IMG/VR virus record: IMGVR_UViG_3300045996_004591
Span: 1,462 to 65,461 of that record
Direction: 5' to 3' (one strand)
Origin: a virus
Lineage: Duplodnaviria; Caudoviricetes
DNA length: 64,000 bases
Part shown: positions 1 to 64,000 of the stretch, one piece after another
Position numbering within the stretch: position 1 is the first letter of the stretch
Layout of the letters: the number at the start of each line of letters is the position of its first letter
The notes under the pieces: model-generated
The model's input: the letters and a program-made list of their open reading frames with translations, nothing else
The model's database searches: none
Told to the model about the DNA's origin: nothing
Position numbers and translations under genes: made by a program

Positions 1-185
1 GAGAGGGTGCCGTAGCGCCCGTCAGGGTCATTGAAAAGCCGCGCCTTCTGGTTGGCCTGGTCCTTGTCGGTGCCCAGGCGTTCCCACCCTTTGCCGGGAT
101 GGGCGTAGAAGTACGCCCCGTGACTGAGGTACACCCTGGGTTCCAGCCCCAGGTCGTTCTTGCGTCTCCGACCCATGGTCGCCAT
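1..185 (-). CDS. int: Phage integrase, N-terminal arm-binding region (runs off left edge)
   Basis: Manual translation MATMGRRRKNDLGLEPRVYLSHGAYFYAHPGKGWERLGTD resembles lambdoid integrase N-termini; lies directly downstream of xis-like gene; catalytic domain outside window. Confidence 0.75.
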   Translation of the reverse strand, partial: MATMGRRRKNDLGLEPRVYLSHGAYFYAHPGKGWERLGTDKDQANQKARLFNDPDGRYGTL

Positions 186-186
186 A

Positions 187-525
187 TTACCCCCGAGCCT
201 TCTTGCCGAATTTCGCCCGGTACCCGGCCCGGTTGGGCGGCATTGGCTCACGCGTCGCACCTGCGTCGTTGGCAGCTTGCTGCTGGCCGAACTGTCCTCG
301 GGTCACCGCGTCGTAATGGGCGCGCTCCAGGATGACCGGTCCCTTGCCGTCGCCGCGCCGGAAAGCGCGCACGAAGCCGCGGGCGTGCAGCGCCTTCAGC
401 TGGTCCGCCGGCCGCACATAGCCGCCGCTCGCGGCCTCCACTTCGGCAGGCGACAGGTTCAGGCTGGTGGCGGGAGTTGGCATGTTGAAGAACTCCGTGC
501 CTGGCAATTGGTGGACGTTACCCAT
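187..525 (-). CDS. DUF4224-like putative excisionase
   Basis: LSPAEVEAASGGYVRPADQLKALHARG...GPVIL pattern; adjacent to integrase. Confidence 0.7.
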   Translation of the reverse strand: MGNVHQLPGTEFFNMPTPATSLNLSPAEVEAASGGYVRPADQLKALHARGFVRAFRRGDGKGPVILERAHYDAVTRGQFGQQQAANDAGATREPMPPNRAGYRAKFGKKARG

Positions 526-1102
526 TGCCCAACTCCTTCAGCGCGTCGCTGCGCGCTGCGTTCAGCTCGGCCATTTTGTCGTTGCTGCCGCCGGGCTTGT
601 CGGGGTGGGCCTTGCTGGCCAGCTGGCGGTAGGCCTGTTCCACCTCACCAGCCTTAGGCAGGCGCTCCAGGCTCAGGCCCAGCACGTCGCTCCAGTGCTT
701 GCCCGCCGGCGCCGGCAGCGCCTTGAACCCGGTGAAGCTGGCCCGCACCAGCGCCAGGGTGCCGTGCCGCAGCTCGACGCGTCGCGCCTCGAGGATGTGG
801 TGGATGGCCTGCAGGTTGGCCTCGACGGTCGCGTAGCGGTCCACCGGGATGCACACCTGCAGCCCGTCCCAGGTGAACCACACAGCCACGCCTGCGTCGG
901 TCGGGCGCATTACGCCCAGCGTCACGTTGCTGCTGATCACCACGGCGCTCACCGGCTTCTTGCTGTCGGAGCCAAAGCGCACCAGGCTCACGTCGACGTT
1001 CTTCAGCGCGCCGGCCAGCGTCGTTTTGAACTGGCCCTTTTCGGGAGCCTTCGAGCGGGGAAAGCCATGCGGCCAAGACAGTGGGAAGGCGGTAGCGCTC
1101 AT
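518..1102 (-). CDS. Protein with C-terminal DnaJ J-domain
   Basis: AYRQLASKAHPDKPGGSNDKMAELNAAR contains HPD motif; start MSATAFPLSWP at 1102. Confidence 0.85.
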   Translation of the reverse strand: MSATAFPLSWPHGFPRSKAPEKGQFKTTLAGALKNVDVSLVRFGSDSKKPVSAVVISSNVTLGVMRPTDAGVAVWFTWDGLQVCIPVDRYATVEANLQAIHHILEARRVELRHGTLALVRASFTGFKALPAPAGKHWSDVLGLSLERLPKAGEVEQAYRQLASKAHPDKPGGSNDKMAELNAARSDALKELGNG

Positions 1103-1328
1103 GGTTTCGTCCGATCGAAGCGGAAGCGCCACTCCAGGCGCCATTGGGGATGGCCGTTGCCGGGCCTCCAGTGGATGTTGGGGCAGGCGTCATCGCCGTA
1201 ACGGTGCAGTCCCAGCCGCTGGCCGCAGGCGAAGCACTGCTGCTGCAGGCGAAGCACTGCTGCTGCAGGCCGACGGCGCGCAGCTGGTGCACGTTCAGGC
1301 TCATGTCCTGGGGCGGAGAGTCGATCAC
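1099..1328 (-). pseudogene. Small CxxC/H/C protein frameshifted by a 20-bp tandem duplication
   Basis: Removing one repeat copy gives a 69-aa ORF (...CFACGQRLGLHRYGDDACP...) coupled by GTGA and ATGA overlaps to both neighbours. Confidence 0.7.
1225..1270. repeat. Perfect 20-bp tandem duplication GCAGGCGAAGCACTGCTGCT x2 plus GCAGGC
   Basis: Directly visible at 1225-1244 and 1245-1264. Confidence 0.95.
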
Positions 1329-1531
1329 TGGCACCACCTCACCCCGCAAGCGCCCGCGCACTGGCCGCGCGAGATCCCATTGGCGAAAATGGTGAAGTTC
1401 AGGGCCGAGTTGCACCGCGGGCACTTCATCTTCCCCACGTACTCGCCGGCGTCGGGCTTGTGGCTGTACGCGGCGGCCATCGCGTTGGCCACCTGGCCGC
1501 GCTGTTTGATGGATGGAGGCTCGAATCTCAT
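1325..1531 (-). CDS. Small Zn-ribbon-like hypothetical protein
   Basis: CPRC...CAGAC; coupled to neighbours. Confidence 0.65.
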   Translation of the reverse strand: MRFEPPSIKQRGQVANAMAAAYSHKPDAGEYVGKMKCPRCNSALNFTIFANGISRGQCAGACGVRWCQ

Positions 1532-2052
1532 GGCCTGCGCCCCTTGAGTTCGTCGGCCAGCAGCCGCGCCATTGGCGGTGCGATTTCCTTAGTCAGAAGG
1601 CTGGCTAGATCGTTGCGCGGCAGCGAGTCAACGGCAAGGCGGCTGATCCCGTAGCAGACCTCGCGGCCAGAGAAGGCAATGCGCGCGTGGACGGCTTCGT
1701 TCATCACGTCTGAGTGGACGCTAGAAACCAGCAACTCCAGCGGTACTGTGCGGAGCGCGACAGACAGCGGGAAGTCATCGTCCGGGGCAAGCAGCGACGG
1801 AAGTTCAGGGACCATAGCCAACATCCATTGGCAGCGATGGTTTCGCGCCGAGCTGGTTTCGGTGGTGGTCGGATCAAAGATCAGCGACAGCCGCGCGGCG
1901 CGACTTTTGGCGCGCGCAATCTCGTCTTCCGCCTTCCGGCGTTGCTCTGACTGATACGCGGCCAGTTGTGATTCCCTCTCATACGCCTCACCGAGCCGCG
2001 CGATTTCCTCGCGTGCGCGCCTGCGTTGGTTGCGTCCGAATCGCTTGCTCAT
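1528..2052 (-). CDS. Hypothetical phage protein
   Basis: MSKRFGRNQRRRAREEIARL; ATGA overlaps at both ends. Confidence 0.7.
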   Translation of the reverse strand: MSKRFGRNQRRRAREEIARLGEAYERESQLAAYQSEQRRKAEDEIARAKSRAARLSLIFDPTTTETSSARNHRCQWMLAMVPELPSLLAPDDDFPLSVALRTVPLELLVSSVHSDVMNEAVHARIAFSGREVCYGISRLAVDSLPRNDLASLLTKEIAPPMARLLADELKGRRP

Positions 2053-2335
2053 GTCGTCAGTCCTTGAGGTGCTGGCAGCAGCCTGGAGAGCAGGCCGCGC
2101 TGGTGGTTGTGGTGTGGGCAAACATCGAGATCCGGGCCCAGGTGCAGCGCGTGGTCTCGCAGATCGGCACGTCGCAGCCGGGCCAGTCGCACAGGTAGGG
2201 CGCCATCTGAAGGCAGCGAACCAGTTCGCCGGCTTTCGTGCGCAGGTAGAACGGGCAGGCCTTCGGTGGGTTCTTGCGCGCCTTGCCGCCCAGGTTGATA
2301 TGGACCATCAGGCCGCCGACGCGGTAGTAAGGCAT
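2049..2335 (-). pseudogene. Cys/His-rich phage protein with apparent 1-bp frameshift near 2156
   Basis: CDWPGCDVPICE continues in another frame as DHALHLGPDLDVCPHH, ending at an ATGA overlap with the next gene. Confidence 0.6.
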
Positions 2336-2637
2336 CAGAACGGCACTCCGTCGTGAACTGCTGCCAGCTGCGCAACGCGCCTGGTCTCCATCACCTTGCC
2401 ATTGATGTTCACGTGCGTCGGAGCTTCGATGTTCACGCTCACCATGACGGCTTCGAACAAGACGAAGCGGCCGTTCGGGTGGTAGCGCTGTAGGCGCAGC
2501 GCCTCCTGCTCAGCGACTTGTCGTGAGCACTGCAGAACGGTTGGTCGCTTGTCCGCCGGGATGCGATGCAGCGTATGCGGCCCGCTGGTCCAGTTGTCGG
2601 ACTCGGCCATGTCGAGGATGAGGAAGGCTTCGTCCAT
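2335..2637 (-). CDS. Hypothetical protein ending in SSB-tail-like DGVPF
   Basis: MDEAFLILDMAE start overlaps upstream TGA (TGATG). Confidence 0.65.
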   Translation of the reverse strand: MDEAFLILDMAESDNWTSGPHTLHRIPADKRPTVLQCSRQVAEQEALRLQRYHPNGRFVLFEAVMVSVNIEAPTHVNINGKVMETRRVAQLAAVHDGVPF

Positions 2638-2981
2638 CAGGTCTCCACGTGCGCCGAAACCGGGAACGGCCAGCAGGTGAGAGGACATTCGACAGCCTTG
2701 CTTGCCACAGGCGCAGCGGCAGCCTGCAGGCGATCGCGCGCAGCTTCCTCGGGGAAGTGGGCCGCCACGTAGGCCTCGACTTCTTCCCGGGTGCAACCGT
2801 AGGCTTGCAGTGCCTCACGGGCCGTCTTGCCAAAGGTGCCGCGGGCAAGGCGAACAACGCTGTCGCCGCAGCGCACACAATCGCGACGCTCGCCGATACC
2901 CCACATCGTGCGCGAATCGTTTTGGACAGCGCGGTACGCGGTCACCTTGCGCTTGATGTGGCGCTTGCACGGGTCGATCAT
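2637..2981 (-). CDS. Hypothetical protein
   Basis: MIDPCKRHIKRK...WPFP; translationally coupled. Confidence 0.6.
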   Translation of the reverse strand: MIDPCKRHIKRKVTAYRAVQNDSRTMWGIGERRDCVRCGDSVVRLARGTFGKTAREALQAYGCTREEVEAYVAAHFPEEAARDRLQAAAAPVASKAVECPLTCWPFPVSAHVET

Positions 2982-3628
2982 GGCTTGAGCCTCCGGAACG
3001 AAACGGCCCACACCCACGGGTTCGCATCCCAGCTGCCGGGGCCGTTGATGGATTCCCACAGGTGCATGTAGGCCGTTCGCGGGCTCGCGTAGTCGCTGAA
3101 AATCGTGCTCGCCTGCGTGGGCGACTCTTTGCTGCGCTCAATGCCTTCCGCCCAGCAGTCGGCCTCGCTGATGGCCTGCAGCCGCTCGACGCGCACGCCG
3201 GTCACTTCCAGCAGAATGCGGCTGGCCCAGCGCGGCATGAACATTGACGGACGTAGCTTGCCTGTGCATTCATCGCGCGGCGCCATACCGTTGGCCTCGT
3301 ACCAGACCGAGTGCGGTTGCAGATCGCGCGGAGGCATGTCGTCGCACCGCCCGTCGTCGCCTGTCGTGCGCCATGCTTCGCGCACCCAGAGCCGGTCGCC
3401 TGGCTGGCCGTAGGGGCATGCGAACAGATTGCCGCCGCTACCGTGCCCGGTTGCGGCCAGCACCCAAGCCCAGTTGCCCTGGGAGTTTTTGTACGGCGCG
3501 ACTGGACTCAGCCCGGCACCACCATTCGGCTGGGGCTGCGGCTTCACCACTCGGCGCGTCTGCGTCTTCGTGCCGGCCAGCAGCGCGCGGATCATGGGAG
3601 CGGAAAAGAGAATGGGCCGCTCGGTCAT
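2978..3628 (-). CDS. ASCH/PUA-like phage protein
   Basis: MTERPILFSAPMIRALLAGTKTQTRR, GDRLWVRE, PSMFMPRWASRI, WDANPWVW motifs. Confidence 0.85.
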   Translation of the reverse strand: MTERPILFSAPMIRALLAGTKTQTRRVVKPQPQPNGGAGLSPVAPYKNSQGNWAWVLAATGHGSGGNLFACPYGQPGDRLWVREAWRTTGDDGRCDDMPPRDLQPHSVWYEANGMAPRDECTGKLRPSMFMPRWASRILLEVTGVRVERLQAISEADCWAEGIERSKESPTQASTIFSDYASPRTAYMHLWESINGPGSWDANPWVWAVSFRRLKP

Positions 3629-3660
3629 ACTGCGCATTTCAACGAAAAAGGGGAATCCAA

Positions 3661-3909
3661 ATGGGACTGGACCAACTCTTCAAAGTACCGCAGGTGCAGC
3701 TGGAATCGGTTCGCGCTGCCGTGGTGAAGCGCGGGCTGGACCCGGCCAGTTTTCAGTTGGTGGCAAAGAACAACTTTCTCGCGGAAGGCCCGTTCAAGAC
3801 CATCATTACCGTGACTCGCGGTACCAAGTCTCTGGACTTCGAGCGCGTTTTCGACGGCAAGTGGGTCGACGATTTCAAGCAGGCTCTCGAGCGCGGCGAA
3901 TTCGACTGA
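3661..3909 (+). CDS. Antisense moron, 82-aa hypothetical protein
   Basis: SD AAGGGGA then ATG; globular-looking sequence; opposite strand to the operon. Confidence 0.7.
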   Translation: MGLDQLFKVPQVQLESVRAAVVKRGLDPASFQLVAKNNFLAEGPFKTIITVTRGTKSLDFERVFDGKWVDDFKQALERGEFD

Positions 3910-4052
3910 CGGCAGTTGGAGCAAGCCGCACTGCTCCAGCGACCTAATCCTGTTGGCCGTGTCGGCGGCTGCCGGGATGGGGCGCTCGGTCATACTGTGG
4001 GTTCCAAAGAAACTAGTCGGCCATGCTTAAGACTGGCCTGGAGGGGCGGGGC

Positions 4053-4688
4053 ATGAAAAGTCGGTCGTTTGATGCGGGATGGGCACTCGTCCTGCTGTGG
4101 ATAACCGCGGCGCTGGGTATCTGGTTTCTCGCCAGCATTGCTGACAATGTGGATAGGTGGCTGATGGCAAACCAGCACCTGTCCGCGTGGGTTCAGGCGG
4201 TCGGCACCATAGCGGCGATCCTGGCAGCGGCGTGGATCGCACGACGACAGGAGCGCAAGGCGGCCCACGCGGCAAAAAGTATTGCGGTAAAGAAGGCGGT
4301 GACCTTTGCGGCTACCGTTCAGAATGGCGCCGAAGAGGTGCGCGAGAAGGGCTCGATGTGGACCCAGCACTCCAAATTGCGGCGCCTTGTGCTCGAAGAG
4401 GCAGTGCTGGACGCGAGGACTATCGACGTGGCTTTGCTTAACCTCGAATGGCTCGTGGCTGTGCACGGGCTGCGAAGCATCGCGGTGCAGATGTGCGAAG
4501 TGATGCGTCAGTTCGAAAGCAGTTCCGAACGTGAGATTGCTGCTAGCGACCCCCGTTACCAGGGTTTGGCTCGATCCATTACCTACGAGAAAATGGCGAC
4601 TGCCATCGCCGAATACGAGCCAAAGATCCAGAACCTCATCGAGATCTTGAGAAAGAAGCATCCTGGTGTCGATGCGTATGCAGAATAG
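4053..4688 (+). CDS. Antisense moron, membrane-anchored protein with two N-terminal TM segments
   Basis: GGAGGG SD; LSAWVQAVGTIAAILAAAWIARRQ TM motif; visibly lower GC. Confidence 0.8.
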   Translation: MKSRSFDAGWALVLLWITAALGIWFLASIADNVDRWLMANQHLSAWVQAVGTIAAILAAAWIARRQERKAAHAAKSIAVKKAVTFAATVQNGAEEVREKGSMWTQHSKLRRLVLEEAVLDARTIDVALLNLEWLVAVHGLRSIAVQMCEVMRQFESSSEREIAASDPRYQGLARSITYEKMATAIAEYEPKIQNLIEILRKKHPGVDAYAE

Positions 4689-4696
4689 ACCGGCAC

Positions 4697-6340
4697 TCAT
4701 GCGACCAGCCTTTCGGGCTGCTGCTCGCGGTAGTTCGCCTCGACATAGGCCCTGGCCATCGGCGGGCAGACGCTGTTGCCGCACATACGCACCTGGGCCG
4801 TCTTCGTCAGCACCCGGCCGTCGCCGCCGCGGTCGATCTGGTAGCTCTCCGGAAATCCCTGCGCGCGATACAGCTCGCGCGGGCTAAGCATGCGCATGCC
4901 GATGTCGACGATGGCATACGGCTCCCCCTTGACCATCACCAGGCCGAAGCGGTGCTTGGTGGTGACGGTGTGCAGCGGCTCGGCCAGCTGGGGGTCTTGG
5001 TCGGTGCCGTAGTACTTGATGAGGAAGGCGCGCACCTCGGCGTGGTGCAGACCCTGCGCGCTGATGGTGTGCAGCGGTTCGGCCATCGACTGGGCGCCCT
5101 TGCTGGTGCCTCGCAGCTTGATCAGGTTGCTGGTGACGATGGCGGTGTCGGCCTTCGACGTGATGGTCGCGGTGGGCTCGGCCGCACCGCGCGGGCGGCT
5201 CTGGCCAGCGCGCCCGCCGACGCCCACAAGTGCGGCTGTGACCAAGTGGTGGTGGTCTTGCGTCGTGATCGTGCTGATCGGCTTGTCCATCGGGGTGCCC
5301 GGGGTTTCGTGCCCGCCGTAGTGCTTGGCTATGAACGCCTGGACGACCGCGTGCCTGTTCTCCGTGGTCGTGGTGCGCAGCGGCTCGTTCGCGCGCCAGG
5401 TAGCAGTGCGAGCCCCCTTGTTGTCGACGGCGATGAGCGATGGGGCGATGAGCGCACGCTCTCCGCGGTTCGCACCGGTGATCGTGCGAAATGGCTCATG
5501 CAGAGATTCGATGCGATCGCCGCCCTGATGCGTCAGAGGAACGATGAACGGGTCTGCAGCGTTCACCACGTAGCGCATCATCCCCTTGGCTATGCGCCGC
5601 ATCGTGGCCTCGGCCAGCGGGCGCTCGCGCGTGAAGATGGACGGGCAGTGGGTGTCCCAGTCAATGCACTCGGCCGCCGTGCGGTATGACTTGAGCTTCT
5701 TGGCCTTCACCGGCAGGCTGTCGGGCGGGCCGTGCGTGGCCGCAGGGAAGACGATGGGCTCGCCATCGCACCTGGCCACTAGGAATAGGCGCTTGCGAAT
5801 CGTGGGCGTGCCCAGATCGCAGGCGCGGTCCTCCTTGAAGTCCACCACGTAGCCCAGGTTCTCCAGCGTTGACTTCCAGCGCTTGAAGGTGCGGCCCTTT
5901 CGCAGCGGGCAGGGTCGGCCGTCGGTGCCCAGCGGACCCCAGTTCTGAAATTCCTCGACGTTCTCCAGGAAGATGACGCGGGGGCGCACGAGCTTGGCCC
6001 ACTTGATTCCCACCCACGCGAGGCCGCGGATCTTCTTGCTCACCGGCTTGCCACCCTTGGCCTTGCTGAAGTGCTTGCAGTCGGGGCTCATCCACAGCAT
6101 GCCCACCGGGCGGCCATCACACACGGCCACGGGGTCGACCTCGAAGACGTCGCTGACGTAATGCAGTGTCTGGGGGTGGTTGGCCTGGTGCAGTGCAACG
6201 GCCTCTGGGTCGTGGTTGATGGCGATGTCGACGTGCCGGCCAATGGCCTGCTCGATGCCGGTAGAGGCGCCACCGCCGCCTGCAAAAAGGTCGATGACGA
6301 GGTCATCTTCGATGGGAAGGACGAACTGGGGTGTGAGCAT
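4697..6340 (-). CDS. DNA cytosine-5 methyltransferase
   Basis: DLFAGGGG (I), SPDCKHFS (IV), ENV (VI), RKRLF (VIII), RAQGFP and GNSV (IX-X). Confidence 0.95.
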   Translation of the reverse strand: MLTPQFVLPIEDDLVIDLFAGGGGASTGIEQAIGRHVDIAINHDPEAVALHQANHPQTLHYVSDVFEVDPVAVCDGRPVGMLWMSPDCKHFSKAKGGKPVSKKIRGLAWVGIKWAKLVRPRVIFLENVEEFQNWGPLGTDGRPCPLRKGRTFKRWKSTLENLGYVVDFKEDRACDLGTPTIRKRLFLVARCDGEPIVFPAATHGPPDSLPVKAKKLKSYRTAAECIDWDTHCPSIFTRERPLAEATMRRIAKGMMRYVVNAADPFIVPLTHQGGDRIESLHEPFRTITGANRGERALIAPSLIAVDNKGARTATWRANEPLRTTTTENRHAVVQAFIAKHYGGHETPGTPMDKPISTITTQDHHHLVTAALVGVGGRAGQSRPRGAAEPTATITSKADTAIVTSNLIKLRGTSKGAQSMAEPLHTISAQGLHHAEVRAFLIKYYGTDQDPQLAEPLHTVTTKHRFGLVMVKGEPYAIVDIGMRMLSPRELYRAQGFPESYQIDRGGDGRVLTKTAQVRMCGNSVCPPMARAYVEANYREQQPERLVA

Positions 6341-6375
6341 ATTGGTGCAGCCGCGCGAGGCGGCTGGCTTGTGGT

Positions 6376-7014
6376 TCAGTGCTGGGTTTCCGTCTGGCCC
6401 AGCGTCGCGGCCAGGGCTTGGGCTGGCGTCTGCTTGCCGCCCTTCTTCTCGGTGTCCGTCTTCTCGCTGGCCAGCAGGTCCTTTTGCGCGCTCACAATCT
6501 CCGGGGCCGTGACCTCGATGTCGCGCTCCAGGCTCTTCAGGATGCCCAGCTCGCCAATCGTTTCCGCATCGACGTCAGCGGTGTAGAACTGGAAGTAGTG
6601 GTCGACGGTGCCGCCTTGCTGCGGGTCGATCTTCATCTTGCGCACCGTGCCGTCCTTGAGCGTGAGGTTCGCGTGGCCGGTGGCGCCGCTGTAGATCTTC
6701 AGCTTGCAGCCGGTTTGCTCATAGTCCCAGCCGATGGAGCCCAAGGCCTTGGCTGCGGCGGTGAGGTCGGGCAGGTCCGATACCGGCTCGATGCCCGCCA
6801 GCGTGTTGCTGTTCGGACTGGCCGGGCCGTCCTTCTCGTAGAGGAACCGCTGCAGCGTCCCATCCAGCATGTTTAGCTTGGTATTGGGCAGAGAGACCTT
6901 CAGCGACAGGCAAACGGCCGGCTGGACGTCGGTTTGACCCATCTTCAGCGACAGGATCTCGATGGCGGTGATGGTGGCGGCGTGTTTGCCGATCAGTTCG
7001 AAGCGAGAGGGCAT
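6376..7014 (-). CDS. Hypothetical phage protein
   Basis: GGAGA SD, GC-rich third positions. Confidence 0.75.
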   Translation of the reverse strand: MPSRFELIGKHAATITAIEILSLKMGQTDVQPAVCLSLKVSLPNTKLNMLDGTLQRFLYEKDGPASPNSNTLAGIEPVSDLPDLTAAAKALGSIGWDYEQTGCKLKIYSGATGHANLTLKDGTVRKMKIDPQQGGTVDHYFQFYTADVDAETIGELGILKSLERDIEVTAPEIVSAQKDLLASEKTDTEKKGGKQTPAQALAATLGQTETQH

Positions 7015-7037
7015 GGTTTCTCCGGGAGTTGTGGGGT

Positions 7038-7388
7038 TCAGGCGCGGGCACTGGGGAAGGGCCACGGCACATGCGAGCCAGTGGCAGCGGGCGCGACCGG
7101 CTCGGTCTCGGCCTTGGGCGGCGCGTACTTCTTGAAGGGCAGCGCCTTGATGTGCGCACCGAAGTACTTGCCGATCGACTCGGCGGCCATGAACTCGGCG
7201 TGCACCTTCGGCTCGACGTTCGGGTAGTGGTAGATGGTCCCGGGGCCGCGTGTGAAGGTCACGGCCAGCGTCTTCGTCAGCGGGTCATAGCCGACGGCAG
7301 CGACCTGGTTGGATTTCACTGGCGTGAGCGGGATGTTCGGCATGGCCTCATCGGTGATGGGCGCAGCGGCATTGGTCTGAGTGGTCAT
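7038..7388 (-). CDS. KTSC domain protein
   Basis: VKSNQVAAVGYD...YHYPNV...FMAAESIGKYF. Confidence 0.9.
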   Translation of the reverse strand: MTTQTNAAAPITDEAMPNIPLTPVKSNQVAAVGYDPLTKTLAVTFTRGPGTIYHYPNVEPKVHAEFMAAESIGKYFGAHIKALPFKKYAPPKAETEPVAPAATGSHVPWPFPSARA

Positions 7389-7459
7389 GGTTTCTCCGGG
7401 GTGAAGGGAAAGGTGCCGGGCACTGTGATGGGGTCGGGCGGCCCGGCGTTGAGCCCGAT

Positions 7460-9430
7460 TCAGGCGGCTTGCTTCTGCTTGGCCTGCACCGTGCGGATAT
7501 GCGCGTGCAGCGCCTCGCAGATCAGGTCGAATGTGGCCTCGTGAAACAGCAGCGCGCTTTTCTCCTTGGCCGCGGGCTCGAAACCCAGCTGCTTCAAGAA
7601 GTCGGCGTGCAGCGCGAACCCGAGGCGCTCGCCGATCTGGCCCAGCTTGAGGGTGGGCGGGGTGGCCGGTGCTGCCACCGGGCGGCGCGTTCCCATCGGC
7701 ACCACGTTGGCGGTGGTCAGCGGCGGGCTGGGCACGTGCGGCGGGTAGGTGGGCTCGGGCGTCGCAACGGGGGCCGCGGTAGGGGCGGGCGTGGGTGCCG
7801 GGGCGGCGGCTCGGGCCTGCGCGGATTCAAGCCGTTCTTTGAGGTACGCGCGCCCAGCGAGGAAGGCGGCGACCACGCGCGGGCGCGGGTCGTTCTCCCA
7901 GTCCTTGGCGACGGACTCGTAAGTCCCAATGGCTTTTTGGATGTACGGCACGCTGTCGCGCTCGATGCGACGCGCGTTGCTGTCGAAACTGGCGATCAGT
8001 GCGTCTTCGTCTTCAACCTTCTCGCGCGCTTCCCGCTCGGCCTTGGCCTGTTCCTCGGCACGGATCTTCTCGCGCTCGTCGGCCAGCTTCCGCTCGGTCT
8101 CAGCCACCCGCTGGGCGACGATGGCGCGCAGGTCATCCGGCTGCTTGAGAACCAGCGCTGCAGCGTCCGGGAACGATGCGTTGTCGCCCGCGGCCACCAT
8201 CGCCTTCATGTTGAACTGGATGCGGTCGGCGACTTCGTTCGCGGCGATCTTGCAGCGCGCGAGCTCGGCGTCGACGGAGTCGTTCAGGCTCTTGACGGTG
8301 CGCTTGCTCTTGATGGCGTTCAGGAAGTCGGCGGCGATCAGCGGGGAGCTGGCCGCCGGCATGTAGTTCTCGCCGATGCGCTCGTTCAACGCGGCGATGT
8401 GAGCGGCGAGTGCGTCGGCACCGCGCCGGGCCACTTCCTGCCGGATCTGCGTTTCCCGGGTCTTGACGTTGTTGTCCAGGTCGATGCGGGTGCGGTCCAG
8501 GCCGGCCACGATCTTGTCCATCGTGGTGATCAGCTCGTTCACGTCGACCATCTGCGCGAGGGTCTGCTCCTTGAGCAGCTTCAACTTCTTGGCGCTTTCG
8601 TCGCACCACTTCACGGCTTCCTTGGCGTTGGCGAAGTCGTCATCGGTCTTCAAGTCCTTGTTGATGCCCGCGATGTGCGCCAGTGCGGCCTCGCGCCATA
8701 CGGCCAGGTTGGAGGACACGATGCGGCCCTCAACCTGCACCACCAGCATGGGCAGCGCCTCGACCTTCTCGCCGCGGGGTGCTTCCACGTGCGCCGTCGG
8801 CACGTGCGTGGCGAGGTCGGCGTCGAACTGCTTCCAGCCAGCCAGGATCTCGGCGCGCAGGTCCGGGTCACAGAGATACCAGCACCAGCGCAGCGACTTG
8901 GTGGATCCGTCGGGATGGAATGCGGCGGCGCCGAACAGCACGCGCTCCGCGCCGCTCACCCACAGCTGCTGCTCCAGCTGCACGCGGTAGCCCTTGGGCA
9001 ACTGCGTCGCGTCGTTCGCGTCAGGGTCGTCCTCGTTGGGCAGCGCCGCGGCCAGCGCCTCGTTGAGCGACTTACATTCGAAGTTGATGTCGCGCGCCAT
9101 CTTCAGGCCATCGAAGGATGCACCCACCCGGCGGGTCAGCTCGGGCACCTCGATGGAGCCCACCAGCGGATACAGGTCTTCGCCGACGATGCCTTCGGCC
9201 AGCGGCCTGGCCAGCGCCTCGACATCGTGGCCCTTGTCAAACAGGCGCTGCTTGAAGGCCCCGACCTCGGGCGTGAAGCCCTTGACCATCGCGTCCAGCA
9301 GATCGGTGCGGGTGCGCCCGTTGGGGTCGCAGCCCAGCATGGCGGCGGCGTCGCCCGCGTTGAATCGCTCGGTGCGATCGGAAAGCCACTGTTCGCTGCC
9401 CTGGGGGGCGGGGTGGACGGTCATGCTCAT
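7460..9430 (-). CDS. YqaJ-like viral recombinase exonuclease with long coiled-coil extension
   Basis: QGSEQWLSDR, GHDVE, ASFDG, FECK, QLEQQL motifs; adjacent to RecT. Confidence 0.9.
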   Translation of the reverse strand: MSMTVHPAPQGSEQWLSDRTERFNAGDAAAMLGCDPNGRTRTDLLDAMVKGFTPEVGAFKQRLFDKGHDVEALARPLAEGIVGEDLYPLVGSIEVPELTRRVGASFDGLKMARDINFECKSLNEALAAALPNEDDPDANDATQLPKGYRVQLEQQLWVSGAERVLFGAAAFHPDGSTKSLRWCWYLCDPDLRAEILAGWKQFDADLATHVPTAHVEAPRGEKVEALPMLVVQVEGRIVSSNLAVWREAALAHIAGINKDLKTDDDFANAKEAVKWCDESAKKLKLLKEQTLAQMVDVNELITTMDKIVAGLDRTRIDLDNNVKTRETQIRQEVARRGADALAAHIAALNERIGENYMPAASSPLIAADFLNAIKSKRTVKSLNDSVDAELARCKIAANEVADRIQFNMKAMVAAGDNASFPDAAALVLKQPDDLRAIVAQRVAETERKLADEREKIRAEEQAKAEREAREKVEDEDALIASFDSNARRIERDSVPYIQKAIGTYESVAKDWENDPRPRVVAAFLAGRAYLKERLESAQARAAAPAPTPAPTAAPVATPEPTYPPHVPSPPLTTANVVPMGTRRPVAAPATPPTLKLGQIGERLGFALHADFLKQLGFEPAAKEKSALLFHEATFDLICEALHAHIRTVQAKQKQAA

Positions 9431-10395
9431 TGCGCTGCTCCTTCGGTGGTGGTCTTGGCGGCCTCGACCCAACCAGCGATTTCCATCTTCTGGTCGGCCG
9501 TGAGGGTGTTCTTGGTCTCCAGCGCAGCCACCACGTCGTTGACCGACTGGCCGCCTTGCAGCGCCTTCAGCAGCGTGGGCTTGCGCTTCTTGAGGTCTTC
9601 ATCGGGAAGGGCCGGCTTGGCGGTGGCGCCGTGGATGACACCGTCCCCGTCAATGCGTTCTTCGCTCGGATCCGGGTCCGTGATGGTCACGAAGTTGCCG
9701 TCGATGGTCACACCGCGGCCGGACTCGGCGGCGTGCGACACCGTCAGCGCGTTGGACAGCTCGATGCTGGAGGGCATGTACTTGAGCACCTGCAGCAGCG
9801 GCACCTTGCGCGCATACATTTCCCAATCGCGGAAGCTGTAATGCTTGGCGCCGACCTTGTTGTACTGGTCGCGGTGCCGCTTGATCTTGGCCACGGTCCA
9901 GACCTCGATGACGGGCCAGTCGCTGCCGTTGACGCGCCCAATGGCATAGACGTGGGTGAGGTAGTCGGGCCGGTCTTCATCACCGGGGCGATGCTGCACA
10001 AAGGGCTTGTCGCCAAGCGCGTACTCGAAGTGATCGCCTTCAAACACGGCGCCGGTCCAGACGGTGGAGCGGCCCGAGCGGTTCGCAATGTCCACCAGGC
10101 CTTTCCAGCCTGGCACAAAGGTGCAGGTGCGCCCGTAGGGGATGAGATAGCCCTGGCCGTTGACACCCGGCTCCAGGCCCAACGTGCTCGCCGTCATGAT
10201 CGACGCGGCGATGCTCATGGGGTCGCACTCCTGCAGCTTTGGCGTGGAGCTGAAGGCCGTCAGCGCGAGCCGCGCCATGCGATCCGCGGTCAAGTGCTTG
10301 GGCAAGGCCAGCGCCATCTGCGGCTTGAACTTGTCCATGAAGGCCGAAAACTTGGCCACCGGGTTCTCGGGGCGGGTGGCGACGGAAGTGTTCAT
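9427..10395 (-). CDS. recT: RecT family single-strand annealing protein
   Basis: ALPKHLTADRMARL, LGLEP, GQGYLIPY, GWKGLVDIANRSG, MYARK. Confidence 0.92.
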   Translation of the reverse strand: MNTSVATRPENPVAKFSAFMDKFKPQMALALPKHLTADRMARLALTAFSSTPKLQECDPMSIAASIMTASTLGLEPGVNGQGYLIPYGRTCTFVPGWKGLVDIANRSGRSTVWTGAVFEGDHFEYALGDKPFVQHRPGDEDRPDYLTHVYAIGRVNGSDWPVIEVWTVAKIKRHRDQYNKVGAKHYSFRDWEMYARKVPLLQVLKYMPSSIELSNALTVSHAAESGRGVTIDGNFVTITDPDPSEERIDGDGVIHGATAKPALPDEDLKKRKPTLLKALQGGQSVNDVVAALETKNTLTADQKMEIAGWVEAAKTTTEGAAQ

Positions 10396-10667
10396 TGTGT
10401 GTTTCTCCAGAGGGTGAGGGTGGCGGACAAGATGGGCCACACCAGACGGGTGACCGAATAGACGATGACGAGAAGGCCGATCGCGCCGAGGGCAAAGATG
10501 ATCTTTTCCGCAGTCGTTACGGTGTCTTCAGCACTGACAGGCGGGCGGTCGTCAGCTTCGAGGGCTGCCTGCTCTCGCGGCAGGTAACCGCTGTCTTCGT
10601 ACTGGCAGGTGTAGGGCGTGGGGCAGCTGGTGCGGCCCTGGGTGCAGAGATCGGACTTGCAGGGCAT
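10392..10667 (-). CDS. Hypothetical protein, Cys-rich N-terminus and one TM
   Basis: CTQGRTSCPTPYTC; coupled to recT. Confidence 0.6.
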   Translation of the reverse strand: MPCKSDLCTQGRTSCPTPYTCQYEDSGYLPREQAALEADDRPPVSAEDTVTTAEKIIFALGAIGLLVIVYSVTRLVWPILSATLTLWRNTQ

Positions 10668-10671
10668 GGCG

Positions 10672-10815
10672 TCAGGCCTTCACCAAGATCACGGCAAGAC
10701 CAGCGCCGATGGCGATGCCGACGCAGATCCCGGACCACCAGCCTTCGCGCCAGCTGTGAGCCTCGACCCGCTGCACCTGCGGCAGCTGGCTGGGCTTGAG
10801 GGTGGGGCGCGGCAT
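10672..10815 (-). CDS. Small membrane protein
   Basis: MPRPTLKP...GICVGIAIGAGLAVILVKA; TGATG overlap. Confidence 0.55.
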   Translation of the reverse strand: MPRPTLKPSQLPQVQRVEAHSWREGWWSGICVGIAIGAGLAVILVKA

Positions 10816-11198
10816 CACGTGGCTCTCCCGTAGCCGGAAATCAGCCGCATCGCGTGCTGCACGGGCGCGCTCTGCTGCTCGATGGGCAGGAGCTCGTCGG
10901 CCTCGCCGCCGCGCTTGCCGGCCCACTTGACCAGCTCGCGCCATTCGTCCAGCGGAGTCGGCGCCAACAGCGTGATCTGCTGTGCCGCGCGTCGGGCCGC
11001 CGCGCGATCGCGCCTGGCGGCGTACTCGTCGGGCGTGAGCATGTCGTAGCGCGGTGTTGCGATCTGCACGTGCGTGAGCGTGGCCACCTGCCCGAGCATT
11101 TCGTCCCAGCACAGCATGTCGGCGTAGCGTTCGCCCTGGTGGACGTGGAACAGGACAGCGCTCGCACCGCGGTAGATGGTGATGGGGGCGCGGTTCAT
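10815..11198 (-). CDS. Hypothetical protein
   Basis: MNRAPITIYRG...LCWDEMLGQVA; ATGA overlap. Confidence 0.6.
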   Translation of the reverse strand: MNRAPITIYRGASAVLFHVHQGERYADMLCWDEMLGQVATLTHVQIATPRYDMLTPDEYAARRDRAAARRAAQQITLLAPTPLDEWRELVKWAGKRGGEADELLPIEQQSAPVQHAMRLISGYGRAT

Positions 11199-11584
11199 GC
11201 CAGCACCTGCTGCATTCCAGCCAGGCCGCAGTAGCCGGTGCGCCGTGCATTGGCCTCGGGCTCGGATTCCAGCCAGCAGGCGTTGTCGTCCTCGCAGGGG
11301 TAGAACGTCCAGCTCGGCGGGACGTTGGAGGGGCGCGCGGGCTCTTCCTTGGCGAGCTGGTCGGCGCAGTTGTACCGCCGCCGCTTCGCCGTGCTGGCCC
11401 ACCGCCACATCGCGCACTCGCTGGCGACGCAGCTCCCGTTCGTCGTGTGATCATCGACCGGCTCGCGCGGATAGTCCTTCATGAGGGGCTGCATGTTGAC
11501 GGCGCAGTTGGTGGCCTGCTTGCCATTGGCGGCACGCACCATCGGGCACCACAGTTCGCGGGCTTGTTGTTCGGTGTGCATCAC
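11195..11584 (-). CDS. Cys-rich hypothetical phage protein
   Basis: ELWCPMVR, CVASECAMWRW, GYCGLAG. Confidence 0.7.
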   Translation of the reverse strand: MMHTEQQARELWCPMVRAANGKQATNCAVNMQPLMKDYPREPVDDHTTNGSCVASECAMWRWASTAKRRRYNCADQLAKEEPARPSNVPPSWTFYPCEDDNACWLESEPEANARRTGYCGLAGMQQVLA

Positions 11585-11907
11585 CTGCCCCCAATCACGT
11601 CGTTGATGCCGTTCTTGCGCATCTGCAAGCGCATGGCTTCCTCGAACTCACGACTAGCCGCGCGATCGGCCTTGTCGACGTTGCGCGCCCGATCGGCTTC
11701 GAGGTACTGCGCCTCAGTCATCGGCGCGAACTCTTCGTCAATGGCCGCAAGGTCCGCTGCCGTCAGGTCGCCGGGCTCGTTGGCCGCATCGCTCAGGTGC
11801 TGCCCACTGACATGGGCCAGTCCGGTGCGCTTGATGCCGTGCGCCGTCGGTGAAACAGGCGCAGCTGTGCCTGCAATGGGTGCGCTATCCGCGCTGGTGT
11901 TGTTCAT
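11581..11907 (-). CDS. First gene of leftward early operon, hypothetical
   Basis: GGAGA SD downstream of PL/OL. Confidence 0.6.
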   Translation of the reverse strand: MNNTSADSAPIAGTAAPVSPTAHGIKRTGLAHVSGQHLSDAANEPGDLTAADLAAIDEEFAPMTEAQYLEADRARNVDKADRAASREFEEAMRLQMRKNGINDVIGGR

Positions 11908-11943
11908 CCTGGTCTCCGAGTCCTGTTCGTGGACTGGCGTCAA

Positions 11944-11983
11944 TTAAACATGACGTTTAAACAAATGTCAAACGCTGTGTTTA
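11944..11983 (-). promoter_or_regulatory. PL with OL operators (TAAACATGACGTTTA 11945-11959; CAAACGCTGTGTTTA 11969-11983)
   Basis: Palindromes 24 bp apart, the same arrangement as at OR; minus-strand TTGACA present. Confidence 0.85.
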
Positions 11984-12012
11984 GTCGCTGGATAGAATCC
12001 GTCCAGGGCAAC

Positions 12013-12034
12013 AAAAAGCCGCCCTGTGGCGGCT
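12013..12034 (-). terminator. Intrinsic terminator ending the cI operon
   Basis: AGCCGCC-CTGT-GGCGGCT stem with minus-strand U-tract. Confidence 0.7.
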
Positions 12035-12046
12035 GGAAAGGAAGCG

Positions 12047-12334
12047 ATGAATCTCACCCGTTCAGCGAACTACGCCGTGCTGGCGCTCCTGCTGGGAGTG
12101 GGCCTGGTCAACCCGGTCGTGCTCAACGAAGCCGAGGACGCGGGCCGACGTGCGGCGGCTGAAGGGTTGCGCCTGGCGCGTTACGCGCGGTGCGCCTCGC
12201 AGTGCACGACCAAGGCGGCCGAGAGCATCGCCGAATGTCGAAGCAAGCACGGCGCGCAAACGCCGGAATTCAAGCGGTGCGTTGGCAAGGCCGAGTCCGC
12301 TCGGGCGGTGTGCCTAGCGGAGTGTGGAAACTGA
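12047..12334 (+). CDS. Exported six-Cys small protein
   Basis: AAGGAAG SD, hydrophobic N-terminus, symmetric Cys pattern. Confidence 0.6.
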   Translation: MNLTRSANYAVLALLLGVGLVNPVVLNEAEDAGRRAAAEGLRLARYARCASQCTTKAAESIAECRSKHGAQTPEFKRCVGKAESARAVCLAECGN

Positions 12335-12418
12335 GCCGCCTCAAGGGCGGCGGAAAGGCGGCGATGGACGCGCTTGGACTACTGGGGAAAATCGATGAGA
12401 TCGCGCGCGAGCTGGAGA

Positions 12419-12718
12419 CTATCCCCGCGGTCGACGAATCACTTCCACCCACACCGCTTGTATGCGGTCGAACGCAGCCGCCAGTGCAGGGGTTGCCTTC
12501 AGTTGCGCGTCCTCTGGTCGATGGTGATCGCAGACAATCTTGAATCGACTCTCCAGGAGTTGCCGCTCCGCCAGATCCTTGGGGATCAGCGCATCGATCA
12601 TTGCGGAGAGCACCAATACCTGCGCCTGCACTTCGGCGTTCAGGTTCGCCTGTATGGGGGCGGAAGCCTTCAGGAGATTAACGGTCGTGGCGAGCCTTGA
12701 CCATTGTTCCGCATCCAT
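12419..12718 (-). CDS. Hypothetical protein in cI operon
   Basis: Strong SD AGGAGG upstream of ATG 12718. Confidence 0.6.
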   Translation of the reverse strand: MDAEQWSRLATTVNLLKASAPIQANLNAEVQAQVLVLSAMIDALIPKDLAERQLLESRFKIVCDHHRPEDAQLKATPALAAAFDRIQAVWVEVIRRPRG

Positions 12719-12743
12719 CGCCACCTCCTATTGAGCCGGCAGC

Positions 12744-13196
12744 TCAGTTGCAAAGCTCAGACACACGCCGATCCATGGATTCGTGAGCGCGCGCTGATCT
12801 TGCGGTGGACCGTTCACGACTGGCCCTGGCTTGTTCGCACGCGAAGGCGCGGTCAACGATCTCTTGCTGCATCGGGCCTTGGACGATAGCCATTGAACCT
12901 GGCGTTCCTCCTATCACCGGAACGGTGGAGCTTGCGTGCTTTGGGCAGGGCCCGGCACGATAGAAAGTGCCGCCATCGAAAGACGTGCATTTGTAGGCCG
13001 TGCGACGTTCCGGCTGCGCTGCGCGCCGCTCGGCTTGCACCACGGCCGCCGACGGTGCGGGCGGTAGACCGAGATCCGAGCACGACCACTTGCTGGTCAC
13101 GACGCGGCCCTCTCCATCCCAGCAGCGGTGCTGCGCGTGCGCGCCAACCGACGCCAGCGCCACGAGCAAGCCTACCAAAATCACGGAATTACGCAT
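12744..13196 (-). CDS. Exported protein, DUF4124-like
   Basis: Signal peptide ending AHA; HRCWDGEGRV and YKCTSFDGGTFYRAGPC modules. Confidence 0.65.
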   Translation of the reverse strand: MRNSVILVGLLVALASVGAHAQHRCWDGEGRVVTSKWSCSDLGLPPAPSAAVVQAERRAAQPERRTAYKCTSFDGGTFYRAGPCPKHASSTVPVIGGTPGSMAIVQGPMQQEIVDRAFACEQARASRERSTARSARAHESMDRRVSELCN

Positions 13197-13450
13197 TACC
13201 TGAACACAGTTCGGACGTCGCAGCTGTTGTTGCTGTTGGGGAAGATCAGCCGGCCGCGCGGCCCCCCTCCGTCCTCGTCGTAGATGGCCTCATCACCATA
13301 GACGTATTCGTAGCAGTACTGGGTCTGGAAAAAGAGTCCGTCGTTGGTCTTGTACAGATCCTGTTCGACGCGCCGCACGTACACCTTGTACATGGCCGCC
13401 TCTGCCGCGATGGCCACCAGCAGCAACCCCAAAACTATCGCTTTTTTCAT
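13196..13450 (-). CDS. Small exported protein
   Basis: GGAGG SD; MKKAIVLGLLLVAIAAEA signal peptide; two Cys. Confidence 0.75.
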   Translation of the reverse strand: MKKAIVLGLLLVAIAAEAAMYKVYVRRVEQDLYKTNDGLFFQTQYCYEYVYGDEAIYDEDGGGPRGRLIFPNSNNSCDVRTVFR

Positions 13451-13487
13451 GTTTTCCTCCGTCCATAGAATCGCTCTTCGTTACCTC

Positions 13488-14168
13488 TCATTGCTGTTCG
13501 CTTTTCCATACCGTGAGCACCTTCGCAAAGACCTGAAAATCCATCCCCTCGCTGATATCGAACGGGTCGTAGTCGGGGTTCTTCGACTTGGCCCGGATCA
13601 CCAGGCCGCTCGTCGTCGGGATGCGCTGCAGCATCTTGATGAACCCGTGCTCGCCGACGCGGAAGAAGTAGACGCCGTCGACATCCACTGTGGTGACGCC
13701 GCGGTCGCACAGCAGTGGGTCGCCCGGGTTGAACATGCCGCGCATCGAGGGGCCGAAGCCCGTCACGATGCAGAGATTAGCGACCCCAGTGTGGTGGCGG
13801 ACATTCAGTCGTAGCCATTCCTCATCCACGCGCCAGCTCTTGATGAGACCCGGCGGCTTGTCTTCCAGCACCAGGCCATTGCCCATGGCGCCGCCGGCCG
13901 CGTACTGGGGAATGGTGAGGTCGGTATCGATGGCGGGAGATTTGCGCCGCACCGCAGGGACCATGGCCCCTTTGCCTGCGATCACCCATGACGCGTCGCA
14001 GCCGATTTCATCCTGCGCCTTGATGGCGCCCGCGCGCGATATGCCGCGGCTCTCCCAGTTGTTGAGCGTTTGTGGTGACTCGTTCAGCAGCTTGGCGACG
14101 GCCGACTGTCCCTCGGTTTTTTTTAACGCTTTCGCTGCCTCGTACAGGCGCGCCATTGACTCGTGCAT
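13488..14168 (-). CDS. cI: CI-like repressor with S24 autopeptidase domain
   Basis: N-terminal HTH (QSAVAKLLNESPQTLNNWESRG), AG cleavage region, GPSM catalytic Ser and FIKML Lys. Confidence 0.92.
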   Translation of the reverse strand: MHESMARLYEAAKALKKTEGQSAVAKLLNESPQTLNNWESRGISRAGAIKAQDEIGCDASWVIAGKGAMVPAVRRKSPAIDTDLTIPQYAAGGAMGNGLVLEDKPPGLIKSWRVDEEWLRLNVRHHTGVANLCIVTGFGPSMRGMFNPGDPLLCDRGVTTVDVDGVYFFRVGEHGFIKMLQRIPTTSGLVIRAKSKNPDYDPFDISEGMDFQVFAKVLTVWKSEQQ

Positions 14169-14188
14169 TGAGCAGATTGTCCCGAGGG

Positions 14189-14242
14189 TAAACAACCTGT
14201 TGTTAAACGGCACGTTTGACAGTTGATTAAACATGACGTTTA
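14189..14242. promoter_or_regulatory. OR operators with PR/PRM (TAAACGGCACGTTTG 14204-14218; TAAACATGACGTTTA 14228-14242; weak site at 14189)
   Basis: 15-mer identical to the OL site; lies between divergent cI and cro. Confidence 0.85.
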
Positions 14243-14251
14243 ATTATGGGT

Positions 14252-14503
14252 ATGAACTCAATCGACCAGGACAAGGCGCTCATCGAGAGCTTGGGCGGTC
14301 CGGCCAAGTTGGCCGAGACGCTTGGCTACGAGAAGGAGGGCGGCGTGCAACGCGTGCAGAACTGGCTATCGCGTGGCATTCCCCCTGCGGTGAAATTACA
14401 AAGGCCGGACCTGTTCCTGCGGGACCTCAAAGCCACCTCCAACCACACCAACAAGCGCGATGCCCCCCACCGCGAAGGCCCCTCCAACCGGAAAGGGCGC
14501 TAA
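14252..14503 (+). CDS. cro: Cro-like HTH regulator
   Basis: LIESLGGPAKLAETLG...VQNWLSRGIP; divergent from cI. Confidence 0.85.
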   Translation: MNSIDQDKALIESLGGPAKLAETLGYEKEGGVQRVQNWLSRGIPPAVKLQRPDLFLRDLKATSNHTNKRDAPHREGPSNRKGR

Positions 14504-14550
14504 GACATGGATCACTCGATTACCTCCCTGCCGCCCTGACGGGCGGATTC

Positions 14551-14585
14551 CACCCCGGCCCTTCGCGGGTCCGGGGTGCTTTTCT
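14551..14585 (+). terminator. tR1-like terminator after cro
   Basis: CACCCCGG...CCGGGGTG followed by CTTTTCT. Confidence 0.65.
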
Positions 14586-14628
14586 CCCGAAGAAGCAACA
14601 ACAAATTCAACTGTAGGAGCAGGGCAAC

Positions 14629-14907
14629 ATGGGTCAGGTCGAAAGCTGTGACGAGCGGCCGATGTTCATGCGGGCAAACGGCGAGCCCACGACCGAGCTG
14701 CGCGGGGAGATTCCGCGCTGGGTCGTGGACATCCTGGACGCCGTGGTCACCGCCCGCGGAGGGCAGAGCGCCAACGTCCACCGCACCACGGTGGTCACTG
14801 AGGTCTTGAGCGAGTGGGCTGAAAAAAAGCTGCATGAGGCCAGTCTGATCACGCGGCTTGCCGCCGGCAATCCGAACCCCACGGAACGCGCACGGAGGCC
14901 CGTATGA
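14629..14907 (+). CDS. Putative CII-position regulator
   Basis: AGGAG SD; ELRGEIPRWVVDILDAV ribbon-helix-helix-like; position after cro. Confidence 0.55.
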   Translation: MGQVESCDERPMFMRANGEPTTELRGEIPRWVVDILDAVVTARGGQSANVHRTTVVTEVLSEWAEKKLHEASLITRLAAGNPNPTERARRPV

Positions 14908-15092
14908 CGGACCACAACATCCGAAAGCTGACCGTGGCCGAACAAGCCCAGGCAGCTGCGCGCCGCACGGTGGACAGCGGCGTGATCGAAGAGAACCCTC
15001 ATGTGGGCACCCAGGACGGGCCGGACTGGAAGTCCGCCTATGAGCGCTACATGCTGCAGTTCAGCGCGCCTGACGCGGAGGCAAGCGCTTGA
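14904..15092 (+). CDS. Hypothetical protein
   Basis: GGAGG SD, ATGA overlap. Confidence 0.6.
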   Translation: MTDHNIRKLTVAEQAQAAARRTVDSGVIEENPHVGTQDGPDWKSAYERYMLQFSAPDAEASA

Positions 15093-15376
15093 CCGCCTTC
15101 TTCGCCGACCTCGCCGAGCAGGTGCCCGACTACGAACCGGGCCGCTTCGCGTCCTGCTTCCCCAACTCAACAGCACGGGCCCCGCGCCCACTTCCGCTGT
15201 TTCCCATGATCGACAACCCCCCGGCAAGTGATGCAGGGGGGAACCCCAAACGCGTGCAGGAATTGTCCGACGCCGAGCAGTGGGCTGCCGACCTCGAGCG
15301 GCTGGACACGGTGGAGTTCAAGAACGCCTGCTTCTTCGACGCGATGGGCGAGCTGGCCGCGGGGAGGTGTGGGTGA
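15089..15376 (+). CDS. Hypothetical protein
   Basis: Overlap-coupled at both ends. Confidence 0.5.
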   Translation: MTAFFADLAEQVPDYEPGRFASCFPNSTARAPRPLPLFPMIDNPPASDAGGNPKRVQELSDAEQWAADLERLDTVEFKNACFFDAMGELAAGRCG

Positions 15377-16371
15377 ACTACTACGAGCACCACATCGGCG
15401 ACTACGACAAGAAGACGTCGCACCTGACGGCCTGCGAGGACGGCATCTACTGCCGCATGCTGCGCCGGTATTACGACACCGAGGCGCCGCTGGTGGCCGA
15501 CGTGACCGAGCTCAAACGCAAGGTGAGGGCGCGGACGAAAGAAGAAAAACTCGCGGTCGATGCAGTACTGGCTGAGTTTTTTTTCCTGGAGGCTGATGGA
15601 TGGCATCAGAAAAATTGTGATGAGGTCATCGACTCATACCGCAAGAAAGAGCCCGAGCGCGAGGCCAAAAAGACCAATGAGGAACTGCGGCTGCAGCGCC
15701 ACCGTGAAGAACGCGCAAGCCTGTTTTCCCAGCTAAACGCGGTCGGCCAGCACGCTCCTTACAACACGCCGATGAAGGATTTGCGCGCGCTGGTGGCCCA
15801 GCACTGCGGCGGCTCCTCGACTGAAACTGCAACGCCACCTGCAACGGCACCTGCAACGCTTGCAACGGCTATCCAATCCCCAGCACCAACACCAGCACCA
15901 GTCACCAGAGATATAGCTATTACTACACCGCCGGCTGCGCCGACGGCCTCACCTTCTCCGACACCGGCACCCCAGAAAGCGGCCAAGAAACCGAGCGCAG
16001 AGGCGCAGCGCGGGGTCGCCGCCTTGGTGGCCGATGGGCTGACCGAACAGACTGCGACCGAGTGGCTGGCCTACCGCAAGCGCAAGAAGGCCGACCTCAC
16101 CCCGCGCGCATGGCAGGGCTTCAAGTCCGAAGCCGACAAGGCCGCATGGACCTACGAGGCCGCCGTCGTCAAGGCGATGGCGCGCGGCTGGACCGGCTTC
16201 GAGGCCGATTGGGTCAAGGGCGAGTCGATGCAGTCCGGCGAAACGCCATACCAGCGCAGCCAGCGCGAACTGGTCGAGCAGGCCACGGGTGGACTCGTGA
16301 GCCGCAGAAATCCCGCAACACCACCACCGGAGGGCTTCGATGCACGCACCCCTGCCATTGCCTTGGATTGA
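15373..16371 (+). CDS. DUF1376/YdaU-family replication initiator
   Basis: NYYEHHIGDY...HLTACEDGIYCRMLRRYYDTE; C-terminal WLAYRKRKK...RGWTGF. Confidence 0.85.
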   Translation: MNYYEHHIGDYDKKTSHLTACEDGIYCRMLRRYYDTEAPLVADVTELKRKVRARTKEEKLAVDAVLAEFFFLEADGWHQKNCDEVIDSYRKKEPEREAKKTNEELRLQRHREERASLFSQLNAVGQHAPYNTPMKDLRALVAQHCGGSSTETATPPATAPATLATAIQSPAPTPAPVTRDIAITTPPAAPTASPSPTPAPQKAAKKPSAEAQRGVAALVADGLTEQTATEWLAYRKRKKADLTPRAWQGFKSEADKAAWTYEAAVVKAMARGWTGFEADWVKGESMQSGETPYQRSQRELVEQATGGLVSRRNPATPPPEGFDARTPAIALD

Positions 16372-16882
16372 CAGTCTTTTTGCCCGGCTGACGGTCTCCT
16401 ACGGCCGCGCCTTCCTGTCGCAGTACGAGGGCATTGACATCGGCGCGGTCAAGGCCGACTGGGCCGAAAAGCTCGGAGGGTTCCACCGTCTGAACGCCGA
16501 GCACAAGGCCGAGGCGCCCGCCATCGCGTGGGCGCTGGATAACCTGGTGGCCGGCAAGCCGCCCACCGCGCTGGAGTTCCGCCAGCTGTGCCGCGGCTAC
16601 CGCGAGCCAGACCACCCGCTGGGCCTGCCGGCGCCGCCGCGTCCTGTGCCACCCAAGGTGCAACAGGCCTTCGCGCAGCTGGCCGTGCCGCTGGAGGACA
16701 AGCGCCCCGAGCGGGTTCGCGTGGCCGCGCGCTACGTGGCGATGTGGGGGGTCGAGGGTGTGAAGCTGTCGCCGCTGAAGCAGCAGATTCTGAAGGACAT
16801 GCGCGAGACGGTGCGGCAATACGAAGCGCAGGCCCAGCGCGAGACGACCTGGGAGGCCGCGCATGCAGCTGCAGCCCAGTGA
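16340..16882 (+). CDS. Putative replication protein P / helicase-loader-like
   Basis: WIDSLFARLTVSYG...PPTALEFRQLC; follows the initiator. Confidence 0.6.
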   Translation: MHAPLPLPWIDSLFARLTVSYGRAFLSQYEGIDIGAVKADWAEKLGGFHRLNAEHKAEAPAIAWALDNLVAGKPPTALEFRQLCRGYREPDHPLGLPAPPRPVPPKVQQAFAQLAVPLEDKRPERVRVAARYVAMWGVEGVKLSPLKQQILKDMRETVRQYEAQAQRETTWEAAHAAAAQ

Positions 16883-17069
16883 GCAGCTCGTGTGGCGAGC
16901 CCTTCGGATGCTTTCCGACGAAATGCACCACGCCGCCCCCGCGATCGCGTGGGCCAACCGCACCGTGCGGAAGCACCAGAGCACGGCCATTTACCTGCTG
17001 GGCATCGGCTTCACCCCGCGCGAGGTGAGCTTGGGCGCGCAGCAATCCAACGACTGGAGCACCGAATGA
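16863..17069 (+). CDS. Hypothetical protein
   Basis: GGAGG SD; coupled to next gene. Confidence 0.5.
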   Translation: MQLQPSEQLVWRALRMLSDEMHHAAPAIAWANRTVRKHQSTAIYLLGIGFTPREVSLGAQQSNDWSTE

Positions 17070-17674
17070 GCTTTGAACCCCGTGGAAAAGTGGCGACGCT
17101 GATCAACGCGATGCGCGCCGCGCCTGAGAAAGTCGTCTGGAAGGCCGGCGAGGTGGCCACCACGATGGGCGTGGCACAAGGCAACTTGATAGCCTATCTG
17201 CGCGCGTGCATCGAGCACCGCATGATCTACCGAAAGGTGGAGGACGGCAGGAGCTACTTCAGCCTGACGCCCTTTCCGGATGCTGCGCCCCGTGACCCCC
17301 AGCCGCTGCGCATTCCTACGATCGCCAAGCCGGGCGACTGGGTGCCCCCGGTGATGACCCCGCCACGAGGCATGACTGGACACGTGCCGCGCGCGCCGCT
17401 GCCCGAGCCGCTGCATCAGGTCCTTTGTGTCGCGCCACCCGCGCCAGTTGCGCAACCAGAACCGGAACCCGTCACGCTGGAGCCGGATGTGCGCGACGAA
17501 CCGGAATGCGCGGAGATCCCAGCGGCCGCGGAGGCCCCCGAATTCGAAGCCGCGCTGTGGCACGACGGCGACCTGGTGATGTACGGGCTGGAGGAATTGG
17601 AGGACGGCGGCTACCGCGTGCCGGCCAAGAACGTCGACTCGCTGCGCTGGATGCTCGGAGGGCGCGCGCCATGA
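17066..17674 (+). CDS. Winged-helix protein with Pro-rich linker
   Basis: WKAGEVATTMGVAQGNLIAYLR...IYRK wHTH-like pattern. Confidence 0.55.
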   Translation: MSFEPRGKVATLINAMRAAPEKVVWKAGEVATTMGVAQGNLIAYLRACIEHRMIYRKVEDGRSYFSLTPFPDAAPRDPQPLRIPTIAKPGDWVPPVMTPPRGMTGHVPRAPLPEPLHQVLCVAPPAPVAQPEPEPVTLEPDVRDEPECAEIPAAAEAPEFEAALWHDGDLVMYGLEELEDGGYRVPAKNVDSLRWMLGGRAP

Positions 17675-18273
17675 GCACAGCCGACGAGCTTTTCGGGACC
17701 GGCCTGGCCGAAGTGGGCGAGCGGCCCGCGCCAGTCGCACTCTCCGCGCCCGCGCCGCGCAAGGCGGCCAAGAAATTGCCGGGCTACGTAGCCGCGCAAT
17801 CTCAGCCGGGCAAGCCCGTCACCGTGACGCTGCCGTATCCGATCAGCGCGAACGTCTACTGGCACAGCCGCATCGTCAAGGCCAAGGCCACCGGCAAGCA
17901 GATCGTGGTCACGCACCCAACTCGGGACGCGCAGAACTATTGCGAGGACGTGGGCTGGCGCTGCAAGGCCGCTGGTGTCAGGCAACCGATCCACGGCCGC
18001 GTGCGCGTTGACATCGCGCTATACCCGAGTCGGCCGCAGGACTGGGCAAAACGCGCTTCGAAAGACCCGCTGTACTGGGACAACGATGTGCGGTGCATTG
18101 ACCTCGACAACGCCAACAAGGTGCTGCTCGACGCGCTCAAGGGCGTCGCCATGGAAGACGATGCTTGGGTCTACGAGCTGCACAGCCAACGCATGGAACC
18201 TGACGGCGAGGCTCGGGTTGTGGTGACCATTACGCCGCTGGTGAAGGTGAGCCCCCAGGAGGCGCTGCTTTGA
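17671..18273 (+). CDS. rusA: RusA-family Holliday junction resolvase
   Basis: LPYPISANVYW, DLDNANKVLLDALKG, EDDAWV. Confidence 0.88.
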   Translation: MSTADELFGTGLAEVGERPAPVALSAPAPRKAAKKLPGYVAAQSQPGKPVTVTLPYPISANVYWHSRIVKAKATGKQIVVTHPTRDAQNYCEDVGWRCKAAGVRQPIHGRVRVDIALYPSRPQDWAKRASKDPLYWDNDVRCIDLDNANKVLLDALKGVAMEDDAWVYELHSQRMEPDGEARVVVTITPLVKVSPQEALL

Positions 18274-18503
18274 ACGACCTCGCCCAGCTCGGAATGTCGG
18301 TGTTCGGCCTGGCCGCGATGGCGATGGCCTTCAGCGGCCGCGCCCGGCTGCTCAAGTGGGCTCCCATCGTCGGCCTTCTCGGCCAGCCGTTCTGGGCGCT
18401 GTTCGGGTGGCTGACATCGGCGTGGTCGCTGGTCTTCCTGGTGCCGGCCTTCACCGCGGTGTACGTGTTCGGGATCTGGAAGCAGTGGAGGCAGCCGGAG
18501 TGA
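18270..18503 (+). CDS. Small three-TM membrane protein
   Basis: WAPIVGLLGQPFW; hydrophobic. Confidence 0.7.
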   Translation: MNDLAQLGMSVFGLAAMAMAFSGRARLLKWAPIVGLLGQPFWALFGWLTSAWSLVFLVPAFTAVYVFGIWKQWRQPE

Positions 18504-18667
18504 TCATCGTGATCGTCCCGCGCGGCCGCGGCAACTGGCGGAAGGTGGAGCTGAGCATCGCCCAGCCGGCCGACCTGTTCCCGTCAGTGCGCGACCAGCA
18601 GGTGCGTGTGGGCGATGAGTGGAACGTGGCGGGCAGAGTGTGGCGGATCGTGGAGGTACGGCCGTGA
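18500..18667 (+). CDS. Hypothetical protein
   Basis: GTGA overlaps on both sides. Confidence 0.55.
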   Translation: MIIVIVPRGRGNWRKVELSIAQPADLFPSVRDQQVRVGDEWNVAGRVWRIVEVRP

Positions 18668-19212
18668 GCAAAGCGAGTGCCATCCTGATCTGCCCGACCG
18701 TCGCATTGCGGAGCCTTCCAGACCGCGATCGCGATGTGCTGCGCACGTTCTTCACCGAGCACGTGCGCGGTATGGACCGCAAGCACGACACCCGCTGGAG
18801 GCGCTTTGTACGCGACCTGTTCAACGCCGAGCCGGGCGAGGGGTTCCAGCTCTATCGCGCGGAGCAGCGCGGCGGCCCGTACCACAAGCGCCACCGCGCC
18901 ATCCTCACGCGCCTGTACGAGAGCCAGGAGCGCTTCCGCCACATCGACAAGCTGCACGACTGGCTGAAGGTCGGCGCCGGGTTCGTGACCTGGGAGCCTG
19001 GCACGGACAGCAAGCCGGTGGCTATCCCACGCTCCACCGCCTTCGAGGTGTGCTCCGAGGACGAAATGCGCGAGGCCCATGTGGCGATGGTGGACTTTCT
19101 GCGCACTGACTTCGCCACGCGCCGCCTCTGGCCGCACCTGAAAGCGCCGATGCGCCACGAAATGCTGGAGTCCGTGCTGGCCAACCCGAATGAAACCGAC
19201 GCCGCCCGGTAG
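18664..19212 (+). CDS. DUF1367/NinB-like protein
   Basis: RGGPYHKRH, WLKVGAGF, IPRSTAFEVCSEDEM. Confidence 0.7.
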   Translation: MSKASAILICPTVALRSLPDRDRDVLRTFFTEHVRGMDRKHDTRWRRFVRDLFNAEPGEGFQLYRAEQRGGPYHKRHRAILTRLYESQERFRHIDKLHDWLKVGAGFVTWEPGTDSKPVAIPRSTAFEVCSEDEMREAHVAMVDFLRTDFATRRLWPHLKAPMRHEMLESVLANPNETDAAR

Positions 19213-19239
19213 GCGGTCAACAACCTGGAGAGAGAGAAG

Positions 19240-19455
19240 ATGACCAAGACAGTTCGAATCGAAAACGCCGACACCAGCACCTACCCGGTGCGCGTCACCG
19301 GCCAGTACAAGGACGTCGACGGCAACTGGGTGGACGAAACCAGTTCCACGCAGTTGGACCACCCCACGGCGATGACCAGCGCTGGCATCCACAGCGGACG
19401 CCGACTAGTGATCGAAGAGCGCGCGGCAGATCCCGTGCCCACCGCACAGCCTTGA
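19240..19455 (+). CDS. Hypothetical protein
   Basis: MTKTVRIENADTSTYPV; SD present. Confidence 0.7.
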   Translation: MTKTVRIENADTSTYPVRVTGQYKDVDGNWVDETSSTQLDHPTAMTSAGIHSGRRLVIEERAADPVPTAQP

Positions 19456-19458
19456 GCC

Positions 19459-19962
19459 ATGGCCAGCCTGAACACCATGGTCAATGTGAGCGCCGAGCGG
19501 GTGCGCGAGCTTCTGGCTTATGACCCGCAAACCGGCGCGTTCACGTGGCGCGTGAAGCGCGGGCCGTGTTCGGCTGGCTCTGCCGCCGGAACTCTTCGGC
19601 CTGACGGATACCTGCAAATCGGAATAGACGGCAAGCACTACCTTGCGCACCGAGTTGCCGTGCTCTACATGACGTGGCAATGGCCGCCTGATGAAGTCGA
19701 CCACGAACACTGGAAACGCGACGACAACCGGTGGTCGGAGATTCGGCCAGCTACACACGCCATGAACGGCCAGAACATCAGCCCGCGAACAGCGCCTGGC
19801 AAGGTGACCCCATTGCGTGGCGTTGAGCGTCGTGGCAACCGCTACCGCTCGCGATTCAAGGCGGGAGAAAAGTTCACCAACCTCGGGACATTCGGCAGCG
19901 CTGAAGAAGCGAACGCCACCTACGTCGCAGCCAAGCGTCCGCACGTCGAAGGAACGCCATGA
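19459..19962 (+). CDS. HNH endonuclease with AP2-like C-terminus
   Basis: YDPQTGAFTW, AHRVA, VDH...DDNR, N, LGTFGSAEEA. Confidence 0.85.
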   Translation: MASLNTMVNVSAERVRELLAYDPQTGAFTWRVKRGPCSAGSAAGTLRPDGYLQIGIDGKHYLAHRVAVLYMTWQWPPDEVDHEHWKRDDNRWSEIRPATHAMNGQNISPRTAPGKVTPLRGVERRGNRYRSRFKAGEKFTNLGTFGSAEEANATYVAAKRPHVEGTP

Positions 19963-20147
19963 CCACGCTGAACACCCAAGTCAAGCGAGTAGCCGGGATG
20001 TTGGGGACCAAGGACTTGAGCGACTGGGAAGTGTCGTTCGTGCAGTCTCTGGTCGAGAAGACCAAAAACGGCGACGACACGCGCAGCCTCACCGAGAAGC
20101 AGGTCACGGTGTTGGAGCGCATCCACAACAAGCACTTCGAAGGATGA
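19959..20147 (+). CDS. Hypothetical protein
   Basis: LSDWEVSFV...LTEKQ; coupled. Confidence 0.7.
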   Translation: MTTLNTQVKRVAGMLGTKDLSDWEVSFVQSLVEKTKNGDDTRSLTEKQVTVLERIHNKHFEG

Positions 20148-20515
20148 CCATGAACAACCAAACCACTACCGAGGCCGAAATTGCGGCCGTATCCACCGCC
20201 CCGCGCGTCACGCCTGCGGACGTCGAGGCGAACATCGCTGCAGAGTACAGCTTCACCGCCGACAAAGCCGTTGGCGATGGTGTGCCGCTGATGCCGGCGC
20301 TCAGCCTGCTCACGTTCTGCGTGCTGGTCCTGCGCAACGGCTTCACCGTCACGGGCCAAAGTGCCTGCGCAAGCCCGGAGAACTTCAACGCCGAAATTGG
20401 TCGGCGCGTTGCCCGCGAGGACGCCATCCGCCAGTGCTGGCCGCTGCTCGGCTACGAGCTGAAGGAGCGGCTGTACCAGCGCACGGTGCCGCCGCAGCCG
20501 CCCGCGGAGGCCTGA
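20144..20515 (+). CDS. N4 gp49/Sf6 gp66-family protein
   Basis: APRVTP, LTFCVLVLRNGFTVTGQSACASPENFNAEIG, WPLLGY. Confidence 0.88.
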   Translation: MTMNNQTTTEAEIAAVSTAPRVTPADVEANIAAEYSFTADKAVGDGVPLMPALSLLTFCVLVLRNGFTVTGQSACASPENFNAEIGRRVAREDAIRQCWPLLGYELKERLYQRTVPPQPPAEA

Positions 20516-20519
20516 GCCC

Positions 20520-20762
20520 ATGGCCTTCGTCATCCCTCCCGGTCGCAACGCCACCCTGGCCGACGCATGGGCCAAGCACAAGGCTGCCCAGCGCGCCGAG
20601 ACCAAGGCCTCGAAGGTGAAGGCAAAACCGGAAGCTGCCGCGCCGGTGACGAAGGCCGACGTGCATAAGAAACCCACCAAAGTGACGAAAGCACCCGCCG
20701 ACCTGCATAAAAAGGCCGGGAAAGTGCATACGTCGGCGAAGAAGAAGACCGCCAAGAAATGA
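20520..20762 (+). CDS. Lys/Ala-rich basic protein
   Basis: Repeated KA(D)VHKK-like units; composition like histone H1. Confidence 0.55.
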   Translation: MAFVIPPGRNATLADAWAKHKAAQRAETKASKVKAKPEAAAPVTKADVHKKPTKVTKAPADLHKKAGKVHTSAKKKTAKK

Positions 20763-21231
20763 CGTTTGACCGTCCCACCATCGAAGAGCGCCGCGAGCGC
20801 CGCGCCGCCGAGCGCGCCGCCAACCTGAAGGCGCTGGCCACCACCACCTTGCGGCCCGTGAGCTCGGGACAGTACGCAGGAACCACCACCGGCCCGGCGC
20901 CCAAAGAGAACGTGCTGGAGAGCGCCGCCTACGAAGCCGCCGTGCGCCGCCTACCGTGCGCCAGGTGCGGCATCGTCGGGTTCACCCAGTTCTGCCACAC
21001 CGACATGGGCAAGGGCATGGGCCTCAAGACCGATGTTCGCCGCGGCTGGGCCGGGTGCGGGCCGCGCGACACCATGCCCGGTTGCCACTGGCTGATCGGC
21101 ACCAGCGGCCAGATCAAGCGCGCCGCGCGCCGGATATCCTCGAAGCAGGTTACGCCGCCTGGACGCGCGCCGAGGTGCTGCGCCGTGGCTGGTGGCCCAA
21201 GAAGTTACCCCTGTGGGAGGAAGCGACGTGA
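20759..21231 (+). pseudogene. NinG/DUF968-like Zn-binding protein with apparent 2-bp insertion near 21134
   Basis: LPCARCG..QFCH..GKGMGLKTD..C..CH; CGG ATATC CTC shifts the frame; the other frame ends at a GTGA overlap at 21228-21231. Confidence 0.6.
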
Positions 21232-21578
21232 CCTACGCCGAAGCCGTGGACCTGCGATCGCGCCAGCTCGCAGGCGCCAGCATCGCCCCGGAGTTGATAG
21301 CCCGCGCCATTGCCGTGATCAAGGCCGGCCGCCCGATGCGCCGAGGCGGGCGCCCTTCGGAACTGGATCGCGGGTTGCCGCGGGATCTGCTCAAGGCGCT
21401 GGTGGACGGACCGATGGAACGCGACGACTTCTATGCCTTGGCCGCTCGGCTGTACCAAGGCGCCGGGCGCAAGAAAGGCCCGTACTCGCGCATCAACCAG
21501 ATGATGAATGAGGGCTGGATCGTCGCCCAGGTGGTCCTGACGCCCGAGGGCATGCAAAAAGTAGGAGCTGAGTCGTGA
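21228..21578 (+). CDS. Hypothetical protein
   Basis: GGAGG SD, GTG start, coupled. Confidence 0.6.
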   Translation: MTYAEAVDLRSRQLAGASIAPELIARAIAVIKAGRPMRRGGRPSELDRGLPRDLLKALVDGPMERDDFYALAARLYQGAGRKKGPYSRINQMMNEGWIVAQVVLTPEGMQKVGAES

Positions 21579-22024
21579 CTCGCAAAAAAAACCACCGCAT
21601 GCGTCGTACGGTCAAAGCCGACGGACTGCACGCCTTCCGCAACAGCCAGCCCACGCAGCCCGCCGAGGTGGCTCGCATCATGGTGATGATTCGAATCGCC
21701 TACGAGCGCTTGAAGTCCGGCGGCGGCAGCGAAGCGGACTTCGACCGGGTGGGCGCCGCCCTGAACATTGGCCTGATCCGCGCCGAGTCGATCGGCCAGC
21801 CCCTGGTGGAGGCCTTCAAGCACGCGGGCGAGGCAATGCTCGAGAGCGTCACCCTATGCCGCAAGCACGGGAAATTCGGCTTCAGCGGGCCGGGCCTGCT
21901 GCACATGAATGCCGGGATGGACCTGTACGAGGAAGTGCTGGCCCTGTCATCGCCCAACCAGATGGAAGCCGCGGCGCAAGAGGGCGCCGCCCGGATTCGC
22001 CGCGGCCACTTCACTACAGCCTGA
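21575..22024 (+). CDS. Hypothetical phage protein
   Basis: AGGAG SD, GTGA overlap. Confidence 0.7.
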   Translation: MTRKKNHRMRRTVKADGLHAFRNSQPTQPAEVARIMVMIRIAYERLKSGGGSEADFDRVGAALNIGLIRAESIGQPLVEAFKHAGEAMLESVTLCRKHGKFGFSGPGLLHMNAGMDLYEEVLALSSPNQMEAAAQEGAARIRRGHFTTA

Positions 22025-22034
22025 AAGGACCTCC

Positions 22035-22358
22035 ATGAGAACTGACATTTTTTGCCGCGTCCAGCCATGGGACGACAACGTGGATGTCGTGGTGCGCACG
22101 AAGCACGAAGACGGCCGCAGGTTCGTGGCGCTGCCGGTGGTGATGAAGGAAATGCACCCCGACGACGTGGTGCTGGAGCCTACGTTGCGCATGAACCCCA
22201 CCGAGGCGCAACGGCTGATGGACGAACTGTGGAAATGCGGACTGCGCCCCAGCGAGGGTAAGGGCAGCGCGGGAAGCCTGGCGGCCACCGAGCGCCACCT
22301 GAAGGACATGCAGACGATCGCGCTGGGGCTGCTGAAGCAGCACGGCGTTCAACCCTGA
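22035..22358 (+). CDS. Hypothetical phage protein
   Basis: AQRLMDELWKCGLRPSEGKGSAG. Confidence 0.7.
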   Translation: MRTDIFCRVQPWDDNVDVVVRTKHEDGRRFVALPVVMKEMHPDDVVLEPTLRMNPTEAQRLMDELWKCGLRPSEGKGSAGSLAATERHLKDMQTIALGLLKQHGVQP

Positions 22359-22446
22359 AAAAGCGAAAGGAGCCAGCAGCACCGCCACCAGCCCCTTCCA
22401 GATACATCCCGACCTCAGAGACCGGAATTGTAAACGGAGGTGACCA

Positions 22447-22932
22447 ATGGCAGCAACTGAACGCACCAGCAGCGAGACGATCTACCAAGCCTGTGTCGGC
22501 CTTCGCAACGAGGGCCGGCTGATCACCCGTCAGGTATTGGTGAAGATCACCGGCCTGCGCATGGGCATCGTGGACGACCACGTCACCCGCATGGTGGACA
22601 ACGACAAGCTGCGCCGGGTGGCCAGCGGAGTGCTCGAGGTGGTGGACCAGTTCCCCGCCGATCGGGCGATCAGCAAGACCCGGATGCCCGACGGCACGGT
22701 GATCATCGAGGTAGGCGACGACGTCTTGAAGCTGACCCCGAGCGAAGCGCAGAAGGTGGGAGCGGATCTGATGGGAGAGGCCACGGTGTTCGCCCAGCTG
22801 AGGGGAGACCGGGACGTGCAGGACCAGGTGGCGAAGCTGCAGCGCGAGGCGACGGAAGCCAAGCGCCGGATGGGCGACATGGCCAAGGAATTGGTAAGGC
22901 TACGCCAGCAGCCCGAGCTGGCATTTGAATAG
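22447..22932 (+). CDS. wHTH-containing protein, candidate late-gene regulator
   Basis: GGAGG SD; ITRQVLVKITGLRMGIVDDHV HTH-like; next-to-last gene before terS. Confidence 0.6.
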   Translation: MAATERTSSETIYQACVGLRNEGRLITRQVLVKITGLRMGIVDDHVTRMVDNDKLRRVASGVLEVVDQFPADRAISKTRMPDGTVIIEVGDDVLKLTPSEAQKVGADLMGEATVFAQLRGDRDVQDQVAKLQREATEAKRRMGDMAKELVRLRQQPELAFE

Positions 22933-22941
22933 GAGAACGAC

Positions 22942-23436
22942 TTGACCAAGCACAACGGAGACAGCAGGATCAACCCCCATGACCTAATCGCCGCGAGCAT
23001 CGTGCAGGGCGCCTTGGAGGCCACGAAACTTCCACCGGCCGCGGCAAGAGCGATGTTTCGAGCCTTGGGGGCGGCCGGAGTGCAGCCGCCCAGCCCCGAT
23101 GATCCGAACGCCCAGGCGCTGAGCGAGCGGATGAGGGCGCTGGAAAACCAGCCCGAACCGACGATTGACGACGACGACCCTGACACCCAGCGCGCCGCCC
23201 TGCGCATCGAGGCGCACCAGGATGCCCTTGTGCTGGCTCTGGCGCGCGAGCGGCTTGAGGGCGCGGGCGAAGTCGACACCCGGCTGACGGGCTTCGACTA
23301 CCCAGCCACGGAGACCGCCCCAGCCTACCGCGAATACGAGCTGGACGGCCAGCCCCTAGTCCGGTTTTACTCGCCCGAGGTTGCCTTCGATGAAGGGAAC
23401 ATGCTGGTCAATCTGCGGTACCGTGTGGCTGCATGA
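22942..23436 (+). CDS. Hypothetical protein
   Basis: AGGAG SD, TTG start. Confidence 0.55.
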   Translation: MTKHNGDSRINPHDLIAASIVQGALEATKLPPAAARAMFRALGAAGVQPPSPDDPNAQALSERMRALENQPEPTIDDDDPDTQRAALRIEAHQDALVLALARERLEGAGEVDTRLTGFDYPATETAPAYREYELDGQPLVRFYSPEVAFDEGNMLVNLRYRVAA

Positions 23437-23451
23437 GCCCGGAAGCCCAAG

Positions 23452-23494
23452 CCCCCCAGTCCGGTTAGCCAGTTATTCCCAGCGCCGACACACT
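23452..23494 (+). promoter_or_regulatory. Late promoter 1 (CCCCCCAGTCCGG + CACACT)
   Basis: Motif recurs upstream of late gene blocks with identical spacing. Confidence 0.75.
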
Positions 23495-23550
23495 CGGCGC
23501 CCATGAATGCACCGGAACGCAACGCCGAGCCCTTCGGAGCCTCACGGTAA

Positions 23551-24162
23551 ATGGGGCGCCGCAACGACATCGACTGGGAAGCCATCGAGCGCGACTTCCG
23601 CGCCGGGCAGCTGTCCGTGCGTGAAATCGGCGCCAAACATGGCGTCGCCCCGTCCTCCATCACCCGCCGCGCTGACAAGGACGAGGCCGCGGGTAGACCA
23701 TGGACCCGTGACCTGACCGGCGCCGTCCAGGCTCGCACCAAGGAAAAGCTGGTCCAGCCCGCCGAAAGCGCACAAAGCAACGCCGCCAACGCAACGCAAC
23801 GCGCACACCACCGTGCATTGCAGGCTGAGCAGGCGATCGAGGAAGCCGCCGAAACGAACGTGCAGGTGATCCTCGCCCACCGCGGCACCATCACCAAGGC
23901 GCGCGGCATCACCGCCTCACTGTTGGACGAGCTCGAGGCCGGCGCGTTGGCCAGCCCCAAGGCCAAGAAGAAGGCGCCGCTGGAGAAGCGGGCGACCATG
24001 CTCAAGTCCCTGTCTGAAGCCATGCGCATCCAGATCGGCCTGGAGCGCCAGGCGTTCAACATCGCCGATGGCGGGCAGGACCTGGCCGACCCGCTCAACT
24101 CCCTGCTGTCCGACCTGATGAAGCGCCGCAGCGCCCTGCCGATCGTTGAGGACGTCGAGTGA
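23551..24162 (+). CDS. terS: Terminase small subunit
   Basis: DWEAIERDFRAGQLSVREIGAKHGV HTH, LERQAFNI; precedes terL. Confidence 0.85.
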   Translation: MGRRNDIDWEAIERDFRAGQLSVREIGAKHGVAPSSITRRADKDEAAGRPWTRDLTGAVQARTKEKLVQPAESAQSNAANATQRAHHRALQAEQAIEEAAETNVQVILAHRGTITKARGITASLLDELEAGALASPKAKKKAPLEKRATMLKSLSEAMRIQIGLERQAFNIADGGQDLADPLNSLLSDLMKRRSALPIVEDVE

Positions 24163-25748
24163 GCGCGCTGCCCACCAGCGCCGAAGAGCTCGCCTTGAAT
24201 CTGGCCGATCCCATGTATCGGCTGTCGAACCTGTACTACATCACGGTGAAATCCGAGGGCGACGAGGACGGCGAGGGCAAGCGCGTGCTGTTCCAGATGA
24301 ACCGCCACCAGCGCAGGTTTGTCGAGCGGATGTGGCACCGCAACATCATCCTGAAGGCCCGCCAGCTCGGGTTCACCACGCTGATCTGCATCCTGTTCCT
24401 GGACCACGCGCTGTTCAACAAGGACCAGCGCTGCGGCATCGTGGCGCAGGACGACGGCGCGGCCAAGGCGATCTTCCGCGACAAGGTGAAGTACGCCTAC
24501 GACAACCTGCCCGAGTCGCTGCGCCGGGCCATGCCGCTGGCCAAGGATGCGGCCGACGAGCTCTTGTTCGCCCACAACAACAGCTCCATCCGGGTGGCCA
24601 CCTCGATGCGATCGGGCACGCTGGACCGCCTGCACGTCTCCGAGTTCGGCAAGATCTGCGCGAAGTACCCGGACAAGGCCAACGAGGTCATCACCGGCTC
24701 GCTGCCGGCCGCTGAGTCCGGGGTGGTGATCATCGAGTCCACCGCCGAAGGCCAGGAGGGCGCGTTCTACGACTACACCCAGCTGGCTCAGAAAAAGCAG
24801 CAGCAGCGCCACAAGCTCACGCGCAAGGACTTCCGGCTGCACTTCTTTCCCTGGTGGCAGGCCGACGAGTACCGCATGGACCCGGTTGGCGTGCACATCA
24901 GCGACCAGGACCACGATTACTTCGCCAAGATCGAGCGCACCGAGGGCTGCGCGATCGACGCCGGCCAGCGCGCCTGGTACGTGGCCACCCGGGACACCGA
25001 CTTCGTGGGCCGCGAAGAGAAGATGTGGCAGGAATACCCGTCCACATCGGACGAGGCCTTCCAGCAGTCCAACGACGGCGCCTACTACCTGAAGGACATG
25101 GCCAAGCTGCGCCGGCGCGGCGGGATCCTGGACGTGCCGCTGCTGGACGTGCCGGTCTACACCTTCTGGGACATCGGCAACACCGACGGCTGCGCCCTGT
25201 GGCTGATGCAGCGATCGCGCGCCGGCGACCGCTTCGTGGGCTATCACGAAGAACACGGCGAAGACCTGCGCCACTATGCCCGCTGGCTGTTCGACTGGGC
25301 CCAGGACAACGAGCTGCGCTTCGCCAGGCACTTCCTGCCCCACGACGCGGCGCACCGCAAGCTCTCCGACTACAACAAGACCACCGAGGAAATGCTCAAC
25401 GAGCTCGGTGTGAACAACACGGTCATCGTGCCGCCCATCACGGACCTGCAGACCGGCATCCAGGCCACCCGCCGGGCGCTGCGCGACGTGGTTTTCGATG
25501 AGACCCGCTGCAAGGAAGGCATCGCGCGCATCGACGGCTACAGCCGGACCTGGAACAAGACCCTGGGCAAGTGGATCGACTCGCCCAACAAGACCAACGG
25601 CTGCAGCGAGGGCGCGGATGCCCTGCGCCAGTACGCGCAGGCCCGTGAAGCCGGGCTCGTCCCGGACGCCGCCACCTACGACCCTCTTCCAACTCGTCCA
25701 GACCTCGACCGCGAGGAACGCGACGATCCACCTGACTGGCGCCTATGA
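24159..25748 (+). CDS. terL: Terminase large subunit
   Basis: ILKARQLGFTT Walker A, LHVSEFG Walker B, IESTAEG, WDIG nuclease motif, ADALR. Confidence 0.95.
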   Translation: MSALPTSAEELALNLADPMYRLSNLYYITVKSEGDEDGEGKRVLFQMNRHQRRFVERMWHRNIILKARQLGFTTLICILFLDHALFNKDQRCGIVAQDDGAAKAIFRDKVKYAYDNLPESLRRAMPLAKDAADELLFAHNNSSIRVATSMRSGTLDRLHVSEFGKICAKYPDKANEVITGSLPAAESGVVIIESTAEGQEGAFYDYTQLAQKKQQQRHKLTRKDFRLHFFPWWQADEYRMDPVGVHISDQDHDYFAKIERTEGCAIDAGQRAWYVATRDTDFVGREEKMWQEYPSTSDEAFQQSNDGAYYLKDMAKLRRRGGILDVPLLDVPVYTFWDIGNTDGCALWLMQRSRAGDRFVGYHEEHGEDLRHYARWLFDWAQDNELRFARHFLPHDAAHRKLSDYNKTTEEMLNELGVNNTVIVPPITDLQTGIQATRRALRDVVFDETRCKEGIARIDGYSRTWNKTLGKWIDSPNKTNGCSEGADALRQYAQAREAGLVPDAATYDPLPTRPDLDREERDDPPDWRL

Positions 25749-28084
25749 GCAATATCCACTCCTTGAGCCCTGCCACCGTTGGAGAGAACCAGCCCGCGGC
25801 CAGTGGCCTGTCCCTGGCCATCTTCACCCGCTGGCTGCTGGAGATCCAGAATCAGCCGTCCTGGCGCGCCAAGGCCGACAAGCAGATGGACTATGTCGAC
25901 GGCAACCAGCTCGACTCCGAGGTGCTGCGCAAGCAGGCCGCGATCGGCATGCCGCCCGCCATCGAGCCGCTGATCGGCCCCGCGGTGGATGCCGTGGTGG
26001 GTTTCGAGGCGAAGACCCGCACCGACTGGCGCATCACGGCCGACACCGACGGCGGCGACGAGGTGGCCGAGGCCCTGAACTACAAGCTGAACCAGGCCGA
26101 GAGGAAGAGCGGCGCCGACAAGGCCTGCTCCGACGCCTTCAAGCCGCAATACTGCATCGGCCTGGGCTGGGTGGAAGTCTCGCGCGAGGGTGATCCCTTC
26201 AAGTTCCCCTACCGCTGCACCGCCGTGCACCGCAATGAAATCTTTTGGGACATGCTGGACCGCGAGCCCGGACTGCCCAAGGCGCGCTATCTCATTCGCC
26301 GGCGCTGGACCGATGCCGAGCAAGCCGCCCTGAAGTTCCCGGCCAAGGCCGACCTGATCCGCACCTGTTCCGGGCGCTGGACCGACCGCTACGAGTTCTC
26401 CACCGATGGCGGAACGTCCACCAACCTCGGCGTCGCCTACGAGGACGAGCGCGGATGGTCGATCGAAGAGCAGGAATGGCGTGACGCCGACGCCGGCCGC
26501 GTGTGCCTGTTCGAGGTCTGGTACCGCCGCTGGGTCTCCATCACCGTGCTGCGCCTGCCGGACGGCCGCGTGGTGGAGTACGACGACAAGAACGCCATGC
26601 ACGTCATCGCCGTGGCGTCCGGGCGCGTCAAGCCTATGAAGGCGGTGGTGGCCAAGATGCACCTGTCCTACTGGATGGGCCCGCACAAGCTGCACGACGG
26701 CCCCACCCCGTACAAGCACCAGGAGTTCCCCTATGTGCAGTTCATCGGCAAACTGGAGGACCGCACCGGTGTTCCGCTGGGCGCCGTCAAGGGCATGCTG
26801 TACCTGCAGGACAACGTCAACAGCGCCACCAGCAAGATCCGCTGGGGCCTGTCCGCGGTCACCACCATCCGCACCAAGGGCGCGTACGCTGGGACCGACG
26901 AGCAGTTCCGCCAAACCATCGCCCGCGTGGACGCCGACATCGTGCTCGATGCGGACCATATGCAGAAGCCGGGCGCGAAGTTCGAGGTCAAACGCGACTT
27001 CCAGCTCAACGAGCAGCAGTACAAGATGCTGCAGGACTCGCGCATGGGCATCGAGCGCCAGAGCGTGCCGGCCAGCTTCTCCGGGCGCGAGGGCAACGCC
27101 AGGAGCGGCTTGCAGGAGTCCACCCAGGTCGAGCAGGCCATGCAATCGCTGGCCGGCCTGATGGACAACTTCAAGTTCTCCCGCGCCAAGGTGGGCGAAC
27201 TGCTGCTTTCCATGATCATCGAGGACCTGGCCGGCAAGCAGGAGACCATCATCGTCAAGGGCAACCAGATCCGCGACGACAAGCCGGTGCACCTGAACGT
27301 GCCGCAGGTGGACCCGGACACCCAAGTCCAGTACATGGACAACGACGTCGAGCGGATCATGCTCAAGGTGGCGATGAGCGATGTGCCCAGCACTCCATCC
27401 TTCCGCAGCCAGCAGCTGGCCGCCATGTCCGAGGCCTTCAAGAGCATGCCCCCGCAGTACCAGGAAGTGGCGCTGCCGCACTTGCTGGCGCTCATGGACG
27501 TGCCCGACCGCGACAAGCTGCTCGAGGACGTGAAGAACGCCAAGCAGCAGCTCACCCCGGAAGTGGTGCAGCAGCGCATCGACGAGGCGGTGAAGATCGC
27601 GCTTCAGCAGAGCGACCATGCCCTGCGCGGGCGCGAGATCGAGTTGCGCTACAACCCGGACAAGATCAAGGCCGAGGTCGATGCCCTGATCGCCAAGAAC
27701 CGCGACGTGAACGCCTCCGCCGTGGAAAAGACCATGCGCATGTTCTTCGCCTCGGGCCAGTCGGCCCAGATGCTGGCCGCCGTGCCGCAGCTGGCGCCGC
27801 TCATGGACGCGCTGGCCAAGGCCTCGGGCTACGTGCCGCCGACCCCCGAAGGCGTGGACCCGAACGTGCCGGTGCTCGATGCCCCGGCGCCCGGCATCAC
27901 GCAGGACAGCGTGACCAACAAGAAGACCGGCACCGGGTTCATGCCCGGAGTCGGCATGGAAGGCGCGCCGGGCGACACCTCACCCACGACCCCTGCCAAC
28001 CCCGCAATCCCCGCCAGCCCCATGACCGGGCAGAACCAGGGCATTGAAACCGCTCGCACATCCGACAACCTCCAAGGAGCCTAG
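25745..28084 (+). CDS. Portal protein (P22/933W-like)
   Basis: QPSWRAKADKQMDYVDGNQL, GLGWVEV, FPYV; follows terL; 779 aa. Confidence 0.9.
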   Translation: MSNIHSLSPATVGENQPAASGLSLAIFTRWLLEIQNQPSWRAKADKQMDYVDGNQLDSEVLRKQAAIGMPPAIEPLIGPAVDAVVGFEAKTRTDWRITADTDGGDEVAEALNYKLNQAERKSGADKACSDAFKPQYCIGLGWVEVSREGDPFKFPYRCTAVHRNEIFWDMLDREPGLPKARYLIRRRWTDAEQAALKFPAKADLIRTCSGRWTDRYEFSTDGGTSTNLGVAYEDERGWSIEEQEWRDADAGRVCLFEVWYRRWVSITVLRLPDGRVVEYDDKNAMHVIAVASGRVKPMKAVVAKMHLSYWMGPHKLHDGPTPYKHQEFPYVQFIGKLEDRTGVPLGAVKGMLYLQDNVNSATSKIRWGLSAVTTIRTKGAYAGTDEQFRQTIARVDADIVLDADHMQKPGAKFEVKRDFQLNEQQYKMLQDSRMGIERQSVPASFSGREGNARSGLQESTQVEQAMQSLAGLMDNFKFSRAKVGELLLSMIIEDLAGKQETIIVKGNQIRDDKPVHLNVPQVDPDTQVQYMDNDVERIMLKVAMSDVPSTPSFRSQQLAAMSEAFKSMPPQYQEVALPHLLALMDVPDRDKLLEDVKNAKQQLTPEVVQQRIDEAVKIALQQSDHALRGREIELRYNPDKIKAEVDALIAKNRDVNASAVEKTMRMFFASGQSAQMLAAVPQLAPLMDALAKASGYVPPTPEGVDPNVPVLDAPAPGITQDSVTNKKTGTGFMPGVGMEGAPGDTSPTTPANPAIPASPMTGQNQGIETARTSDNLQGA

Positions 28085-28086
28085 CC

Positions 28087-28701
28087 ATGGAAATGCACCG
28101 CAGAACCTACACCGCCGCCGCGGCCTCGCTGACCGGCCACGCCTCCAACGTCACCGGCGCGGCATGGGTCATTGCCACCGCTGGCGCCGCCGATGGCCTG
28201 GCCCACCATGTCACCATCCGCAACGACAGCGCGACGAACCACTCGGCCAAGACCATCGTGCTGGTGGGCACCGGCGCCAACGGTGAGGCGCTGACCGAGA
28301 CCCTTGCCGCGCCCGGCACCTCGGCCACCGTGACCAGCACCAAGGCCTTCAAGACGCTCACCAGCGCGACGCCCTCGGCCACGATCGGCGCGGACACCTT
28401 CGACATCGGCTGGGCCGCGACCGGGCATACACCCTGGGTGGACCTGCGCCCGAACGTCGAGCACTTCGCCGCCTCGGCCGCGGTCTATCTGGTCAGCGGC
28501 TCGCTCGGCTTCGACGGCCAGCACACCTATGACAGCCCGCCCACCGAGGACGGCGTGGCGTTCAACACCTCGGCCCTCACCGCCAAGAGCGCCAGCACCG
28601 ACGCGAGCTACACCGCGCCCATCACGGGTTTCCGGGTGGACGTGAACAGCCACACCAGCGCCGTCTTCACCGTGGTCGTGCTCCAGGCCGGCCACCTTTG
28701 A
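28087..28701 (+). CDS. Putative virion protein
   Basis: AAGGAG SD; Thr/Ala-rich, beta-like. Confidence 0.7.
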   Translation: MEMHRRTYTAAAASLTGHASNVTGAAWVIATAGAADGLAHHVTIRNDSATNHSAKTIVLVGTGANGEALTETLAAPGTSATVTSTKAFKTLTSATPSATIGADTFDIGWAATGHTPWVDLRPNVEHFAASAAVYLVSGSLGFDGQHTYDSPPTEDGVAFNTSALTAKSASTDASYTAPITGFRVDVNSHTSAVFTVVVLQAGHL

Positions 28702-28723
28702 ACCCAACCAGGAGCACAGCACT

Positions 28724-29443
28724 ATGTACCTCGTCAAATCCACCGTAGCCGCCTCTGCGCCCGTCCTGCCCGGTGCCCTCAATGTCCAATGGGCCGCGGC
28801 CGAAGTGCGCGAGGTCGATGACTCCCTGATCGAGCACTACCGCGTCCACCCGGCGGTCTTCACCATCCTGGCCGGACCCGGCGCCGTGGCCAATGCGGTG
28901 GCCCTGGCCGATCTGGTCGGCGTGAACCTGGCCGGCGCGGACAACGGCGCCACCGTCACGGCCGCCGAGAGCGCGCCCAAGGTGCACCAGACCACCCTGA
29001 CCCTCGCGGCAACGCCGCTCACGCTGCGCAACACGGAGCAGGGCGCCGGCGTGAAGATCTACGACTTCCCGCTCGGGCGCATCGTGATCCTGGACGCCAG
29101 TGGTTCGGTGGCCATGAAGACGACATCGGTCATCCTGGACACGCTCAACGGCGCCAAGACCTGCAACTGGGGTATCGGCACCGTGACCCAGTCCAATGCC
29201 GTGCTCGCCACGACCGAGCAGGACATCATTCAGGTGGCCAACATCACCTCGAGCGCCACGATCAACGTGGCCGGCGCGGTTTCGGCTGGCGTGGGCACGG
29301 CGATGACGCTGCTCGATGGCTCGGAAACGGCAATCGACGCATTCCTCAATGTGTCGGTGCCCACCGCCGACGACATCGACGCGAACGCCACGGTGACGCT
29401 GACCGGGGAAGTCTCGTTCAGCTGGATCAACCTGGACGAGTAG
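28724..29443 (+). CDS. Putative virion protein
   Basis: AGGAG SD; beta-rich. Confidence 0.7.
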   Translation: MYLVKSTVAASAPVLPGALNVQWAAAEVREVDDSLIEHYRVHPAVFTILAGPGAVANAVALADLVGVNLAGADNGATVTAAESAPKVHQTTLTLAATPLTLRNTEQGAGVKIYDFPLGRIVILDASGSVAMKTTSVILDTLNGAKTCNWGIGTVTQSNAVLATTEQDIIQVANITSSATINVAGAVSAGVGTAMTLLDGSETAIDAFLNVSVPTADDIDANATVTLTGEVSFSWINLDE

Positions 29444-29462
29444 GCCGCAGCGCCCCACCACG

Positions 29463-29486
29463 AGCCCGCCACGTGCGGGCTTTTTC
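29463..29486 (+). terminator. Intrinsic terminator
   Basis: GCCCGC-CACGT-GCGGGC-TTTTT. Confidence 0.8.
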
Positions 29487-29506
29487 ACGTCTGTCGATAC
29501 CAAGCA

Positions 29507-29549
29507 CCCCCCAGTCGGGGATGCACGAAACACGCGCGCACGCGACATT
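29507..29549 (+). promoter_or_regulatory. Late promoter 2 (CCCCCCAGTCGGG + GACATT)
   Basis: Same motif and spacing; lies just after a terminator. Confidence 0.75.
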
Positions 29550-29551
29550 GC

Positions 29552-29665
29552 GCCTGCGATCTGGCAACGGGTCGCAGGCCCGGACGGCAAGCGCAAGTGG
29601 CTTCGGCTCTTTGCACCTGCCCTACCGGAAATCCCTTCCGCGGCGACTGCGACAAGTCGTAGGGA
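29552..29665 (+). promoter_or_regulatory. Structured 5' leader of the scaffold/capsid operon
   Basis: GCAA- and UUCG-capped hairpins; CCCTAC/GTAGGG stem covering the SD. Confidence 0.55.
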
Positions 29666-29673
29666 ATGAAGCA

Positions 29674-30642
29674 ATGACGACGCAAGCAGAGTTTTTCCAG
29701 ACCCACGCGGTCGACGGTGTTCTAGACGACAAGCTGATGGCGCAGATGCTGAATCTGCCCGAGGGCGATAGCGGGGAACCTCCCCCGCAAGGTGGGCAGC
29801 CCGAACCCACACCAGCTCCGACGCCAGCACCGGCGCCAGTGGAACCTACGCCAGAACCGACCCCGGCGCCAACGCCAGAGCCGGTGATTCTCGCAAAGGA
29901 TGGTGTTCACACCATCGGCTACGAGAAGCTGGTGGAAGCGAGGGAAGAAGCGAGATTGGCCAAGGCCCGGGCCGACGCGCTGGAAGCGGAGAACGCGACG
30001 CTGAAAAGCACCGCCCCACCGCCCCCGGCAGCGACGCCCGCCCCGACGAGTGCACCCGCACCCGCCGAGGACAAGCCGGACTTTGGTGATTTCTCGGATG
30101 AAGCGCTGGCCAAGGGAATCGAGAAGTTGGTGGAGCAACGCGTGGCAGCACGGGTTGAAGCCGCGGTAGCCGAAGCAGTCACCCCGTTCCAGAAACGGGC
30201 CGCCGAGGACGCCACCACCTCCCACTTCACGAGGATCTATTCGGCGCATCCGAACATGGATTCGATGCTGGAAAGCACCGAGTTCAAGGGGTGGTTGGAA
30301 GGCCAACCGTCCCTCGTGCGATCAGCCTACGCCACGGCCCTGGACAAGGGCACAGCGGATCAGGTGATCGAGGTGTTCGATTCCTTTGCGAAGGCGACTG
30401 GAAAGACCCAGGCCCCGCCGCCGCCGGCACCCGCGAAACCCGCGGACGTGGCAGCAGCAGCGAAGGCAGCGGTCGACGCAGCAGCGGCCAAGCCGCCAGC
30501 GAGCCTCACGGACATCCCGGGCTCCATGGCAGTGCACGACGAGGCAGCGGCGATGTTGGAAATGTCACCGGAAGCGCTCTTGAGGAAGTTCGAGGGGAAG
30601 ACCCCGGAACAAATCGAGGCGCTGATGAGAAAGGCGCTGTAG
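29674..30642 (+). CDS. Capsid scaffolding protein
   Basis: ILAKDGVHTIGYEKLVEAR, Pro-rich linkers; directly before MCP. Confidence 0.8.
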   Translation: MTTQAEFFQTHAVDGVLDDKLMAQMLNLPEGDSGEPPPQGGQPEPTPAPTPAPAPVEPTPEPTPAPTPEPVILAKDGVHTIGYEKLVEAREEARLAKARADALEAENATLKSTAPPPPAATPAPTSAPAPAEDKPDFGDFSDEALAKGIEKLVEQRVAARVEAAVAEAVTPFQKRAAEDATTSHFTRIYSAHPNMDSMLESTEFKGWLEGQPSLVRSAYATALDKGTADQVIEVFDSFAKATGKTQAPPPPAPAKPADVAAAAKAAVDAAAAKPPASLTDIPGSMAVHDEAAAMLEMSPEALLRKFEGKTPEQIEALMRKAL

Positions 30643-30675
30643 GCGCCCAGTCCCTAAACACTGAAGGAGTTTCAC

Positions 30676-31953
30676 ATGGCTACCAATGTCCCCTACGGCT
30701 CGGCGCAGGCAATCACGCTGCAGTCGGCCGGCCTGTTCGCTGCCAACATGCAGCGCAACACCACCATCAACCGCCTGACCGGCAAGTTCCCGCAGCAGTC
30801 GGATGCGGAGTCGAACCTGCGCTCGCAGTCCAGCTCCAAGATGCCCATCGTCAAGTGCATGGACCTGCAGAAGATGGCGGGCGACGAAATCACGTTCGAC
30901 CTGATCAACCCGATGGGCGGCAAGCCGATCATGGGCGGCAACGTCGCCGAAGGCCGCGGCCGTGCGATGACGTTCTCGCAAGACCGGCTGCGCATCAACC
31001 AGGCGCGCTACCCGATCTCGGCCGGCGACACCATGACGCAGCAGCGCACCCCGCACCAGATGCGCGGGCTGGCTCGCGCCGAGGGTGAGAGCTACATGAA
31101 CCGCCTGCAGGACCAGCTCGCGCTGGTGCACATGGCCGGTTCGCGCGGCTTCCACAGCAACATCGAGTGGGCTGTTCCCCTCGCCTCGGACGCGGACTTC
31201 GCCGACATCGCGGTGAACACCGTGAAGGCGCCGACCAAGAACCGGCACTTCATGTCCACCGGCTCCGGGATCGAGATCATCAAGGCCTCGGGCAACGAGA
31301 TCACGCTGGCCACCACCGACGTGATGAACGCCGACGTGGTCGACGGGATCCGCACCTACGTGGACTCGATGCCCCTGCCGCCGCCCCCGGTCGTGTTCGA
31401 GGGCGACAAGATGGCCAGCGACGCGCCCCTGCGCGTGCTGCTGGTCTCCAGCGAGCAGTACACGAGCTTCGTGCAGTCCACGGGCTTCCGCACCCTGCAG
31501 GCCAACGCCATGCAGCGCGCCTCGCAGGCGGGCAACAACCCCCTGTTCATGGGCGAAGCGGGCCTGTGGAACGGCATCCTGATCGTGAAGATGCCCAAGC
31601 CGATCCGGTTCTACTCCGGTGACTCCCTGGCCTGGTGCGCAAGCTACACCAGCGAGACCGAGACGACCACGGACCTGGTGCCCGCGTCGTTCTCGACCAC
31701 CTACGCGGTGGACCGGGCGATTCTGCTGGGCGGGCAGGCCTTGGCCGAAGCGTGGGGCAAGCACAAGAAGTCCGGCTCGCCGTTCTTCTGGAGCGAGAAG
31801 GAGCTCGACCACGACGACAAGCTGGAACTGCTGGTCGGCGCTGTCAACGGCCGCTCCAAGATCCGCTTCCTCATCAACCACGGCGACGCCTCGCAGTACA
31901 CCGACTACGGTGTGATGTGCATCGACACCGTGGTGCGGATCAGCGGCCAGTAA
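30676..31953 (+). CDS. Major capsid protein, N4-gp56/DUF4043 family
   Basis: PYGSAQAITLQSAGLF, DLQKMAGDEITFDL, DQLALVHMAGSRG, DYGV. Confidence 0.92.
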   Translation: MATNVPYGSAQAITLQSAGLFAANMQRNTTINRLTGKFPQQSDAESNLRSQSSSKMPIVKCMDLQKMAGDEITFDLINPMGGKPIMGGNVAEGRGRAMTFSQDRLRINQARYPISAGDTMTQQRTPHQMRGLARAEGESYMNRLQDQLALVHMAGSRGFHSNIEWAVPLASDADFADIAVNTVKAPTKNRHFMSTGSGIEIIKASGNEITLATTDVMNADVVDGIRTYVDSMPLPPPPVVFEGDKMASDAPLRVLLVSSEQYTSFVQSTGFRTLQANAMQRASQAGNNPLFMGEAGLWNGILIVKMPKPIRFYSGDSLAWCASYTSETETTTDLVPASFSTTYAVDRAILLGGQALAEAWGKHKKSGSPFFWSEKELDHDDKLELLVGAVNGRSKIRFLINHGDASQYTDYGVMCIDTVVRISGQ

Positions 31954-32022
31954 TGGCGACAGGGCCCGGGCTAACCCCCCGGGCCTGACTCCAAACCCCT
32001 TCATCTTCCAGGAGAACCTTTC

Positions 32023-32508
32023 ATGGCAAACGTCACCAAGAAGCAGCTGGCGCAAGAGCTCCAGTTCGGCAGCGGCGCCCCTTACGGCAACTACACGGGC
32101 CTGCACTTCACGTTCGAGACCAACGCCTCGGGCGTGTACGTCAACAGCGACCAGACCACGGCGGTCGTTCAGACCAACGTGGTTCGCATCGGCATCCTGC
32201 CCGCGGGCATGCGGCTCGATGACTGCCTGGTCATGATCAGCGACGCCTTCACGGCTTCGGCGACGGCGGACATCGGCTTCGCCTATGTGGACGGCACGGA
32301 TGTCACGGCCACGCCGCAGGACGCCGACTACTTCGACGCCGCCCTGGCGCTCGATGGCACGACCCGCACCCGCGGGCTGAACCTGGCCGTGCGCCCGGTC
32401 AAGCTGCCCAAGGACGCGTACCTGACGCTGACCATCGCCGGTGCTGACCTGGCCGCGGTGGGCAAGCTGGACGTCATCGTCTACGGCGTTCTGAACGCTG
32501 CACCGTAA
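32023..32508 (+). CDS. Capsid-associated (cement/decoration-like) protein
   Basis: VRIGILPAGMRL...DIGFAY; follows MCP. Confidence 0.7.
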   Translation: MANVTKKQLAQELQFGSGAPYGNYTGLHFTFETNASGVYVNSDQTTAVVQTNVVRIGILPAGMRLDDCLVMISDAFTASATADIGFAYVDGTDVTATPQDADYFDAALALDGTTRTRGLNLAVRPVKLPKDAYLTLTIAGADLAAVGKLDVIVYGVLNAAP

Positions 32509-32525
32509 GCGGTGAACCCGAGAGA

Positions 32526-32549
32526 GCTGGGCCTTCGGGCCCGGCTTTT
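32526..32549 (+). terminator. Intrinsic terminator after capsid genes
   Basis: GCTGGGCC-TTCG-GGCCCGGC-TTTT. Confidence 0.75.
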
Positions 32550-32569
32550 GTGCATTCACAGGAGAGCCC

Positions 32570-33439
32570 ATGAAACGAGAACTGATCGCCGCCGCCTGCC
32601 ACACCATCAACGCTGCGTACTGCGCGGCCATGGGCGACACCTCGCAGCCCGCATGGGCTGATGCGCCCGACTGGCAGAAGGCCAGCGCCCTTGCCGGCGT
32701 TGACATGCACCTTGCCAACCCCGACGCCACCCCCGAGGCCTCGCACGAGTCCTGGCTGGCCCAGAAGACCGCCGAAGGCTGGAAGTTCGGCAAGGTTAAG
32801 GACGCCAAGAAGAAGACCCACCCCTGTTTCCTGCCCTATGCGGAGCTGCCGGCCGAGCAGAAGGCCAAGGATCACCTGTTCCGCGCCGTCGTGCACGTGC
32901 TCAAGGACCTGCCCGACGAGGCCGCCCCCCTGGATGCCGAAGCCGCGGCGGCTGAGCGCGCTGCGATGCGCGCTGAGGTCATGAACGAGCTGCGCGCCGA
33001 GTTCACGAGCAGCGCGAAGGCTTACGTGGCCCAGGCCAAGGCGGCAACCACCGCCCCCAAGGGCTCGCCCGTGGCCGTGCGCTACATCGGCCACCGCCCC
33101 ACCTACAAGGAGGGCACCTACGGCACCGGCATTCTGTTCACCAAGGGCAAGAGCGAGTTCGTGCCCGCTGACAAGGCTGCGCAGCTGCTGGTGCACAAGG
33201 ACGTCTACGAGCCAGGCGACGCCAGCGAATGCGGCGAAGTCGTGATCGACAAGAAGGTCACCGACGACAGCGACGATCCGGTGCAGATCGCGCGTGACTC
33301 CATCGCCGTGAGCGGCAAGGAAGCGCTGGAAGCCTATGCCCGCGTGCACTTCGGCGTCGAGTTGGACCGCCGGCACACGGTCGAAGCCCTTCGCGTGCAC
33401 GTCACCGGCCTGCTCGATCAATACGGCTTGGGTGACTGA
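32570..33439 (+). CDS. RyR-domain protein
   Basis: SHESWLAQKTAEGWKFGKVKDAKKKTHPCFLPYAELPAEQKAKD. Confidence 0.85.
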   Translation: MKRELIAAACHTINAAYCAAMGDTSQPAWADAPDWQKASALAGVDMHLANPDATPEASHESWLAQKTAEGWKFGKVKDAKKKTHPCFLPYAELPAEQKAKDHLFRAVVHVLKDLPDEAAPLDAEAAAAERAAMRAEVMNELRAEFTSSAKAYVAQAKAATTAPKGSPVAVRYIGHRPTYKEGTYGTGILFTKGKSEFVPADKAAQLLVHKDVYEPGDASECGEVVIDKKVTDDSDDPVQIARDSIAVSGKEALEAYARVHFGVELDRRHTVEALRVHVTGLLDQYGLGD

Positions 33440-33441
33440 GC

Positions 33442-34125
33442 ATGAACCTCGGCGATCTGCGCGATCAATTCCGGTCCGAGGCGGGCGACAAGTCCATCGC
33501 CGGGGCGAGCACGCAGCACTACCTGTTCCCCGACGAGGATGTCGACCGCTGGCTCAATGAAGCGCAGGAAGAGGCCGCCGAGCGCGCCAGCCTGATCAAA
33601 GAGACCAGCAACCCGGCCATCTGCGAGATTGACGTCGACGTGGACGAGGGCGTGTACCCGCTGCACGACTCGGTCATCGTCATCACCAATGCCCGCTTCA
33701 CGGTCACGGGTGAGACCGACTACAGCGATGTGCATGTGGCCGATCGGGAAGAACTGGACCGCATTCGCCCGCTGTGGCGCACCACCAGCGAGCCGCCGCG
33801 CGATCTGATCCAGGACGAAACCCAGATCGTGCTGGGCTGCCTGCCCTCGGAGGCCGGGCTGCTGCAGATCGAGTGCTTCCGCCTGCCACTGCAAAGCATG
33901 ACGGCCGATGAGGATGTCCCGGAGATCCACCGCAAGCACCACCGCCAGCTGGTGCACTGGGCCATCCACAAGGCTTTCAGCCAGCCGGACACCGAAACGC
34001 GCGACCCGAACCGGGCCGCCACGGCTGAAGCGGCGTTCACGGCCTACTTCGGCGCCAAGCCCGATGCCACGCAGCGCCGCGACATGCAGATCAACCGGCC
34101 GCAGGTGAACAAGGCGTACTTCTAA
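33442..34125 (+). CDS. Head-tail adaptor-like protein
   Basis: WLNEAQEEAAER, PEIHRKHHRQLVHW; position. Confidence 0.7.
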   Translation: MNLGDLRDQFRSEAGDKSIAGASTQHYLFPDEDVDRWLNEAQEEAAERASLIKETSNPAICEIDVDVDEGVYPLHDSVIVITNARFTVTGETDYSDVHVADREELDRIRPLWRTTSEPPRDLIQDETQIVLGCLPSEAGLLQIECFRLPLQSMTADEDVPEIHRKHHRQLVHWAIHKAFSQPDTETRDPNRAATAEAAFTAYFGAKPDATQRRDMQINRPQVNKAYF

Positions 34126-35336
34126 TGGCCACCGACAAGGCCCCCAAGCGCGACAAGGACATCGTTGCCTACCAGGCCTTCGCGGGCCTGCGCAACAACA
34201 TCCCGGCCGCCCGGTTCGGCATGTCCGACCTCGAGGTGGCCAGCAACATCGACATTGACGCGAGCGGCATGGCATCCCTGCGCACCGGGCATGGTGGCAG
34301 CCTGTACGCCGGCGCCGTGCATTCCCTGTGGGCCGAGGACGGTATCTGCCTGTTCGTGGAGGGCAGCACCTTGAAGCAGTTGAGCGCGGCCTACACCGGC
34401 ACCACGCTGCGCACGCTCACTTCCAACGACCGCGCCAGCTTCCAGAAGGTGGACGAGCGGGTCTACTTCGCCAACGGAGCCGACACCGGCGTGGTGGAGA
34501 ACGGCGCCGCGCGCAGCTGGGGCCTGGCGGTGCCGCCCGCGATCGCCGCCGCCGCCACGGTGGGCTACATGCCCGCGGGCGACTACCAGTTCACCATGAC
34601 GTACCTGCGCGCCGATGGGCAGGAGTCGGGCGCCGGCCTGGCTGAGCGCATCACCCTGGGCGCTGGATCCGGGATCACCTTCACCTTGCCGGTTTCCAGC
34701 GATGCCGACGTGGTGGCCAAGGCGGTGTACCTGTCCACGGCCAACGGCGAAGTGATGTACCGCGCGCTGCTGGCCACGGCTGCGGCGACCTCGGCCACCT
34801 ATGCCAACGACACCAGCGAGCTCGGCCTCGAGCTGCAAAGCCAGTTCATGGGCCCGCCGCCGGCCGGACACCTGCTGGGTTACTTCCAGGGCTGCATGTA
34901 CGTGGCCGTGGGCGATGTTGTGTATCCATCCGAGCCCTACGCGCACGAGTGGTTCGACCTGCGCAAGTACATCCCCTTCGACGCCAAGGTGACGCTGTTC
35001 GCGCCGATCGAGGACGAGGGTGTGTTCATCGGCACCGAGAAAAGCATCGGCTGGATGCCCGGCTCTGGCCCCGAAGCCTTCCGCTACGTGAAGCGGGCGA
35101 GCTACGGCGCGATCCTGGGCACGCACACCTTGATCGAGGCCGACAAGTTCGGCGACGGCTCCATGGGTGCGCGCGAGCTGCCGATGTGGCTCTCGGCCAA
35201 GGGCATCTGCATCGGGCTGCCCGGCGGCACGGTGCAGAACCTCACCAACGCGAAGTATTCCTTCACGGCTCAAGGCAGTGGCTGCGCACTGTTCCAGCCG
35301 GATTCCTCCCAATTCATCGCAGTGGCCAATCAATAG
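34125..35336 (+). CDS. Tail nozzle/stabilisation-like protein
   Basis: FAGLRN...ASNIDID start, beta-propeller-like; position. Confidence 0.65.
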   Translation: MATDKAPKRDKDIVAYQAFAGLRNNIPAARFGMSDLEVASNIDIDASGMASLRTGHGGSLYAGAVHSLWAEDGICLFVEGSTLKQLSAAYTGTTLRTLTSNDRASFQKVDERVYFANGADTGVVENGAARSWGLAVPPAIAAAATVGYMPAGDYQFTMTYLRADGQESGAGLAERITLGAGSGITFTLPVSSDADVVAKAVYLSTANGEVMYRALLATAAATSATYANDTSELGLELQSQFMGPPPAGHLLGYFQGCMYVAVGDVVYPSEPYAHEWFDLRKYIPFDAKVTLFAPIEDEGVFIGTEKSIGWMPGSGPEAFRYVKRASYGAILGTHTLIEADKFGDGSMGARELPMWLSAKGICIGLPGGTVQNLTNAKYSFTAQGSGCALFQPDSSQFIAVANQ

Positions 35337-35347
35337 GAGAAATCACC

Positions 35348-36121
35348 ATGACATTGCGCATCAGCTCAGGGCTTCGGAACTACCTCGCCAAGTACGGCAG
35401 CCTGTCGCAGGCGCTGACCGGCGGCAAGCTGCTGGTCTATTCAACCTCGCAGCCCGCCAGCGCGGATGCGGCACCCGCCGGAACGCTGCTGTCCGTATGG
35501 ACCGACAACTCGGGCGCCCACACGGCCGAGGTGCTGTCAGTCGGGACGGTGGAGCTGACCGGCGGCGCATCGGGGTCCGTTGACACCATCACGGTGAACA
35601 GCGTGGACGTCCTGGGCGGCGCGGTGAGCTTCGACACCACCTTGACGATCACCGCCGCGGCTGTGGCGGCCAAGATCAACGCGTTCAGCGGTATCACCGA
35701 CTACAAGGCCACGTCCTCGGGCGCGATCATCACCATCCAGGCCCTGAACGGCCGCGGCACGGCGCCCAACACCTTCGTGGTGGCCTCCACGGTGACGACC
35801 ATCACCAAGACGGACACCAACATGGCCGGCGGTGTGGCATCGGCCAACGGCCTGAAGTTTGGCGCACCGGCCGCGGGCCTGCTGCCCAAGCTGTCGACCC
35901 AGACCTGGTCGGGCGTGAACGTCGCCACCGGGACTGGTGGCTGGTTCCGCCTCGTCGGCCCGGTCGCCGACTCGGGCGCGCTGGACTCGCTCGAGCAGCA
36001 GATCCGCGTGGACGGCTCGATTGCCACCAGCGGCTCGGACATGAACCTGAGCAGCACCGCGTTCGTGATCCTGGCCACCAGCGGCATATCGCAGTTCAAC
36101 CTCAACGTCCCGGCTGCCTGA
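35348..36121 (+). CDS. Tail-associated virion protein
   Basis: AGGAG SD; QPASADAA...GTGGWFRL...RVDGSI. Confidence 0.7.
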   Translation: MTLRISSGLRNYLAKYGSLSQALTGGKLLVYSTSQPASADAAPAGTLLSVWTDNSGAHTAEVLSVGTVELTGGASGSVDTITVNSVDVLGGAVSFDTTLTITAAAVAAKINAFSGITDYKATSSGAIITIQALNGRGTAPNTFVVASTVTTITKTDTNMAGGVASANGLKFGAPAAGLLPKLSTQTWSGVNVATGTGGWFRLVGPVADSGALDSLEQQIRVDGSIATSGSDMNLSSTAFVILATSGISQFNLNVPAA

Positions 36122-36134
36122 AGCGAGCCAGGGC

Positions 36135-37064
36135 ATGAGTGATGTGGTCCTGCTGACCCTGCCAGCCGTTACCCTAGACGCTATCGGCTGGACAGGCACG
36201 GGCGCAATCACCGGGACCGCCGACCTCACGTTGCCAGCGCTGACGCTGAGCGTCGAAAGCTCAATCAACGGCAGCGCATCGCTGACCCTGCCAGGGCTGA
36301 CGATGTCGGCGGTGGGCCACAACGGCATCACCGGCACGGCATCCATGTCGCTGCCGATGCCCACGCTGCAGGCTACGGGCGTGACCGGCATCACCGGCAC
36401 CGTGAACGCGAGCCTCGCCGCGCTGGCACTGGCGGCCGAGGGTTACACCGGCATCCTGGGCACGGCCGACCTCACGCTGCCGATGCTGGAGATCACCGCC
36501 AGCGGCGGGACCATCACCGGCACGGCGAACCTCACCATCCCGGCGCTCCAGCTGGTGGCCACCGGAACCACGGCCGCCGTCGGCACCACCAACGCCTGGG
36601 CCCTGCAGACCGAGAAGATGGCGCTGTCCACCTATGACGATCTGCCGGCCTTCAATTCACTGGTCAACTTCAACGGCGTGTACCTGGGCGCGACGAGCTC
36701 GGGGATCTTCGCCATCACCGGCACGGCCGACGGCGCCGCGGCGATCGACGCCGTCCTGCGCACCGGGATGACCGATTTCGGCACCAGCCACCTGAAGCGC
36801 GTGGAAGCCGTGTGGTTGCAGTACGAAACCTCCGGGGTGCTGGAGCTCACCGTCATCACCGACGGCGGCGAGCGGACCACCTATGCGCTGCCGCCCACCG
36901 GTTCCACCGGTCTGCACGGCCATCGCCAGAAGATCGGGCAGGGCCTGGAGTCCAAGTATTGGGGCTTCGAGGTGGCCAACGTCGACGGCGCCGACTTCAG
37001 CCTGGACGTGATCGAGCCGAAACCCCTCATCCTTCAACGGCGCCACGGTGGCGGGAACGCATGA
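36135..37064 (+). CDS. Virion protein with GTAxLTLPxL repeats
   Basis: About seven ~19-aa repeats followed by a TDFG..LKRV domain. Confidence 0.7.
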   Translation: MSDVVLLTLPAVTLDAIGWTGTGAITGTADLTLPALTLSVESSINGSASLTLPGLTMSAVGHNGITGTASMSLPMPTLQATGVTGITGTVNASLAALALAAEGYTGILGTADLTLPMLEITASGGTITGTANLTIPALQLVATGTTAAVGTTNAWALQTEKMALSTYDDLPAFNSLVNFNGVYLGATSSGIFAITGTADGAAAIDAVLRTGMTDFGTSHLKRVEAVWLQYETSGVLELTVITDGGERTTYALPPTGSTGLHGHRQKIGQGLESKYWGFEVANVDGADFSLDVIEPKPLILQRRHGGGNA

Positions 37065-37258
37065 AGCCGCGCAGACTTCGCCCCGCACGTCCCGGCTACA
37101 CCAGACGCAAGCGGCCGACGCTCGCACAGATGGTCGAACAGCAGTTCGCCCTGCTACAGGCGATGCGGGAAGGCTCCAAGATTGCGGCGGAAATAGCCGC
37201 ATCCGCGCTTTCAGGCGTGAACCTGTCGGCGGGTCCGAAGGACGGGAGCCATGCGTGA
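37061..37258 (+). CDS. Small basic protein sharing a motif with 38431..39678
   Basis: ATGA overlap; contains AASALSGVNLSAG. Confidence 0.55.
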   Translation: MKPRRLRPARPGYTRRKRPTLAQMVEQQFALLQAMREGSKIAAEIAASALSGVNLSAGPKDGSHA

Positions 37259-38414
37259 GTTCGGGCCCGTCCGGTTCCTGCTGGGCAACTCGCGCGAGGA
37301 AGCCGAAGCAGCCAAGCCGTACATGGGCATTGCGCGCACGCAGCTGGGCATCACCAAGAACCTGATGAACCTGGGCGGCCTGCAGCAGTACGCCCGTGTC
37401 ATCACTCTGCCCGATGGCACCGTGATTCGCTGCCAGAGCGTCATGGGACAGGACTTCGTCGCCATCACGCCGCCGGGAAGTCCGTCTCGCAAGCCGACAT
37501 CAGAGCCAATCCTTCGGACGGAAACGCCGATCGAGAAGCCGAAAAAGAGGACGCGCAAGCTCAGCTCGACCGCGTACCAATGGTTCCAACTGCCCGATGG
37601 CCCGCCCAAGAACGGTCATCAGGCGGTGTGGGACAACACGAACAAACGCATGCTGGTGTGGGGCGGCTACGACCGGCCCGGCATGGACATCCCGGCGACG
37701 CCGGAACTGCTGGACGATGACATGGACATCGTCTGGGCTGCCAGGAGCGGGGGGACCATCCGGTACGCGTCGATCATCGACAACTACTTCAGCGCCCTCA
37801 TAGACGGCGTGATGATTGACTTTTATGCCGGTGCCAGTTGGTACACGTACGAACTGGGGGCGTTTGGGCCGTACCCCGGCACATCTATCGGCCACGGGCC
37901 ACTCACCGCCGCCGATCTGGTGGCGCAGCTGTATATCGGCGACACGTCAGCTGATAAGGCCGACGCTATACGCTACGACATGCCCCGGGCGCCTGTCAGC
38001 AGCTTCCTCATCGACATGCTACCGTCCACAGCCCTGTGGAAGTTCGAGTTCACCGCAGGGGTTCCGTGGTCTGCTTCGCCGGGCGGCGCGACTGATGGCG
38101 CATGGACCCAGCTTGCCAATATCTCGTACAACGACTGGCAGGCGATGGTCACTGCCGCCGGCAGCGTCTCCATCAGCATCAACAACGCATGGGCGCCCGA
38201 GCGCGGCGATGCTTTGAACCAGGCGATCGAGCGCAATGGCGAGTTCTATGACGCCGCCACCAGCGACTACTACCCGGGCTACACCAGCGACGACTACTGG
38301 GAGCTGTACTTCGGCGGCACGATCACCGGCGCCGACACGAGCATGTCCAGGCAGCTGTGGATGTACGGCCCCATCGTCACCGTCACCGAGCACGAAGAAG
38401 ACGACCCCACCTAA
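37251..38414 (+). CDS. Tail-associated protein with Kelch-like segments
   Basis: GHQAVWD...MLVWGGY; LYFGG...LWMY. Confidence 0.65.
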   Translation: MREFGPVRFLLGNSREEAEAAKPYMGIARTQLGITKNLMNLGGLQQYARVITLPDGTVIRCQSVMGQDFVAITPPGSPSRKPTSEPILRTETPIEKPKKRTRKLSSTAYQWFQLPDGPPKNGHQAVWDNTNKRMLVWGGYDRPGMDIPATPELLDDDMDIVWAARSGGTIRYASIIDNYFSALIDGVMIDFYAGASWYTYELGAFGPYPGTSIGHGPLTAADLVAQLYIGDTSADKADAIRYDMPRAPVSSFLIDMLPSTALWKFEFTAGVPWSASPGGATDGAWTQLANISYNDWQAMVTAAGSVSISINNAWAPERGDALNQAIERNGEFYDAATSDYYPGYTSDDYWELYFGGTITGADTSMSRQLWMYGPIVTVTEHEEDDPT

Positions 38415-38430
38415 TTGAAGGAGCACCCCC

Positions 38431-39678
38431 ATGGCCCTCATCATTCCTACCCCCCTGCCCGATGACGTGACCCCGATCGTGGACGTCGTGCAGGGCTTTG
38501 TCGAAACCGGCATCGACCGGCAGCGCGAGTACGCCGACGCCGCCGTAGAGACAGCCACCGGGTTCCTGGACCGCATCGGGACGATCTCCCAGGACATCGC
38601 GGTCATCCCGGCGGTGGATGTGGACATGCTGGAGGTCACAGCCACCGTCGACCCGTATGTGGCGCCCACGGCTCCGGTGGAGCCTACGGACCTCACCCCG
38701 GTGCTGCCCGACAGTCCGGTGGCACCGGTGGGCACCTTCGACTACGTCGAGGTCACCTATTCCTCGGCACTGCTCACGGCGCTGAAGACGCGGCTGCAAA
38801 GCTGGCTGGACGGGGGCAGTACCGGTATTGACCCGACCGTCGAAGCAGCGATCTGGAACCGAGCGCGAGCCCGCACCGCTGCGACGAAAGCCCAAGGCCG
38901 CGCCGAGGTGCTGAGTAATTTCGCCAGTCGAGGCTTCCGCAAGCCCCTGGGCGCGATGGACATCGCCCTCGCGCGAGCCGCGCAGGAAACGCAGAGCGCT
39001 GACGTCGCCGCCTCCAACGAGATTGCGATCAACCAGGCCAACCTGGAGCAGACCAATCGCCACTTCGCCATCGAGAAGGGTGTGATGACCGAGCAGGCGA
39101 TGCAAACCTACGCCAACTCGCTGGCGCAGCGCGCGTTCGAATCGGCCCAGTTCGCCGACAAGATCGCCATCGAGCTGTTCGCGGCGAACACCGCCATCTA
39201 CGGCAAACAGGCCGAGGTCGAAGTCTCCCGCGTCGAGGCCCTCACCAAGGTGATCGACGCGCGCACCAAGATCTTCGAGTCGCTGGGTAAGGGCGAAGTG
39301 AGCCGCATCACCGCCCAGGCCGACGTCATGAAGGCGCAAACCGATCTGGCCGTGGCCGAAGGGGGCCTGCGCATCGAGGCGGCCAAGGCCAACGTGCAGC
39401 GCCTGATCCAGCAGGTCACCTTGCTGCTCGAAGCGATCAAGGCCGGCGCACAGGTGTCCGCGCAGCTGGCTGCTTCGGCTTTGAGCGGTGTGAATCTGTC
39501 CGCCGGCCTGCACGCGTCGGGCACAGCGTCGACCAGCGCGGGCACTTCCCACAACGTCACGAACAGCGCGACGAACAGCGACACCAACACCACGTCGAAC
39601 ACCACCAGCAACACCACCAGCAACACCACGACGGACAGCAACAGCTACACCGAGAACCACAACTTCACGAATATCTGA
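38431..39678 (+). CDS. Helical virion/ejection-type protein with SNTT tail
   Basis: AAGGAG SD; coiled-coil character; C-terminal (SNTT)n. Confidence 0.7.
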   Translation: MALIIPTPLPDDVTPIVDVVQGFVETGIDRQREYADAAVETATGFLDRIGTISQDIAVIPAVDVDMLEVTATVDPYVAPTAPVEPTDLTPVLPDSPVAPVGTFDYVEVTYSSALLTALKTRLQSWLDGGSTGIDPTVEAAIWNRARARTAATKAQGRAEVLSNFASRGFRKPLGAMDIALARAAQETQSADVAASNEIAINQANLEQTNRHFAIEKGVMTEQAMQTYANSLAQRAFESAQFADKIAIELFAANTAIYGKQAEVEVSRVEALTKVIDARTKIFESLGKGEVSRITAQADVMKAQTDLAVAEGGLRIEAAKANVQRLIQQVTLLLEAIKAGAQVSAQLAASALSGVNLSAGLHASGTASTSAGTSHNVTNSATNSDTNTTSNTTSNTTSNTTTDSNSYTENHNFTNI

Positions 39679-39721
39679 CCCCCCAGTCCGGGGTGACTCC
39701 CTCCGGGCTGGCTCTGAGAAT
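39679..39721 (+). promoter_or_regulatory. Late promoter 3 (CCCCCCAGTCCGG + GAGAAT)
   Basis: Same motif and spacing. Confidence 0.75.
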
Positions 39722-39744
39722 GACCCAACCAACGAGGTACACCC

Positions 39745-41058
39745 ATGGCTGGAGCAATCAGGAAACTGTCGGATGAAGAGCGCGGGCGCACCCAGACGGC
39801 CGCCGTCGGCAATGCCGCAGGCGCAATGTTTCCGGGGACCGCGGCGACCCTGGCTGGCTATGGCGAAGACGCGAGCGCTGCGGTCAACGCGGGTGCCTAT
39901 GGGGCCGCTGCCGGGCATTTGCTGCGCGGTGCGGCGACGCTGCCGGTTGCCTTGGCCGATGACGTCGTAGGCCGCCCACTGCGCGCGATCGGCTCTGGTG
40001 TCGGCAATGCCGCTTACACCGCCGCGACCGGGGAGAACACGCCATCGGTCGGCCAGCCCGCGGCACCCGCCGCACCAGCTACCGCCTCCGCACCCGCACG
40101 CGCAAAGCCACTGGTCTCCAACCCCACCACCGCTGGCCCGGCGCCCGCGCTCGGCGCCACGGCTCCCCAGTCCAGCGCCACCGCCATCCCCGGCGCCCCC
40201 GTCCCCATCGCAGCGCCGGCCACGTCGGCCGCGCCACCTGCCCCCTACACCGGCGGCTCCATCAGCAAGACCATCACCGCCGACCCGAGTAATCCCTCGC
40301 TGGTGGGCAAGACCACGAACTACGGCAACCCGGCGCTGGGCGCGCGGCCAATGTCCGATCTGGGCGCCGGCAGCGAGCTGGTGACCACGTCCGACGGCTT
40401 GACCACTTCGGTCGCGCAACTGCAAGCGCAGCAGGCGAAAGCCGCAGCCGACCCGGTCGCGCGCGGCGCACAACAGCAGTTGGCGTATCTGGATGCGGTT
40501 CGGGCCAAAGCGGAGGCCATCGCAGGCGATTCCTCGAGCAAGGGTTACGGCGCGCGCGTGCTGACGGCCATGGGCCAGTTGACGGGGAACAACAACTTCG
40601 CCAGCAACCAGGTGCAGTTGTCCGGCCAGCAGGGCCAGGAGCGCACCGCGGCGAACCGTCTCGCGCAAGAAGCGCCCGAAGCGCTGGCCCGTGGTGCTGG
40701 TGCCATCGGCACGCTGTCGGCGCAGGACGCCTACCAGAAGGCGCTGGCCAGCGGCGACCCAGCCAAGATCGAGAGCACGCGCCTGCAGTTGCAGGGGCGG
40801 CTCGGCAAGATCGAAAAAGAGGTGCCCGAGCTCTATGCGCCCATCGAAACGGGGAACGACCCTATAGCCGGGAAATCCTTCGGCGTGCTGAACAAGCGAG
40901 CCGGCACTGTTACGGACGCCTACGGCCGACCGCTGACCCAAGGTGCCGCGACGCCACTGTCAAACCACGTTGCCGCCCTGAAGGCCAACCCGAAGCTGGC
41001 CGCACAGTTCGACGCGCAATACGGCAAGGGCGCATCAGCGCGTCACCTGGGGCAATAG
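39745..41058 (+). CDS. Putative DNA ejection protein
   Basis: Ala/Gly-rich; ends LKANPKLAAQFDAQYGKGAS; abuts the giant gene. Confidence 0.65.
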   Translation: MAGAIRKLSDEERGRTQTAAVGNAAGAMFPGTAATLAGYGEDASAAVNAGAYGAAAGHLLRGAATLPVALADDVVGRPLRAIGSGVGNAAYTAATGENTPSVGQPAAPAAPATASAPARAKPLVSNPTTAGPAPALGATAPQSSATAIPGAPVPIAAPATSAAPPAPYTGGSISKTITADPSNPSLVGKTTNYGNPALGARPMSDLGAGSELVTTSDGLTTSVAQLQAQQAKAAADPVARGAQQQLAYLDAVRAKAEAIAGDSSSKGYGARVLTAMGQLTGNNNFASNQVQLSGQQGQERTAANRLAQEAPEALARGAGAIGTLSAQDAYQKALASGDPAKIESTRLQLQGRLGKIEKEVPELYAPIETGNDPIAGKSFGVLNKRAGTVTDAYGRPLTQGAATPLSNHVAALKANPKLAAQFDAQYGKGASARHLGQ

Positions 41059-44000
41059 ATGGCCGACACCAATCCGTTTGCCGATCCCAACTTCGGCGCG
41101 GACGCCGCAAACCCCTTCTCGGACCCGAGCTTCGGCAAGCCGTCCGGCGCGATTCGCCGTCTTGCCGACAAGGCCGTCGGCTTCGGTGCCGGTGCTGCCG
41201 GCGCGACCAAGGCCATCGCTGACGTCGCCGGTGCGGGCAACCCCGTCTCCGGCGTGCTCGACAGCGCCACCAGGGGCCTGAACAGCCTGCTCAGCCCGGA
41301 AGCGCAAGCCGACCAGGCGCAGCAGCAGGCCATCATGGCCGAGGCCAACGGCAAGGGCCTCTGGGAAGGCGTGAAGGCCGGCGCCCGTGCGTTCGGTGTC
41401 GCCCCCGTGCAGACGGCGGTGACCGGACTGGGCTCAGTGGTTCCTACCGTGGCGGCAGGCCTGGCCACCGGCGGCGCGTCGGTTCCGGCATCGCTGGCCA
41501 CCATGGGCGCGATCGGCCTGGCGCAAGGGGCGGGTACCGTGAAGGGCGCCATCTACGACGACGTGCGCGAGCGCTCCACCGATGCGGGCATGAGTCCCGA
41601 GGATGCGCAGGCCGCGGCGACGCGTGCGCAGGAGTTCAGCGGCCCCAACGCGGGCAATATTGCCATCGGCGCCGGGCTGGGCGTGGGTGACGCGCTCACC
41701 GGTGTGACCAAGGTGGCCACTTCGATGCTGCGCCGCGGCGTGGGCAAGGCCGCGCTGGCCGAGGGCAGCACGCGCGGCGTCATGGCGCGCACCGGGCTTG
41801 GCATCGCGGGCGAAATGCCGCTGGAAATTGCCCAGGGCGGGCAGGAGAAGTACGCCGCCAACGTCGCCTCCGCGCGCCAAGGCTTCGATGTCGACCCGAT
41901 GGAGGGCGTCGCGGCGCAGGGCACGCTGGAAGGATTGGCCGCAGCCGGTCCCGGCGCTGCCTTCGGTGCGTTCAACAAGGCGCACCCTGCACTAGTCACC
42001 CCGCCGCCGCCCGCGGCACCGCCCGCCGGCCCGATGACCGCCGCGCTGATCGCCGGTGGCCAGTGGAAAGCGCTGGGCGTTGCCGATCCGCAGGACGACC
42101 TCGCACGCCAGAAGCGCATCAGCGAGACCGGGCAGGCCTGGCAGGACATCGCCCCGACGACGCCGGCCGAGGATCTGGCCGCGCAAAAGCCACTCGAGCA
42201 GCGCGCCTCCGAGGAAGCCGGCGCCGCCGCCTCGCGCGCCACGGATGAACGTATTGCCGCTGTGGGCAAGCAGTGGCAGGACCTGGGCATCACGGACCCG
42301 TCTACCGACCTGCAGCGCCAGCGCGCGGGCCTGACCCCGGCCGAAGAGCGCGGCGTCGACGCCAACGCTGGCCCCCTGTCCGGCGCCGCTGCGATGGCGC
42401 TGAATGCCGGTGTCACGCAGGGCATGGAAGCGCAGAACGCCGAGACCGCCAACGACATCACCGACGGTGGAACCCCGTTTAAGGGCGCCATTCCCGCGCG
42501 CCGCGCTGCCGATAAGGCCGGGGAGGGCTGGAGCGTGGTGAAGGTGCAGGACGGCTATGTCGTTCGCCCCTCGCCCGAAGTCGTCCGGACCGCCGAGAGC
42601 GGCAAACCCACCGAACCTGCGAAGGCCACCGATGCGAAAGCCACCGCTGCCCAATCCGCGCCCGCCGCGGCTGCCCCGGTTCCTGAGACTGGCCGCACAG
42701 CGACTGCGCTATCACCCGCACCAGTTCCAGCGGCTGGACCTGCTGGCACTGGCGCTGACGCCAACCCGGCACTGAAGGGAGTTCCCAATGGTCAGCGACA
42801 AGGAGAAGGTACGCCACCTGCTGGAGTCGGCGCGGCGCGAGTCCAACCTGGCCCTGATCGAGCGCAACCGCCGGCAGTACGAACAGAAGCGCCAGGCAAG
42901 ACGGCTGATGCAGCAGGCGCTGCAGGCGGCGCAACGCAAGGAGCCAAGCCGCTGACACTGGGCTCGATGCCCAACCAGGCCGAGCCTGTGACGGTCAAGG
43001 ACGGCGTGATCCACGTAGGCAAGTTGCCGGCGCTGAACTTCGACACGGGCGCGCCGATCGTCGCCCCCCGGGACGCCACGGCCACGCAGATCAAGCAGCT
43101 GCTCAAGGACGCGGGCGCGGTCGGAAACAGGCAGAGATTCTTTGGTGGAACGGAGCAAACCAGTGCAGCGCAACCCCAGTCGCAAGACACTCAAACGCCA
43201 GTTGCAGCGCGACCTGGACCGCAGAAGGCCGAAGCCGGAGCAGCCGCCGCGCCAGCAGGAAACACCGCCGGCGTGGAAGCCGCTGGGGTAGCACGCCCGG
43301 CCAACTGGCGCACCAACTTCATGGTTGCCACGCAGGTCGCCAAGAGCGTCGGAATCCCCTACGAGCAGGGCCGCAAGCTGGCCGATCTGGTGGCGATGGT
43401 GGACGCGAAGGATGGCAAGGCGCCGCCCAACGAGAGCGACCAGGACCGCAGCAACCGCGAGTTTGCCGAGAACTATGGGCGCGTGACCGGGAACATCAAG
43501 GCGTCGACGGACAAGGAGATCGACCGCGCGATCATGTTCTCCGAGAAGCAGTTCTCCAACCTGCAACCCAAGGCGTGGGCCGGCGACGAGCAGGCCAAGC
43601 GCATGATGACGGCCTATGAGCAGGAAGCCGAGGGCCTGAAGCAGGAGCAGCGCATCCGCAAGGGGCAGGACCCCGTCACCGGCAAGAAGCCGGTTACGCC
43701 GCAGGTGCCGCCCGCCGCCAGCGCCAACACCGTATTCACGCAGGATGCCGCGGCAGTGGCGCGCGCGCTGATCAAGGCCCGCCTGGCTAAGCCCGCCGCC
43801 ACGACGGACACCACCCCTGCCGCCGAAGTGCTGCGCGGCGCCGTGGACGTCATGCCCGCGGCCGACAAGGCCACGCTCGAGGCGCACTACGGTGAGAAGC
43901 CCGGCACTGCCGCCTTCTTCGACCGCGTGCGCGATGACGTCGCCACCTTCGTCAACAAGGGTGCCGCGGCCATTGCCTCGGGTATTCGCAGCATCATCAA

Positions 44001-47000
44001 GAGCCTGGCCGAGGGCGTGCTGGCGCTGGGCATCGTGTTCAACCCGATGGGGCTGAAGACCGACTACAGCTTCGATCTGCCCGCCGTCCACAAGCAGACC
44101 ATCACCCAGACCCGGCAGGTGAAGGCCGAACCGCCGCTGGAGGCGATCGCCGGCATGTCCGGCCCAGCCATCACGGTCTACGAGAACATGGCCCCCACGG
44201 CCAAGACCTCGGGCAAGGGGTTCATCATCGCGGACAAGCCCGCGGGCATGATGCACGTGTTCGCCGCCGACGGCTCGCTGATCGCGCAGGACACAGCGCT
44301 GTACGGCAAGGACAAGGGCGACCGGATGGGCGTTTCGTCGCTCAAGGGTGGCCCGAAGGTGACCCCGGCCGGCGGGTTCGCGCTGCGCTGGGCTGAGAGT
44401 GAATACGCCGGCGGCCAGCAGCTGGAACTGGTGGGCTCCGAGGACGCGGACGGCGCGGTCATTGCCGTGCACGCCGCCTGGCTGGGCGACCCGAAAGAAA
44501 AGCGGGCCGAACGCCTAGCCAGCCTGACCGCCGATGACAACCGCATCAGCTACGGGTGCATCAACAGCGCCCACGACACATTCCTGAACAAGGTGCTGCC
44601 CGAGGCCCCGAACCTGGACGGCGGCATGGCCTTCGTGCTGCCCGACGAGTCGGACGCGGGCGCCCTGTTCCCGGCCGGCACGACCACCGAAACCACCACC
44701 ATCGAGGCAGCCGAGCGCAACGCGCGCGAGGGCACCGTGGGCGGCCAGCAAATGGGCATGGGCGGGCGCGCTCGCACCGCAACCCGTTCGGGCACGCCGC
44801 CGCGCGGGCTGGATCCAGAATTGACGCAGGCCGGCATCACCATGGCCGGCTTCCACATCGAGGGCGGTAGTCCGACCTTCGCGTCCTATGCCCGCGCCAT
44901 GCTGGACGACCTGGGCGAGGCCGTGCGCCCGTACCTGAAAAGCTGGTACATGGCCGTCAAGTACGACCCGCGCGCTGGAGATTTCAGCGCCAAGATGAGC
45001 ACGGCGGGCTTCGTGGAGGAATTTGACCTCGCGCACATCGCGGCGCCGTCCGACAGCCCAGCGGTTGAAAAATCCGGCCCGAGCGCCGATACTGGAGACT
45101 CAAATGCCGCAGCAACACGCCGCCTGGATCAGTCAGGCACGAGCCCACTGGAAGGAATACCGTCCGGCGATGTACGCGCGCCTGCAGGAAAGCGGCCGGC
45201 TGGAGCAGGAGCTGCAGGAGGCCGCAACGGCGACCAGCCAGGCGGTGGCCGTGCTGACCCGGCAGGGCGCGACCTGGCAGGAGGCCTGGGAGCAGACCCG
45301 GGAGCAGTACCTGTTTCCCCCAGAGGAAACGCCGACGCAGCGCCAGCCGGAAAGCCTGGGGTTCAAGGCCCACAAGGGGCTGATGCGCGACCTGGGCGAG
45401 CTGAAGATGCCGGGCGAGAAGTAGCGCCCAACGCGCCGCCCATCCCGGCGCCGCAGTACACCCCGCCCGCAGACTTCACCATCGACGCCGAGCTCGCGCT
45501 GGGCGAAGGCGGGCAAAAGACCAAGTTCCGCAACAACGTCGCGGCGATCACTCTGCTCAAGAAGCTGCTGGCCGAGGGCTTGCAAGCCTCCGCGGACGAG
45601 CAGCAGGTGCTGGCCAAGTACGTCGGCTGGGGCGGCCTGCCGCAGGCCTTCGACGCCAACAACCGGGAATGGGCCAACGAGCACGCCCAGCTGAAGGAAC
45701 TGCTGGACGACAAGGAGTTCTCGGCCGCGCGCCGCTCGACCCGCTACGCCCACTACACCAGCCGCGAAATCATTCAGGATGGTATCTACGCGGCGCTGCG
45801 CCGCTTTGGCTTCACCGGGGGCCGCGCGCTGGAAGGCGGCGCCGGCGTGGGCAACTTCATCGGGCTCATGCCGCAGGACCTGCGCGCTGCCGGCCGGGTG
45901 ACGGCCATCGAGCGCGAGCCGATCGCCGCGGGCATTGCCCGCAACCTGTACCCGAACCAGAGCGTGCAGCTGGCCAACTTTACCGAGTTCAAGGGCACGG
46001 ACGGTTACTTCGACGTGGCGATCGGGAATCCTCCCTTCGCCAGCGACCCGCAAACCGACCGGTCCGGACGCAAGCACCTGTCAGGGCTGTCTCTGCACAA
46101 CTACTTCTTCGCCAAGGAAGTGGACATGCTGCGCGAGGGCGGCATCCTGGCGCAGGTAGTGACCAACAGCTTCCTGGACGCCGCAGGAGACAAGGCGCGC
46201 AGCTACATCAGCGACCGCACCCGGTTCCTGGGCGCCATCCGGCTGCCGAACAACGCATTCAGCAAGAACGCCGGCACCGAGGTCACCACCGACCTGATCT
46301 TTCTGCAAAAGCGCCCTGAGGCCGAGTGGGGCACCAAAGCCACCCGCGCCGAGGCCAAGGCCTGGCTGGACGTTGTCAAGGTCACCGACGCGCGCAAGGG
46401 CGTGGCCTTGAACATCAACCAGTATTTCAAGGACCACCCGGAAATGATGCTGGGCGACTTCGGCGCCCACGGCACGATGTATGGCCCAGACCAGCCGGCA
46501 CTCGTTGCCCGCAAGGGGCAGGACACGTTGGCGATGCTCAAGGAAGCCGTCAAGCGCCTGCCCGATGCGGTGTACGTCGACCGCGCGACGCTCGGCACCG
46601 ACGCCGCCGTCGACGCCGCGATCAAGGCGCTCACCCGCCCGCCCGTCCAGGAGGGCGGCTTCTTCGTGGACGAGCAGGGCATCCTGACCCAGCGCGTGAA
46701 CGACATAGCCGGGGAGGCGCGCGGGCGCGAAATCAACGCCGAGACCCAGTGGACGGCCAAAACCAAGCTGGGCGAAGCCGGCGCGGCCAAGATCCGCTCG
46801 CTCGCTGCGATGCGAGTCACCCTGCGCTCGCTACTGGCGGCCGAACTGGCCGACGAGGTGGACAAGGCCACCGCACTGCGCGCCCAGCTGAACACCCAGT
46901 ACGACGGCTACACCAAGGAGCACGGGCTGCTGAACGACACGGCGACGGCGCGGGTGTTCGATGACGACCCGGACTTTCCGCTCCTGCTGTCGCTGGAGCA

Positions 47001-50000
47001 CAACTATGTGCCCGGCATCGGGATTGCCGCGGCCAAGCGCCAGAACCTCAAGCCCACCAAGAGCACGGCGACCAAGTCGCCCATCTTCAAGCGCCGCGTG
47101 GTCGACAGCCGCAAGGCCGTGCAGAAGGTGGAGACGCCTGCCGATGCGCTGGCCGTTTCGATGGCCGAGCGCGGCAAGCTCGATACCGCCTACATCGGCA
47201 AGCTGCTGGGCAAGGCGCCCGAGGACGTGCTGGGCGAGTTGAGCACCGGCGCCAAGCCGCTGCTGTTCCTGGACCCGGCCACCGACGAATACGTGCTGCG
47301 CGACGCCTACCTGTCGGGCAACGTGCGCGAAAAGCTCGCGCAGGCCAAGGCCGCGGGCTTGTCGACCAACCAGCGTGCGCTCGAGGCGGTGCAGCCGCAC
47401 GACGTCGGCGCCCACGAAATCAGCGCCCGCGTGGGCTCGCCCTGGGTGCCCACGGCGGTCTACGAGGACTTCGCTAAGGAACTGTTCGGCGAGGGCACCA
47501 CCGCCTCGATCAAGTACGTCAAGCTCAATAGCTCCTATGCCGCGTACATTCACGCCGGCTCGGACGTCAACGCCACCAACAAGTGGGGCACGAAAGACTA
47601 CAGCGGCCCGGAACTGATCAGCGCGCTGCTGAACAACCGCACCATCAAGGTCACGTGGACGGACAAGGAAGGCACGCACGTGGACCAGCCGGCCACCGAG
47701 CAGGCCAACCTGAAGGCCCAGGAGATCCGTGAACGCTTTCAGGACTGGCTTTTCAGCGACGCGGCCCGATCCGAAGTGCTGGTACGCGCCTACAACGACA
47801 CCAACAACAACTATGTGACGCGCGAGTACGACGGCACGTGGATGACGTTCCCGGGCAAGGTCCCCAATGACGTGATCAAGTTCCGCAGGCACCAGCGCAA
47901 CGCGATCGCCCGCATCGTGCAGGACCGCACCGCGCTGCTGGACCATGTGGTCGGCGCCGGCAAGACCTTCACCGTGGTGGCCGCCGCAATGGAGCTGCGC
48001 CGCACGGGCCTGGCGCGAAAGCCCATGGTGGCCGTGCCGAACCATCTGGTCAAACAGTGGGCCGCCGACTTCTACCGCCTGTACCCGGGCGCCAACATCC
48101 TCACGGCCACCAAGAAGGACTTCGAGAAGATCAACCGCCGCCGCTTCCTGGCCAAGATCGCCACCGGCGACTGGGACGCCGTGGTCATCGCGCACAGCTC
48201 GTTCGGGTTCATCAAGCCCGGCACCGAGTTCGAGGCCAGCTTCAACGACCGGCAGGTGGCCCTGATCATGGAAACGATCAAGGCCGTGCAGGAAGAAGAA
48301 GGCGACGAGCGCGCCAAGAAGCGCACCGTCAAGCAGTTGGAGGGCATGCAGGAGCGCCTGGAGAACCGCATTGCCAGCCTGCGCGACAAGGCCATGGACG
48401 ATCTGCTGGACTTCGAGCAGTTGGGCGTGGACCAGCTGTTCGTGGACGAAGCGCACATGTTCAAGAACCTGATGTTCTCCACCAAGATGCAGGGTGTGCA
48501 GGGGCTGGGCGACGCCAAGGGCAGCCAGCGCGCCTATGACATGTACGTGAAGTCCCAGGAGGTGATGGAAAAGAACGGCCGCGGGCAGGGGCTGGTGTTC
48601 GCCACCGGCACGCCGGTATCCAATTCGCTGGCCGAGAAGTACCACATGATGCGGTACCTGATGCCCCGGCAGATGCAGGAGCTGGGCTTCCAGAGCTTTG
48701 ACGCCTGGGCCAACACCTTCGCCAGCGTCGAGCAGGTCTGGATGCAAAAGCCCAGCGGCGATGGCTACAAGGCCAGCAACCGCATGAGCAACTTCGTGAA
48801 CGTGCACGAGCTGCTGAAAATGTTCGACCAGGTGGCCGACACGGTCACCATGGACGACATCAAGAAGGCCTACCGCGAGGAAAACGAGGGCAAGGAGTTC
48901 CCCATCCCGCCGCTGAAGACCGGGCGCCGGCAGCCCGTGTCGCTGGTCAAGTCGCCCGCGCAGGAGGCCTACATGGCCGACATCGCCGCGCGCGCGAAGG
49001 TGCTGGAAAGCCGCAAGGGCCCGCCGCAAAAGGGCGAAGACAACATCCTGGTGATCATGGGCGACGCCCGCAAGGCCGCCATGGACGTGCGCCTGGTGGA
49101 CCCGGACGTGACCGAGCGCGAAAAGGGCGGGCGCATTGACAAGGCCGCCGACAACATCCTCACGCGCTATCGCAAGTTCAACGCCGTGCGCGGCACCCAG
49201 CTGGTGTTCTCCGACCTGGGCACGCCCAAGAAGCACGCCCAGGCCGAACTGAAGGAGTACGACGCGCTGCAGGCCCGCATCGACGCGGCAACCGACGACG
49301 TGCGGCTGCGCGCATCGCTGGGCGCCGAGGAAGCCCAGGCGCTGGTGGATGACGCCGAGGATGCCCAGGAGGCCATGGACAAGCAGGGTCCGGACTGGCT
49401 CACCGCCGTCAAGGCCGCCCAGCGCGGTTTCAGCGTCTACGACGACTTGAAGGATGCGCTCATCGGGCGCGGCATCCCCGAGCACGAAGTCGCCTTCATC
49501 CACGACTACAACACCGACGAGCGCAAGGCTACCTTGTTCCGCAAGGTCAACGCCGGCGAGGTGCGGGTGGTGATCGGCTCCACCGCCAAGATGGGCGCGG
49601 GCACCAACGTGCAGGAGCGCGCCGTCGCGCTGCACCATCTGGATGTGCCGTGGCGCCCGTCGGACGTGGAACAGCGCGAGGGCCGTATCGAGCGGCAGGG
49701 CAACAAGCTGCTGGAGGAAATCCCGGGCTTCGAGGTAGAAATCCTGGCCTACGTGACGCAGGACACGCTGGACATGCGCATGTGGCAAATCCAGGAGGTC
49801 AAGCTCAAGATGATCAACCAGCTGCGCACGCGGCAGATTGACCGGGACATCGACAACGCCTTCGAGGATATGGAAATGTCGGCCGGCGAAATGCAGGCAG
49901 CGGCGACCGGCAACATGGATTTGCTGCTGGAGATCCAGGCCCGCGCGGACATCAAGAAGCTCGAGCAGAAGGCGCGCAGCTTCGACGCGCAAAAGAGCGA

Positions 50001-53000
50001 CCTCATCAACCGCAAGAGAAGCGCCGCCGCCCGGCTCGCGCAGCTGCCCGCGCAGATCAAGAGCGCCGAGGTGCTGGCCGAGGGCTCCACGCAGTACGCG
50101 CAGGCGATCGAGAAGCAGACCGCTGCTTTCAGCGTCAACCTGGACGGCACGGACTTCACTGACCGCCAAGCCGCCAGCGCGTACCTGCTGGAGAAAATCG
50201 ACGCGCGCATTGCCGACCCGGACAAGAAGCCCGGCGAGGATGGTGAGCCGGCTACCAAGGCCGCACCGCTGGACGTGAGCATGAACGGCGAGCGCTACAC
50301 GGCGCGCGCCAAGCTGCAGGAGGCCTGGAGCAACGCCGCCGGCGACCGCGACCCCATCCAGTGGCAGTACGAGGGCAAGACCTACAACCGCCGCAGCGCG
50401 ATCGCCACGGCCATCCGGCAGCCCGTGGCCGACGCGTTGGCCGACGAAACGCAGGTGGTGCTCGGCAAGATCGGGCCGTTCGACGTGATCGGCGAGGGCC
50501 AGCAAAGCAAGTTATGGGGCTCCATGATCGAAGTCGTTCTCTCCTACAAGGGCGAGAAGATGGACAGCACGTTCAGCGCGGGCGAGAAGCCTGACACGCT
50601 GAAGATGGCCGAGCAGATCGCCTCATGGGCTGACCGCAAGGCCTATGGCGCCAAGTTCGAGCTCCAGCACCTGCAGGGCAGCCTGCGCAGCGCGCAAGAA
50701 GCCGCCGCCGATCTGGAAAAGGCCGAAGACCTGGGCGAGTGGCCCGACCGGCCCAAGCTGGAGGCCGCGCGCGAGAAGCACAAGGCGATTCTGGCCCGCC
50801 TGAACGGCGCCGGCGCCAAGCCCTTGACCGAGGCCGGCGACTACGACCCGGCCGGCGACAGCTCCGAGGCGGGCAACACCACGGACGTGGTCTTCTCCAA
50901 GAAGCCCGACACCGCCAGTCAGCGCGCCGCCGATGCGGCCACCCGCATGCAGCCCAGCGCCGTGCAGCAGGCCGTCTCCGAACTGACCCGCGACTGGCTG
51001 CGCAAGCCGGAAATCGTCATCCTGGAGAACATGCGCGACGATAAGGTACCGGCCGCGGTGCAGCGGGAATACCAGCGCCAGGAAAGCCAAGGCGGCTCAG
51101 GCGATGTTCAAGGCTTCCACATGAGCGGCACGGTTTACATCGTGTCCGACTCGATGAGGAACGCCCGGGACGTGCAGGAGGTGCTGTTCCATGAATCGCT
51201 GGGCCACTTCGGCATGCGCGGCTTCTTCGGCAAGGCGCTGAACCCGATGCTCGAGGAAATCGTCGCTACCCGGAAGTTCCAGGTGGCCAAGAAGGCGCGC
51301 GAGTACGGGCTGGACATGAGCAAGGGCGCCGACCGGCTGATGGCGGCTGAGGAAGTGCTGGCCGAGCTGGCGCAGACCCGGCCCGAGTTGAGCATCGTGC
51401 AGCGCGCCATTGCGGCGATCCGCACGTGGCTGCGCGAGCACGTGGCCGCGTTCAAGGACTTGGCGCTGACGGACGCGGAAATCATCAACCGCTTCATCCT
51501 GCCGGCGCGCGGCTTCGTGGAGCGCGGCACCTCGGGCAAGGCGACGTTCACCCGCGGGCCGGCAAGCCGTCCGCAGGCATCGCTTGAACCCCGCACCGAC
51601 CGGGTGCAGTTCAGCAAAAAGTCCGTCTTGACCGGCCAGGACATCCCCAGCACGTGGCAGGGCCCGGACGCCTCCAAGCTGGACGACGTGATCTATTCGA
51701 TGCAGGACAAGCACGTCGACACCCGCCGGGTGGTGCAGGCGGTGCGCGCGGCGATCGGCACCATTGACGACCAGCAGGACCCGTACCTGCAGGAAGAGCT
51801 GTTCCACGGCCGCGCCGCAATGGCCACCAAGGAGTTCCTGGAAAAGAGCCTGCGCCCGCTGCTGAACGACCTGCAGGCGCGCAAGGTGGATATGTCCGAC
51901 CTCGAGGAATACCTACACAACCGGCACGCCGAGCGCCGCAACATCCAGGTGGCCAAGGTCAACCCGGCCATGCCCGACGGCGGCTCCGGGATCAAGACGG
52001 CCGACGCCCGTGCCTACCTGGCCGCTCTGCCGGCCGACAAGCGCGCCGCCTACCAGGCGCTGGCGCAGCGGGTGGACGCCATCAACCGCGAGACCCGGGC
52101 CCTGCTGGTGTCCTCCGGGTTGGAAAAGCAATCCACCATCGACGCCTGGCAAGCCGCCTACGGGGATGAGTACGTGCCCCTGATGCGCGAGGACATGGAC
52201 AACGCCTCCACCGGCATCGGCCAGGGCTACAGCGTCAAGGGCAGCGCCAGCAAGCGCGCGCTGGGCAGCAACAAGCCGGTGGCCAACATCATCGCCAACA
52301 TCGCGCTGCAGCGGGAAAAGACCATCACCCGGGCCGAAAAGCGCCGCATCGGCGAGGCGGTGTACGGCCTGGCCCTGAAGGCGCCGAACCCGGAGTTCTG
52401 GTTCGCGGTGGATCCGAAGCTGCAGCAAAACCCGGCCAACGTCACCGCGGCGGCCATCCAGTTGATCAGCATGGGGCTGGACCCGATGGACGCGGCCAGC
52501 ATCGCCAAGGAGCCGACCCAAAGCTACATCGACCCGACCACCAAGCAGGTGACCCAGCGCATCAACCCGGCGCTGCGCAGCATGAACAACGTGCTGGCCG
52601 TTCGGGTGGACGGCGAGGACAAGTTCGTTTTCTTCAACCAGAAGGACGAGCGCGCGATGCGCATGGCCACGGCCTTGAAGAACCTGGACGCCGACCAGCT
52701 GGGCACCGTCATGGGCACAGTGGCCAAGATGACTCGGTATTTCTCGGCCATCAACACCCAGTACAACCCGATCTTCGGGGTGACCAACATCACGCGGGAC
52801 GTGCAGACGGCCCTCCTGAACCTCAACTCGACGCCCTTGAAGGACCACAAGGCCGAGGTGATGAAGCACATCCTGCCGGCGCTGCGCGGGATCTACATCG
52901 ACCTGCGCGACCACCGAGCCGGCAAGCAGCCGACGTCCTCCTACGCGCAGATCTTCGAAGAGTTCCAGCGCGAGGGCGGGGCCACGGGCTACCGCGATAT

Positions 53001-54333
53001 GTACGCCAACGCCAAGGACCGGGCCGAGGCGATCGCCGACGAGCTCAAGGCGATCAAGCAGGGCAGGGCCATGAGCGTGGGCCGCGGCATCATGGGCTGG
53101 CTGTCCGACTACAACGAGTCGATGGAGAACGCCGTGCGCGTCTCGGCCTACAAGGTGGGCAAGGAGCAGGGCCTGTCCAACCAGCAGGCCGCGAGCCTGG
53201 CCAAGAACCTGACGGTGAACTTCAACCGCAAGGGGCAGGTGGCGCTGCAGGCCGGTGCGCTCTATGCGTTCTTCAATGCTTCGGTTCAGGGCACGGCGCG
53301 GATTGCGCAGACCGTGTTCGCCGACGGCAAGCTGTCCGCCACGGGCCAGAAGATCATGGCCGGCGGGCTGCTGCTGGGTGCGATGCAGGCGCTGCTGCTG
53401 GCCGCCGCGGGCTTCGATGACGACGAGCCGCCGGACTTCGTGCGCGAGCGCAGTCTGGTGTTCCCGGTGGGCGGCGGCAAGTACGTGTCCATCCCCATGC
53501 CGCTGGGCTTTCACGTCATCCCCAACCTGGGGCGGATCCCGACCGAATGGGCGATGGGCGGATTCAAGAACACACCCAAGCGCATCGGGCAGATGGTGGG
53601 CCTGTTCGCCGACGCCTTCAACCCGATGGGCTCGGCCGGGCTGTCGCTGCAGACCCTGACCCCGACCATCATCGACCCGCTGGCCGCGCTGTCGGAGAAC
53701 AAGGACTGGAGTGGCCGGCCGATCGCCAAGAAGGACTTCGATGCGATGCACCCGACGGCAGGGCACACCCGGGCGCGCGATACCGCCACCCCTTGGGCGC
53801 GGCTCATGTCCTACGGGATGAATGCGCTCACGGGCGGGACCGACTTCAAGCCGGGCGTGGCCAGCCCGATGCCGGACCAGATCGACTATCTGATCGGCCA
53901 GGTCACCGGCGGCGTGGGCCGCGAGGTGGGCAAGCTCTCGCAGGTGGCCAGCGGAACCCTGTCGGGCGAAGAAGTGCCGATGCACAAGATCCCGCTGGTC
54001 GGGCGCTTCGTGGGCACCACCGAGGGCCAGTCTGCGGAGTCCTCGCGCTTCTACAACAACCTGCGTGAGCTCGGAGCGCACAAGGTCGAGATCGACGGGC
54101 TGCGCAAGGAGAACCGGGGAGCCGAGGTGCTGGGCTACATCCGGGACAACCCGGCCGCGGCGCTGGTGCCGATGGCCGAGCGGGCCCACCGGGAGGTCGC
54201 CAAGCTGCAGGCGGCCAAGCGGGCGCTGATCAACAAGGGCACGCCGCCCGACCAGGTGAAGTTCCTGGACATGCGCGCCACCTCGATGATGAAGGCGCTG
54301 AACGAACGGGTGCGGACGACTGAGGGGGGTTAG
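41059..54333 (+). CDS. Giant polyvalent ejection-type protein: LDT-like + DarB-like N6 MTase/SNF2 helicase + zincin-like + LPD38-like
   Basis: VHAAW..ISYGCIN; LEGGAGVGNF and GNPPF; VGAGKT, DEAH, TGT, QREGRIERQG; HESLGH; C-terminal LPD38-like region. Confidence 0.9.
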   Translation: MADTNPFADPNFGADAANPFSDPSFGKPSGAIRRLADKAVGFGAGAAGATKAIADVAGAGNPVSGVLDSATRGLNSLLSPEAQADQAQQQAIMAEANGKGLWEGVKAGARAFGVAPVQTAVTGLGSVVPTVAAGLATGGASVPASLATMGAIGLAQGAGTVKGAIYDDVRERSTDAGMSPEDAQAAATRAQEFSGPNAGNIAIGAGLGVGDALTGVTKVATSMLRRGVGKAALAEGSTRGVMARTGLGIAGEMPLEIAQGGQEKYAANVASARQGFDVDPMEGVAAQGTLEGLAAAGPGAAFGAFNKAHPALVTPPPPAAPPAGPMTAALIAGGQWKALGVADPQDDLARQKRISETGQAWQDIAPTTPAEDLAAQKPLEQRASEEAGAAASRATDERIAAVGKQWQDLGITDPSTDLQRQRAGLTPAEERGVDANAGPLSGAAAMALNAGVTQGMEAQNAETANDITDGGTPFKGAIPARRAADKAGEGWSVVKVQDGYVVRPSPEVVRTAESGKPTEPAKATDAKATAAQSAPAAAAPVPETGRTATALSPAPVPAAGPAGTGADANPALKGVPNGQRQGEGTPPAGVGAARVQPGPDRAQPPAVRTEAPGKTADAAGAAGGATQGAKPLTLGSMPNQAEPVTVKDGVIHVGKLPALNFDTGAPIVAPRDATATQIKQLLKDAGAVGNRQRFFGGTEQTSAAQPQSQDTQTPVAARPGPQKAEAGAAAAPAGNTAGVEAAGVARPANWRTNFMVATQVAKSVGIPYEQGRKLADLVAMVDAKDGKAPPNESDQDRSNREFAENYGRVTGNIKASTDKEIDRAIMFSEKQFSNLQPKAWAGDEQAKRMMTAYEQEAEGLKQEQRIRKGQDPVTGKKPVTPQVPPAASANTVFTQDAAAVARALIKARLAKPAATTDTTPAAEVLRGAVDVMPAADKATLEAHYGEKPGTAAFFDRVRDDVATFVNKGAAAIASGIRSIIKSLAEGVLALGIVFNPMGLKTDYSFDLPAVHKQTITQTRQVKAEPPLEAIAGMSGPAITVYENMAPTAKTSGKGFIIADKPAGMMHVFAADGSLIAQDTALYGKDKGDRMGVSSLKGGPKVTPAGGFALRWAESEYAGGQQLELVGSEDADGAVIAVHAAWLGDPKEKRAERLASLTADDNRISYGCINSAHDTFLNKVLPEAPNLDGGMAFVLPDESDAGALFPAGTTTETTTIEAAERNAREGTVGGQQMGMGGRARTATRSGTPPRGLDPELTQAGITMAGFHIEGGSPTFASYARAMLDDLGEAVRPYLKSWYMAVKYDPRAGDFSAKMSTAGFVEEFDLAHIAAPSDSPAVEKSGPSADTGDSNAAATRRLDQSGTSPLEGIPSGDVRAPAGKRPAGAGAAGGRNGDQPGGGRADPAGRDLAGGLGADPGAVPVSPRGNADAAPAGKPGVQGPQGADARPGRAEDAGREVAPNAPPIPAPQYTPPADFTIDAELALGEGGQKTKFRNNVAAITLLKKLLAEGLQASADEQQVLAKYVGWGGLPQAFDANNREWANEHAQLKELLDDKEFSAARRSTRYAHYTSREIIQDGIYAALRRFGFTGGRALEGGAGVGNFIGLMPQDLRAAGRVTAIEREPIAAGIARNLYPNQSVQLANFTEFKGTDGYFDVAIGNPPFASDPQTDRSGRKHLSGLSLHNYFFAKEVDMLREGGILAQVVTNSFLDAAGDKARSYISDRTRFLGAIRLPNNAFSKNAGTEVTTDLIFLQKRPEAEWGTKATRAEAKAWLDVVKVTDARKGVALNINQYFKDHPEMMLGDFGAHGTMYGPDQPALVARKGQDTLAMLKEAVKRLPDAVYVDRATLGTDAAVDAAIKALTRPPVQEGGFFVDEQGILTQRVNDIAGEARGREINAETQWTAKTKLGEAGAAKIRSLAAMRVTLRSLLAAELADEVDKATALRAQLNTQYDGYTKEHGLLNDTATARVFDDDPDFPLLLSLEHNYVPGIGIAAAKRQNLKPTKSTATKSPIFKRRVVDSRKAVQKVETPADALAVSMAERGKLDTAYIGKLLGKAPEDVLGELSTGAKPLLFLDPATDEYVLRDAYLSGNVREKLAQAKAAGLSTNQRALEAVQPHDVGAHEISARVGSPWVPTAVYEDFAKELFGEGTTASIKYVKLNSSYAAYIHAGSDVNATNKWGTKDYSGPELISALLNNRTIKVTWTDKEGTHVDQPATEQANLKAQEIRERFQDWLFSDAARSEVLVRAYNDTNNNYVTREYDGTWMTFPGKVPNDVIKFRRHQRNAIARIVQDRTALLDHVVGAGKTFTVVAAAMELRRTGLARKPMVAVPNHLVKQWAADFYRLYPGANILTATKKDFEKINRRRFLAKIATGDWDAVVIAHSSFGFIKPGTEFEASFNDRQVALIMETIKAVQEEEGDERAKKRTVKQLEGMQERLENRIASLRDKAMDDLLDFEQLGVDQLFVDEAHMFKNLMFSTKMQGVQGLGDAKGSQRAYDMYVKSQEVMEKNGRGQGLVFATGTPVSNSLAEKYHMMRYLMPRQMQELGFQSFDAWANTFASVEQVWMQKPSGDGYKASNRMSNFVNVHELLKMFDQVADTVTMDDIKKAYREENEGKEFPIPPLKTGRRQPVSLVKSPAQEAYMADIAARAKVLESRKGPPQKGEDNILVIMGDARKAAMDVRLVDPDVTEREKGGRIDKAADNILTRYRKFNAVRGTQLVFSDLGTPKKHAQAELKEYDALQARIDAATDDVRLRASLGAEEAQALVDDAEDAQEAMDKQGPDWLTAVKAAQRGFSVYDDLKDALIGRGIPEHEVAFIHDYNTDERKATLFRKVNAGEVRVVIGSTAKMGAGTNVQERAVALHHLDVPWRPSDVEQREGRIERQGNKLLEEIPGFEVEILAYVTQDTLDMRMWQIQEVKLKMINQLRTRQIDRDIDNAFEDMEMSAGEMQAAATGNMDLLLEIQARADIKKLEQKARSFDAQKSDLINRKRSAAARLAQLPAQIKSAEVLAEGSTQYAQAIEKQTAAFSVNLDGTDFTDRQAASAYLLEKIDARIADPDKKPGEDGEPATKAAPLDVSMNGERYTARAKLQEAWSNAAGDRDPIQWQYEGKTYNRRSAIATAIRQPVADALADETQVVLGKIGPFDVIGEGQQSKLWGSMIEVVLSYKGEKMDSTFSAGEKPDTLKMAEQIASWADRKAYGAKFELQHLQGSLRSAQEAAADLEKAEDLGEWPDRPKLEAAREKHKAILARLNGAGAKPLTEAGDYDPAGDSSEAGNTTDVVFSKKPDTASQRAADAATRMQPSAVQQAVSELTRDWLRKPEIVILENMRDDKVPAAVQREYQRQESQGGSGDVQGFHMSGTVYIVSDSMRNARDVQEVLFHESLGHFGMRGFFGKALNPMLEEIVATRKFQVAKKAREYGLDMSKGADRLMAAEEVLAELAQTRPELSIVQRAIAAIRTWLREHVAAFKDLALTDAEIINRFILPARGFVERGTSGKATFTRGPASRPQASLEPRTDRVQFSKKSVLTGQDIPSTWQGPDASKLDDVIYSMQDKHVDTRRVVQAVRAAIGTIDDQQDPYLQEELFHGRAAMATKEFLEKSLRPLLNDLQARKVDMSDLEEYLHNRHAERRNIQVAKVNPAMPDGGSGIKTADARAYLAALPADKRAAYQALAQRVDAINRETRALLVSSGLEKQSTIDAWQAAYGDEYVPLMREDMDNASTGIGQGYSVKGSASKRALGSNKPVANIIANIALQREKTITRAEKRRIGEAVYGLALKAPNPEFWFAVDPKLQQNPANVTAAAIQLISMGLDPMDAASIAKEPTQSYIDPTTKQVTQRINPALRSMNNVLAVRVDGEDKFVFFNQKDERAMRMATALKNLDADQLGTVMGTVAKMTRYFSAINTQYNPIFGVTNITRDVQTALLNLNSTPLKDHKAEVMKHILPALRGIYIDLRDHRAGKQPTSSYAQIFEEFQREGGATGYRDMYANAKDRAEAIADELKAIKQGRAMSVGRGIMGWLSDYNESMENAVRVSAYKVGKEQGLSNQQAASLAKNLTVNFNRKGQVALQAGALYAFFNASVQGTARIAQTVFADGKLSATGQKIMAGGLLLGAMQALLLAAAGFDDDEPPDFVRERSLVFPVGGGKYVSIPMPLGFHVIPNLGRIPTEWAMGGFKNTPKRIGQMVGLFADAFNPMGSAGLSLQTLTPTIIDPLAALSENKDWSGRPIAKKDFDAMHPTAGHTRARDTATPWARLMSYGMNALTGGTDFKPGVASPMPDQIDYLIGQVTGGVGREVGKLSQVASGTLSGEEVPMHKIPLVGRFVGTTEGQSAESSRFYNNLRELGAHKVEIDGLRKENRGAEVLGYIRDNPAAALVPMAERAHREVAKLQAAKRALINKGTPPDQVKFLDMRATSMMKALNERVRTTEGG
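42788..42955 (+). CDS. Overprinted +1-frame ORF, 55-aa basic helical protein
   Basis: AAGGGAG SD; G/C third-position bias in the +1 frame; MVSDKEKVRHLLESARR. Confidence 0.5.
   Translation: MVSDKEKVRHLLESARRESNLALIERNRRQYEQKRQARRLMQQALQAAQRKEPSR
45104..45424 (+). CDS. Overprinted +1-frame ORF, 106-aa TnpV-like protein
   Basis: GGAGA SD; codon bias switches to the +1 frame; HWKEYRPAMYARLQESGRLEQEL. Confidence 0.7.
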   Translation: MPQQHAAWISQARAHWKEYRPAMYARLQESGRLEQELQEAATATSQAVAVLTRQGATWQEAWEQTREQYLFPPEETPTQRQPESLGFKAHKGLMRDLGELKMPGEK

Positions 54334-54485
54334 CGCAGGAAGGGCCAGATCATGGCCAGCACCGGGGAGGCGAGCAGCAGGCCGATCAGGACCAGCCAGG
54401 TCGCCTGCATCTTGTCCTTGTCCACCCGGGCGACGTACCACAGCACGCCGCACCAGACGATGGCCAGGATGATCAGTTCGGGCAT
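54330..54485 (-). CDS. Small two-TM protein convergent on the giant gene
   Basis: TACAAT 6 nt before ATG; MPELIILAIVWCGVLWYV... Confidence 0.6.
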   Translation of the reverse strand: MPELIILAIVWCGVLWYVARVDKDKMQATWLVLIGLLLASPVLAMIWPFLR

Positions 54486-54506
54486 CCCCGCATTGTAGCC
54501 AGCGAA

Positions 54507-54549
54507 CCCCCCAGTCCGGGATGACTGCGCCGCCTGCCGGCCCGACAGT
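54507..54549 (+). promoter_or_regulatory. Late promoter 4 (CCCCCCAGTCCGG + GACAGT)
   Basis: Same motif and spacing. Confidence 0.75.
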
Positions 54550-54589
54550 GCGGTCATGGCTTGCATGCTCAACACTGCCGGGGTTTCCC

Positions 54590-55189
54590 ATGGATAGGCT
54601 CGACTTGGAGTTTGTCCAGGGCAAGACGTTCACCAAGGTGATTCGCTGGGAGACTGAGCCCTTCATCTACAAGGCCATTTCCAGCATTTCCAAGGCGGGC
54701 CCGGCGCGCATCGTCACTATGGTGGACCACACGGTTCCCGACGGCTGGCGCGTGGCGGTGGTCTCTGCCGGTGGCATGCGCCAGATCAACGCGGCCAACA
54801 ACCCCCCGAAGGAGCGCGACTTCAAGCGCGCCACGGCCATCAACGCCACCACGGTGGACCTGAACACCGTCAACAGCTCCGAGTACAGCACCTACACCTC
54901 GGGCGGTTACCTGCAGTTCTACACCCCGGCGAGCCTGGCCGGCTGCACGGCGCGGCTGGTGGTTAAGAACCGGGTGGGCGGCACCGTGCTGCTCACGCTG
55001 ACCCATCTGAGCGGCATCACCTTGAACGATGCCGACAAAACCATCACGGTGACCTTCACCGCTGCCGCCTCTGCCGCATACACCTGGACGCGCGGGGTGT
55101 ACGAGCTGGAGATCGAGGACGCCGACGGCGTTGTCACTGGCCTTTACTACGGTTCCATTCACGTCACCCCCGAGGTGGCAACAGCCTGA
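54590..55189 (+). CDS. Tail protein (BppU N-terminal-like fold)
   Basis: LEFVQGKTF...LAGCTARL...GVYELEI. Confidence 0.7.
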   Translation: MDRLDLEFVQGKTFTKVIRWETEPFIYKAISSISKAGPARIVTMVDHTVPDGWRVAVVSAGGMRQINAANNPPKERDFKRATAINATTVDLNTVNSSEYSTYTSGGYLQFYTPASLAGCTARLVVKNRVGGTVLLTLTHLSGITLNDADKTITVTFTAAASAAYTWTRGVYELEIEDADGVVTGLYYGSIHVTPEVATA

Positions 55190-55206
55190 TCTAAGGAGTT
55201 CCCACC

Positions 55207-55635
55207 ATGTCCATTTCCAACACCACTGAGAACGCGATTCTCGACCTGATCTTCTCGGCGACCACTTGGGCGAACTACGCGATCAACGCGACGGCTTCGC
55301 CCGAAACCAACATCATCACCACACTGAACACCGCCGACCCGGGCGATGCCGGCACTGGCTCGACCAGTGAGGTGACCTATACCTCGTATGCCCGCGTCAA
55401 CGTGGCGCGCTCAACCGGGTTCGGGGCGGCCTCTGGCGGCAGTGTGTCGCCGGCGGCGGCCATCACCTTCCCGGCGGGTACCGGCGGGTCCGGCACCGCG
55501 ACCCACTTCAACTTCACCAAGTCAGGCGGCGGCGCCAGCGTGAACATCGTGTCGGGCACCGTGACCCCCAACATAGTCACCGGCAACGGGGTCACCCCGC
55601 AGTTGTCCACCGCCACCGCAGTCACCCTGGACTAA
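55207..55635 (+). CDS. Small tail-fibre-associated protein
   Basis: ENAILDLIF, LNTADPGDAG, SYARVNV. Confidence 0.75.
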   Translation: MSISNTTENAILDLIFSATTWANYAINATASPETNIITTLNTADPGDAGTGSTSEVTYTSYARVNVARSTGFGAASGGSVSPAAAITFPAGTGGSGTATHFNFTKSGGGASVNIVSGTVTPNIVTGNGVTPQLSTATAVTLD

Positions 55636-55664
55636 TCCGCCCCGCACTCAAGGAGAAAGATGCC

Positions 55665-56057
55665 ATGACCATCGTACAGATCAAGGGCGCCGCGCCCGAT
55701 CGCTATCGCGCCTATGCCCAGGCCACTATGACCCGCAAGCCCAGCGTGGAAGACCACTTGGCGCTCTCCAAGAAGGGCAAGAAGTTTGCTCCAGGCGCTC
55801 GGGTCAGGTATGCCGTCGAGCAAGTCGCGGCCGAAGGCGAGCTGGCGGGCGGGGCGCTGAAGTTGTCCCCCGGGCCCGACACCGTGATCACCAAGGTGGT
55901 GTTCTATCGCGGCCCGGTCGAATCCGAGGTGGTGGTCGGCTCGCTCGATGTTGGAGCCCCCGGGGATATCGCCATCGACTTCGAACTGGTGGCCGAGCCC
56001 GAAGCCGCCGAGGCCGTGCAAGGCGAGGTCTCGGAAGCCGACCTGGCGGGCGAATAA
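55665..56057 (+). CDS. Hypothetical protein
   Basis: AAGGAG SD. Confidence 0.6.
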   Translation: MTIVQIKGAAPDRYRAYAQATMTRKPSVEDHLALSKKGKKFAPGARVRYAVEQVAAEGELAGGALKLSPGPDTVITKVVFYRGPVESEVVVGSLDVGAPGDIAIDFELVAEPEAAEAVQGEVSEADLAGE

Positions 56058-56528
56058 ATGTCGGCAGCCGGCATGCGCGCGCTGCTCGAGGCGGGCGACG
56101 TCGAGGCGTTGCGCTCGGCTTGGGCGCAGCTGGCCCCACATCTGCCACGGCACACCCGGGCCCAGGCGGAAATCGTGATGCACCACGCGCGCACCCAATG
56201 CGAGGCAGTCACGCTGCCCAAGCGGGCCTACTCGCACCGCTGGCTAATCGAGCGGGATCTTCCGTCCGGGCTACCAGACAAGCTCAAGCCGAGCGCCGAA
56301 CGACTGTATCCCAAGGTGGTTACGGCCGTGGGGATCGGCAGCATCTGCTCCAAGGGCAGGGAATGGATGCAGCCCGCGTTGGGGCTGATTCGCGGCGCGA
56401 TGGAGCAGGCGGTGCAGGAGTGCTACGCCGAGGGCCACACCGATCCTGGGTTTGTCAGCGCCCGCATGGCCGAGGCGAGAGGCCGCGAGCAAAAGCACCT
56501 GTTCGGATCGCTGATCGGAGGCCGGTAA
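56058..56528 (+). CDS. Hypothetical protein
   Basis: TAA-ATG coupled on both sides. Confidence 0.65.
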   Translation: MSAAGMRALLEAGDVEALRSAWAQLAPHLPRHTRAQAEIVMHHARTQCEAVTLPKRAYSHRWLIERDLPSGLPDKLKPSAERLYPKVVTAVGIGSICSKGREWMQPALGLIRGAMEQAVQECYAEGHTDPGFVSARMAEARGREQKHLFGSLIGGR

Positions 56529-58706
56529 ATGGCCTACATCGACGACGCCCCCCGGGTAGCCGAAACCACGACGACCACGGGCACGGGACCGCTCACGCTG
56601 GCCGGCGCCTACGATGCGAGCCGGCGCACCTTCGCCTCGGTGTGCTCGACCTCGGACACGGTGCCGTACTTCATCGTCGCTGATGATGACCAGTGGGAGC
56701 ACGGCAAGGGCACCTACAGCGCGGCCAATGAACTGACCCGCACCACGGTGTATGCCAGCTCGAACGCGGGCTCGGTGTGCACGCTGACGGCCGGAACCAA
56801 GGTGGTGTTCCTCGGAGATCCCGGCACGGCGCGAAGCCTGCTGTTCGCGGCGAGCAAGACGACGCCGGTATCGGCCGACCGCTTCGCGCTGATGGACAGC
56901 GCTGACTCCAATAAGCTCAAGCACGTCACGTTCGCCAATCTGGTGGCGGCGCTGGGCGCACCTCCGACCAGTGGCGGCACGGTGGACGCCAGTGGTTCGG
57001 TGACGCTCACCAACGCATCGAGCCAGGCCCACAAGCTCGCGCCGACTGCCAACGGCGACTATGTGAAGCTGCCGGACGCCACGACGATGACCGAGGGCGG
57101 CTCGCTGTTTGTGCTGGGCAACCCCACGCCGTACTGGGTCCGGGTCATCGACAGCACCAGTGTTATTCGGGGCTTCATCCCTCCAGGGTGCACGGTGTCC
57201 GTTTCGCTGGCCGACAACGGCACGGCCGCCGGGGGCTGGTCGCTCAACGGCGCCGCGCTTTTCGGAGTGACTGCGACCTACCGCAGCTCCACGCAGGGTT
57301 ATTTCAAGCGGGCGCAGTTCCATGACCTTGGCACGTCCCGCACGCTGATCGTGGTGTGCACGGGCAACGGGTCCGGGGCTGGGGCCTTCAAGGCCGTTGT
57401 GCACGACGCCAGCGATAACACCTGGGGGACGCTGACCACCATACGGACGCTGGGCAGCGGTATGTCGGAGCGCGTCAACTCCTTGCTGCTAAGCACGGAT
57501 TTCGCCCTCGTCGTGTCTAGCAATAACGGCACCGAGCTGGAAGCGGTCACGCTGTCCATCAGCGGAAAGACGATCACCGTCAATACCGCAGGAACCGCTA
57601 CGGCGGCGGGTACTGTCAGCATGATGGGGGACATCGTGCTGCTCGGCACGAGCGCTGTGTTTTCGTACCACCGATCGACCACGACGACCGCGCTGCGCGC
57701 CGTCACGATCAGCGGCACCGCAGCCACCATCGGGGCGGAGGTCGCGACGTCCACGTCAGCCGCCACCCCGGATTGGCACAACGCCGCCCACCTGTACGCG
57801 GTCACATCGTCCATCGTCCTCGCCATCGGCGTCGTCAGCAATTCCGCCGCCGGTTACGCAAAACCCTACACGCTCAGTGGCAGTACGTTGACCCTGGGGA
57901 CGGGCACCACCTTCGGCACCGCAACCGGAGGCCCCGCCCTGCGCACGCTGTCGATTGGTTCGCGGTGGATGGTCATGTGGTGTGAGGGCGCGGGAGGTTC
58001 AACCATGTCTGCGGCCGTCATTTCGGTATCCGGCACGACCGCGAGCCTCACCAGCGTCACGTCCGTGTTCACCGGGCTAGGCGCGGAATTCAACGTAGCG
58101 CTAGTTGTCGACGCGCAGCGCATCAGCAGCAGCAAGGTATTGGTGGTGGGCAGGAACGCGACGGTGCTGAGGACCAACTTGCTGGTGGACACAGCGGGAA
58201 CTATCTCAAAAGGAACCGAGTACGACCCCGACTTCGCTTCCCAAACGTGGACATCAGCGACCATCGTTTCTGTGACTGGCAACGATGCCCGACTGTATCT
58301 GCCGGCAGTTGCGGGGCTCGGGCTCGTCGTCACGCTGGACTGCTCTGGCACTTCCCCCGTTGCCACTTACGCCGATTACCTGACGCCTGCTGCGAATCCC
58401 GCCTACCCTTCGTACAGCAAAGAAGTGACGGCGCATCCTTCGATGCTGAAGTGCGGCCTGGGCTGGGCCTCGATCTTGTCGGCGCCCATCACGGCGGTGA
58501 GCTTGCCGATCGTGGTGGGGGCCACCGAGGCATTCGTACTGCCCACCCCGGCTCCATTCATTTTCCAGCCGTCTCGCAACGACCAGGGCGCGGGCACGTT
58601 CAACCAGACGGCTCGCATCTCCGATTACGCAGCGTGGCACTCGTTTGATCTGGGGACCAATCCACCGTGCTTCACGCTGAACAAGATCGAGGGCGCACAG
58701 CCCTAA
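56529..58706 (+). CDS. Tail fibre / receptor-binding protein
   Basis: RVAETTTTTGTG..WEHGKGTY N-terminal anchor; Thr/Ser-rich repeated beta C-terminus. Confidence 0.75.
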   Translation: MAYIDDAPRVAETTTTTGTGPLTLAGAYDASRRTFASVCSTSDTVPYFIVADDDQWEHGKGTYSAANELTRTTVYASSNAGSVCTLTAGTKVVFLGDPGTARSLLFAASKTTPVSADRFALMDSADSNKLKHVTFANLVAALGAPPTSGGTVDASGSVTLTNASSQAHKLAPTANGDYVKLPDATTMTEGGSLFVLGNPTPYWVRVIDSTSVIRGFIPPGCTVSVSLADNGTAAGGWSLNGAALFGVTATYRSSTQGYFKRAQFHDLGTSRTLIVVCTGNGSGAGAFKAVVHDASDNTWGTLTTIRTLGSGMSERVNSLLLSTDFALVVSSNNGTELEAVTLSISGKTITVNTAGTATAAGTVSMMGDIVLLGTSAVFSYHRSTTTTALRAVTISGTAATIGAEVATSTSAATPDWHNAAHLYAVTSSIVLAIGVVSNSAAGYAKPYTLSGSTLTLGTGTTFGTATGGPALRTLSIGSRWMVMWCEGAGGSTMSAAVISVSGTTASLTSVTSVFTGLGAEFNVALVVDAQRISSSKVLVVGRNATVLRTNLLVDTAGTISKGTEYDPDFASQTWTSATIVSVTGNDARLYLPAVAGLGLVVTLDCSGTSPVATYADYLTPAANPAYPSYSKEVTAHPSMLKCGLGWASILSAPITAVSLPIVVGATEAFVLPTPAPFIFQPSRNDQGAGTFNQTARISDYAAWHSFDLGTNPPCFTLNKIEGAQP

Positions 58707-58712
58707 GCGCCC

Positions 58713-61052
58713 ATGGGCTCGCTCGTTCGCACCGCCGCTGACTCGTTGGTATGGGACTGGCCGGCTGGCGTCACTGAGGTTACCGCCGAGGCTCTTGGCG
58801 GCGGCGGCGCGGGCGGCCTGGCCAGCGCCAATCCGGCGAACTGCGGCGGCGGCAAGGGCGGCAGCTACGCCAAGAAGGTCATCACAAAAGGCGTCGAGAG
58901 CTCGCTAACTCTCGACGTAGGCGCCGCTGGCGAGGCCTCCACCATCGTCCAGAACGGCAGCACTGTGCTGTCTGCGGCGGGCGGTGCGAACGTAGCGACG
59001 GACAGCCCCACAGGCGCGAGCGCGCTGGTTGGCTCCAACACCGGCGACCTGACCTACGCAGGCGGCAACGGCGGCAATGCGGTCGGCACGAACACCAGTT
59101 CTGGCGGCGGCGGCGGTGCGGCAGGCCCCGGCGGTGTAGGCGGCGCTGGGTCAGGTGGGACGGCCGGAACGCCTGACAACACGGTGTTCAACAATGGTGT
59201 TGATTACACCGGCACGTCGGGCGCTGGCGTTGCTGTTCGCAATGCCGGAAACAACGGCACCAGCTACGGCGCGGCGGGGTCGGGCGGGAATACCAACCAG
59301 GCCACGAACCGGACGGGCGGGACTGGAGCACAGGGCATCATCGTCCTGACATGGGACGACCCGGTATCAGACGGCGACGGCAGCGCCAGTGGCACCAGCA
59401 CGGTGACGGCGGAAGGCGTTGCCCTGCATATCGCCGAGGGCGCGGCGGGTAGTACGTCGACGGTTGAGGCGGTCGGTGTCGGGCTCAACGTCGCGGACGG
59501 ATCGGCGGCGGGGACGTCCACGGCGGCAGCGGTCGGGGAAACCACCGCGGCTGCGCCCGGCAGCGCAGCAGGCATCGGGGACGCCGAGGGTGTCGGCGAG
59601 TCCACTGCCGTATCGGCTGGCGCGGGCGCGGGCACGGGATCGGCAACGGCGGCGGGCGAATCGACGGCCGTTGCTGTCGGCGCATCCGATGGAACATCCT
59701 CGGCGCTGGCGGTTGGCGAAGCCATCGCGGTCGCTGTCGGCGCCGCGGCAGGAACATCCACCGCCGATGCTGTCGGCGAGGAAGCCGGGCCGCCCTCGGC
59801 CATCGTGCTGGACGGCTTCGGTATCGGCGCGGCCGACTGGGGCGTCGAGCCCTGGGGCGGCGGGCTGTACGCGCAGGACGCGACCAGCGCAGGCGCGGGG
59901 GCGGCGGCTGGAACATCGACGGCGGCAGCGGTAGGCGAGTCCACGGCAGGGGCTGCAGGCGCTTCAGCGGGCACCTCCACGGTCACGGCCGTAGGCGAGT
60001 CAACGGCGGCAGCAACCGGCGCAGCGGCGGGTACGTCGACGGCAGAGGCTGTCGGTGGTGCAATCTTCATCGGTGTCGGCGCGGCTTCTGGCACCGGCAC
60101 AGCAACGGCGGTCGGCGAGACTACGGCCGTCTCAGTCGGGGCGGCTGCGGGCACCTCCACCGCGAGCGCACCGGGCGCCTCCACGGCCGCCAGCGCAGGC
60201 AGCGCCGCAGGGACTTCCACGGTCACGGCTGCGGGCGAATCCACCGCCGTAGCCGCGGGCGCTTCGGACGGAACCTCGACGGCATCGGCGGTTGGCGCAT
60301 CGACCGCAGTGGCAGCGGGCGCGGCGGCCGGAACAGGAGCGGCCAGCGCGACGGGGGAATCAACCGCCGTTGCCGCAGGTGCTGCCGCAGGAACCTCCAC
60401 CGCGACGGCTGTTTCCGAGGATCTGAGCGTCAACACCGGCAACGCGGCCGGCACCTCCACGGCGCTCGCGGTCGGGGTTGCCCTGCACATCGCTGTTGGC
60501 GCGGCGAGCGGGACGTCCACCACGTCGGCCGCAGGCGAATCGACGGCGGCTGCCACGGGAGCCGCCTCTGGTACGGCAACAGCCACCGCGGCAGGCGCCG
60601 GGATTGCGATCGCTGCGGGCTCGGCCTCGGGCACATCGACTGCCACCGCGACGGGCGCGGCCACCGCATCGGGCGCCGGCGCGGCGGACGGCACCAGCAC
60701 CTGCGAAGGCTTCGGGTTCTCCGTCTTCACTGGCGCGGGCTCGAGCACGGCAACCAGCACCGTTACCGCCGTCGGTGAAGCCACGGCGGTCGCTGTTGGT
60801 TCTGCGGCAGTCACGTCCACGGCCCTGGCCTACGAGTGGCGCCAGCTGGACCAGACCCACATGGTCAGCCTGCTGCAGCTGCGCGGCGAGCTGTATCACA
60901 CCTCGGTGTTCTGCGAAGCGCACGTCACCACACGGGTGGACGCCGGCTGCCACACCTCGGTTTTCAACGAGGCCCATGCCACCACGCGTAGCGCACCTGA
61001 AGAAGTTACGGCGCGTCTGGCGGATACCGAACTGAGTTTCACCGAGCCATGA
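58713..61052 (+). CDS. Gly-rich fibre protein with 20-aa GxAxGTSTxxAxG repeats
   Basis: Glycine-rich domain followed by more than 20 tandem 20-mers. Confidence 0.75.
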   Translation: MGSLVRTAADSLVWDWPAGVTEVTAEALGGGGAGGLASANPANCGGGKGGSYAKKVITKGVESSLTLDVGAAGEASTIVQNGSTVLSAAGGANVATDSPTGASALVGSNTGDLTYAGGNGGNAVGTNTSSGGGGGAAGPGGVGGAGSGGTAGTPDNTVFNNGVDYTGTSGAGVAVRNAGNNGTSYGAAGSGGNTNQATNRTGGTGAQGIIVLTWDDPVSDGDGSASGTSTVTAEGVALHIAEGAAGSTSTVEAVGVGLNVADGSAAGTSTAAAVGETTAAAPGSAAGIGDAEGVGESTAVSAGAGAGTGSATAAGESTAVAVGASDGTSSALAVGEAIAVAVGAAAGTSTADAVGEEAGPPSAIVLDGFGIGAADWGVEPWGGGLYAQDATSAGAGAAAGTSTAAAVGESTAGAAGASAGTSTVTAVGESTAAATGAAAGTSTAEAVGGAIFIGVGAASGTGTATAVGETTAVSVGAAAGTSTASAPGASTAASAGSAAGTSTVTAAGESTAVAAGASDGTSTASAVGASTAVAAGAAAGTGAASATGESTAVAAGAAAGTSTATAVSEDLSVNTGNAAGTSTALAVGVALHIAVGAASGTSTTSAAGESTAAATGAASGTATATAAGAGIAIAAGSASGTSTATATGAATASGAGAADGTSTCEGFGFSVFTGAGSSTATSTVTAVGEATAVAVGSAAVTSTALAYEWRQLDQTHMVSLLQLRGELYHTSVFCEAHVTTRVDAGCHTSVFNEAHATTRSAPEEVTARLADTELSFTEP

Positions 61053-61168
61053 ACCTGTTCCACAAGATTTTCATCGTGCTCGCCGTCGTGACGGCGATGT
61101 ACGCCTGCAGTTGGCTGACCGAACGGGTCGCATGCCAAACCACTGACGCAACTGGGAGCGCGCCATGA
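61049..61168 (+). CDS. Small membrane or lipoprotein-like peptide
   Basis: MNLFHKIFIVLAVVTAMYAC; ATGA overlaps on both sides. Confidence 0.5.
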   Translation: MNLFHKIFIVLAVVTAMYACSWLTERVACQTTDATGSAP

Positions 61169-61434
61169 CCGACAACACTCAACACGCCATCGACGGAACT
61201 TTGGCCGCCGTTGGCACCAAGGCAACCTACACCGGAGCAGGAGCCGCTTCGGTGAGCTGGTTTCTCTCCAGCGAGTTCGGCATCCTTGTCGGCGTCGTGA
61301 TCGGGGTGGCTGGTCTGATCGCGCAGATTTACTACAGCCGCAAGCGCGACAAGCGAGAGCAGGCGATATACGAGCTGAAGATGACGCTGCGCAGCGACAG
61401 GCATGAACTGCTGGACCAGGGGGCGGACGAGTGA
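61165..61434 (+). CDS. Holin
   Basis: GTKATYTGAG..EFGILVGVVIGVAGLIAQIYYSRKRDKR; upstream of endolysin. Confidence 0.8.
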   Translation: MTDNTQHAIDGTLAAVGTKATYTGAGAASVSWFLSSEFGILVGVVIGVAGLIAQIYYSRKRDKREQAIYELKMTLRSDRHELLDQGADE

Positions 61435-61589
61435 CTGAAAAGCTCATCAAAGGCAAGTTCATCGTCGCCGTGCTGGGCGTGCTGGTGGTGTTCGCCCTGT
61501 CGATGGCCGACAAGCTCGACTCGACGCAGGCGGGCCTGTCGCTGGTTGCCATCGTCACGGCGTTCCTGCACTTTGAGGACAAGCCGTGA
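61431..61589 (+). CDS. Small two-TM protein (antiholin-like?)
   Basis: 52 aa; GTGA overlaps on both sides. Confidence 0.55.
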   Translation: MTEKLIKGKFIVAVLGVLVVFALSMADKLDSTQAGLSLVAIVTAFLHFEDKP

Positions 61590-62092
61590 ATCCGCGCATT
61601 GTCGTTGCCGCGCTGTCGCTGTCGGCGACTGCGTTCATCGGCATTGCCGTGAGCGAAAACTACACCGAGACGGCGGTTATTCCGACGAAAAACGATAGGC
61701 CCACGGTCGGCCTGGGGTCGACGTTCAACGCTGACGGTACGCCCGTGAAGATGGGTGACAAGACTACCCCGGTGCGCGCGATCGTTCTGGCCGGCGCGCA
61801 CATTGCCAAGGAAGAGGCCAAATGCCGCGATTCGCTGCCGGACGTGAAACTGCATCAGGCTGAATACGACATCTACTGCGGCGACTGGACCTACCAGTAC
61901 GGCTCTGGCGCGTGGTCAAAATCCTCGATGCGCCGCGAACTGCTGGCGGGTAATTACCGGGCCGCGTGCGATGCGCTGCTGCTGTACCGATTCTCGGGCG
62001 GATACGACTGCTCGACACCCGGCAACAAGCGCTGTGCCGGCGTGTGGACGCGGCAACTCAAGAGACATGCGGCCTGCATGGCGGCGCAATGA
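61586..62092 (+). CDS. SAR endolysin, GH24 lysozyme
   Basis: Hydrophobic N-terminus then E..D..T (SENY..NDRPTVGLGST); ACDALL; GVWTRQ. Confidence 0.9.
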   Translation: MNPRIVVAALSLSATAFIGIAVSENYTETAVIPTKNDRPTVGLGSTFNADGTPVKMGDKTTPVRAIVLAGAHIAKEEAKCRDSLPDVKLHQAEYDIYCGDWTYQYGSGAWSKSSMRRELLAGNYRAACDALLLYRFSGGYDCSTPGNKRCAGVWTRQLKRHAACMAAQ

Positions 62093-62268
62093 CCGGCCCC
62101 GCCCGCATGATCCCCGTGGTTCGCCTCATAGACGATCTCGCCCGGCAAGAGCTGAGGCTGAAGCTGGCTGGCGCTTTCGCTGAAGCCAACGGCATCCGGG
62201 ACGCCATCGTTCGCATCCTTCGCCTGGCCGATGAGGGCGACACGAGCATTGACCAAGGGGAAGACTGA
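62089..62268 (+). CDS. Hypothetical protein
   Basis: Coupled between endolysin and Rz. Confidence 0.5.
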   Translation: MTGPARMIPVVRLIDDLARQELRLKLAGAFAEANGIRDAIVRILRLADEGDTSIDQGED

Positions 62269-62672
62269 TGTACGTCTACGTCGCCATCGCCATCATTGCC
62301 GCGCTGTCGGCCGCCACCGGCACGTGGAAGGTGCAGGAGTGGCGCTACGGCGCCAAGGAAGCCCAGCGCTTGGAGCAAGCCCGCGAGGACCGGGCCATGC
62401 GCGAGAAGACCATCGACCACGCCGCGGTCGGCCATGAGAAGGACAGGGGTGCGCTGCGCACCGAGTTCATCACCATCACCCAGGAGGTGGAACGTGTTAT
62501 CGAAAAGCCTTTCTATGTTGCTTCTGAGCTGTGCCTTGATGGCGACGGGCTGCGCGAGCTCAACGCCGCCCGCACTCCTGCCGCCCTTGCAAGCCAGCCT
62601 GCGCGAGCCGTGCCCGGACTTGCCCCAGGTCGCTGGTGGCAGCCGCGCCGAGAACCTGAAAAGCAGGATTGA
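62268..62672 (+). CDS. Rz: i-spanin
   Basis: N-terminal TM, WKVQEWR, coiled coil, CLDGDGL. Confidence 0.8.
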   Translation: MYVYVAIAIIAALSAATGTWKVQEWRYGAKEAQRLEQAREDRAMREKTIDHAAVGHEKDRGALRTEFITITQEVERVIEKPFYVASELCLDGDGLRELNAARTPAALASQPARAVPGLAPGRWWQPRREPEKQD

Positions 62673-62739
62673 GGACGCGCGCATGTACCGCGAGTGCCAG
62701 AGCAAGCACCGCCGGACAGTCGAAGCGTGGCCAAAATGA
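62515..62739 (+). CDS. Rz1: o-spanin lipoprotein overlapping Rz
   Basis: Lipobox ATGC, Pro-rich, PCPDLP, YRECQSKH. Confidence 0.8.
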   Translation: MLLLSCALMATGCASSTPPALLPPLQASLREPCPDLPQVAGGSRAENLKSRIEDARMYRECQSKHRRTVEAWPK

Positions 62740-62855
62740 AACCTCGCACCTCCCACCTTCGCCGCGCCTGGAATGTCTGGTGCGTGCTGCCCGAAGTCAT
62801 CCGCATGGCAACGCTGCTGATCTGCTTCGTGGCGCTGGCCTGGCTTTCGGGCTGA
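62736..62855 (+). CDS. Small one-TM peptide
   Basis: ATGA overlap; MKPRTSHLRRAW...LLICFVALAWLSG. Confidence 0.45.
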   Translation: MKPRTSHLRRAWNVWCVLPEVIRMATLLICFVALAWLSG

Positions 62856-62898
62856 CCCCCCCGCAGGGTTTCACGTCGCAGCCCCGCGCGCGCAGAGT
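62856..62898 (+). promoter_or_regulatory. Degenerate late promoter 5 (CCCCCCCGCAGGG + CAGAGT)
   Basis: Same spacing to the -10-like hexamer. Confidence 0.5.
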
Positions 62899-62938
62899 GC
62901 AGCTTCAACTTCCATCCACCACCTGAAGGAGTTTCCTC

Positions 62939-63250
62939 ATGGCCATCACCTCCCGCTCACGCTTCTCTACCGCCATCGCCTGCGGCCTGATCGTCGCGGC
63001 CAGCATCGTGAGCACGTCCACCACAGCAATCACCACGGGCGCCGCCAACACGATCATCGCCATCAGCGACGCGTGGCGCTGGGTGACCGACCTGGTGCTG
63101 GCGCCCTTCAAGGTCGCCGCGGCCGCCGTGGTGAAGAACCTGCCGGGCCCGGCGCTGGCGCTGATCGCGGCCAAGCAGTACCTGACACGACAGGTCAAGC
63201 GCGAGAAGCCCCAGCTCTCGCCCTCCTGGCGGATGTGCCCATCCGCTTAA
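62939..63250 (+). CDS. Hypothetical exported or membrane protein
   Basis: AAGGAG SD; hydrophobic N-terminus. Confidence 0.65.
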   Translation: MAITSRSRFSTAIACGLIVAASIVSTSTTAITTGAANTIIAISDAWRWVTDLVLAPFKVAAAAVVKNLPGPALALIAAKQYLTRQVKREKPQLSPSWRMCPSA

Positions 63251-63297
63251 CCGAGTCTCCGGGCGGGGGTGTTCATCGAGCTTTGCCCCCGTCTTTC

Positions 63298-63334
63298 AAG
63301 CCCTCCGCGCTTCACGGCCCGGGGGGCTTTTTTC
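63298..63334 (+). terminator. Terminator at end of late region
   Basis: AAGCCCTCC...GGGGGGCTT-TTTT. Confidence 0.7.
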
Positions 63335-63336
63335 AT

Positions 63337-63564
63337 TCAGGCGCGGGCGGTCCAGGTGGTGTTGCGAATGTGCCGGCCCTTGGGCTGATCGGCCATCGAG
63401 TGGCCCAGCGCGGCCAGGCGCTTCAGCACCTCGGCCTCAGTGCGCCGCGAGCGCATCGCCATCGTGAACGGCGTGCAACCCCACGACCAGTCCTCCAGCA
63501 GGTGCGCATCCTGCCAGTCATCCCACGGCTCGTTGATCATGCTGGGGCGGTAAGCGGCGAACAT
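63337..63564 (-). CDS. Hypothetical protein
   Basis: TGATG coupled. Confidence 0.5.
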   Translation of the reverse strand: MFAAYRPSMINEPWDDWQDAHLLEDWSWGCTPFTMAMRSRRTEAEVLKRLAALGHSMADQPKGRHIRNTTWTARA

Positions 63565-63827
63565 CAGCGCTTGCCCTTCAGATCGCTCGGGCTGCCAGGT
63601 GCCGGACCGCCGAGGGCGCTCGTGTCGTCCATGCGGCGCAGCTGGGCCTCTTCCGCTGGCGTCTCCGCGATCTTCAGCACGGTACGCGTGCTGGGGTCCG
63701 GGCGAATCGCGCCGTGCTTTGCGGCCTCTTCGGCCGTCATCGCCCAGTTCGACAGGTACTCCCGCGCCTTTGGCCCGGCCCACGGCTTGGGGGGCAGGTA
63801 CCACCTGAACTGCTCGACCTCTTTCAT
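63564..63827 (-). CDS. Hypothetical phage protein
   Basis: FRWYL...WAMTAEEA...RPDPSTR. Confidence 0.65.
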   Translation of the reverse strand: MKEVEQFRWYLPPKPWAGPKAREYLSNWAMTAEEAAKHGAIRPDPSTRTVLKIAETPAEEAQLRRMDDTSALGGPAPGSPSDLKGKR

Positions 63828-64000
63828 GCCGGCCGGAACTCCCCAGCCATGTCACGTACGCAGATGAGCTCGGCCTGCGCGTCGTCGGCCAGGAACTTGG
63901 CGCACAGATCCTCGCCGTCCAACACGAGCTCGACCGGCTCGGGAGGCGAGCCAATCGGGTCGATGTAGATGAAGCGGCCGGGGGTAGTCGGAGTCTGCAT
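63824..64000 (-). CDS. Hypothetical protein (58 aa, or longer beyond the edge)
   Basis: MQTPTTPGRFIYIDP...; ATGA overlap with next gene. Confidence 0.5.
   Translation of the reverse strand: MQTPTTPGRFIYIDPIGSPPEPVELVLDGEDLCAKFLADDAQAELICVRDMAGEFRPA

Follow-up and report, generated by a model that had tools for sequence, protein, structure and literature searches.

Putative pass-through reading frames antisense to two inserted genes in a leftward phage operon

Introduction

Phage morons are accessory cassettes inserted between conserved genes, known from the lambdoid and HK97 literature, and the classical ones are described as carrying a promoter and a terminator of their own. To our knowledge, descriptions of morons say nothing about the reading frames of the host operon across the insert. 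Between neighbouring genes, termination-reinitiation at ATGA or TGATG junctions couples two protein-coding genes.

Fully overlapping genes on opposite strands have also been reported. In the Pseudomonas phage Fc02, whose olg1/olg2 lie opposite gene 10, an early lytic-operon gene fully overlaps an opposite gene that the lysogen transcribes, and each of the two overlapping genes is reported to have given exclusion when cloned (PMC9936078). GC-rich bacteria contain long antisense shadow ORFs, some of which are reported to be translated and under purifying selection (PMC8850804; bioRxiv 10.1101/724807). A literature search found no description of a coupled antisense pass-through arrangement such as the one proposed here.

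Architecture of the locus

The window, by which the whole 64,000-nucleotide stretch of phage DNA analysed is meant, contains a leftward early operon in which two genes, plusA and plusB, lie on the plus strand between a methyltransferase gene and an ASCH-like gene (Table 1). Judged from their sequences and those of their relatives, they are two genuine accessory genes reversed inside the operon. The original prediction had placed two plus-strand genes there, and its coordinates are confirmed, with homologues and third-position substitutions adding to the case. The ORFs of the interval consist of the two plus genes and their antisense frames, nothing else; the latter, here called bridge frames, are by coordinate arithmetic the codon-for-codon antisense of the plus genes.

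Table 1. Features between and around the methyltransferase and ASCH-like genes, in window positions
Feature	Position	Strand	Description
ASCH-like gene	2978-3637	minus	Downstream operon gene; phrog_874, E = 9e-78; ATG 3628 or in-frame ATG 3637
Repeat copy R1	3612-3647		True ASCH-like start region; plus-strand CATACT 29 nt before plusA ATG
Bridge frame 2	3625-3993	minus	122 codons, ATG 3993 to TGA 3627-3625; in-register antisense of plusA
plusA	3661-3909	plus	82-aa soluble protein; AAGGGGA upstream of ATG
Repeat copy R2	3977-4012		Duplicated ASCH-like 5' end, some 7 codons and the preceding 19 nt
Bridge frame 1	3990-4700	minus	236 codons, ATG 4700 to TGA 3992-3990; in-register antisense of plusB
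plusB	4053-4688	plus	211 aa; GGAGGGG upstream of ATG; alternative ATG at 4023
C5 cytosine DNA methyltransferase	4697-6340	minus	Upstream operon gene; ends GCA TGA, with ATG 4700 overlapping the stop

Homologues of plusA are found at 63% identity in two loci of different context (L081 and L082) and at 90% in a third (L083), which has the same divergent arrangement and whose contig stops within plusA. In two homologue comparisons, substitutions fall on the three sense codon positions as 5/2/16 and 19/18/52, and the synonymous to non-synonymous counts are 12/6 and 31/30 in the sense frame and 1/17 and 5/56 in the antisense frame. A homologue of plusB is 58% identical, and the family, with 67 representatives at E ≤ 1e-3, occurs in viral contigs and in bacterial genomes, with prophages in Pseudomonas, Janthinobacterium and Paraburkholderia as examples. 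Over 30 pairs of its members the differences by sense codon position are 1681/1252/3249, with synonymous to non-synonymous counts of 1733/2235 in the sense frame and 348/3620 in the antisense frame, and W46 is invariant across 21 diverged proteins. The AlphaFold2 model of plusB is all-helical (pLDDT 88.2), and its hydrophobic N-terminal segments, read by eye, may form two membrane helices. Neither gene received a function from Pfam, PHROGs, PADLOC or NCBIfam. A fold search with the plusB model returned nothing at E ≤ 1e-3; the best viral match is an ORF of the HP1 int-cI region (E = 5.6e-3, TM 0.53), and the PDB matches are generic helical bundles.

The composition of the interval deviates from its surroundings, with a GC content of 58% in 3600-4700 versus 66% across the window, and the sequence evidence supports plusA and plusB as inserted accessory genes. 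Among signs of the transposon or integron type, the interval ORFs include no recombinase gene, and none of the eight inverted-repeat pairs in 2900-5000 flanks either cassette. No T-tract terminator follows plusA or plusB. On the minus strand, bridge frame 1 contains two hairpins resembling terminators (4675-4658 and 4610-4595), which weigh against the pass-through reading proposed below. A plus-strand CATACT had been put forward as a possible -10 element for each gene; its spacing before the plusA ATG is kept in the 63%-identical L081 homologue, in an unrelated context, and no sigma-70 consensus promoter is present in 2900-5200.

The methyltransferase assignment is given by PF00145 (E = 5.7e-31; 108.6 bits, the cut-off being 22) and phrog_116 (E = 1.4e-101). 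The ASCH-like gene matches no Pfam family at E ≤ 0.1, the ASCH model included, and its name comes only from the way in which a 60-nt stretch of matching DNA is annotated in the Klebsiella phages RothC and RothD. In eight loci a methyltransferase gene lies upstream of an ASCH gene on the same strand, with a gap of -3 to 1587 nt that holds nothing, same-strand small ORFs or an antisense gene; the two genes overlap or abut in L040 and L071. In L004 an unrelated 71-aa antisense gene lies between them, and the operon strand reads TGATG, 78 open codons and then ATGA. The boundary is thus variable in relatives, as the original prediction had anticipated, and the bridge frame of L004 is coupled. The further proposal of that prediction, that cassettes are added serially at this boundary, goes too far: the insertions are real and the boundary varies, but serial addition is one possible history among several.

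The region as a whole has no close relative among 50,697 phage records, where the best DNA match reaches 74% and covers the methyltransferase only. A distant DNA search with 3600-4720 and a tblastn search of plusB against the same 50,697 records gave no match, and single-protein scans with plusA and plusB recovered no relatives in viral contigs and none in the first genome scan. A search of sequencing runs listed no RNA run containing the region. In a soil sequencing run, contigs cover 3912-4062 (12 differences) and 4680-4881; a relative therefore has the plusA-repeat-plusB and plusB-methyltransferase junctions.

Junctions, repeat and bridge peptides

On the plus strand, TCAT (ATGA on the minus strand) stands at 4697-4700, 3990-3993 and 3625-3628. 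These three ATGAs link the methyltransferase stop to the start of bridge frame 1, its stop to the start of bridge frame 2, and the stop of the latter to the ASCH-like ATG 3628. Every coordinate predicted for the three exact junctions and the two minus-strand ORFs proved right, as did the observation that the second bridge frame begins MTERPI like the ASCH-like gene. An SD-like tetramer is absent before ATG 3993, 3628 and 3637.

The 15-mer said to be common to the two downstream junctions, CGCTCGGTCATACTG, indeed occurs exactly twice in the 64 kb, at 3618-3632 and 3983-3997, and 2 of 100 shuffles gave two matches at up to two mismatches. A direct repeat of 36 nt (83% identity, spacing 365) has this 15-mer as its core. 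Its copy R2 provides the middle ATGA junction and, on the plus strand, places a CATACT 56 nt ahead of the plusB ATG. Among the matches listed in a scan for the junction motif, at least 117 viral stretches, none encoded a relative of ASCH, the methyltransferase, plusA or plusB, so these matches are taken as chance.

ATGA is found at the start in 50 of 80 ASCH homologues, because codon 2 begins with A in a conserved M-T/K start; an SD-like tetramer precedes the gene in 58 of the 68 homologues with an aligned start and is absent in that of the window. The exact coupling, which had been named as the signal, stands as a description, since the junctions exist, but the two downstream ATGAs are not independent: the M-T/K start dictates the ATGA, and the middle junction is its copy.

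The bridge peptides, as far as sequence comparison goes, are not conserved. The sense-versus-antisense codon log-odds are -45.5 for bridge frame 1 and +49.8 for plusB, and the identities of the bridge frame 2 peptide are 41/58 and 26/82 versus 52/58 and 52/82 for the plusA protein. The antisense substitution counts given above for the plusB family and plusA reveal no purifying selection on antisense amino acids. Neither peptide matches a Pfam or PHROGs family, and His, Arg and Cys are abundant in both, a bias to be expected from antisense reading.

Chance expectation within the window

The original prediction had cautioned that in-register antisense frames are often open, and this is the case: such a frame is fully open in 30 of 60 window genes, and 58-78% of stretches of the relevant lengths are open. 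For the window's own plusB, the locus-calibrated probability of having no antisense stop is about 0.09. About 40% of the window's gene starts read NTGA. An ATGA at the upstream gene's stop was considered as a special feature and dropped, against a background of 23-28% of gene ends even without an overlapping called gene. When the spacer phases of the window are varied, a complete chain still forms in 4 of 81 variants. Given these open frames and variants, the window on its own, at about 5% given its motifs, is suggestive only, and the signal comes from its relatives.

Open antisense frames in the plusB family

The analysis of the family covered 73 viral loci, 44 of them with gene calls, which were made with our own codon-based caller (successful on 127 of 274 sources). 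In 35 of the 44 called loci the plusB-like gene runs antisense to its surroundings, with an opposite-strand gene on either side, and the full coupled chain is present in 10 of these 35, leaving about 70% without it. A complete chain is found in 9 of 31 actual loci versus 8 of 248 controls phase-shifted by C insertion, or, with called starts only, in 6 of 31 versus 5 of 248. Codons that read as antisense stops (TTA, CTA, TCA) are missing altogether from 20 of 44 members versus 2.2 expected after locus calibration, a number that none of 200,000 simulations reached; among 411 control genes of similar length, 115 are without them versus 116.2 expected. A second sample, drawn from bacterial genomes, began with 46 loci, of which 15 were tested after the removal of 6 duplicates and the exclusion of 25 without gene calls; 7 of the 15 lack such codons versus 1.14 expected. 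The open members share only 25-34% identity pairwise, and the open state is therefore not a matter of recent shared descent.

The phase with the neighbouring genes is also maintained. The tail-to-tail spacers are 8 nt in the window, L213 and L255, 5 nt in L235 and L231, and 2 nt in L240; all six equal 2 modulo 3, and their sequences are unrelated. The start codon that overlaps the upstream gene's stop is in register at 13 of 23 loci (p = 0.019); where the spacer is at most 60 nt, this holds for 9 of 12. The window fits this pattern at its methyltransferase end, where an 8-nt spacer is followed by TCAT. Several chain loci have an SD in front of the downstream gene, which therefore does not depend on coupling to initiate. 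The comparison of relatives that had been suggested as a check thus places open, coupled antisense frames in the plusB family far above the phase-shifted and composition controls; by these counts, family members retain an open antisense frame, in phase with the adjacent genes, far more often than controls do.

Beyond the family, a survey of 91 opposite-strand islands found chains in 13, several of which are miscalled shadows, and with a deletion-shift control it gave 4 of 36 actual loci versus 5 of 288 shifted. Among all opposite-strand neighbours, the share of in-register convergent pairs went from 42/98 to 15/44 and 2/17 as strand calls became stricter. Since this excess shrank, some of the survey cases must have been miscalled, and the case therefore rests on the homology-defined plusB family. 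Four loci (L016, L049, L218, L032) were rejected as antisense cases, being miscalled shadow ORFs. The antisense genes and bridge frames of L004, L051 and L231 have no PHROGs match.

Interpretation

Related phages appear to keep the linked frames open by selection, and the reading to which we incline, if by a small degree, is that plusA and plusB entered the leftward early operon by horizontal acquisition, in reverse orientation between its methyltransferase and ASCH-like genes, and that the bridge frames are selected pass-through ORFs without a conserved product, stop-free and linked by ATGA to their neighbours. Their purpose would probably be to hold ribosomes on the operon message. Ribosomes ending the methyltransferase would re-initiate at the overlapping ATG, translate the antisense of plusB, re-initiate, translate the antisense of plusA and be delivered to the ASCH-like start, which is without a Shine-Dalgarno sequence. 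Ribosomes would in this way continue to cover some 1.07 kb of operon RNA that would otherwise go untranslated, and such cover would guard against Rho-dependent polarity, or against duplex formation with the complementary mRNA of the accessory genes. Both the translation of the bridge frames and their anti-polarity role are what we infer from the arrangement of the frames.

A rather unlikely, if still appreciable, explanation is that these are ordinary open antisense frames whose phases fit by chance, the ATGAs being by-products of the ASCH-like N-terminus and of its 36-nt duplicate, a remnant of the illegitimate or short-homology recombination that inserted a cassette. Much within the window agrees with it: half of the window's genes are open in antisense, as are 58-78% of stretches of the relevant lengths, ATGA or NTGA is frequent at ASCH starts (50/80), at the window's gene starts (about 40%) and at gene ends without a called overlap (23-28%), 4 of 81 phase variants work, and the bridge peptides are unconserved. 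Chance and a scar nevertheless leave unexplained the excess of stop-free members (20/44 versus 2.2 and 7/15 versus 1.14, with controls at 115 versus 116) and of chains (9/31 versus 8/248), and the window shares the selected pattern at the methyltransferase end.

Frames that are kept open by selection and placed like operon genes could also be true antisense overlapping genes encoding functional proteins, as claimed for gene 10 opposite olg1 in Fc02, which offers a precedent (PMC9936078). We regard this as improbable: amino-acid conservation does not exceed what the sense-gene constraint imposes (348/3620, 1/17 and 5/56), and the bridge peptides belong to no Pfam or PHROGs family and have the His-, Arg- and Cys-rich composition of antisense reading. 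The reverse assignment, which takes the minus-strand ORFs for the genuine genes and those of the plus strand for shadows, has in its favour that the minus ORFs are placed and coupled as operon genes usually are, but it is scarcely credible, being contradicted by substitutions that cluster at third codon positions of the plus frames, by the invariance of W46 in 21 diverged plusB proteins, through which the antisense codon has a fixed wobble base, by the confident plusB fold, by SD sequences before both plus genes and by the occurrence of plusA alone in an unrelated context.

If the pass-through reading is real, it explains how tightly coupled phage operons can take up reverse cargo while downstream expression is preserved, and it adds a selective force on the synonymous codons of accessory genes, namely the avoidance of TTA, CTA and TCA. 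Annotators would gain a rationale for long, coupled shadow ORFs as something other than genes or noise, and the insertion of genes into operons could follow a simple design rule; a single base change, silent in the accessory gene, should abolish the effect. That GC-rich temperate phages more generally tolerate reversed accessory genes by means of a coupled, product-free and stop-free frame which the operon strand evolves or retains, and whose sole task would be to hold ribosomes on the transcript, is conceivable, although we stop a little short of favouring it; the opposite strand would then shape the codon choice of accessory genes, and such loci would be dual-use without being dual-coding.

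Comparison with known systems

As in morons, plusA and plusB are independent, lie between conserved neighbours, are lower in GC (58% versus 66%) and have homologues in other contexts. Unlike in the classical ones, the search turned up neither a consensus promoter nor a T-tract terminator, and coupled frames on the operon strand stay open through the insert. The junctions are the same four-base ones that are used in translational coupling (ATGA joins 214 of the 416 overlapping same-strand pairs that our own gene calls gave in the loci retrieved), whereas the coupled units here would be without a conserved product and antisense to real genes.

With Fc02 the locus shares a GC-rich temperate phage and an operon ORF that fully overlaps an opposite gene; there, however, both products are reported as active, and coupling and polarity are not discussed in the part of that source available (PMC9936078). 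Like the shadow ORFs of GC-rich bacteria, the bridge frames are long and in-register antisense to real genes. As far as the accessible portions of those reports extend, they ask for the function of the antisense protein, whereas here the peptide appears unconstrained, and it is the openness and the phase of the frame that seem to be conserved (PMC8850804; bioRxiv 10.1101/724807).

Architecture of the antisense cassettes

The original prediction described a methyltransferase (MTase) gene, two open bridge frames and an ASCH gene joined by exact ATGA junctions across two genes of opposite orientation, here called plusA (82 aa) and plusB (211 aa). All of its coordinates proved correct when these features were located again in the sequence (table). 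The leftward gene run spans roughly 11.9 to 0.2 kb of the window, and the 3600-4700 interval inside this operon has a GC content of 58%, compared with 66% for the window overall. Each minus-strand bridge frame is, codon for codon, the antisense of one of the two plus-strand genes. An SD-like tetramer, present in 58 of 68 homologues, is missing from the window's ASCH-like gene. The two terminator-like hairpins in bridge frame 1, if active, would require translation or antitermination to override them; no T tract follows the stem in bridge frame 2. At the late-region islands, the upstream stop is overlapped by an ATG at 20759 or the frame ends in ATGA or GTGA at the downstream start (21575 and 36135), and a complete chain is absent from both.

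Features of the window (positions in nucleotides)
Feature	Position	Strand	Remarks
C5 methyltransferase	4697-6340	-	PF00145; 3' end GCA TGA; ATG at 4700
Bridge frame 1	ATG 4700 to TGA 3992-3990	-	236 open codons; stop overlaps ATG 3993
Bridge frame 2	ATG 3993 to TGA 3627-3625	-	122 open codons; stop overlaps ATG 3628
ASCH-like gene	2978-3637	-	phrog_874; ATG at 3628
plusB	4053-4688	+	antisense of bridge frame 1
plusA	3661-3909	+	antisense of bridge frame 2
Repeat copies R1, R2	3612-3647, 3977-4012		36 nt, direct
Terminator-like hairpins	4675-4658, 4610-4595	-	T-rich tails; at most 100 nt from MTase stop, inside bridge frame 1
7-bp stem	3917-3938		TGGAGCA, 8-nt loop, TGCTCCA; just past plusA stop, inside bridge frame 2
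Late-region islands	20759-21578, 35584-36138	+	further opposite-strand genes
Giant protein ORF	41059-54333	+	rightward late region; one 4424-codon ORF, strong coding signal (GC3 0.88)

Coding strand and homologues of the embedded genes

The plus strand is the coding strand at both embedded genes. One plusA homologue, 90% identical, is likewise arranged divergently to an ASCH-like gene (locus L083), and another of equal length and 63% identity is found in a different neighbourhood, beside large NTPase genes (loci L081 and L082). In two comparisons, differences by sense codon position are 5/2/16 and 19/18/52, and the ratio of synonymous to non-synonymous changed codons is 12:6 and 31:30 in the sense frame, against 1:17 and 5:56 in antisense. 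Outside the phage context, the plusA homologues adjoin ORFs of 721 aa (L081 612-2777, minus strand) and 643 aa (L082 127-2058, minus strand), which visual inspection marks as P-loop NTPase-like (motifs GSGKST and GQGKTS); these surroundings may be defence-island-like.

For plusB, one 58%-identical homologue and 67 cluster representatives (E<=1e-3) were retrieved, the family alignment shows conserved motifs, and structure prediction confidently gives an all-helical fold (pLDDT 88.2). In 30 pairwise comparisons within the family, the three sense codon positions carry 1681/1252/3249 differences, with 1733/2235 synonymous/non-synonymous changes in sense versus 348/3620 in antisense. Neither gene has a useful match in Pfam, PHROGs, PADLOC or NCBIfam, and fold searches yielded nothing beyond weak matches to helical bundles; among viral proteins, the best was an uncharacterised ORF of the phage HP1 int-cI region. 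Both probably resemble lysogeny-type accessory genes. Short contigs from a soil metagenome run (X1), about 88-92% identical, cover window positions 3912-4062 and 4680-4881; they carry the plusA-repeat-plusB and plusB-MTase junctions, and therefore a relative with the same arrangement exists elsewhere.

A duplicated gene start at the junctions

The 15-bp repeat reported at the two downstream junctions, together with the MTERPI start of bridge frame 2, was found as described. The 15-mer has only two sites in the whole window and forms the core of the 36-nt direct repeat, whose copies are 83% identical and spaced by 365. R2 duplicates the start of the ASCH-like gene (its first seven codons and the 19 nt preceding them), which explains why bridge frame 2 starts with MTERPI, and it supplies the middle ATGA junction. 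It is best read as a duplicated ASCH-like start, a remnant of cassette insertion or exchange at that gene boundary; in the interval around the cassettes, neither inverted repeats nor a recombinase was found with the duplicate. Both copies also contain CATACT on the plus strand, previously suggested as a -10 element for each embedded gene. In the unrelated context of L081, CATACT lies 29 nt 5' of the ATG of the plusA homologue, with the Shine-Dalgarno region kept too, a spacing that hints at such a role for plusA; the hexamer has no visible -35 partner, and a consensus scan found no promoter.

Coupled frames in the window and in relatives

Taken alone, the window's relay exceeds chance only weakly, and shadow ORFs plus a recombination scar would be the expected explanation. 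As the original prediction had cautioned, antisense frames are often open: the in-register one is fully open in 30 of the 60 window genes. The exact coupling that it took as the signal is less telling, since ATGA at the ASCH-like start (50 of 80 homologues) follows from the conserved N-terminus M-K/T-E-R-P-I-L-F and the middle junction is its duplicate. Across the fetched loci, moreover, ATGA terminates 23-28% of genes even without an overlapping called gene, and the complete chain persists in 4 of 81 variants in which the four window spacers were shifted by 0-2 bases. Against shadow ORFs stand the relatives, which were compared for open, coupled antisense frames. At locus L004, a second coupled case at the MTase/ASCH boundary, the two genes are separated by an unrelated antisense gene of 71 aa, and the operon strand reads TGATG, 78 open in-register codons and ATGA.

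The plusB family, surveyed at 73 viral loci of which 44 yielded gene calls with a codon-based caller, argues in the same direction; as the family is defined by homology, the embedded gene is free of strand miscalls. In 35 of the 44, the plusB-like gene is embedded antisense, with an opposite-strand gene on either side, and the coupled chain is complete in 10. As a phase-shift control, 1-2 C were inserted in the two spacers of the usable loci; the actual arrangement has a chain in 9/31 loci versus 8/248 shifted variants, or 6/31 versus 5/248 if the downstream gene is allowed its called start alone. Loci were counted as independent, uncorrected for kinship, which is arguably fair because they are deeply diverged. 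The neighbour calls come from our own caller, which succeeded on only 127 of 274 sources. Among chain loci, the neighbours differ (HD-like, MTase, PAPS-reductase-like, ASCH-like and NinG-like, the last labelled by eye from its N-terminus only), plusB proteins are mutually only 25-34% identical, and the tail-to-tail spacers (8, 8, 8, 5, 5 and 2 nt) are all 2 mod 3 and unrelated in sequence. Under the strict definition, about 70% of embedded plusB loci have no complete chain.

The strongest evidence comes from the antisense-stop codons TTA, CTA and TCA, with each locus calibrated on its other genes. These codons are absent from 20 of 44 plusB-like genes versus 2.2 expected, a count reached in 0 of 200,000 simulations. 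Several of the stop-free genes have low GC3 (0.40-0.57) and use other A-ending codons normally. Among 411 other genes of 150-260 codons, 115 lack antisense stops against 116.2 expected, so the test is unbiased. A second sample of 46 loci from bacterial genomes, reduced to 15 by excluding 6 duplicates of viral loci and 25 without gene calls, gave 7 stop-free genes versus 1.14 expected. The distribution is two-humped: about half of the family has a wholly open antisense frame, the remainder not at all.

Other loci show related layouts. At L226, an ASCH-like gene (upstream, 5339-5977, minus strand) ends in CCATGA, directly followed by an antisense plusB-like gene without antisense stops; the association of ASCH and plusB thus recurs with gene order reversed. 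Unrelated small antisense genes of 86 and 85 aa (L051 4597-4893 and L231 3109-3414) each have a coupled bridge frame, and an identical GGAATCCTAGCATGA, which may be a shared cassette boundary, precedes their differing downstream genes. When opposite-strand islands of all kinds were surveyed, several of the apparent relays proved to be miscalled shadow ORFs, and stricter filters made the phase excess fade.

Interpretation and comparison with known systems

Judged from sequence, the operon-strand frame across plusB-family genes appears to be selected for openness and phase with its neighbours, the peptide being free to vary. Such a pattern is expected of a ribosome relay but not of a functional antisense protein encoded by that frame. 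The window fits the selected pattern: at the MTase end an 8-nt spacer is followed by TCAT, the antisense frame has no stop, and the chain is coupled throughout. The missing SD-like tetramer of its downstream ASCH-like gene is a further point of agreement. The relay originally proposed is partly supported, by family frames that are open and in phase beyond controls and only weakly by the window itself. Going by the textbook view of how transcription and translation are coupled, such pass-through frames might spare the operon Rho-dependent polarity over 1.07 kb of RNA that would otherwise go untranslated and, alternatively or jointly, might block pairing with the complementary accessory-gene mRNA.

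In a full-text literature search, no account turned up of coupled ORFs without a product that run across phage genes inserted in antisense. The closest known case is phage Fc02, for which it is reported that gene 10 of the early operon fully overlaps genes of the opposite orientation that the lysogen transcribes, and that gene 10 and the opposite genes both caused exclusion once cloned (PMC9936078). Translated long antisense ORFs have been reported in Pseudomonas aeruginosa (PMC8850804), and long antiparallel ORFs are the subject of prior work (bioRxiv 10.1101/724807). The arrangement combines known kinds of elements, namely morons, stop/start coupling and antisense ORFs.

Follow-up and report, generated by a model that had tools for sequence, protein, structure and literature searches.

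The giant DarB-like gene of this Bcep22-like prophage appears to carry a second, small protein-coding gene that lies wholly in its +1 frame. Our data point with moderate confidence to a genuine gene of 55 codons, here called ORF2, which runs on the plus strand from the ATG at 42788 to the TGA at 42953-42955 of the window, i.e. the whole 64,000-nucleotide stretch of DNA that was analysed. The case is built on codon usage in the +1 frame, on a family of homologous small proteins and on the substitutions that separate ORF2 from its nearest relative.

The host gene (41059-54333, plus strand) is a single open frame, called frame 0 below, and encodes 4424 residues with Pfam domains for an Eco57I-type methylase, ResIII/SNF2, Helicase_C and LPD38 (E 2.2e-43 for LPD38). 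Genes for the terminase, portal, major head, head-closure and internal-virion proteins are located upstream of it. Several effector domains plus an LPD domain in one giant polypeptide, encoded in a virion module, are what is found in the polyvalent or DarB-like antirestriction proteins (PMC5512222), such as gp75 of Bcep22 and gp69 of JC1 (PMC9144972); our host gene resembles them in joining many effector domains (LPD38, methylase, SNF2 helicase) in one virion-associated polypeptide. The terms frameshift, overlapping, TnpV and linker do not occur in the accessible part of PMC5512222, and that of PMC9144972 says nothing of a nested gene or a frameshift in its DarB-like gene. The relatives of the giant protein are P0002-P0005, and the nearest one, P0002, shares frame 0 with it across the linker region that holds ORF2. 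Immediately downstream lies a conserved frame-0 domain (KPLT...FFGG, 42946-43149, plus strand) with 31 invariant columns in an alignment of five giant proteins (alignment A3). Its first codons overlap the last codons and the stop of ORF2, and its frame-0 codon usage is normal (+0.46 bits per codon). Frame 0 has to stay open across ORF2 because domains lie downstream.

Codon usage shows where the +1 frame departs from the rest of the gene. The initial annotation had proposed following GC3 frame by frame, on the view that its reading would fail if GC3 stayed in frame 0, and we found that it does not stay there. Against the genome coding signature of 0.88, frame-0 GC3 drops to 0.35-0.55 over about 42630-42960, where the +1 frame gains the coding signature with GC1/2/3 of about 0.70/0.40/0.90. 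The 120-nt windows starting at 42688-42838 have a frame-0 GC3 of 0.35-0.42 and a +1 third position of 0.80-0.93. The +1 signature begins abruptly near 42680, in mid-ORF, and stops at 42955. On a codon score by which true genes reach 0.58 +/- 0.21 bits per codon and their +1 frames -1.11 +/- 0.28, ORF2 scores +0.40 in the +1 frame and -0.77 in frame 0. In 23 other genes, frame 0 was not outscored by more than 10 bits in any of 638 windows; in the giant gene another frame led by that margin in 20 of 438 windows, always the +1 frame, and these windows form three clusters. The codon usage across 42680-42955 is beyond chance. The best of the six frames for ORF2 is the sense +1 frame, so an antisense gene was dropped as the source of the signal; a sequencing error was dropped as well, since P0002, an independent assembly, has the same frame.

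The predicted ORF2 protein has relatives of its own size. The initial annotation had suggested a tBLASTn search for free-standing homologues of each of three +1 peptides. Five homologues came from phmmer and profile searches with ORF2, none came from tblastn of ORF2 against 50,697 phage records, and the other two peptides gave none. The phmmer search with ORF2 against 1.84 billion representatives returned five matches, three of them whole-length with 51-53 residues; the other two (P0006 and P0007) are TPR-repeat proteins, which we regarded as spurious hits due to repeats or composition. P0011 (55 residues, 89% identical) and P0012 came in addition from a profile search. The homologues P0008-P0012 have 51-55 residues, align from Met1 to the end with gaps only in the C-terminal tail, and are 89, 57, 57, 51 and 43% identical to ORF2. 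Ten columns are invariant in the six sequences of the family (M1, D4, K7, R9, N20, I24, E25, N27, R28 and R38), and ORF2 has both hallmarks of the family, namely a length of 51-55 residues alignable from Met1 to the C-terminus and the ten invariant residues. The five proteins are unnamed, or "hypothetical protein" where the source gives a name. Four of them (P0008, P0009, P0010 and P0012) are free-standing in the sense that a gene caller called them as separate genes, and in no further sense; P0008 was called so on a 66.8-kb contig. Between P0011 and P0002, 56 of 56 positions are two-frame compatible, and by this fit P0011 is the predicted nested ORF of the giant gene's nearest relative. The ORF2 product is basic with a net charge of about +8, has no Cys and no hydrophobic leader, and is modelled as one helix over residues 4-51 (pLDDT 92).

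Searches for ORF2 elsewhere added little. Among 401 genomes of one order we found three partial matches (E 0.003-0.009), which lie inside long unrelated frames or contain a stop and were taken as noise. The best scores for ORF2 in a protein atlas, 0.77 and 0.76, are below any useful level. A blastn search of the region against plasmids and phages found no DNA-level relative, and pattern scans of viral and metagenome contigs with queries derived from the window, P0002, P0008 and A1 confirmed none. In a best-case two-frame decoding, which gives an upper-bound score, P0016 and P0014 reached z 5.3 and z 4.7, and the background maximum over 39,989 offsets was z 3.7; this is suggestive only, and the two may harbour ORF2-like +1 sequence.

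The substitutions in ORF2 mostly spare its protein. We reconstructed by parsimony the DNA that fits two proteins from different contigs, P0002 and P0011, a reconstruction that is blind to changes silent in both frames. A single DNA sequence fits with the minimum number of changes; it shows 21 differences from the window, of which 20 fall within ORF2. By +1 codon position 1/2/3 the inferred changes in ORF2 number 2/5/13 (chi-square p 0.008), and they alter 6 of 55 residues in ORF2 versus 15 of 56 in frame 0. With a neutral rate of 0.76, the probability that at most 6 of 20 changes alter the protein is 1.6e-5. An inferred change from aga to cgg in the P0002 lineage preserves the family-invariant Arg38, and the start and stop of ORF2 are the same in the window and in the P0002/P0011 lineage while ~12% of the ORF nucleotides differ. 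The direct contrast of frame-0 position 1 with position 3 gives 13 versus 5 changes (p 0.048), and this position-1 excess is partly expected because linkers tolerate interchange of Ala, Pro, Ser and Thr. Judged from this reconstruction, most substitutions after the nearest relative branched off left the ORF2 protein as it was, and the frame-0 peptide changed freely, a pattern that points to purifying selection on ORF2 in the +1 frame.

It is unlikely, in our estimate, that ORF2 and the 3' half of the ORF before it (ORF1) are an unexpressed relic, i.e. a small gene or a piece of a foreign operon captured or frameshifted into the linker, with a +1 signature and an open frame that persist only because the event is recent. 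The abrupt +1 signature over 42680-42955 does resemble a fragment in which the 3' end of a gene is followed by an SD and a small gene. The more distant giant relatives (P0003-P0005 and L002-L004) also have a different and shorter linker without an ORF2 homologue; in L002-L004, neither a search up to 6 kb from the conserved domain nor one of the complete records gave any. A relic would, however, hardly have stayed intact in both lineages through ~12% nucleotide difference with changes that avoid the +1 protein. Neither would its homologues at 43-57% identity retain their length and the ten invariant residues, and the frame-0 third positions show no drift towards the genome GC3 of 0.88.

The initial annotation had gone further and described a hidden operon of basic peptides made of three ORFs in the +1 frame of 41059-54333. 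All three are present in the sequence, on the plus strand, and the frame-0 translation over each of them is rich in Ala, Pro and Gly as described. ORF1 (42632-42775) runs from the ATG at 42632 to the TGA at 42773-42775 and has 47 residues; the ORF list holds a longer form of 72 residues from the ATG at 42557. ORF3 (43163-43291) runs from the GTG at 43163 to the TAG at 43289-43291 and has 42 residues, or 49 with the alternative start TTG at 43142. The reported succession of the ORF1 stop, the SD and the ORF2 ATG is exact: the SD-like motif AAGGGAG (42775-42781, plus strand), as read from the sequence, lies 6 nt before the ORF2 ATG, and its first A is the last base of the ORF1 stop. ORF1 and ORF2 are in the same +1 frame, separated by TGA and four codons. 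For ORF3 a GGAG lies 8 nt before the GTG. ORF2 as a programmed frameshift product was rejected, as the +1 TGA at 42773-42775 stands four codons before its ATG.

That ORF1, ORF2 and ORF3 are all expressed nested genes acting together is improbable. The three share the +1 frame, the ORF1 stop abuts the ORF2 SD, and each ORF has parts where the frame-0 codons are unusual: the 3' half of ORF1 (42680-42772) scores +0.18 bits per codon in the +1 frame versus -0.88 in frame 0, and the 5' half of ORF3 scores 0.01 versus -0.95. Directly upstream of ORF2, 30 frame-0 codons (42697-42786, plus strand) have zero residue changes between P0001 and P0002, versus 15 of 60 frame-0 codons changed in the ORF2 region, and this could be a two-frame constraint. 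Against such an operon, no frame is prominent in the 5' half of ORF1 or the 3' half of ORF3; over its whole length ORF3 has a +1 score close to 0 bits per codon, and its frame 0 is atypical over the 5' half only. Between ORF2 and ORF3 there is a normal frame-0 domain of ~190 nt that holds several +1 stops. For ORF1 and ORF3, Pfam, PHROGs and the 50,697 phage records (tblastn) gave no match, and nested ORFs of other giant genes gave only short low-complexity matches. The P0001-P0002 comparison gives 7 frame-0 residue changes at ORF3, too few for a decision, and likewise too few at ORF1.

The lengths and SD-like motifs of the three ORFs are at chance level for this gene of 66% GC. Its +1 frame has 115 stop-to-stop runs, of which 34 reach at least 47 codons and 29 at least 55 codons, and 22 of the 76 ATG or GTG codons in that frame (29%) have an SD-like match of at least 4 nt at the right spacing. 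The AAGGGAG motif, which in frame 0 encodes K-G-V and is unchanged in P0002, is taken alone weak evidence for ORF2. Most likely neither ORF1 nor ORF3 is a gene of its own, and the operon of basic peptides is not supported. The 3' half of ORF1 may be left over from the older +1 coding DNA to which ORF2 belongs, or be part of a conserved lead-in to ORF2.

The weakest reading, ordinary alternative-frame ORFs of a GC-rich gene in which an Ala/Gly/Pro linker skews the codon positions, agrees with the ORF lengths and SD motifs and with the raised GC of such linkers at codon positions 1 and 2, but amino-acid content cannot explain a frame-0 GC3 of 0.35-0.42 versus the genome's 0.88, and the 0 of 638 control windows, the whole-length ORF2 homologues and the substitution pattern are all left unexplained, so that it is contradicted and very improbable for ORF2 while tenable for the 5' half of ORF1 and for ORF3.

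We return to ORF2 as a genuine nested gene and to how it may have come to lie where it does. The frame with codon usage nearer the genome's is usually taken as older, and here the +1 frame has the genome codon usage and frame 0 does not, which fits a giant frame overrunning an older small gene. The giant frame would be the younger reading, which passes through the small gene in the -1 frame of the latter. This frame is the one most often stop-free in GC-rich coding DNA, and the stop-free runs in the giant gene average 93 codons in the +2 (= -1) frame versus 37.5 in the +1 frame. The outcome of such overreading would be a disordered linker rich in Ala, Gly and Pro between two modules of the giant protein. 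Translation of ORF2 would start at its own ATG, with its own SD, on the transcript of the late virion module; over 42300-43500 no promoter-like (sigma-70-like) or terminator-like site was found, and the RNA fold of 42670-42810 is not better than that of shuffles (z -0.2). From charge and fold only, we would guess that the ORF2 product, a basic single helix of about 48 residues, most likely binds a partner protein or nucleic acid. The proposal that the giant protein grows by capturing small genes out of frame is partly supported by ORF2, with its homologues of 51-55 residues and its predicted purifying selection, and ORF1 and ORF3 give it no further cases.

Rz1-within-Rz spanin genes of lambdoid and many other phages are one known system for comparison. 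An arrangement of this type is annotated in phage PEp14, and spanin genes with Rz1 embedded in Rz are described for the Bcep22-like phage JC1 (PMC9144972, accessible part). Like Rz1, ORF2 is a small gene wholly enclosed by a longer same-strand gene, read in a different frame and from its own start, and such an arrangement is found in the same phage group. Unlike Rz1, it has no lipoprotein signal and is outside the lysis module, with head and virion genes as neighbours; its host is a giant virion protein, the overlap is a linker, and the small gene is apparently in the older frame. ORF2 as a spanin was rejected: it has no Cys, no hydrophobic leader and no place in a lysis cassette. The second comparison is overprinting, as in the overlapping genes of viruses generally (PMC8227390 and bioRxiv 10.1101/229690, accessible parts). 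The ORF2 region resembles it in that the same DNA has two readings, with a predicted ordered protein with genome-like codons in one frame and a disordered one with odd codons in the other. The difference is that the younger reading here is a module-fusing linker and not a new gene, which would make the overlap a side effect of gene fusion.

A second nested +1 ORF in the same giant gene encodes a TnpV-like protein of 106 residues (45104-45424, plus strand; GGAG 6 nt before the ATG). It scores +0.46 to +0.47 bits per codon in the +1 frame versus -0.71 to -0.72 in frame 0, and matches positions 2085-2165 of phrog_938 with E 6.7e-13. The Pfam TnpV model (PF14198) gives it 19.9 bits (E 7.5e-4), below the gathering cut-off of 27, and hence we call it TnpV-like only. 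In 7 of the 9 phages examined, the annotated giant DarB-like CDS holds a counterpart in its +1 frame, with conserved SD and ATG. In four of them (PEp14, Pavtok, SopranoGao and VvAW1) a +1 stop stands 2-5 codons before the ATG, so that a frameshift fusion is ruled out in those phages. A codon scan of seven giant genes flagged only +1 segments, in all seven. The TnpV-like ORF is missing from the annotation in all seven annotated phage records that we looked at, and to our knowledge gene callers are unable to report a nested gene on the same strand. On these grounds we take the TnpV-like ORF to be a genuine nested gene. The initial annotation had paired it with the smaller ORFs as one system; it stands as a gene, and what links it to ORF2 is their shared position.

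We tentatively extend this reading to the giant DarB-like genes of Bcep22-like and related podophages, which may hide functional small genes in their linkers, always in the +1 frame, and may grow by fusing modules across intervening genes that are still alive underneath. An ancient TnpV-like gene would be common to phages of Erwinia, Klebsiella, Vibrio, Ochrobactrum, Agrobacterium and Microcystis, and ORF2 here and a 76-residue ORF in Pavtokvirus would be lineage-specific nested genes. The linkers would then be small genes read out of frame and not spacers grown in place. If the nested genes are live, the gene content of this whole phage group is undercounted, and the nested genes would be hit as well whenever the giant antirestriction gene is knocked out or truncated; some phages of the group are under study for therapy. 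Fusion through the stop-poor -1 frame of a small gene would also offer a testable route by which giant multidomain proteins of GC-rich genomes gain their linkers.

The ORF at 42788-42955 (ORF2), which lies inside the giant gene in its +1 frame, is probably a live gene as judged by its codon usage, its small family of relatives and its pattern of substitutions. The giant gene runs over 41059-54333 on the + strand (4424 residues) of a 65,461-base provirus record (66% GC), downstream of the genes for the terminase, portal, major head, head closure and internal virion proteins, and its product has the Pfam domains Eco57I-type methylase, ResIII/SNF2 helicase, Helicase_C and LPD38. Among sequenced phages, its relatives belong to Bcep22-like and allied podophages and are annotated as 'DarB-like antirestriction', and a DarB-like protein is present in the virions of phage JC1 according to the consulted part of PMC9144972.

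The initial annotation proposed that three +1 mini-genes form a hidden operon inside the giant gene. The third-position GC does not stay in the giant frame (frame 0) throughout this region. The GC contents at the three codon positions are 0.67, 0.47 and 0.88 over the giant gene, and in the 120-nt windows starting at 42688-42838 the frame-0 third position drops to 0.35-0.42 while the frame-0 first position, which is the +1 third, has 0.80-0.93; the +1 frame there (about 0.70/0.40/0.90) shows the genome's normal pattern. We trained a codon model on 23 long ORFs that the window has besides the giant gene and scored an alternative frame as ahead at more than 10 bits, which occurs in none of the 638 windows of these 23 control genes and in 20 of 438 windows of the giant gene, every one in +1. 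The 20 windows fall into three clusters, 42619-42980, 43129 (one weak window) and 45049-45500. For ORF2 the score per codon is +0.40 bits in +1 versus -0.77 in frame 0, the true genes having 0.58 +/- 0.21. The corresponding values are +0.18 and -0.88 for the 3' half of ORF1 (42632-42775) and 0.01 and -0.95 for the 5' half of ORF3 (43163-43291), and no frame is preferred in the ORF1 5' half or the ORF3 3' half. Sense +1 is the best of the six frames for ORF2, the ORF1 3' half and the ORF at 45104, so the signal does not come from an antisense gene.

All three ORFs lie in the +1 frame at the positions originally reported. The SD-like motifs are also present, but neither they nor the ORF lengths exceed chance: stop-free +1 runs of the giant gene reach at least 47 codons in 34 of 115 cases and at least 55 codons in 29, and 22 of the 76 +1 ATG/GTG codons have an SD-like match of at least 4 nt at working distance. 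The operon of all three genes is unlikely, with ORF1 and ORF3 having no match in Pfam, PHROGs, phage records or the nested ORFs of other giant genes; tBLASTn, suggested at the outset for finding homologues, gave no match in phage records for ORF1, ORF2 or ORF3 (50,697 records for ORF2). Between the window's giant protein (P0001) and its nearest relative (P0002), the frame-0 residue changes are few in both, four plus a one-codon gap in ORF1 and seven in ORF3. ORF1 and ORF3 are not established as genes. The 3' half of ORF1 may be an older +1 coding sequence that has since been cut off, because ORF1 and ORF2 share one frame with only a TGA and four codons between them.

The ORF2 family is rare, as relatives are absent from Pfam, PHROGs, the phage records and three related records, and none in 401 genomes of one order is convincing. 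Using phmmer with the +1 stretch against 1.84 billion representative proteins, we found five hits, three of which, proteins 51-53 aa long, match over the full length; the other two are TPR-repeat proteins, each matching in seven stretches, and were set aside. P0011 (55 aa, 89% identical) and P0012 (54 aa) came in addition from a profile search, and the six sequences can be aligned from Met1 with 10 invariant columns. Four relatives of the giant protein were found, the nearest, P0002, being 82% identical over 496 aligned residues. Across the whole region P0002 is read in the same frame 0, which excludes an assembly error as the origin of the arrangement. A P0002-type gene thus carries P0011 as its nested ORF, because P0002 and P0011 are compatible codon by codon in both frames at 56 of 56 positions of the matching site (55 of 56 for the window's protein). 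In two shorter relatives, P0016 (offset 553) and P0014 (offset 710), frame 0 is also unusually compatible with an ORF2-like +1 peptide, with best-case z of 5.3 and 4.7 versus a background maximum of 3.7; the P0016 site does not directly adjoin the conserved frame-0 KPLT domain.

We rebuilt the minimum-change DNA from P0002 and P0011, which are on different contigs, by parsimony, which undercounts changes. Exactly one such DNA fits both proteins, with 21 differences from the window, 20 of them inside ORF2. In this parsimony reconstruction the 20 changes are distributed 2/5/13 over the +1 codon positions (chi-square p 0.008), and 6 of 55 residues differ in ORF2 versus 15 of 56 in frame 0. Since 76% of the possible changes are non-synonymous in +1, finding at most six protein-altering changes among 20 has a p of 1.6e-5, and a triple change from aga to cgg leaves the invariant Arg38 intact. 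A recent relic is the less likely alternative for ORF2. The interchange of Ala, Pro, Ser and Thr in linkers favours frame-0 first positions, and the cleanest comparison, between positions 1 and 3 of frame 0 with 13 and 5 changes, has a p of 0.048 only. The 30 frame-0 codons adjoining ORF2 on its 5' side (42697-42786, + strand) encode identical residues in P0001 and P0002, whereas 15 of 60 codons change in the ORF2 overlap. No sigma-70-like promoter or unusual RNA fold was found in this area, and the block may have stayed unchanged because both frames are constrained, because it serves ORF2 as a lead-in element, or because of a recent exchange.

A second nested +1 ORF, TnpV-like and of 106 aa (45104-45424, + strand), matches phrog_938 (E 6.7e-13) and, weakly, Pfam TnpV (19.9 bits, cut-off 27). 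Its tblastn matches cover 21 records of 12 phages, and we examined nine of these phages (L008-L016), i.e. all but LASTA, SJM3 and Stean. In seven of them, PEp14, Pavtok, SopranoGao, Mwe-JY07, POI1126, VvAW1 and Atu_ph08, the annotated giant CDS contains the match at offset 1 modulo 3, with no other feature annotated across it. All nine keep, at one aligned position, an ATG with an upstream SD-like motif, the MNLNNW-type start being conserved, and the giant frame is stop-free over the ORF in eight. A frameshift fusion is excluded in PEp14, Pavtok, SopranoGao and VvAW1 by a +1 stop 2-5 codons before the ATG. The giant frame of VvAW1 is unlikely to be open over 114 codons by chance, as the GC is only 50%. 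Between PEp14 and Pavtok, 15 of 105 residues of the ORF differ versus 21 of 106 in the giant frame, with 10/11/16 nucleotide changes over its codon positions, and 44 of 64 and 33 of 35 changes in the two flanks fall at the giant frame's third position. The exception to the open giant frame is Sinorhizobium phage PBC5 (L009, record 26155-32697), where the TnpV-like domain, in frame with the upstream part, ends a 2180-aa CDS; the giant gene of PBC5 is hence in two parts, because of either a genuine frameshift or a mistake in an old sequence. In Pseudomonas phage Itty13 (L010, record 7117-7311) the match, with SD and ATG, is antisense to a 'hypothetical protein' CDS (5006-8467), which may be annotated on the wrong strand.

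A self-trained frame scan of seven giant genes flags the TnpV-like ORF in all seven, and every flagged segment is +1. The scan also flags the ORF1 3' half and ORF2 in the window, one Atu_ph08 segment, and a 76-aa ORF in PEp14 (L017, 29540-29770) and Pavtok (L018, 2510-2740), which is preceded by a GGAGG SD, is situated about 2.2 kb 5' of the TnpV-like ORF and has no likeness to ORF1-3; 24 of its 76 residues differ between the two phages versus 33 of 77 in the giant frame. In the Atu_ph08 segment (L021, 11360-11881) the +1 codon usage beats the annotated frame, with a best window of +11 bits and an open +1 run of 173 codons. The giant genes on two IMG/VR contigs also contain a 45-aa basic +1 ORF with AGGAG upstream (6785-6922 in both L003 and L004), and the two contigs differ there by four nucleotides only.

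The mean stop-free run in the giant gene is 93 codons in the +2 (i.e. -1) frame versus 37.5 in +1. The -1 frame is poor in stops because its first codon position falls on the real frame's GC-rich third position, and therefore a gene crossed in its own -1 frame gives the reader likeliest to stay open. Such a reading yields codons starting with G or C, hence Ala, Gly, Pro and Arg. From this openness we infer that the giant frame may have overprinted an older small gene during the fusion of two modules. Many relatives with the KPLT domain (KPLT...FFGG, 42946-43149 in the window) are proteins of only 987-1984 aa and the region is split into several ORFs in a MAG locus (L002), both of which fit an overprinting by fusion.

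The embedded overlapping gene is already known in phages as a kind of feature. The consulted part of PMC9144972 describes an embedded Rz1, which resembles ORF2 in being embedded but does not lie within the DarB-like gene, and reports nothing nested in the latter; that of PMC5512222 has no mention of frameshift, overlapping, TnpV or linker. The open-access literature searched reports no nested genes in DarB-like, polyvalent or PLxRFG proteins. New, as far as these searches reach, are its placement in linkers within giant polyvalent genes and the proposed overprinting direction. The ORF2 product is modelled as a single helix over residues 4-51 (pLDDT 92) and has 15 Lys/Arg and 7 Asp/Glu. Its synthesis would start at its own SD and ATG within the late transcript, and as a basic helix it may bind either nucleic acid or a partner protein.

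What the first reader, a model, noticed from the sequence alone, without database searches (positions are those of the whole stretch)
45104..45424. TnpV-like gene overprinted inside the giant ejection gene, just before its methyltransferase
Seen: the 4424-aa ORF turns into G/A/R/P low-complexity sequence here, with many A/T-ending codons. The +1 frame has its own SD (GGAGA, 45094-45098), an ATG at 45104, G/C-ending codons and a helical 106-aa product. From memory, HWKEYRPAMYARLQESGRLEQEL resembles the TnpV family core. Inference: a real second gene is co-encoded in the linker, possibly a chaperone, inhibitor or packaging partner of the adjacent DarB-like MTase-helicase. Standard gene callers would miss it.
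Basis: partly seen in the sequence, partly recalled or inferred. Interest (0 to 1): 0.8.

Follow-up and report, generated by a model that had tools for sequence, protein, structure and literature searches.

The report
Small gene nested inside giant phage gene
A conserved gene for a 106-residue helical protein lies in a shifted reading frame inside the linker of a 4424-codon phage virion gene, so the same DNA codes for two proteins and annotation misses the small one.

Summary
At 45104-45424 the codon-position GC pattern of the 4424-aa ORF jumps to the +1 frame and back. That frame holds a 106-aa ORF with GGAG 5 nt before its ATG.

Comparison shows it is a real gene.
- Of 75 non-identical related loci, 61 (plus 3 cut by contig ends) keep it nested in the +1 frame of an open giant ORF.
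- An ATG lies just upstream of the conserved Trp in 46 of 46 sequences.
- An SD-like motif is present in 40 of 43, against 13% of other ATGs.
- pN is below pS in the small frame. The giant frame evolves like the non-coding third frame but stays open.

TnpV similarity is real but below Pfam's cut-off (18.7 against 27 bits).

Related giants that lack this family carry other +1 nested genes at the same slot. Family B is in Bcep22-like and Ralstonia phages, family C in Skulduggery and Parlo-like phages. The nested family tracks the type of DarB-like unit downstream. Function is inferred, not shown: probably a dedicated partner of that unit.

None of the 20 phage records I fetched annotates it separately. 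This scan had already noted the same layout on other DNA. I found no paper describing it.

The parts
41059..54333 (+). Giant polyvalent virion gene (4424 aa) that hosts the nested gene. It contains a DarB-like methyltransferase-helicase unit and an LPD38 end.
   Evidence: ORF list. PHROG phrog_10089 'DarB-like antirestriction', E 0. Pfam Eco57I, ResIII, SNF2-rel_dom, Helicase_C and LPD38.
44707..45054 (+). 'Domain X' of the giant protein, a conserved helical module just upstream of the linker.
   Evidence: A profile built from alignment A3 hits L082 nt 1104-1451, which is window 44707-45054, at E 4e-44. It also matches phrog_938 positions 1995-2069.
45065..45093 (+). Sigma-70-like promoter match (TTGAAA, 17 nt spacer, GATACT). 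This is a weak lead only.
   Evidence: Consensus scan gave 1 site, against 0.0 expected in 50 shuffles. Conservation was not tested.
45095..45098 (+). Shine-Dalgarno core GGAG, five bases before the nested gene's ATG.
   Evidence: Sequence. An SD-like motif lies at -16..-5 in 40 of 43 unique family members, against 447 of 3325 other ATG trinucleotides.
45104..45424 (+). Nested gene in the +1 frame of the giant ORF. It encodes a 106-aa helical protein of family A, distantly TnpV-like.
   Evidence: Translation. GC periodicity. Family alignments A1 and A2. pN below pS in this frame. AlphaFold2 model with pLDDT 86.4.
45055..45426 (+). Giant-frame linker: low-complexity G/A/R/P/D/E-rich sequence read from the same DNA. 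It is kept open but not conserved in sequence.
   Evidence: Translation. Amino-acid identity is 0.354 in the giant frame, 0.360 in the third frame and 0.528 in the nested frame. The frame is open far more often than synonymous resampling predicts.
45427..46761 (+). Start of the DarB-like unit (N-terminal helical region and Eco57I-type N6-adenine methyltransferase), directly after the nested gene's stop.
   Evidence: A profile built from alignment A4 hits L082 nt 1824-3158, which is window 45427-46761, at E 8e-197. Pfam Eco57I and MTS.

Best explanation
Shown by comparison: 45104-45424 is a real protein-coding gene lying wholly inside the giant virion gene, on the same strand, in the +1 frame. 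Its amino-acid sequence is under purifying selection. The giant frame over the same bases is only kept free of stops and serves as a disordered linker between 'domain X' and the DarB-like methyltransferase-helicase unit.

Inferred: the small protein is made by ribosomes that start at its own SD and ATG inside the giant mRNA, not by frameshifting.

Inferred from the genetic code: the giant frame stays open cheaply. Its first codon position is the nested gene's G/C-rich third position, and all stop codons begin with T. This also explains the Gly/Ala/Arg/Pro/Asp-rich linker.

Inferred: the small gene is the older reading and the giant ORF was extended across it.

Function is a guess, with my odds.
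- About 45%: a dedicated partner of the DarB-like unit downstream, acting as an assembly or packaging helper or a regulator.
- About 30%: an independent small effector that merely uses this slot.
- The rest: unknown.

The confidence given (0.85) is for the nested, separately selected gene, not for the function.
For: Frame switch in composition. GC by codon position moves to the +1 frame exactly over the ORF. This happens at only 3 places in the 13.3-kb gene.

Relatives.
- tblastn found 21 phage records from 12 phages.
- The scans fetched 36 IMG/VR loci and 36 genome loci.
- A profile search found 1313 representative clusters at E <= 1e-3 and 424 at <= 1e-10, mostly 75-130 aa proteins that begin at the family's first residues.

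Frame. In 7 of the 9 family-A phage records I fetched, the match is +1 to the annotated giant CDS. This is my own arithmetic on coordinates.

Layout. Of 75 non-identical loci, 61 are nested and 3 more are cut by contig ends.

Start signals.
- An ATG lies 2-13 codons before the conserved Trp in 46 of 46 sequences.
- An SD-like motif is present in 40 of 43, against 13.4% of other ATGs.
- A stop in the small frame lies 10 codons or fewer before the match start in 18 of 61 nested loci. In Pavtok, PEp14 and SopranoGao it is two codons before the ATG.

Selection, as median pN/pS.
- Pairs above 85% nucleotide identity (3 pairs): 0.006/0.156 in the small frame, 0.040/0.018 in the giant frame.
- Pairs at 75-85% (18 pairs): 0.156/0.434 in the small frame, 0.243/0.140 in the giant frame.
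- The giant frame behaves like the third frame.

Openness of the giant frame. Synonymous resampling expects 4.7 of the 61 nested loci to be open, and all 61 are. In the 12 loci with GC <= 0.54, P is 0.005 or less.

Fold. The AlphaFold2 model has pLDDT 86.4 and five helices.

Stand-alone copies exist, for example L061.

Generality. Families B and C occupy the same slot in the same +1 frame with an ATG and SD. They show pN below pS in the small frame. Family C folds at pLDDT 91.3.

Link to the downstream unit. Families A and B precede a methylase-first unit, while family C precedes a helicase-first unit.
Against: - There is no expression data. No RNA run was usable, and there is no ribosome profiling or proteomics, so translation from the internal ATG is inferred only.
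- In this GC-rich window the open giant frame is not improbable on its own (P 0.60).
- The 'nested' set was selected for being open. The fair count is 61+3 of 75.
- In 10 of 75 loci the giant frame is closed.
- In PBC5 the small domain is in frame with the upstream gene. The same holds for representatives P0060 and P0111 and for the 1150-aa protein P0274. So a covalently fused form exists in some elements.
- Related sequences are not independent, so the counts overstate the number of independent events.
- Family B's selection signal is weak for JC1-Bcep22 (0.122/0.206 in the small frame against 0.133/0.154 in the giant frame) and saturated for distant pairs.
- Domain X is directly upstream in only about 30 of 50 nested loci.
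- Nothing tested here shows binding to the giant protein.
Confidence: 0.85

Rival explanations
1. The small domain is not made on its own. Ribosomes translating the giant gene shift +1 near 45023-45104. This gives a truncated product, the N-terminal part plus domain X plus the small domain, that ends at 45424. Unshifted ribosomes make the full giant protein.
For: - The phrog_938 profile holds domain X (positions 1995-2069) and the small domain (2088-2165) in one polypeptide.
- PBC5 orf33 (2185 aa) is exactly such a product.
- P0060 and P0111 and P0274 also carry the domain in frame after upstream sequence.
- In the window the +1 frame is open for 27 codons before the ATG.
Against: - In 18 of 61 nested loci the small frame is closed 10 codons or fewer before the match start. 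In Pavtok, PEp14, SopranoGao, L020, L036 and L044 the stop is two codons before the ATG.
- An ATG is kept in 46 of 46 sequences and an SD-like motif in 40 of 43. A shift site would not need either.
- The in-frame forms keep a Met at the same place.
- I looked for no conserved slippery motif, so none is known.
Confidence: 0.07
2. The nested gene is real but has no physical or functional tie to the giant protein. The disordered linker is simply a tolerant place where small accessory genes, such as anti-defence effectors, are carried and swapped.
For: - At least two families with no detectable similarity, A and C, occupy the same slot.
- SopranoGao and ZX1 are both filed under Lastavirus in their records, yet one carries family A and the other family C. 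Their 82% nucleotide identity ends about 90-150 nt before the nested genes.
- Family A also occurs alone, or fused to a predicted membrane tail, in unrelated neighbourhoods.
- The family is acidic, with median pI 4.99.
Against: - The swap takes the downstream unit with it. Family C is always followed by a helicase-first unit (4 of 4 loci scanned). Families A and B are followed by a methylase-first unit. This fits a nested gene that belongs with the unit downstream.
- The nested gene always abuts the 5' edge of that unit.
Confidence: 0.3
3. An artefact. Either a chance open frame in GC-rich DNA, or paired sequencing or assembly frameshifts that threw an in-frame domain of the giant protein out of frame.
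For: - GC-rich DNA has many long spurious ORFs, and 131 ORFs of at least 150 aa are listed in this window.
- The record is a metagenome-derived provirus.
- Two other +1-favouring stretches of the same gene seem to be compositional only.
Against: - The same layout, with a stop codon ending the small frame, recurs in independently sequenced cultured phages and in genomes with GC from 0.38 to 0.70.
- Selection is frame-specific.
- The fold is predicted with confidence.
- Start signals are conserved.
Confidence: 0.02

Closest known systems
Embedded spanin genes: Rz1 inside Rz (phage lambda and many others, including Bcep22-like phages)
   Same: A complete small gene with its own start lies wholly inside a longer gene, on the same strand, in another frame. 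Both products are needed. Passages of the JC1 paper describe embedded Rz/Rz1 in that phage (PMC9144972). That the lambda Rz1 frame is +1 is my recollection.
   Different: - The host gene here is a 4424-codon multi-domain virion gene, and the overlap falls in a disordered linker.
- Only the nested frame is conserved in sequence here.
- The nested product is a soluble helical protein, not a lipoprotein.
- Several sequence families occupy the same slot.
comS nested out of frame in srfAB of Bacillus subtilis (recalled, not checked here)
   Same: A small gene with its own start lies inside a giant multi-module ORF.
   Different: comS is a 46-residue regulatory peptide of one lineage. Here the nested proteins are 100-130 residue folded domains conserved across many phage genera.
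TnpV (Pfam PF14198), a small protein of unknown function first named on clostridial transposons (origin recalled)
   Same: Similar size and helical character. There is a repeatable sub-threshold match to the core of the profile (window residues 7-67 to profile positions 25-85), and 21 of 48 family members match at E <= 0.01. The family B member of JC1 also matches weakly, at E 0.043.
   Different: The window's member scores below the curated cut-off (18.7 and 19 bits against 27). None of the 120 listed relatives carries a precomputed Pfam domain. The context is a phage virion gene, not a transposon.
Polyvalent proteins of phages and conjugative elements (Iyer et al. 2017, PMC5512222) and P1 DarB
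   Same: The host gene is of this kind, with many domains including a methylase-helicase unit and LPD38.
   Different: A term search of that paper found 0 occurrences of 'TnpV', 'frameshift', 'overlapping' and 'PBC5'. A second gene in another frame is not part of the published concept, as far as I could see.

Membership tests
Embedded out-of-frame gene (Rz/Rz1-type architecture) | The ORF is wholly contained in a longer ORF on the same strand, in a different frame. | tested here: met
   45104-45424 lies inside 41059-54333 at offset +1. The same holds in 61+3 of 75 non-identical loci.
Embedded out-of-frame gene (Rz/Rz1-type architecture) | It has its own start codon and ribosome-binding site. 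| tested here: met
   GGAG at 45095-45098 and ATG at 45104. An ATG is present in 46 of 46 sequences. An SD-like motif is present in 40 of 43, against 13.4% background.
Embedded out-of-frame gene (Rz/Rz1-type architecture) | The nested frame is under purifying selection while the host frame is maintained. | tested here: met
   pN is below pS in the nested frame only. The giant frame is open in all 61 nested loci, against 4.7 expected.
Embedded out-of-frame gene (Rz/Rz1-type architecture) | Both products are shown to be made. | not testable with these tools
   No RNA holder was listed. No proteomic or ribosome-profiling data were at hand.
TnpV (Pfam PF14198) | The score reaches the curated gathering cut-off of 27 bits. 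| tested here: not met
   18.7 bits, E 0.0017. 19 bits in a six-frame search of the window's own record.
TnpV (Pfam PF14198) | Remote homology shown by profile comparison with bona fide members. | tested here: inconclusive
   21 of 48 members hit at E <= 0.01, the best at 8e-6. I could not obtain bona fide TnpV sequences: 0 of 401 genomes had a match over the cut-off. An ESM Atlas cluster at score 0.80 has TnpV on 13% of its members.
Programmed ribosomal frameshift product | There is an open path from the giant frame into the +1 frame upstream of the conserved domain. | tested here: not met
   The path is closed 10 codons or fewer before the match start in 18 of 61 nested loci. In several phages it is closed two codons before the ATG. 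The path is open in the window itself.
DarB-like polyvalent virion protein (phrog_10089), for the host gene | A methyltransferase plus helicase unit inside a very large virion-module protein. | tested here: met
   phrog_10089 at E 0 and 1782.8 bits. Pfam Eco57I, ResIII, SNF2-rel_dom, Helicase_C and LPD38.

The most novel reading that the evidence does not exclude
Giant DarB-like polyvalent virion genes of a whole supergroup of phages carry a fixed slot at the 5' edge of the methylase-helicase unit. Phages of Burkholderia, Ralstonia, Pseudomonas, Erwinia, Klebsiella, Serratia, Vibrio and Rhizobiales, and many uncultured ones, share it. A separately translated small gene sits there in the +1 frame. 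At least three sequence families occupy the slot, and families A and C have no detectable similarity. The nested family is exchanged together with the downstream unit. The giant protein's linker is a by-product of reading across an older gene, which is overprinting in reverse. The nested protein would be an obligatory, so far unseen subunit of the injected anti-restriction machine.
Probability: 0.4. Interest if true: 0.85.

Novelty: new variant of a known kind. Interest (0 to 1): 0.75.

Why it matters
- Well-supported long same-strand overlapping genes are rare in bacteria and dsDNA phages. This one rests on many independent genomes across a GC range of 0.38 to 0.70.
- Published annotations and virion proteomes of Bcep22-like, Pavtok-like, Lastavirus and related phages lack a conserved protein, because the ORF was never in the search set.
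- The nested protein may be a missing component of the DarB-type system that protects injected DNA.
- It gives a clear example of how one frame of an overlap can be nearly free of constraint, as a disordered linker, while the other carries a folded domain.
- It shows a simple codon-position reason why this frame pairing is tolerated.
- Gene callers that forbid nested genes will keep missing this class.

Tried and rejected
- Complex prediction. I folded the small protein against domain X and the first 445 residues of the methylase unit, each with an alignment. The score was 0.00 in two runs, giving no verdict. This says nothing either way.
- Sequencing runs. No RNA holder was listed. The one run on offer held only 0.09 of the sampled words. 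I did not lay reads.
- Fold searches, family A model. Foldseek found nothing in the PDB at E <= 0.001. In BFVD there was one hit, Q8W6J4_2, at E 6e-6, which I take to be the C-terminal half of PBC5 orf33, unverified. VIA wide gave 2apl_A (PG0816) at Z 8.1, rmsd 2.0 over 66 residues, a middling value for a helical bundle.
- Fold searches, family C model. Foldseek found nothing at E <= 0.001. The best VIA hit had Z 4.3.
- Other sequence searches. A profile search of PDB sequences found only designed helical repeats. NCBIfam gave no hit.
- Bona fide TnpV. Trying to obtain true TnpV proteins for a profile comparison failed: 0 of 401 genomes had a match over the cut-off.
- Family comparisons. Family A against family B by hhalign gave E 2.7e-4 at 42% probability. 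With the smaller alignment it gave E 5e-4 at 31%. This is suggestive only. A against C and B against C showed nothing.
- RNA structure. The fold around the start is unremarkable, z -1.18.
- The other +1-favouring stretches at 42.6-43.3 kb. Their three mini-ORFs gave no tblastn hit in the related loci I held, whereas the giant-frame control did. I read them as a composition effect of Ala/Pro/Gly-rich sequence.
- The 8P-type nested ORF has no relative in the phage collection, so it stays unconfirmed.
- Literature. Searches for 'TnpV', for DarB / polyvalent protein / overlapping gene, for Bcep22 / BcepIL02, for six phage names, and for nested / embedded / overlapping gene terms with antirestriction found no description of this nested gene.
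- Papers read only by term search. In PMC5512222, PMC10052179 and PMC9144972 I saw only the passages returned. The Bcep22 founding paper was not held.
The virion proteome tables of JC1 and others might bear on expression, but the nested ORFs were not in their annotated protein sets.
Full report
WHAT IS IN THE WINDOW. The window is bases 1462-65461 of a 65,461-bp IMG/VR provirus record and holds one copy of the feature. The + strand carries a 4424-aa ORF at 41059..54333. It is a DarB-like polyvalent virion protein. It matches phrog_10089 at E 0, and Pfam finds Eco57I methylase, ResIII/SNF2 helicase, Helicase_C and LPD38.

Between about 45055 and 45426 its translation turns into G/A/R/P/D-rich low complexity. 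In the +1 frame an ORF runs from ATG 45104 to TAG 45424 and encodes 106 aa.

GC at codon positions 1, 2, 3 is .67/.47/.88 for the whole giant gene. Over the overlap it is .88/.71/.47 in the giant frame and .71/.47/.89 in the +1 frame. A sliding scan finds only three such switches in 13.3 kb. The other two, at 42.6-43.3 kb, lie in Ala/Pro/Gly-rich sequence. Their +1 mini-ORFs have no relative in the loci I held.

IS IT MORE THAN CHANCE? Not on the window alone. With the small protein held fixed and its synonymous codons resampled, the giant frame stays open in 60% of trials at this GC content (L082). Relatives settle the matter.
- tblastn of the 106-aa product finds 21 phage records from 12 phages of Erwinia, Klebsiella, Pseudomonas, Ochrobactrum, Vibrio, Sinorhizobium, Agrobacterium and Microcystis. 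All matches lie under the giant gene.
- I fetched nine of these records. From the annotated CDS coordinates, the match is +1 to the giant CDS in seven: Pavtok, SopranoGao, PEp14, POI1126, VvAW1, Atu_ph08 and Mwe-JY07. This is hand arithmetic.
- Itty13 is annotated on the opposite strand, though the giant frame is open across its locus.
- PBC5 is the exception. Its orf33 (2185 aa) reads into the small domain in frame and ends at its stop. This explains why phrog_938 matches both domain X (profile positions 1995-2069) and the small ORF (2088-2165).
- Two scans of IMG/VR gave 36 loci, and one scan of species genomes gave 36 more. The latter come from Comamonadaceae, Rhizobiales, Acinetobacter, Chlorobium, Acidobacteriota, a planctomycete and others.
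- Of 75 non-identical loci (the window's own included), 61 are nested in an open giant frame and 3 more are cut by contig ends. One is in frame with the upstream gene (PBC5). In 10 the giant frame is closed.

START SIGNALS. An ATG lies 2-13 codons before the conserved Trp in 46 of 46 sequences (one of them was anchored by hand). An SD-like tetramer lies at -16..-5 in 40 of 43 unique sequences, against 447 of 3325 (13.4%) other ATG trinucleotides in the same loci.

In the 36 genome loci my script found the ATG in 34 and an SD-like motif in 30. The two misses were one locus cut at its edge and one anchoring failure.

In 18 of 61 nested loci the small frame is closed 10 codons or fewer upstream of the match. 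In Pavtok, PEp14 and SopranoGao the stop is two codons before the ATG. Entry by frameshift is therefore unlikely as the general mechanism, and internal initiation is the simplest reading.

SELECTION. I used a 69-codon gap-free core of 42 sequences and Nei-Gojobori proportions. Medians, as pN/pS:
- Pairs above 85% nucleotide identity (3 pairs): 0.006/0.156 in the small frame, 0.040/0.018 in the giant frame.
- Pairs at 75-85% (18 pairs): 0.156/0.434 in the small frame, 0.243/0.140 in the giant frame, 0.226/0.160 in the third frame.

Mean amino-acid identity is 0.528 in the small frame, 0.354 in the giant frame and 0.360 in the third frame. So the linker's sequence drifts like non-coding DNA. Yet it stays open: resampling expects 4.7 of the 61 nested loci to be open. 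In the 12 loci with GC <= 0.54, P is 0.005 or less. The third frame is open in 0 loci, against 1.3 expected. Because the nested set was chosen for openness, the fair figure is 64 of 75.

A simple reason follows from the genetic code. The giant frame's first codon position is the nested gene's third position, which is G/C-rich, and every stop codon starts with T. This also accounts for the Gly/Ala/Arg/Pro/Asp/Glu linker.

THE PROTEIN.
- The family is large. It has 1313 representative clusters at E <= 1e-3, 424 at <= 1e-10 and 9 at <= 1e-30. Most are 75-130 aa and begin at the family's first residues.
- A second database gave 319 proteins at E <= 1e-3. None of the 120 listed has a precomputed Pfam domain, and the named ones are 'hypothetical protein'.
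- Invariant positions in the 48-sequence alignment include W8, E18, P21, G55, E60, A61, R66 and E67.
- AlphaFold2 gives pLDDT 86.4 and pTM 0.63. Helices span 2-19, 21-30, 33-53 and 58-69, followed by a Pro-rich turn and a helix at 85-98.
- No solved structure matches clearly.
- The family is acidic, with median pI 4.99 and median net charge -7. The window's member has net charge -1.
- Pfam TnpV is the only recurring hit. For the window's member it scores E 0.0017 and 18.7 bits, against a cut-off of 27. It matches 21 of 48 members at E <= 0.01.

I therefore call the protein distantly TnpV-like, not a TnpV member.

OTHER ARRANGEMENTS.
- Stand-alone copies exist, with no giant frame over them. 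L061 is a clean case. L079 and the representatives P0043, P0069 and P0078 carry an added hydrophobic C-terminal region.
- In-frame forms also exist. Domain X followed by the small domain occurs in P0060, P0111 and PBC5. The small domain followed by domain X occurs in P0054. A 1150-aa Ochrobactrum protein, P0274, also carries it in frame.
- These in-frame forms keep a Met at the usual start.

The stand-alone copies, the genome-typical codon composition of the nested frame and the unconstrained giant-frame sequence point one way. The small gene is the older reading, and the giant ORF came to read across it. This is inference.

THE SLOT IS GENERAL. JC1 (Bcep22-like), 8P and Skulduggery lack family A in all three forward frames. 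They show the same picture after domain X: a low-complexity giant frame with inverted GC periodicity and a +1 ORF with an SD and ATG.
- Family B (JC1 type) is found in 23 records, covering 6 Burkholderia and 9 Ralstonia phages.
- Family C (Skulduggery type) is found in 8 records covering 6 phages: Skulduggery, Parlo, ZX1, Ruegeria 45A6 and two Vibrio phages.
- The 8P type matches only itself.
- In all 11 records I fetched, the match is +1 to the annotated giant CDS (hand arithmetic).
- In IMG/VR, family B has 9 non-identical loci of 11 fetched. All 9 are nested and have an ATG and SD.
- In IMG/VR, family C has 38 non-identical loci of 44 fetched. All 38 are nested. An ATG is present in 37 and an SD-like motif in 36. 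A stop lies 5 codons or fewer before the ATG in 15. GC ranges from 0.38 to 0.69.
- Family C has pN below pS in the small frame in 10 of 10 pairs, and pN above pS in the giant frame in all 10.
- Family B shows the same in its close pairs (Gerry-GP4 0.017/0.099 against 0.047/0.006). The signal is weak for JC1-Bcep22 and saturated for distant pairs.
- The family C model is confident (pLDDT 91.3, pTM 0.84, eight helices) and has no clear structural match.
- Families A and B may be related (hhalign E 2.7e-4, 42% probability). Families A and C show no similarity.

LINK TO THE DOWNSTREAM UNIT. Family A in the window and family B in JC1 are followed by an Eco57I-type methylase and then a helicase. The methylase start also aligned in all 45 family A loci that I gave, out of 50 nested loci. 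In the four family C loci scanned, a ResIII helicase comes first. In Skulduggery a methylase follows it.

SopranoGao (family A) and ZX1 (family C) share 82% nucleotide identity up to about 90-150 nt before the nested genes and none after. So the nested gene travels with the unit downstream.

This is the only evidence that bears on function. It favours a dedicated partner of the DarB-like unit (my odds about 45%) over an unrelated passenger (about 30%). Domain X is directly upstream in about 30 of 50 nested loci and lies further upstream in Pavtok.

WHAT IS KNOWN. The architecture is that of embedded phage genes such as Rz1 in Rz, which passages of the JC1 paper describe for that very phage (PMC9144972). 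In the polyvalent-protein paper a term search found no 'TnpV', 'frameshift' or 'overlapping' (PMC5512222). Five literature searches found no description of this nested gene. None of the 20 phage records I fetched annotates it as a separate CDS.

Earlier notes of this scan describe the same layout in at least eight other windows. I read them only after my own analysis. They agree with it, but they are not independent evidence.

VERDICT. It is a new variant of a known kind: an embedded out-of-frame gene, here in the linker of giant polyvalent genes, occupying a conserved slot shared by several families. Expression and function remain to be shown.

Noticed in passing
window 42559-43338: Two more stretches of the giant gene favour the +1 frame by GC periodicity. 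Their products are R/P/Q-rich and gave no tblastn hit in the related loci I held, while the giant-frame control did. This is probably a composition effect of Ala/Pro/Gly-rich coding sequence.
   Followed up: partly
L086 (Burkholderia phage JC1) 4304-4642; L087 (Bcep22) 901-1224: A 107-112-aa +1 nested gene with a strong SD lies inside the DarB-like gene of all six Lessievirus records and nine Ralstonia phages found by tblastn. It is unannotated, and published virion proteomes could be re-searched for it.
   Followed up: partly
L084 (Pseudomonas phage Skulduggery) 3261-3650; L091 (Serratia phage Parlo) 901-1290: A third nested family of about 129 aa sits in the same slot. Its predicted all-helical fold is confident (pLDDT 91.3) and no solved structure matches (best Z 4.3).
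   Followed up: partly
L085 (Pseudomonas phage 8P) 2531-2803: A 90-aa +1 ORF with an SD sits at the equivalent place, over a giant-frame stretch with inverted GC periodicity. It has no relative in the phage collection.
   Followed up: partly
L007 (Sinorhizobium phage PBC5) 1-1794: PBC5 orf33 reads in frame from domain X into the small domain and stops. The methylase frame is open from 268 nt before the small ATG. This is either a real split of the giant gene or an error in an old sequence.
   Followed up: partly
L002 (Pseudomonas phage Itty13): The record annotates two CDSs on the strand opposite to the giant DarB-like frame. That frame is open across the whole 3195-nt locus, so this is likely a strand mis-call in GC-rich DNA.
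   Followed up: no
L079 2977-3765 (Pseudidiomarina sediminum genome): Here the small domain is fused to a C-terminal region of about 160 residues that looks hydrophobic. It lies next to a gene with an AAA_5 domain and is not inside a giant gene.
   Followed up: partly
window 45065-45093: A sigma-70-like match (TTGAAA, 17 nt spacer, GATACT) ends 10 nt before the nested ATG. If used, it would give a nearly leaderless transcript. Conservation was not examined.
   Followed up: no
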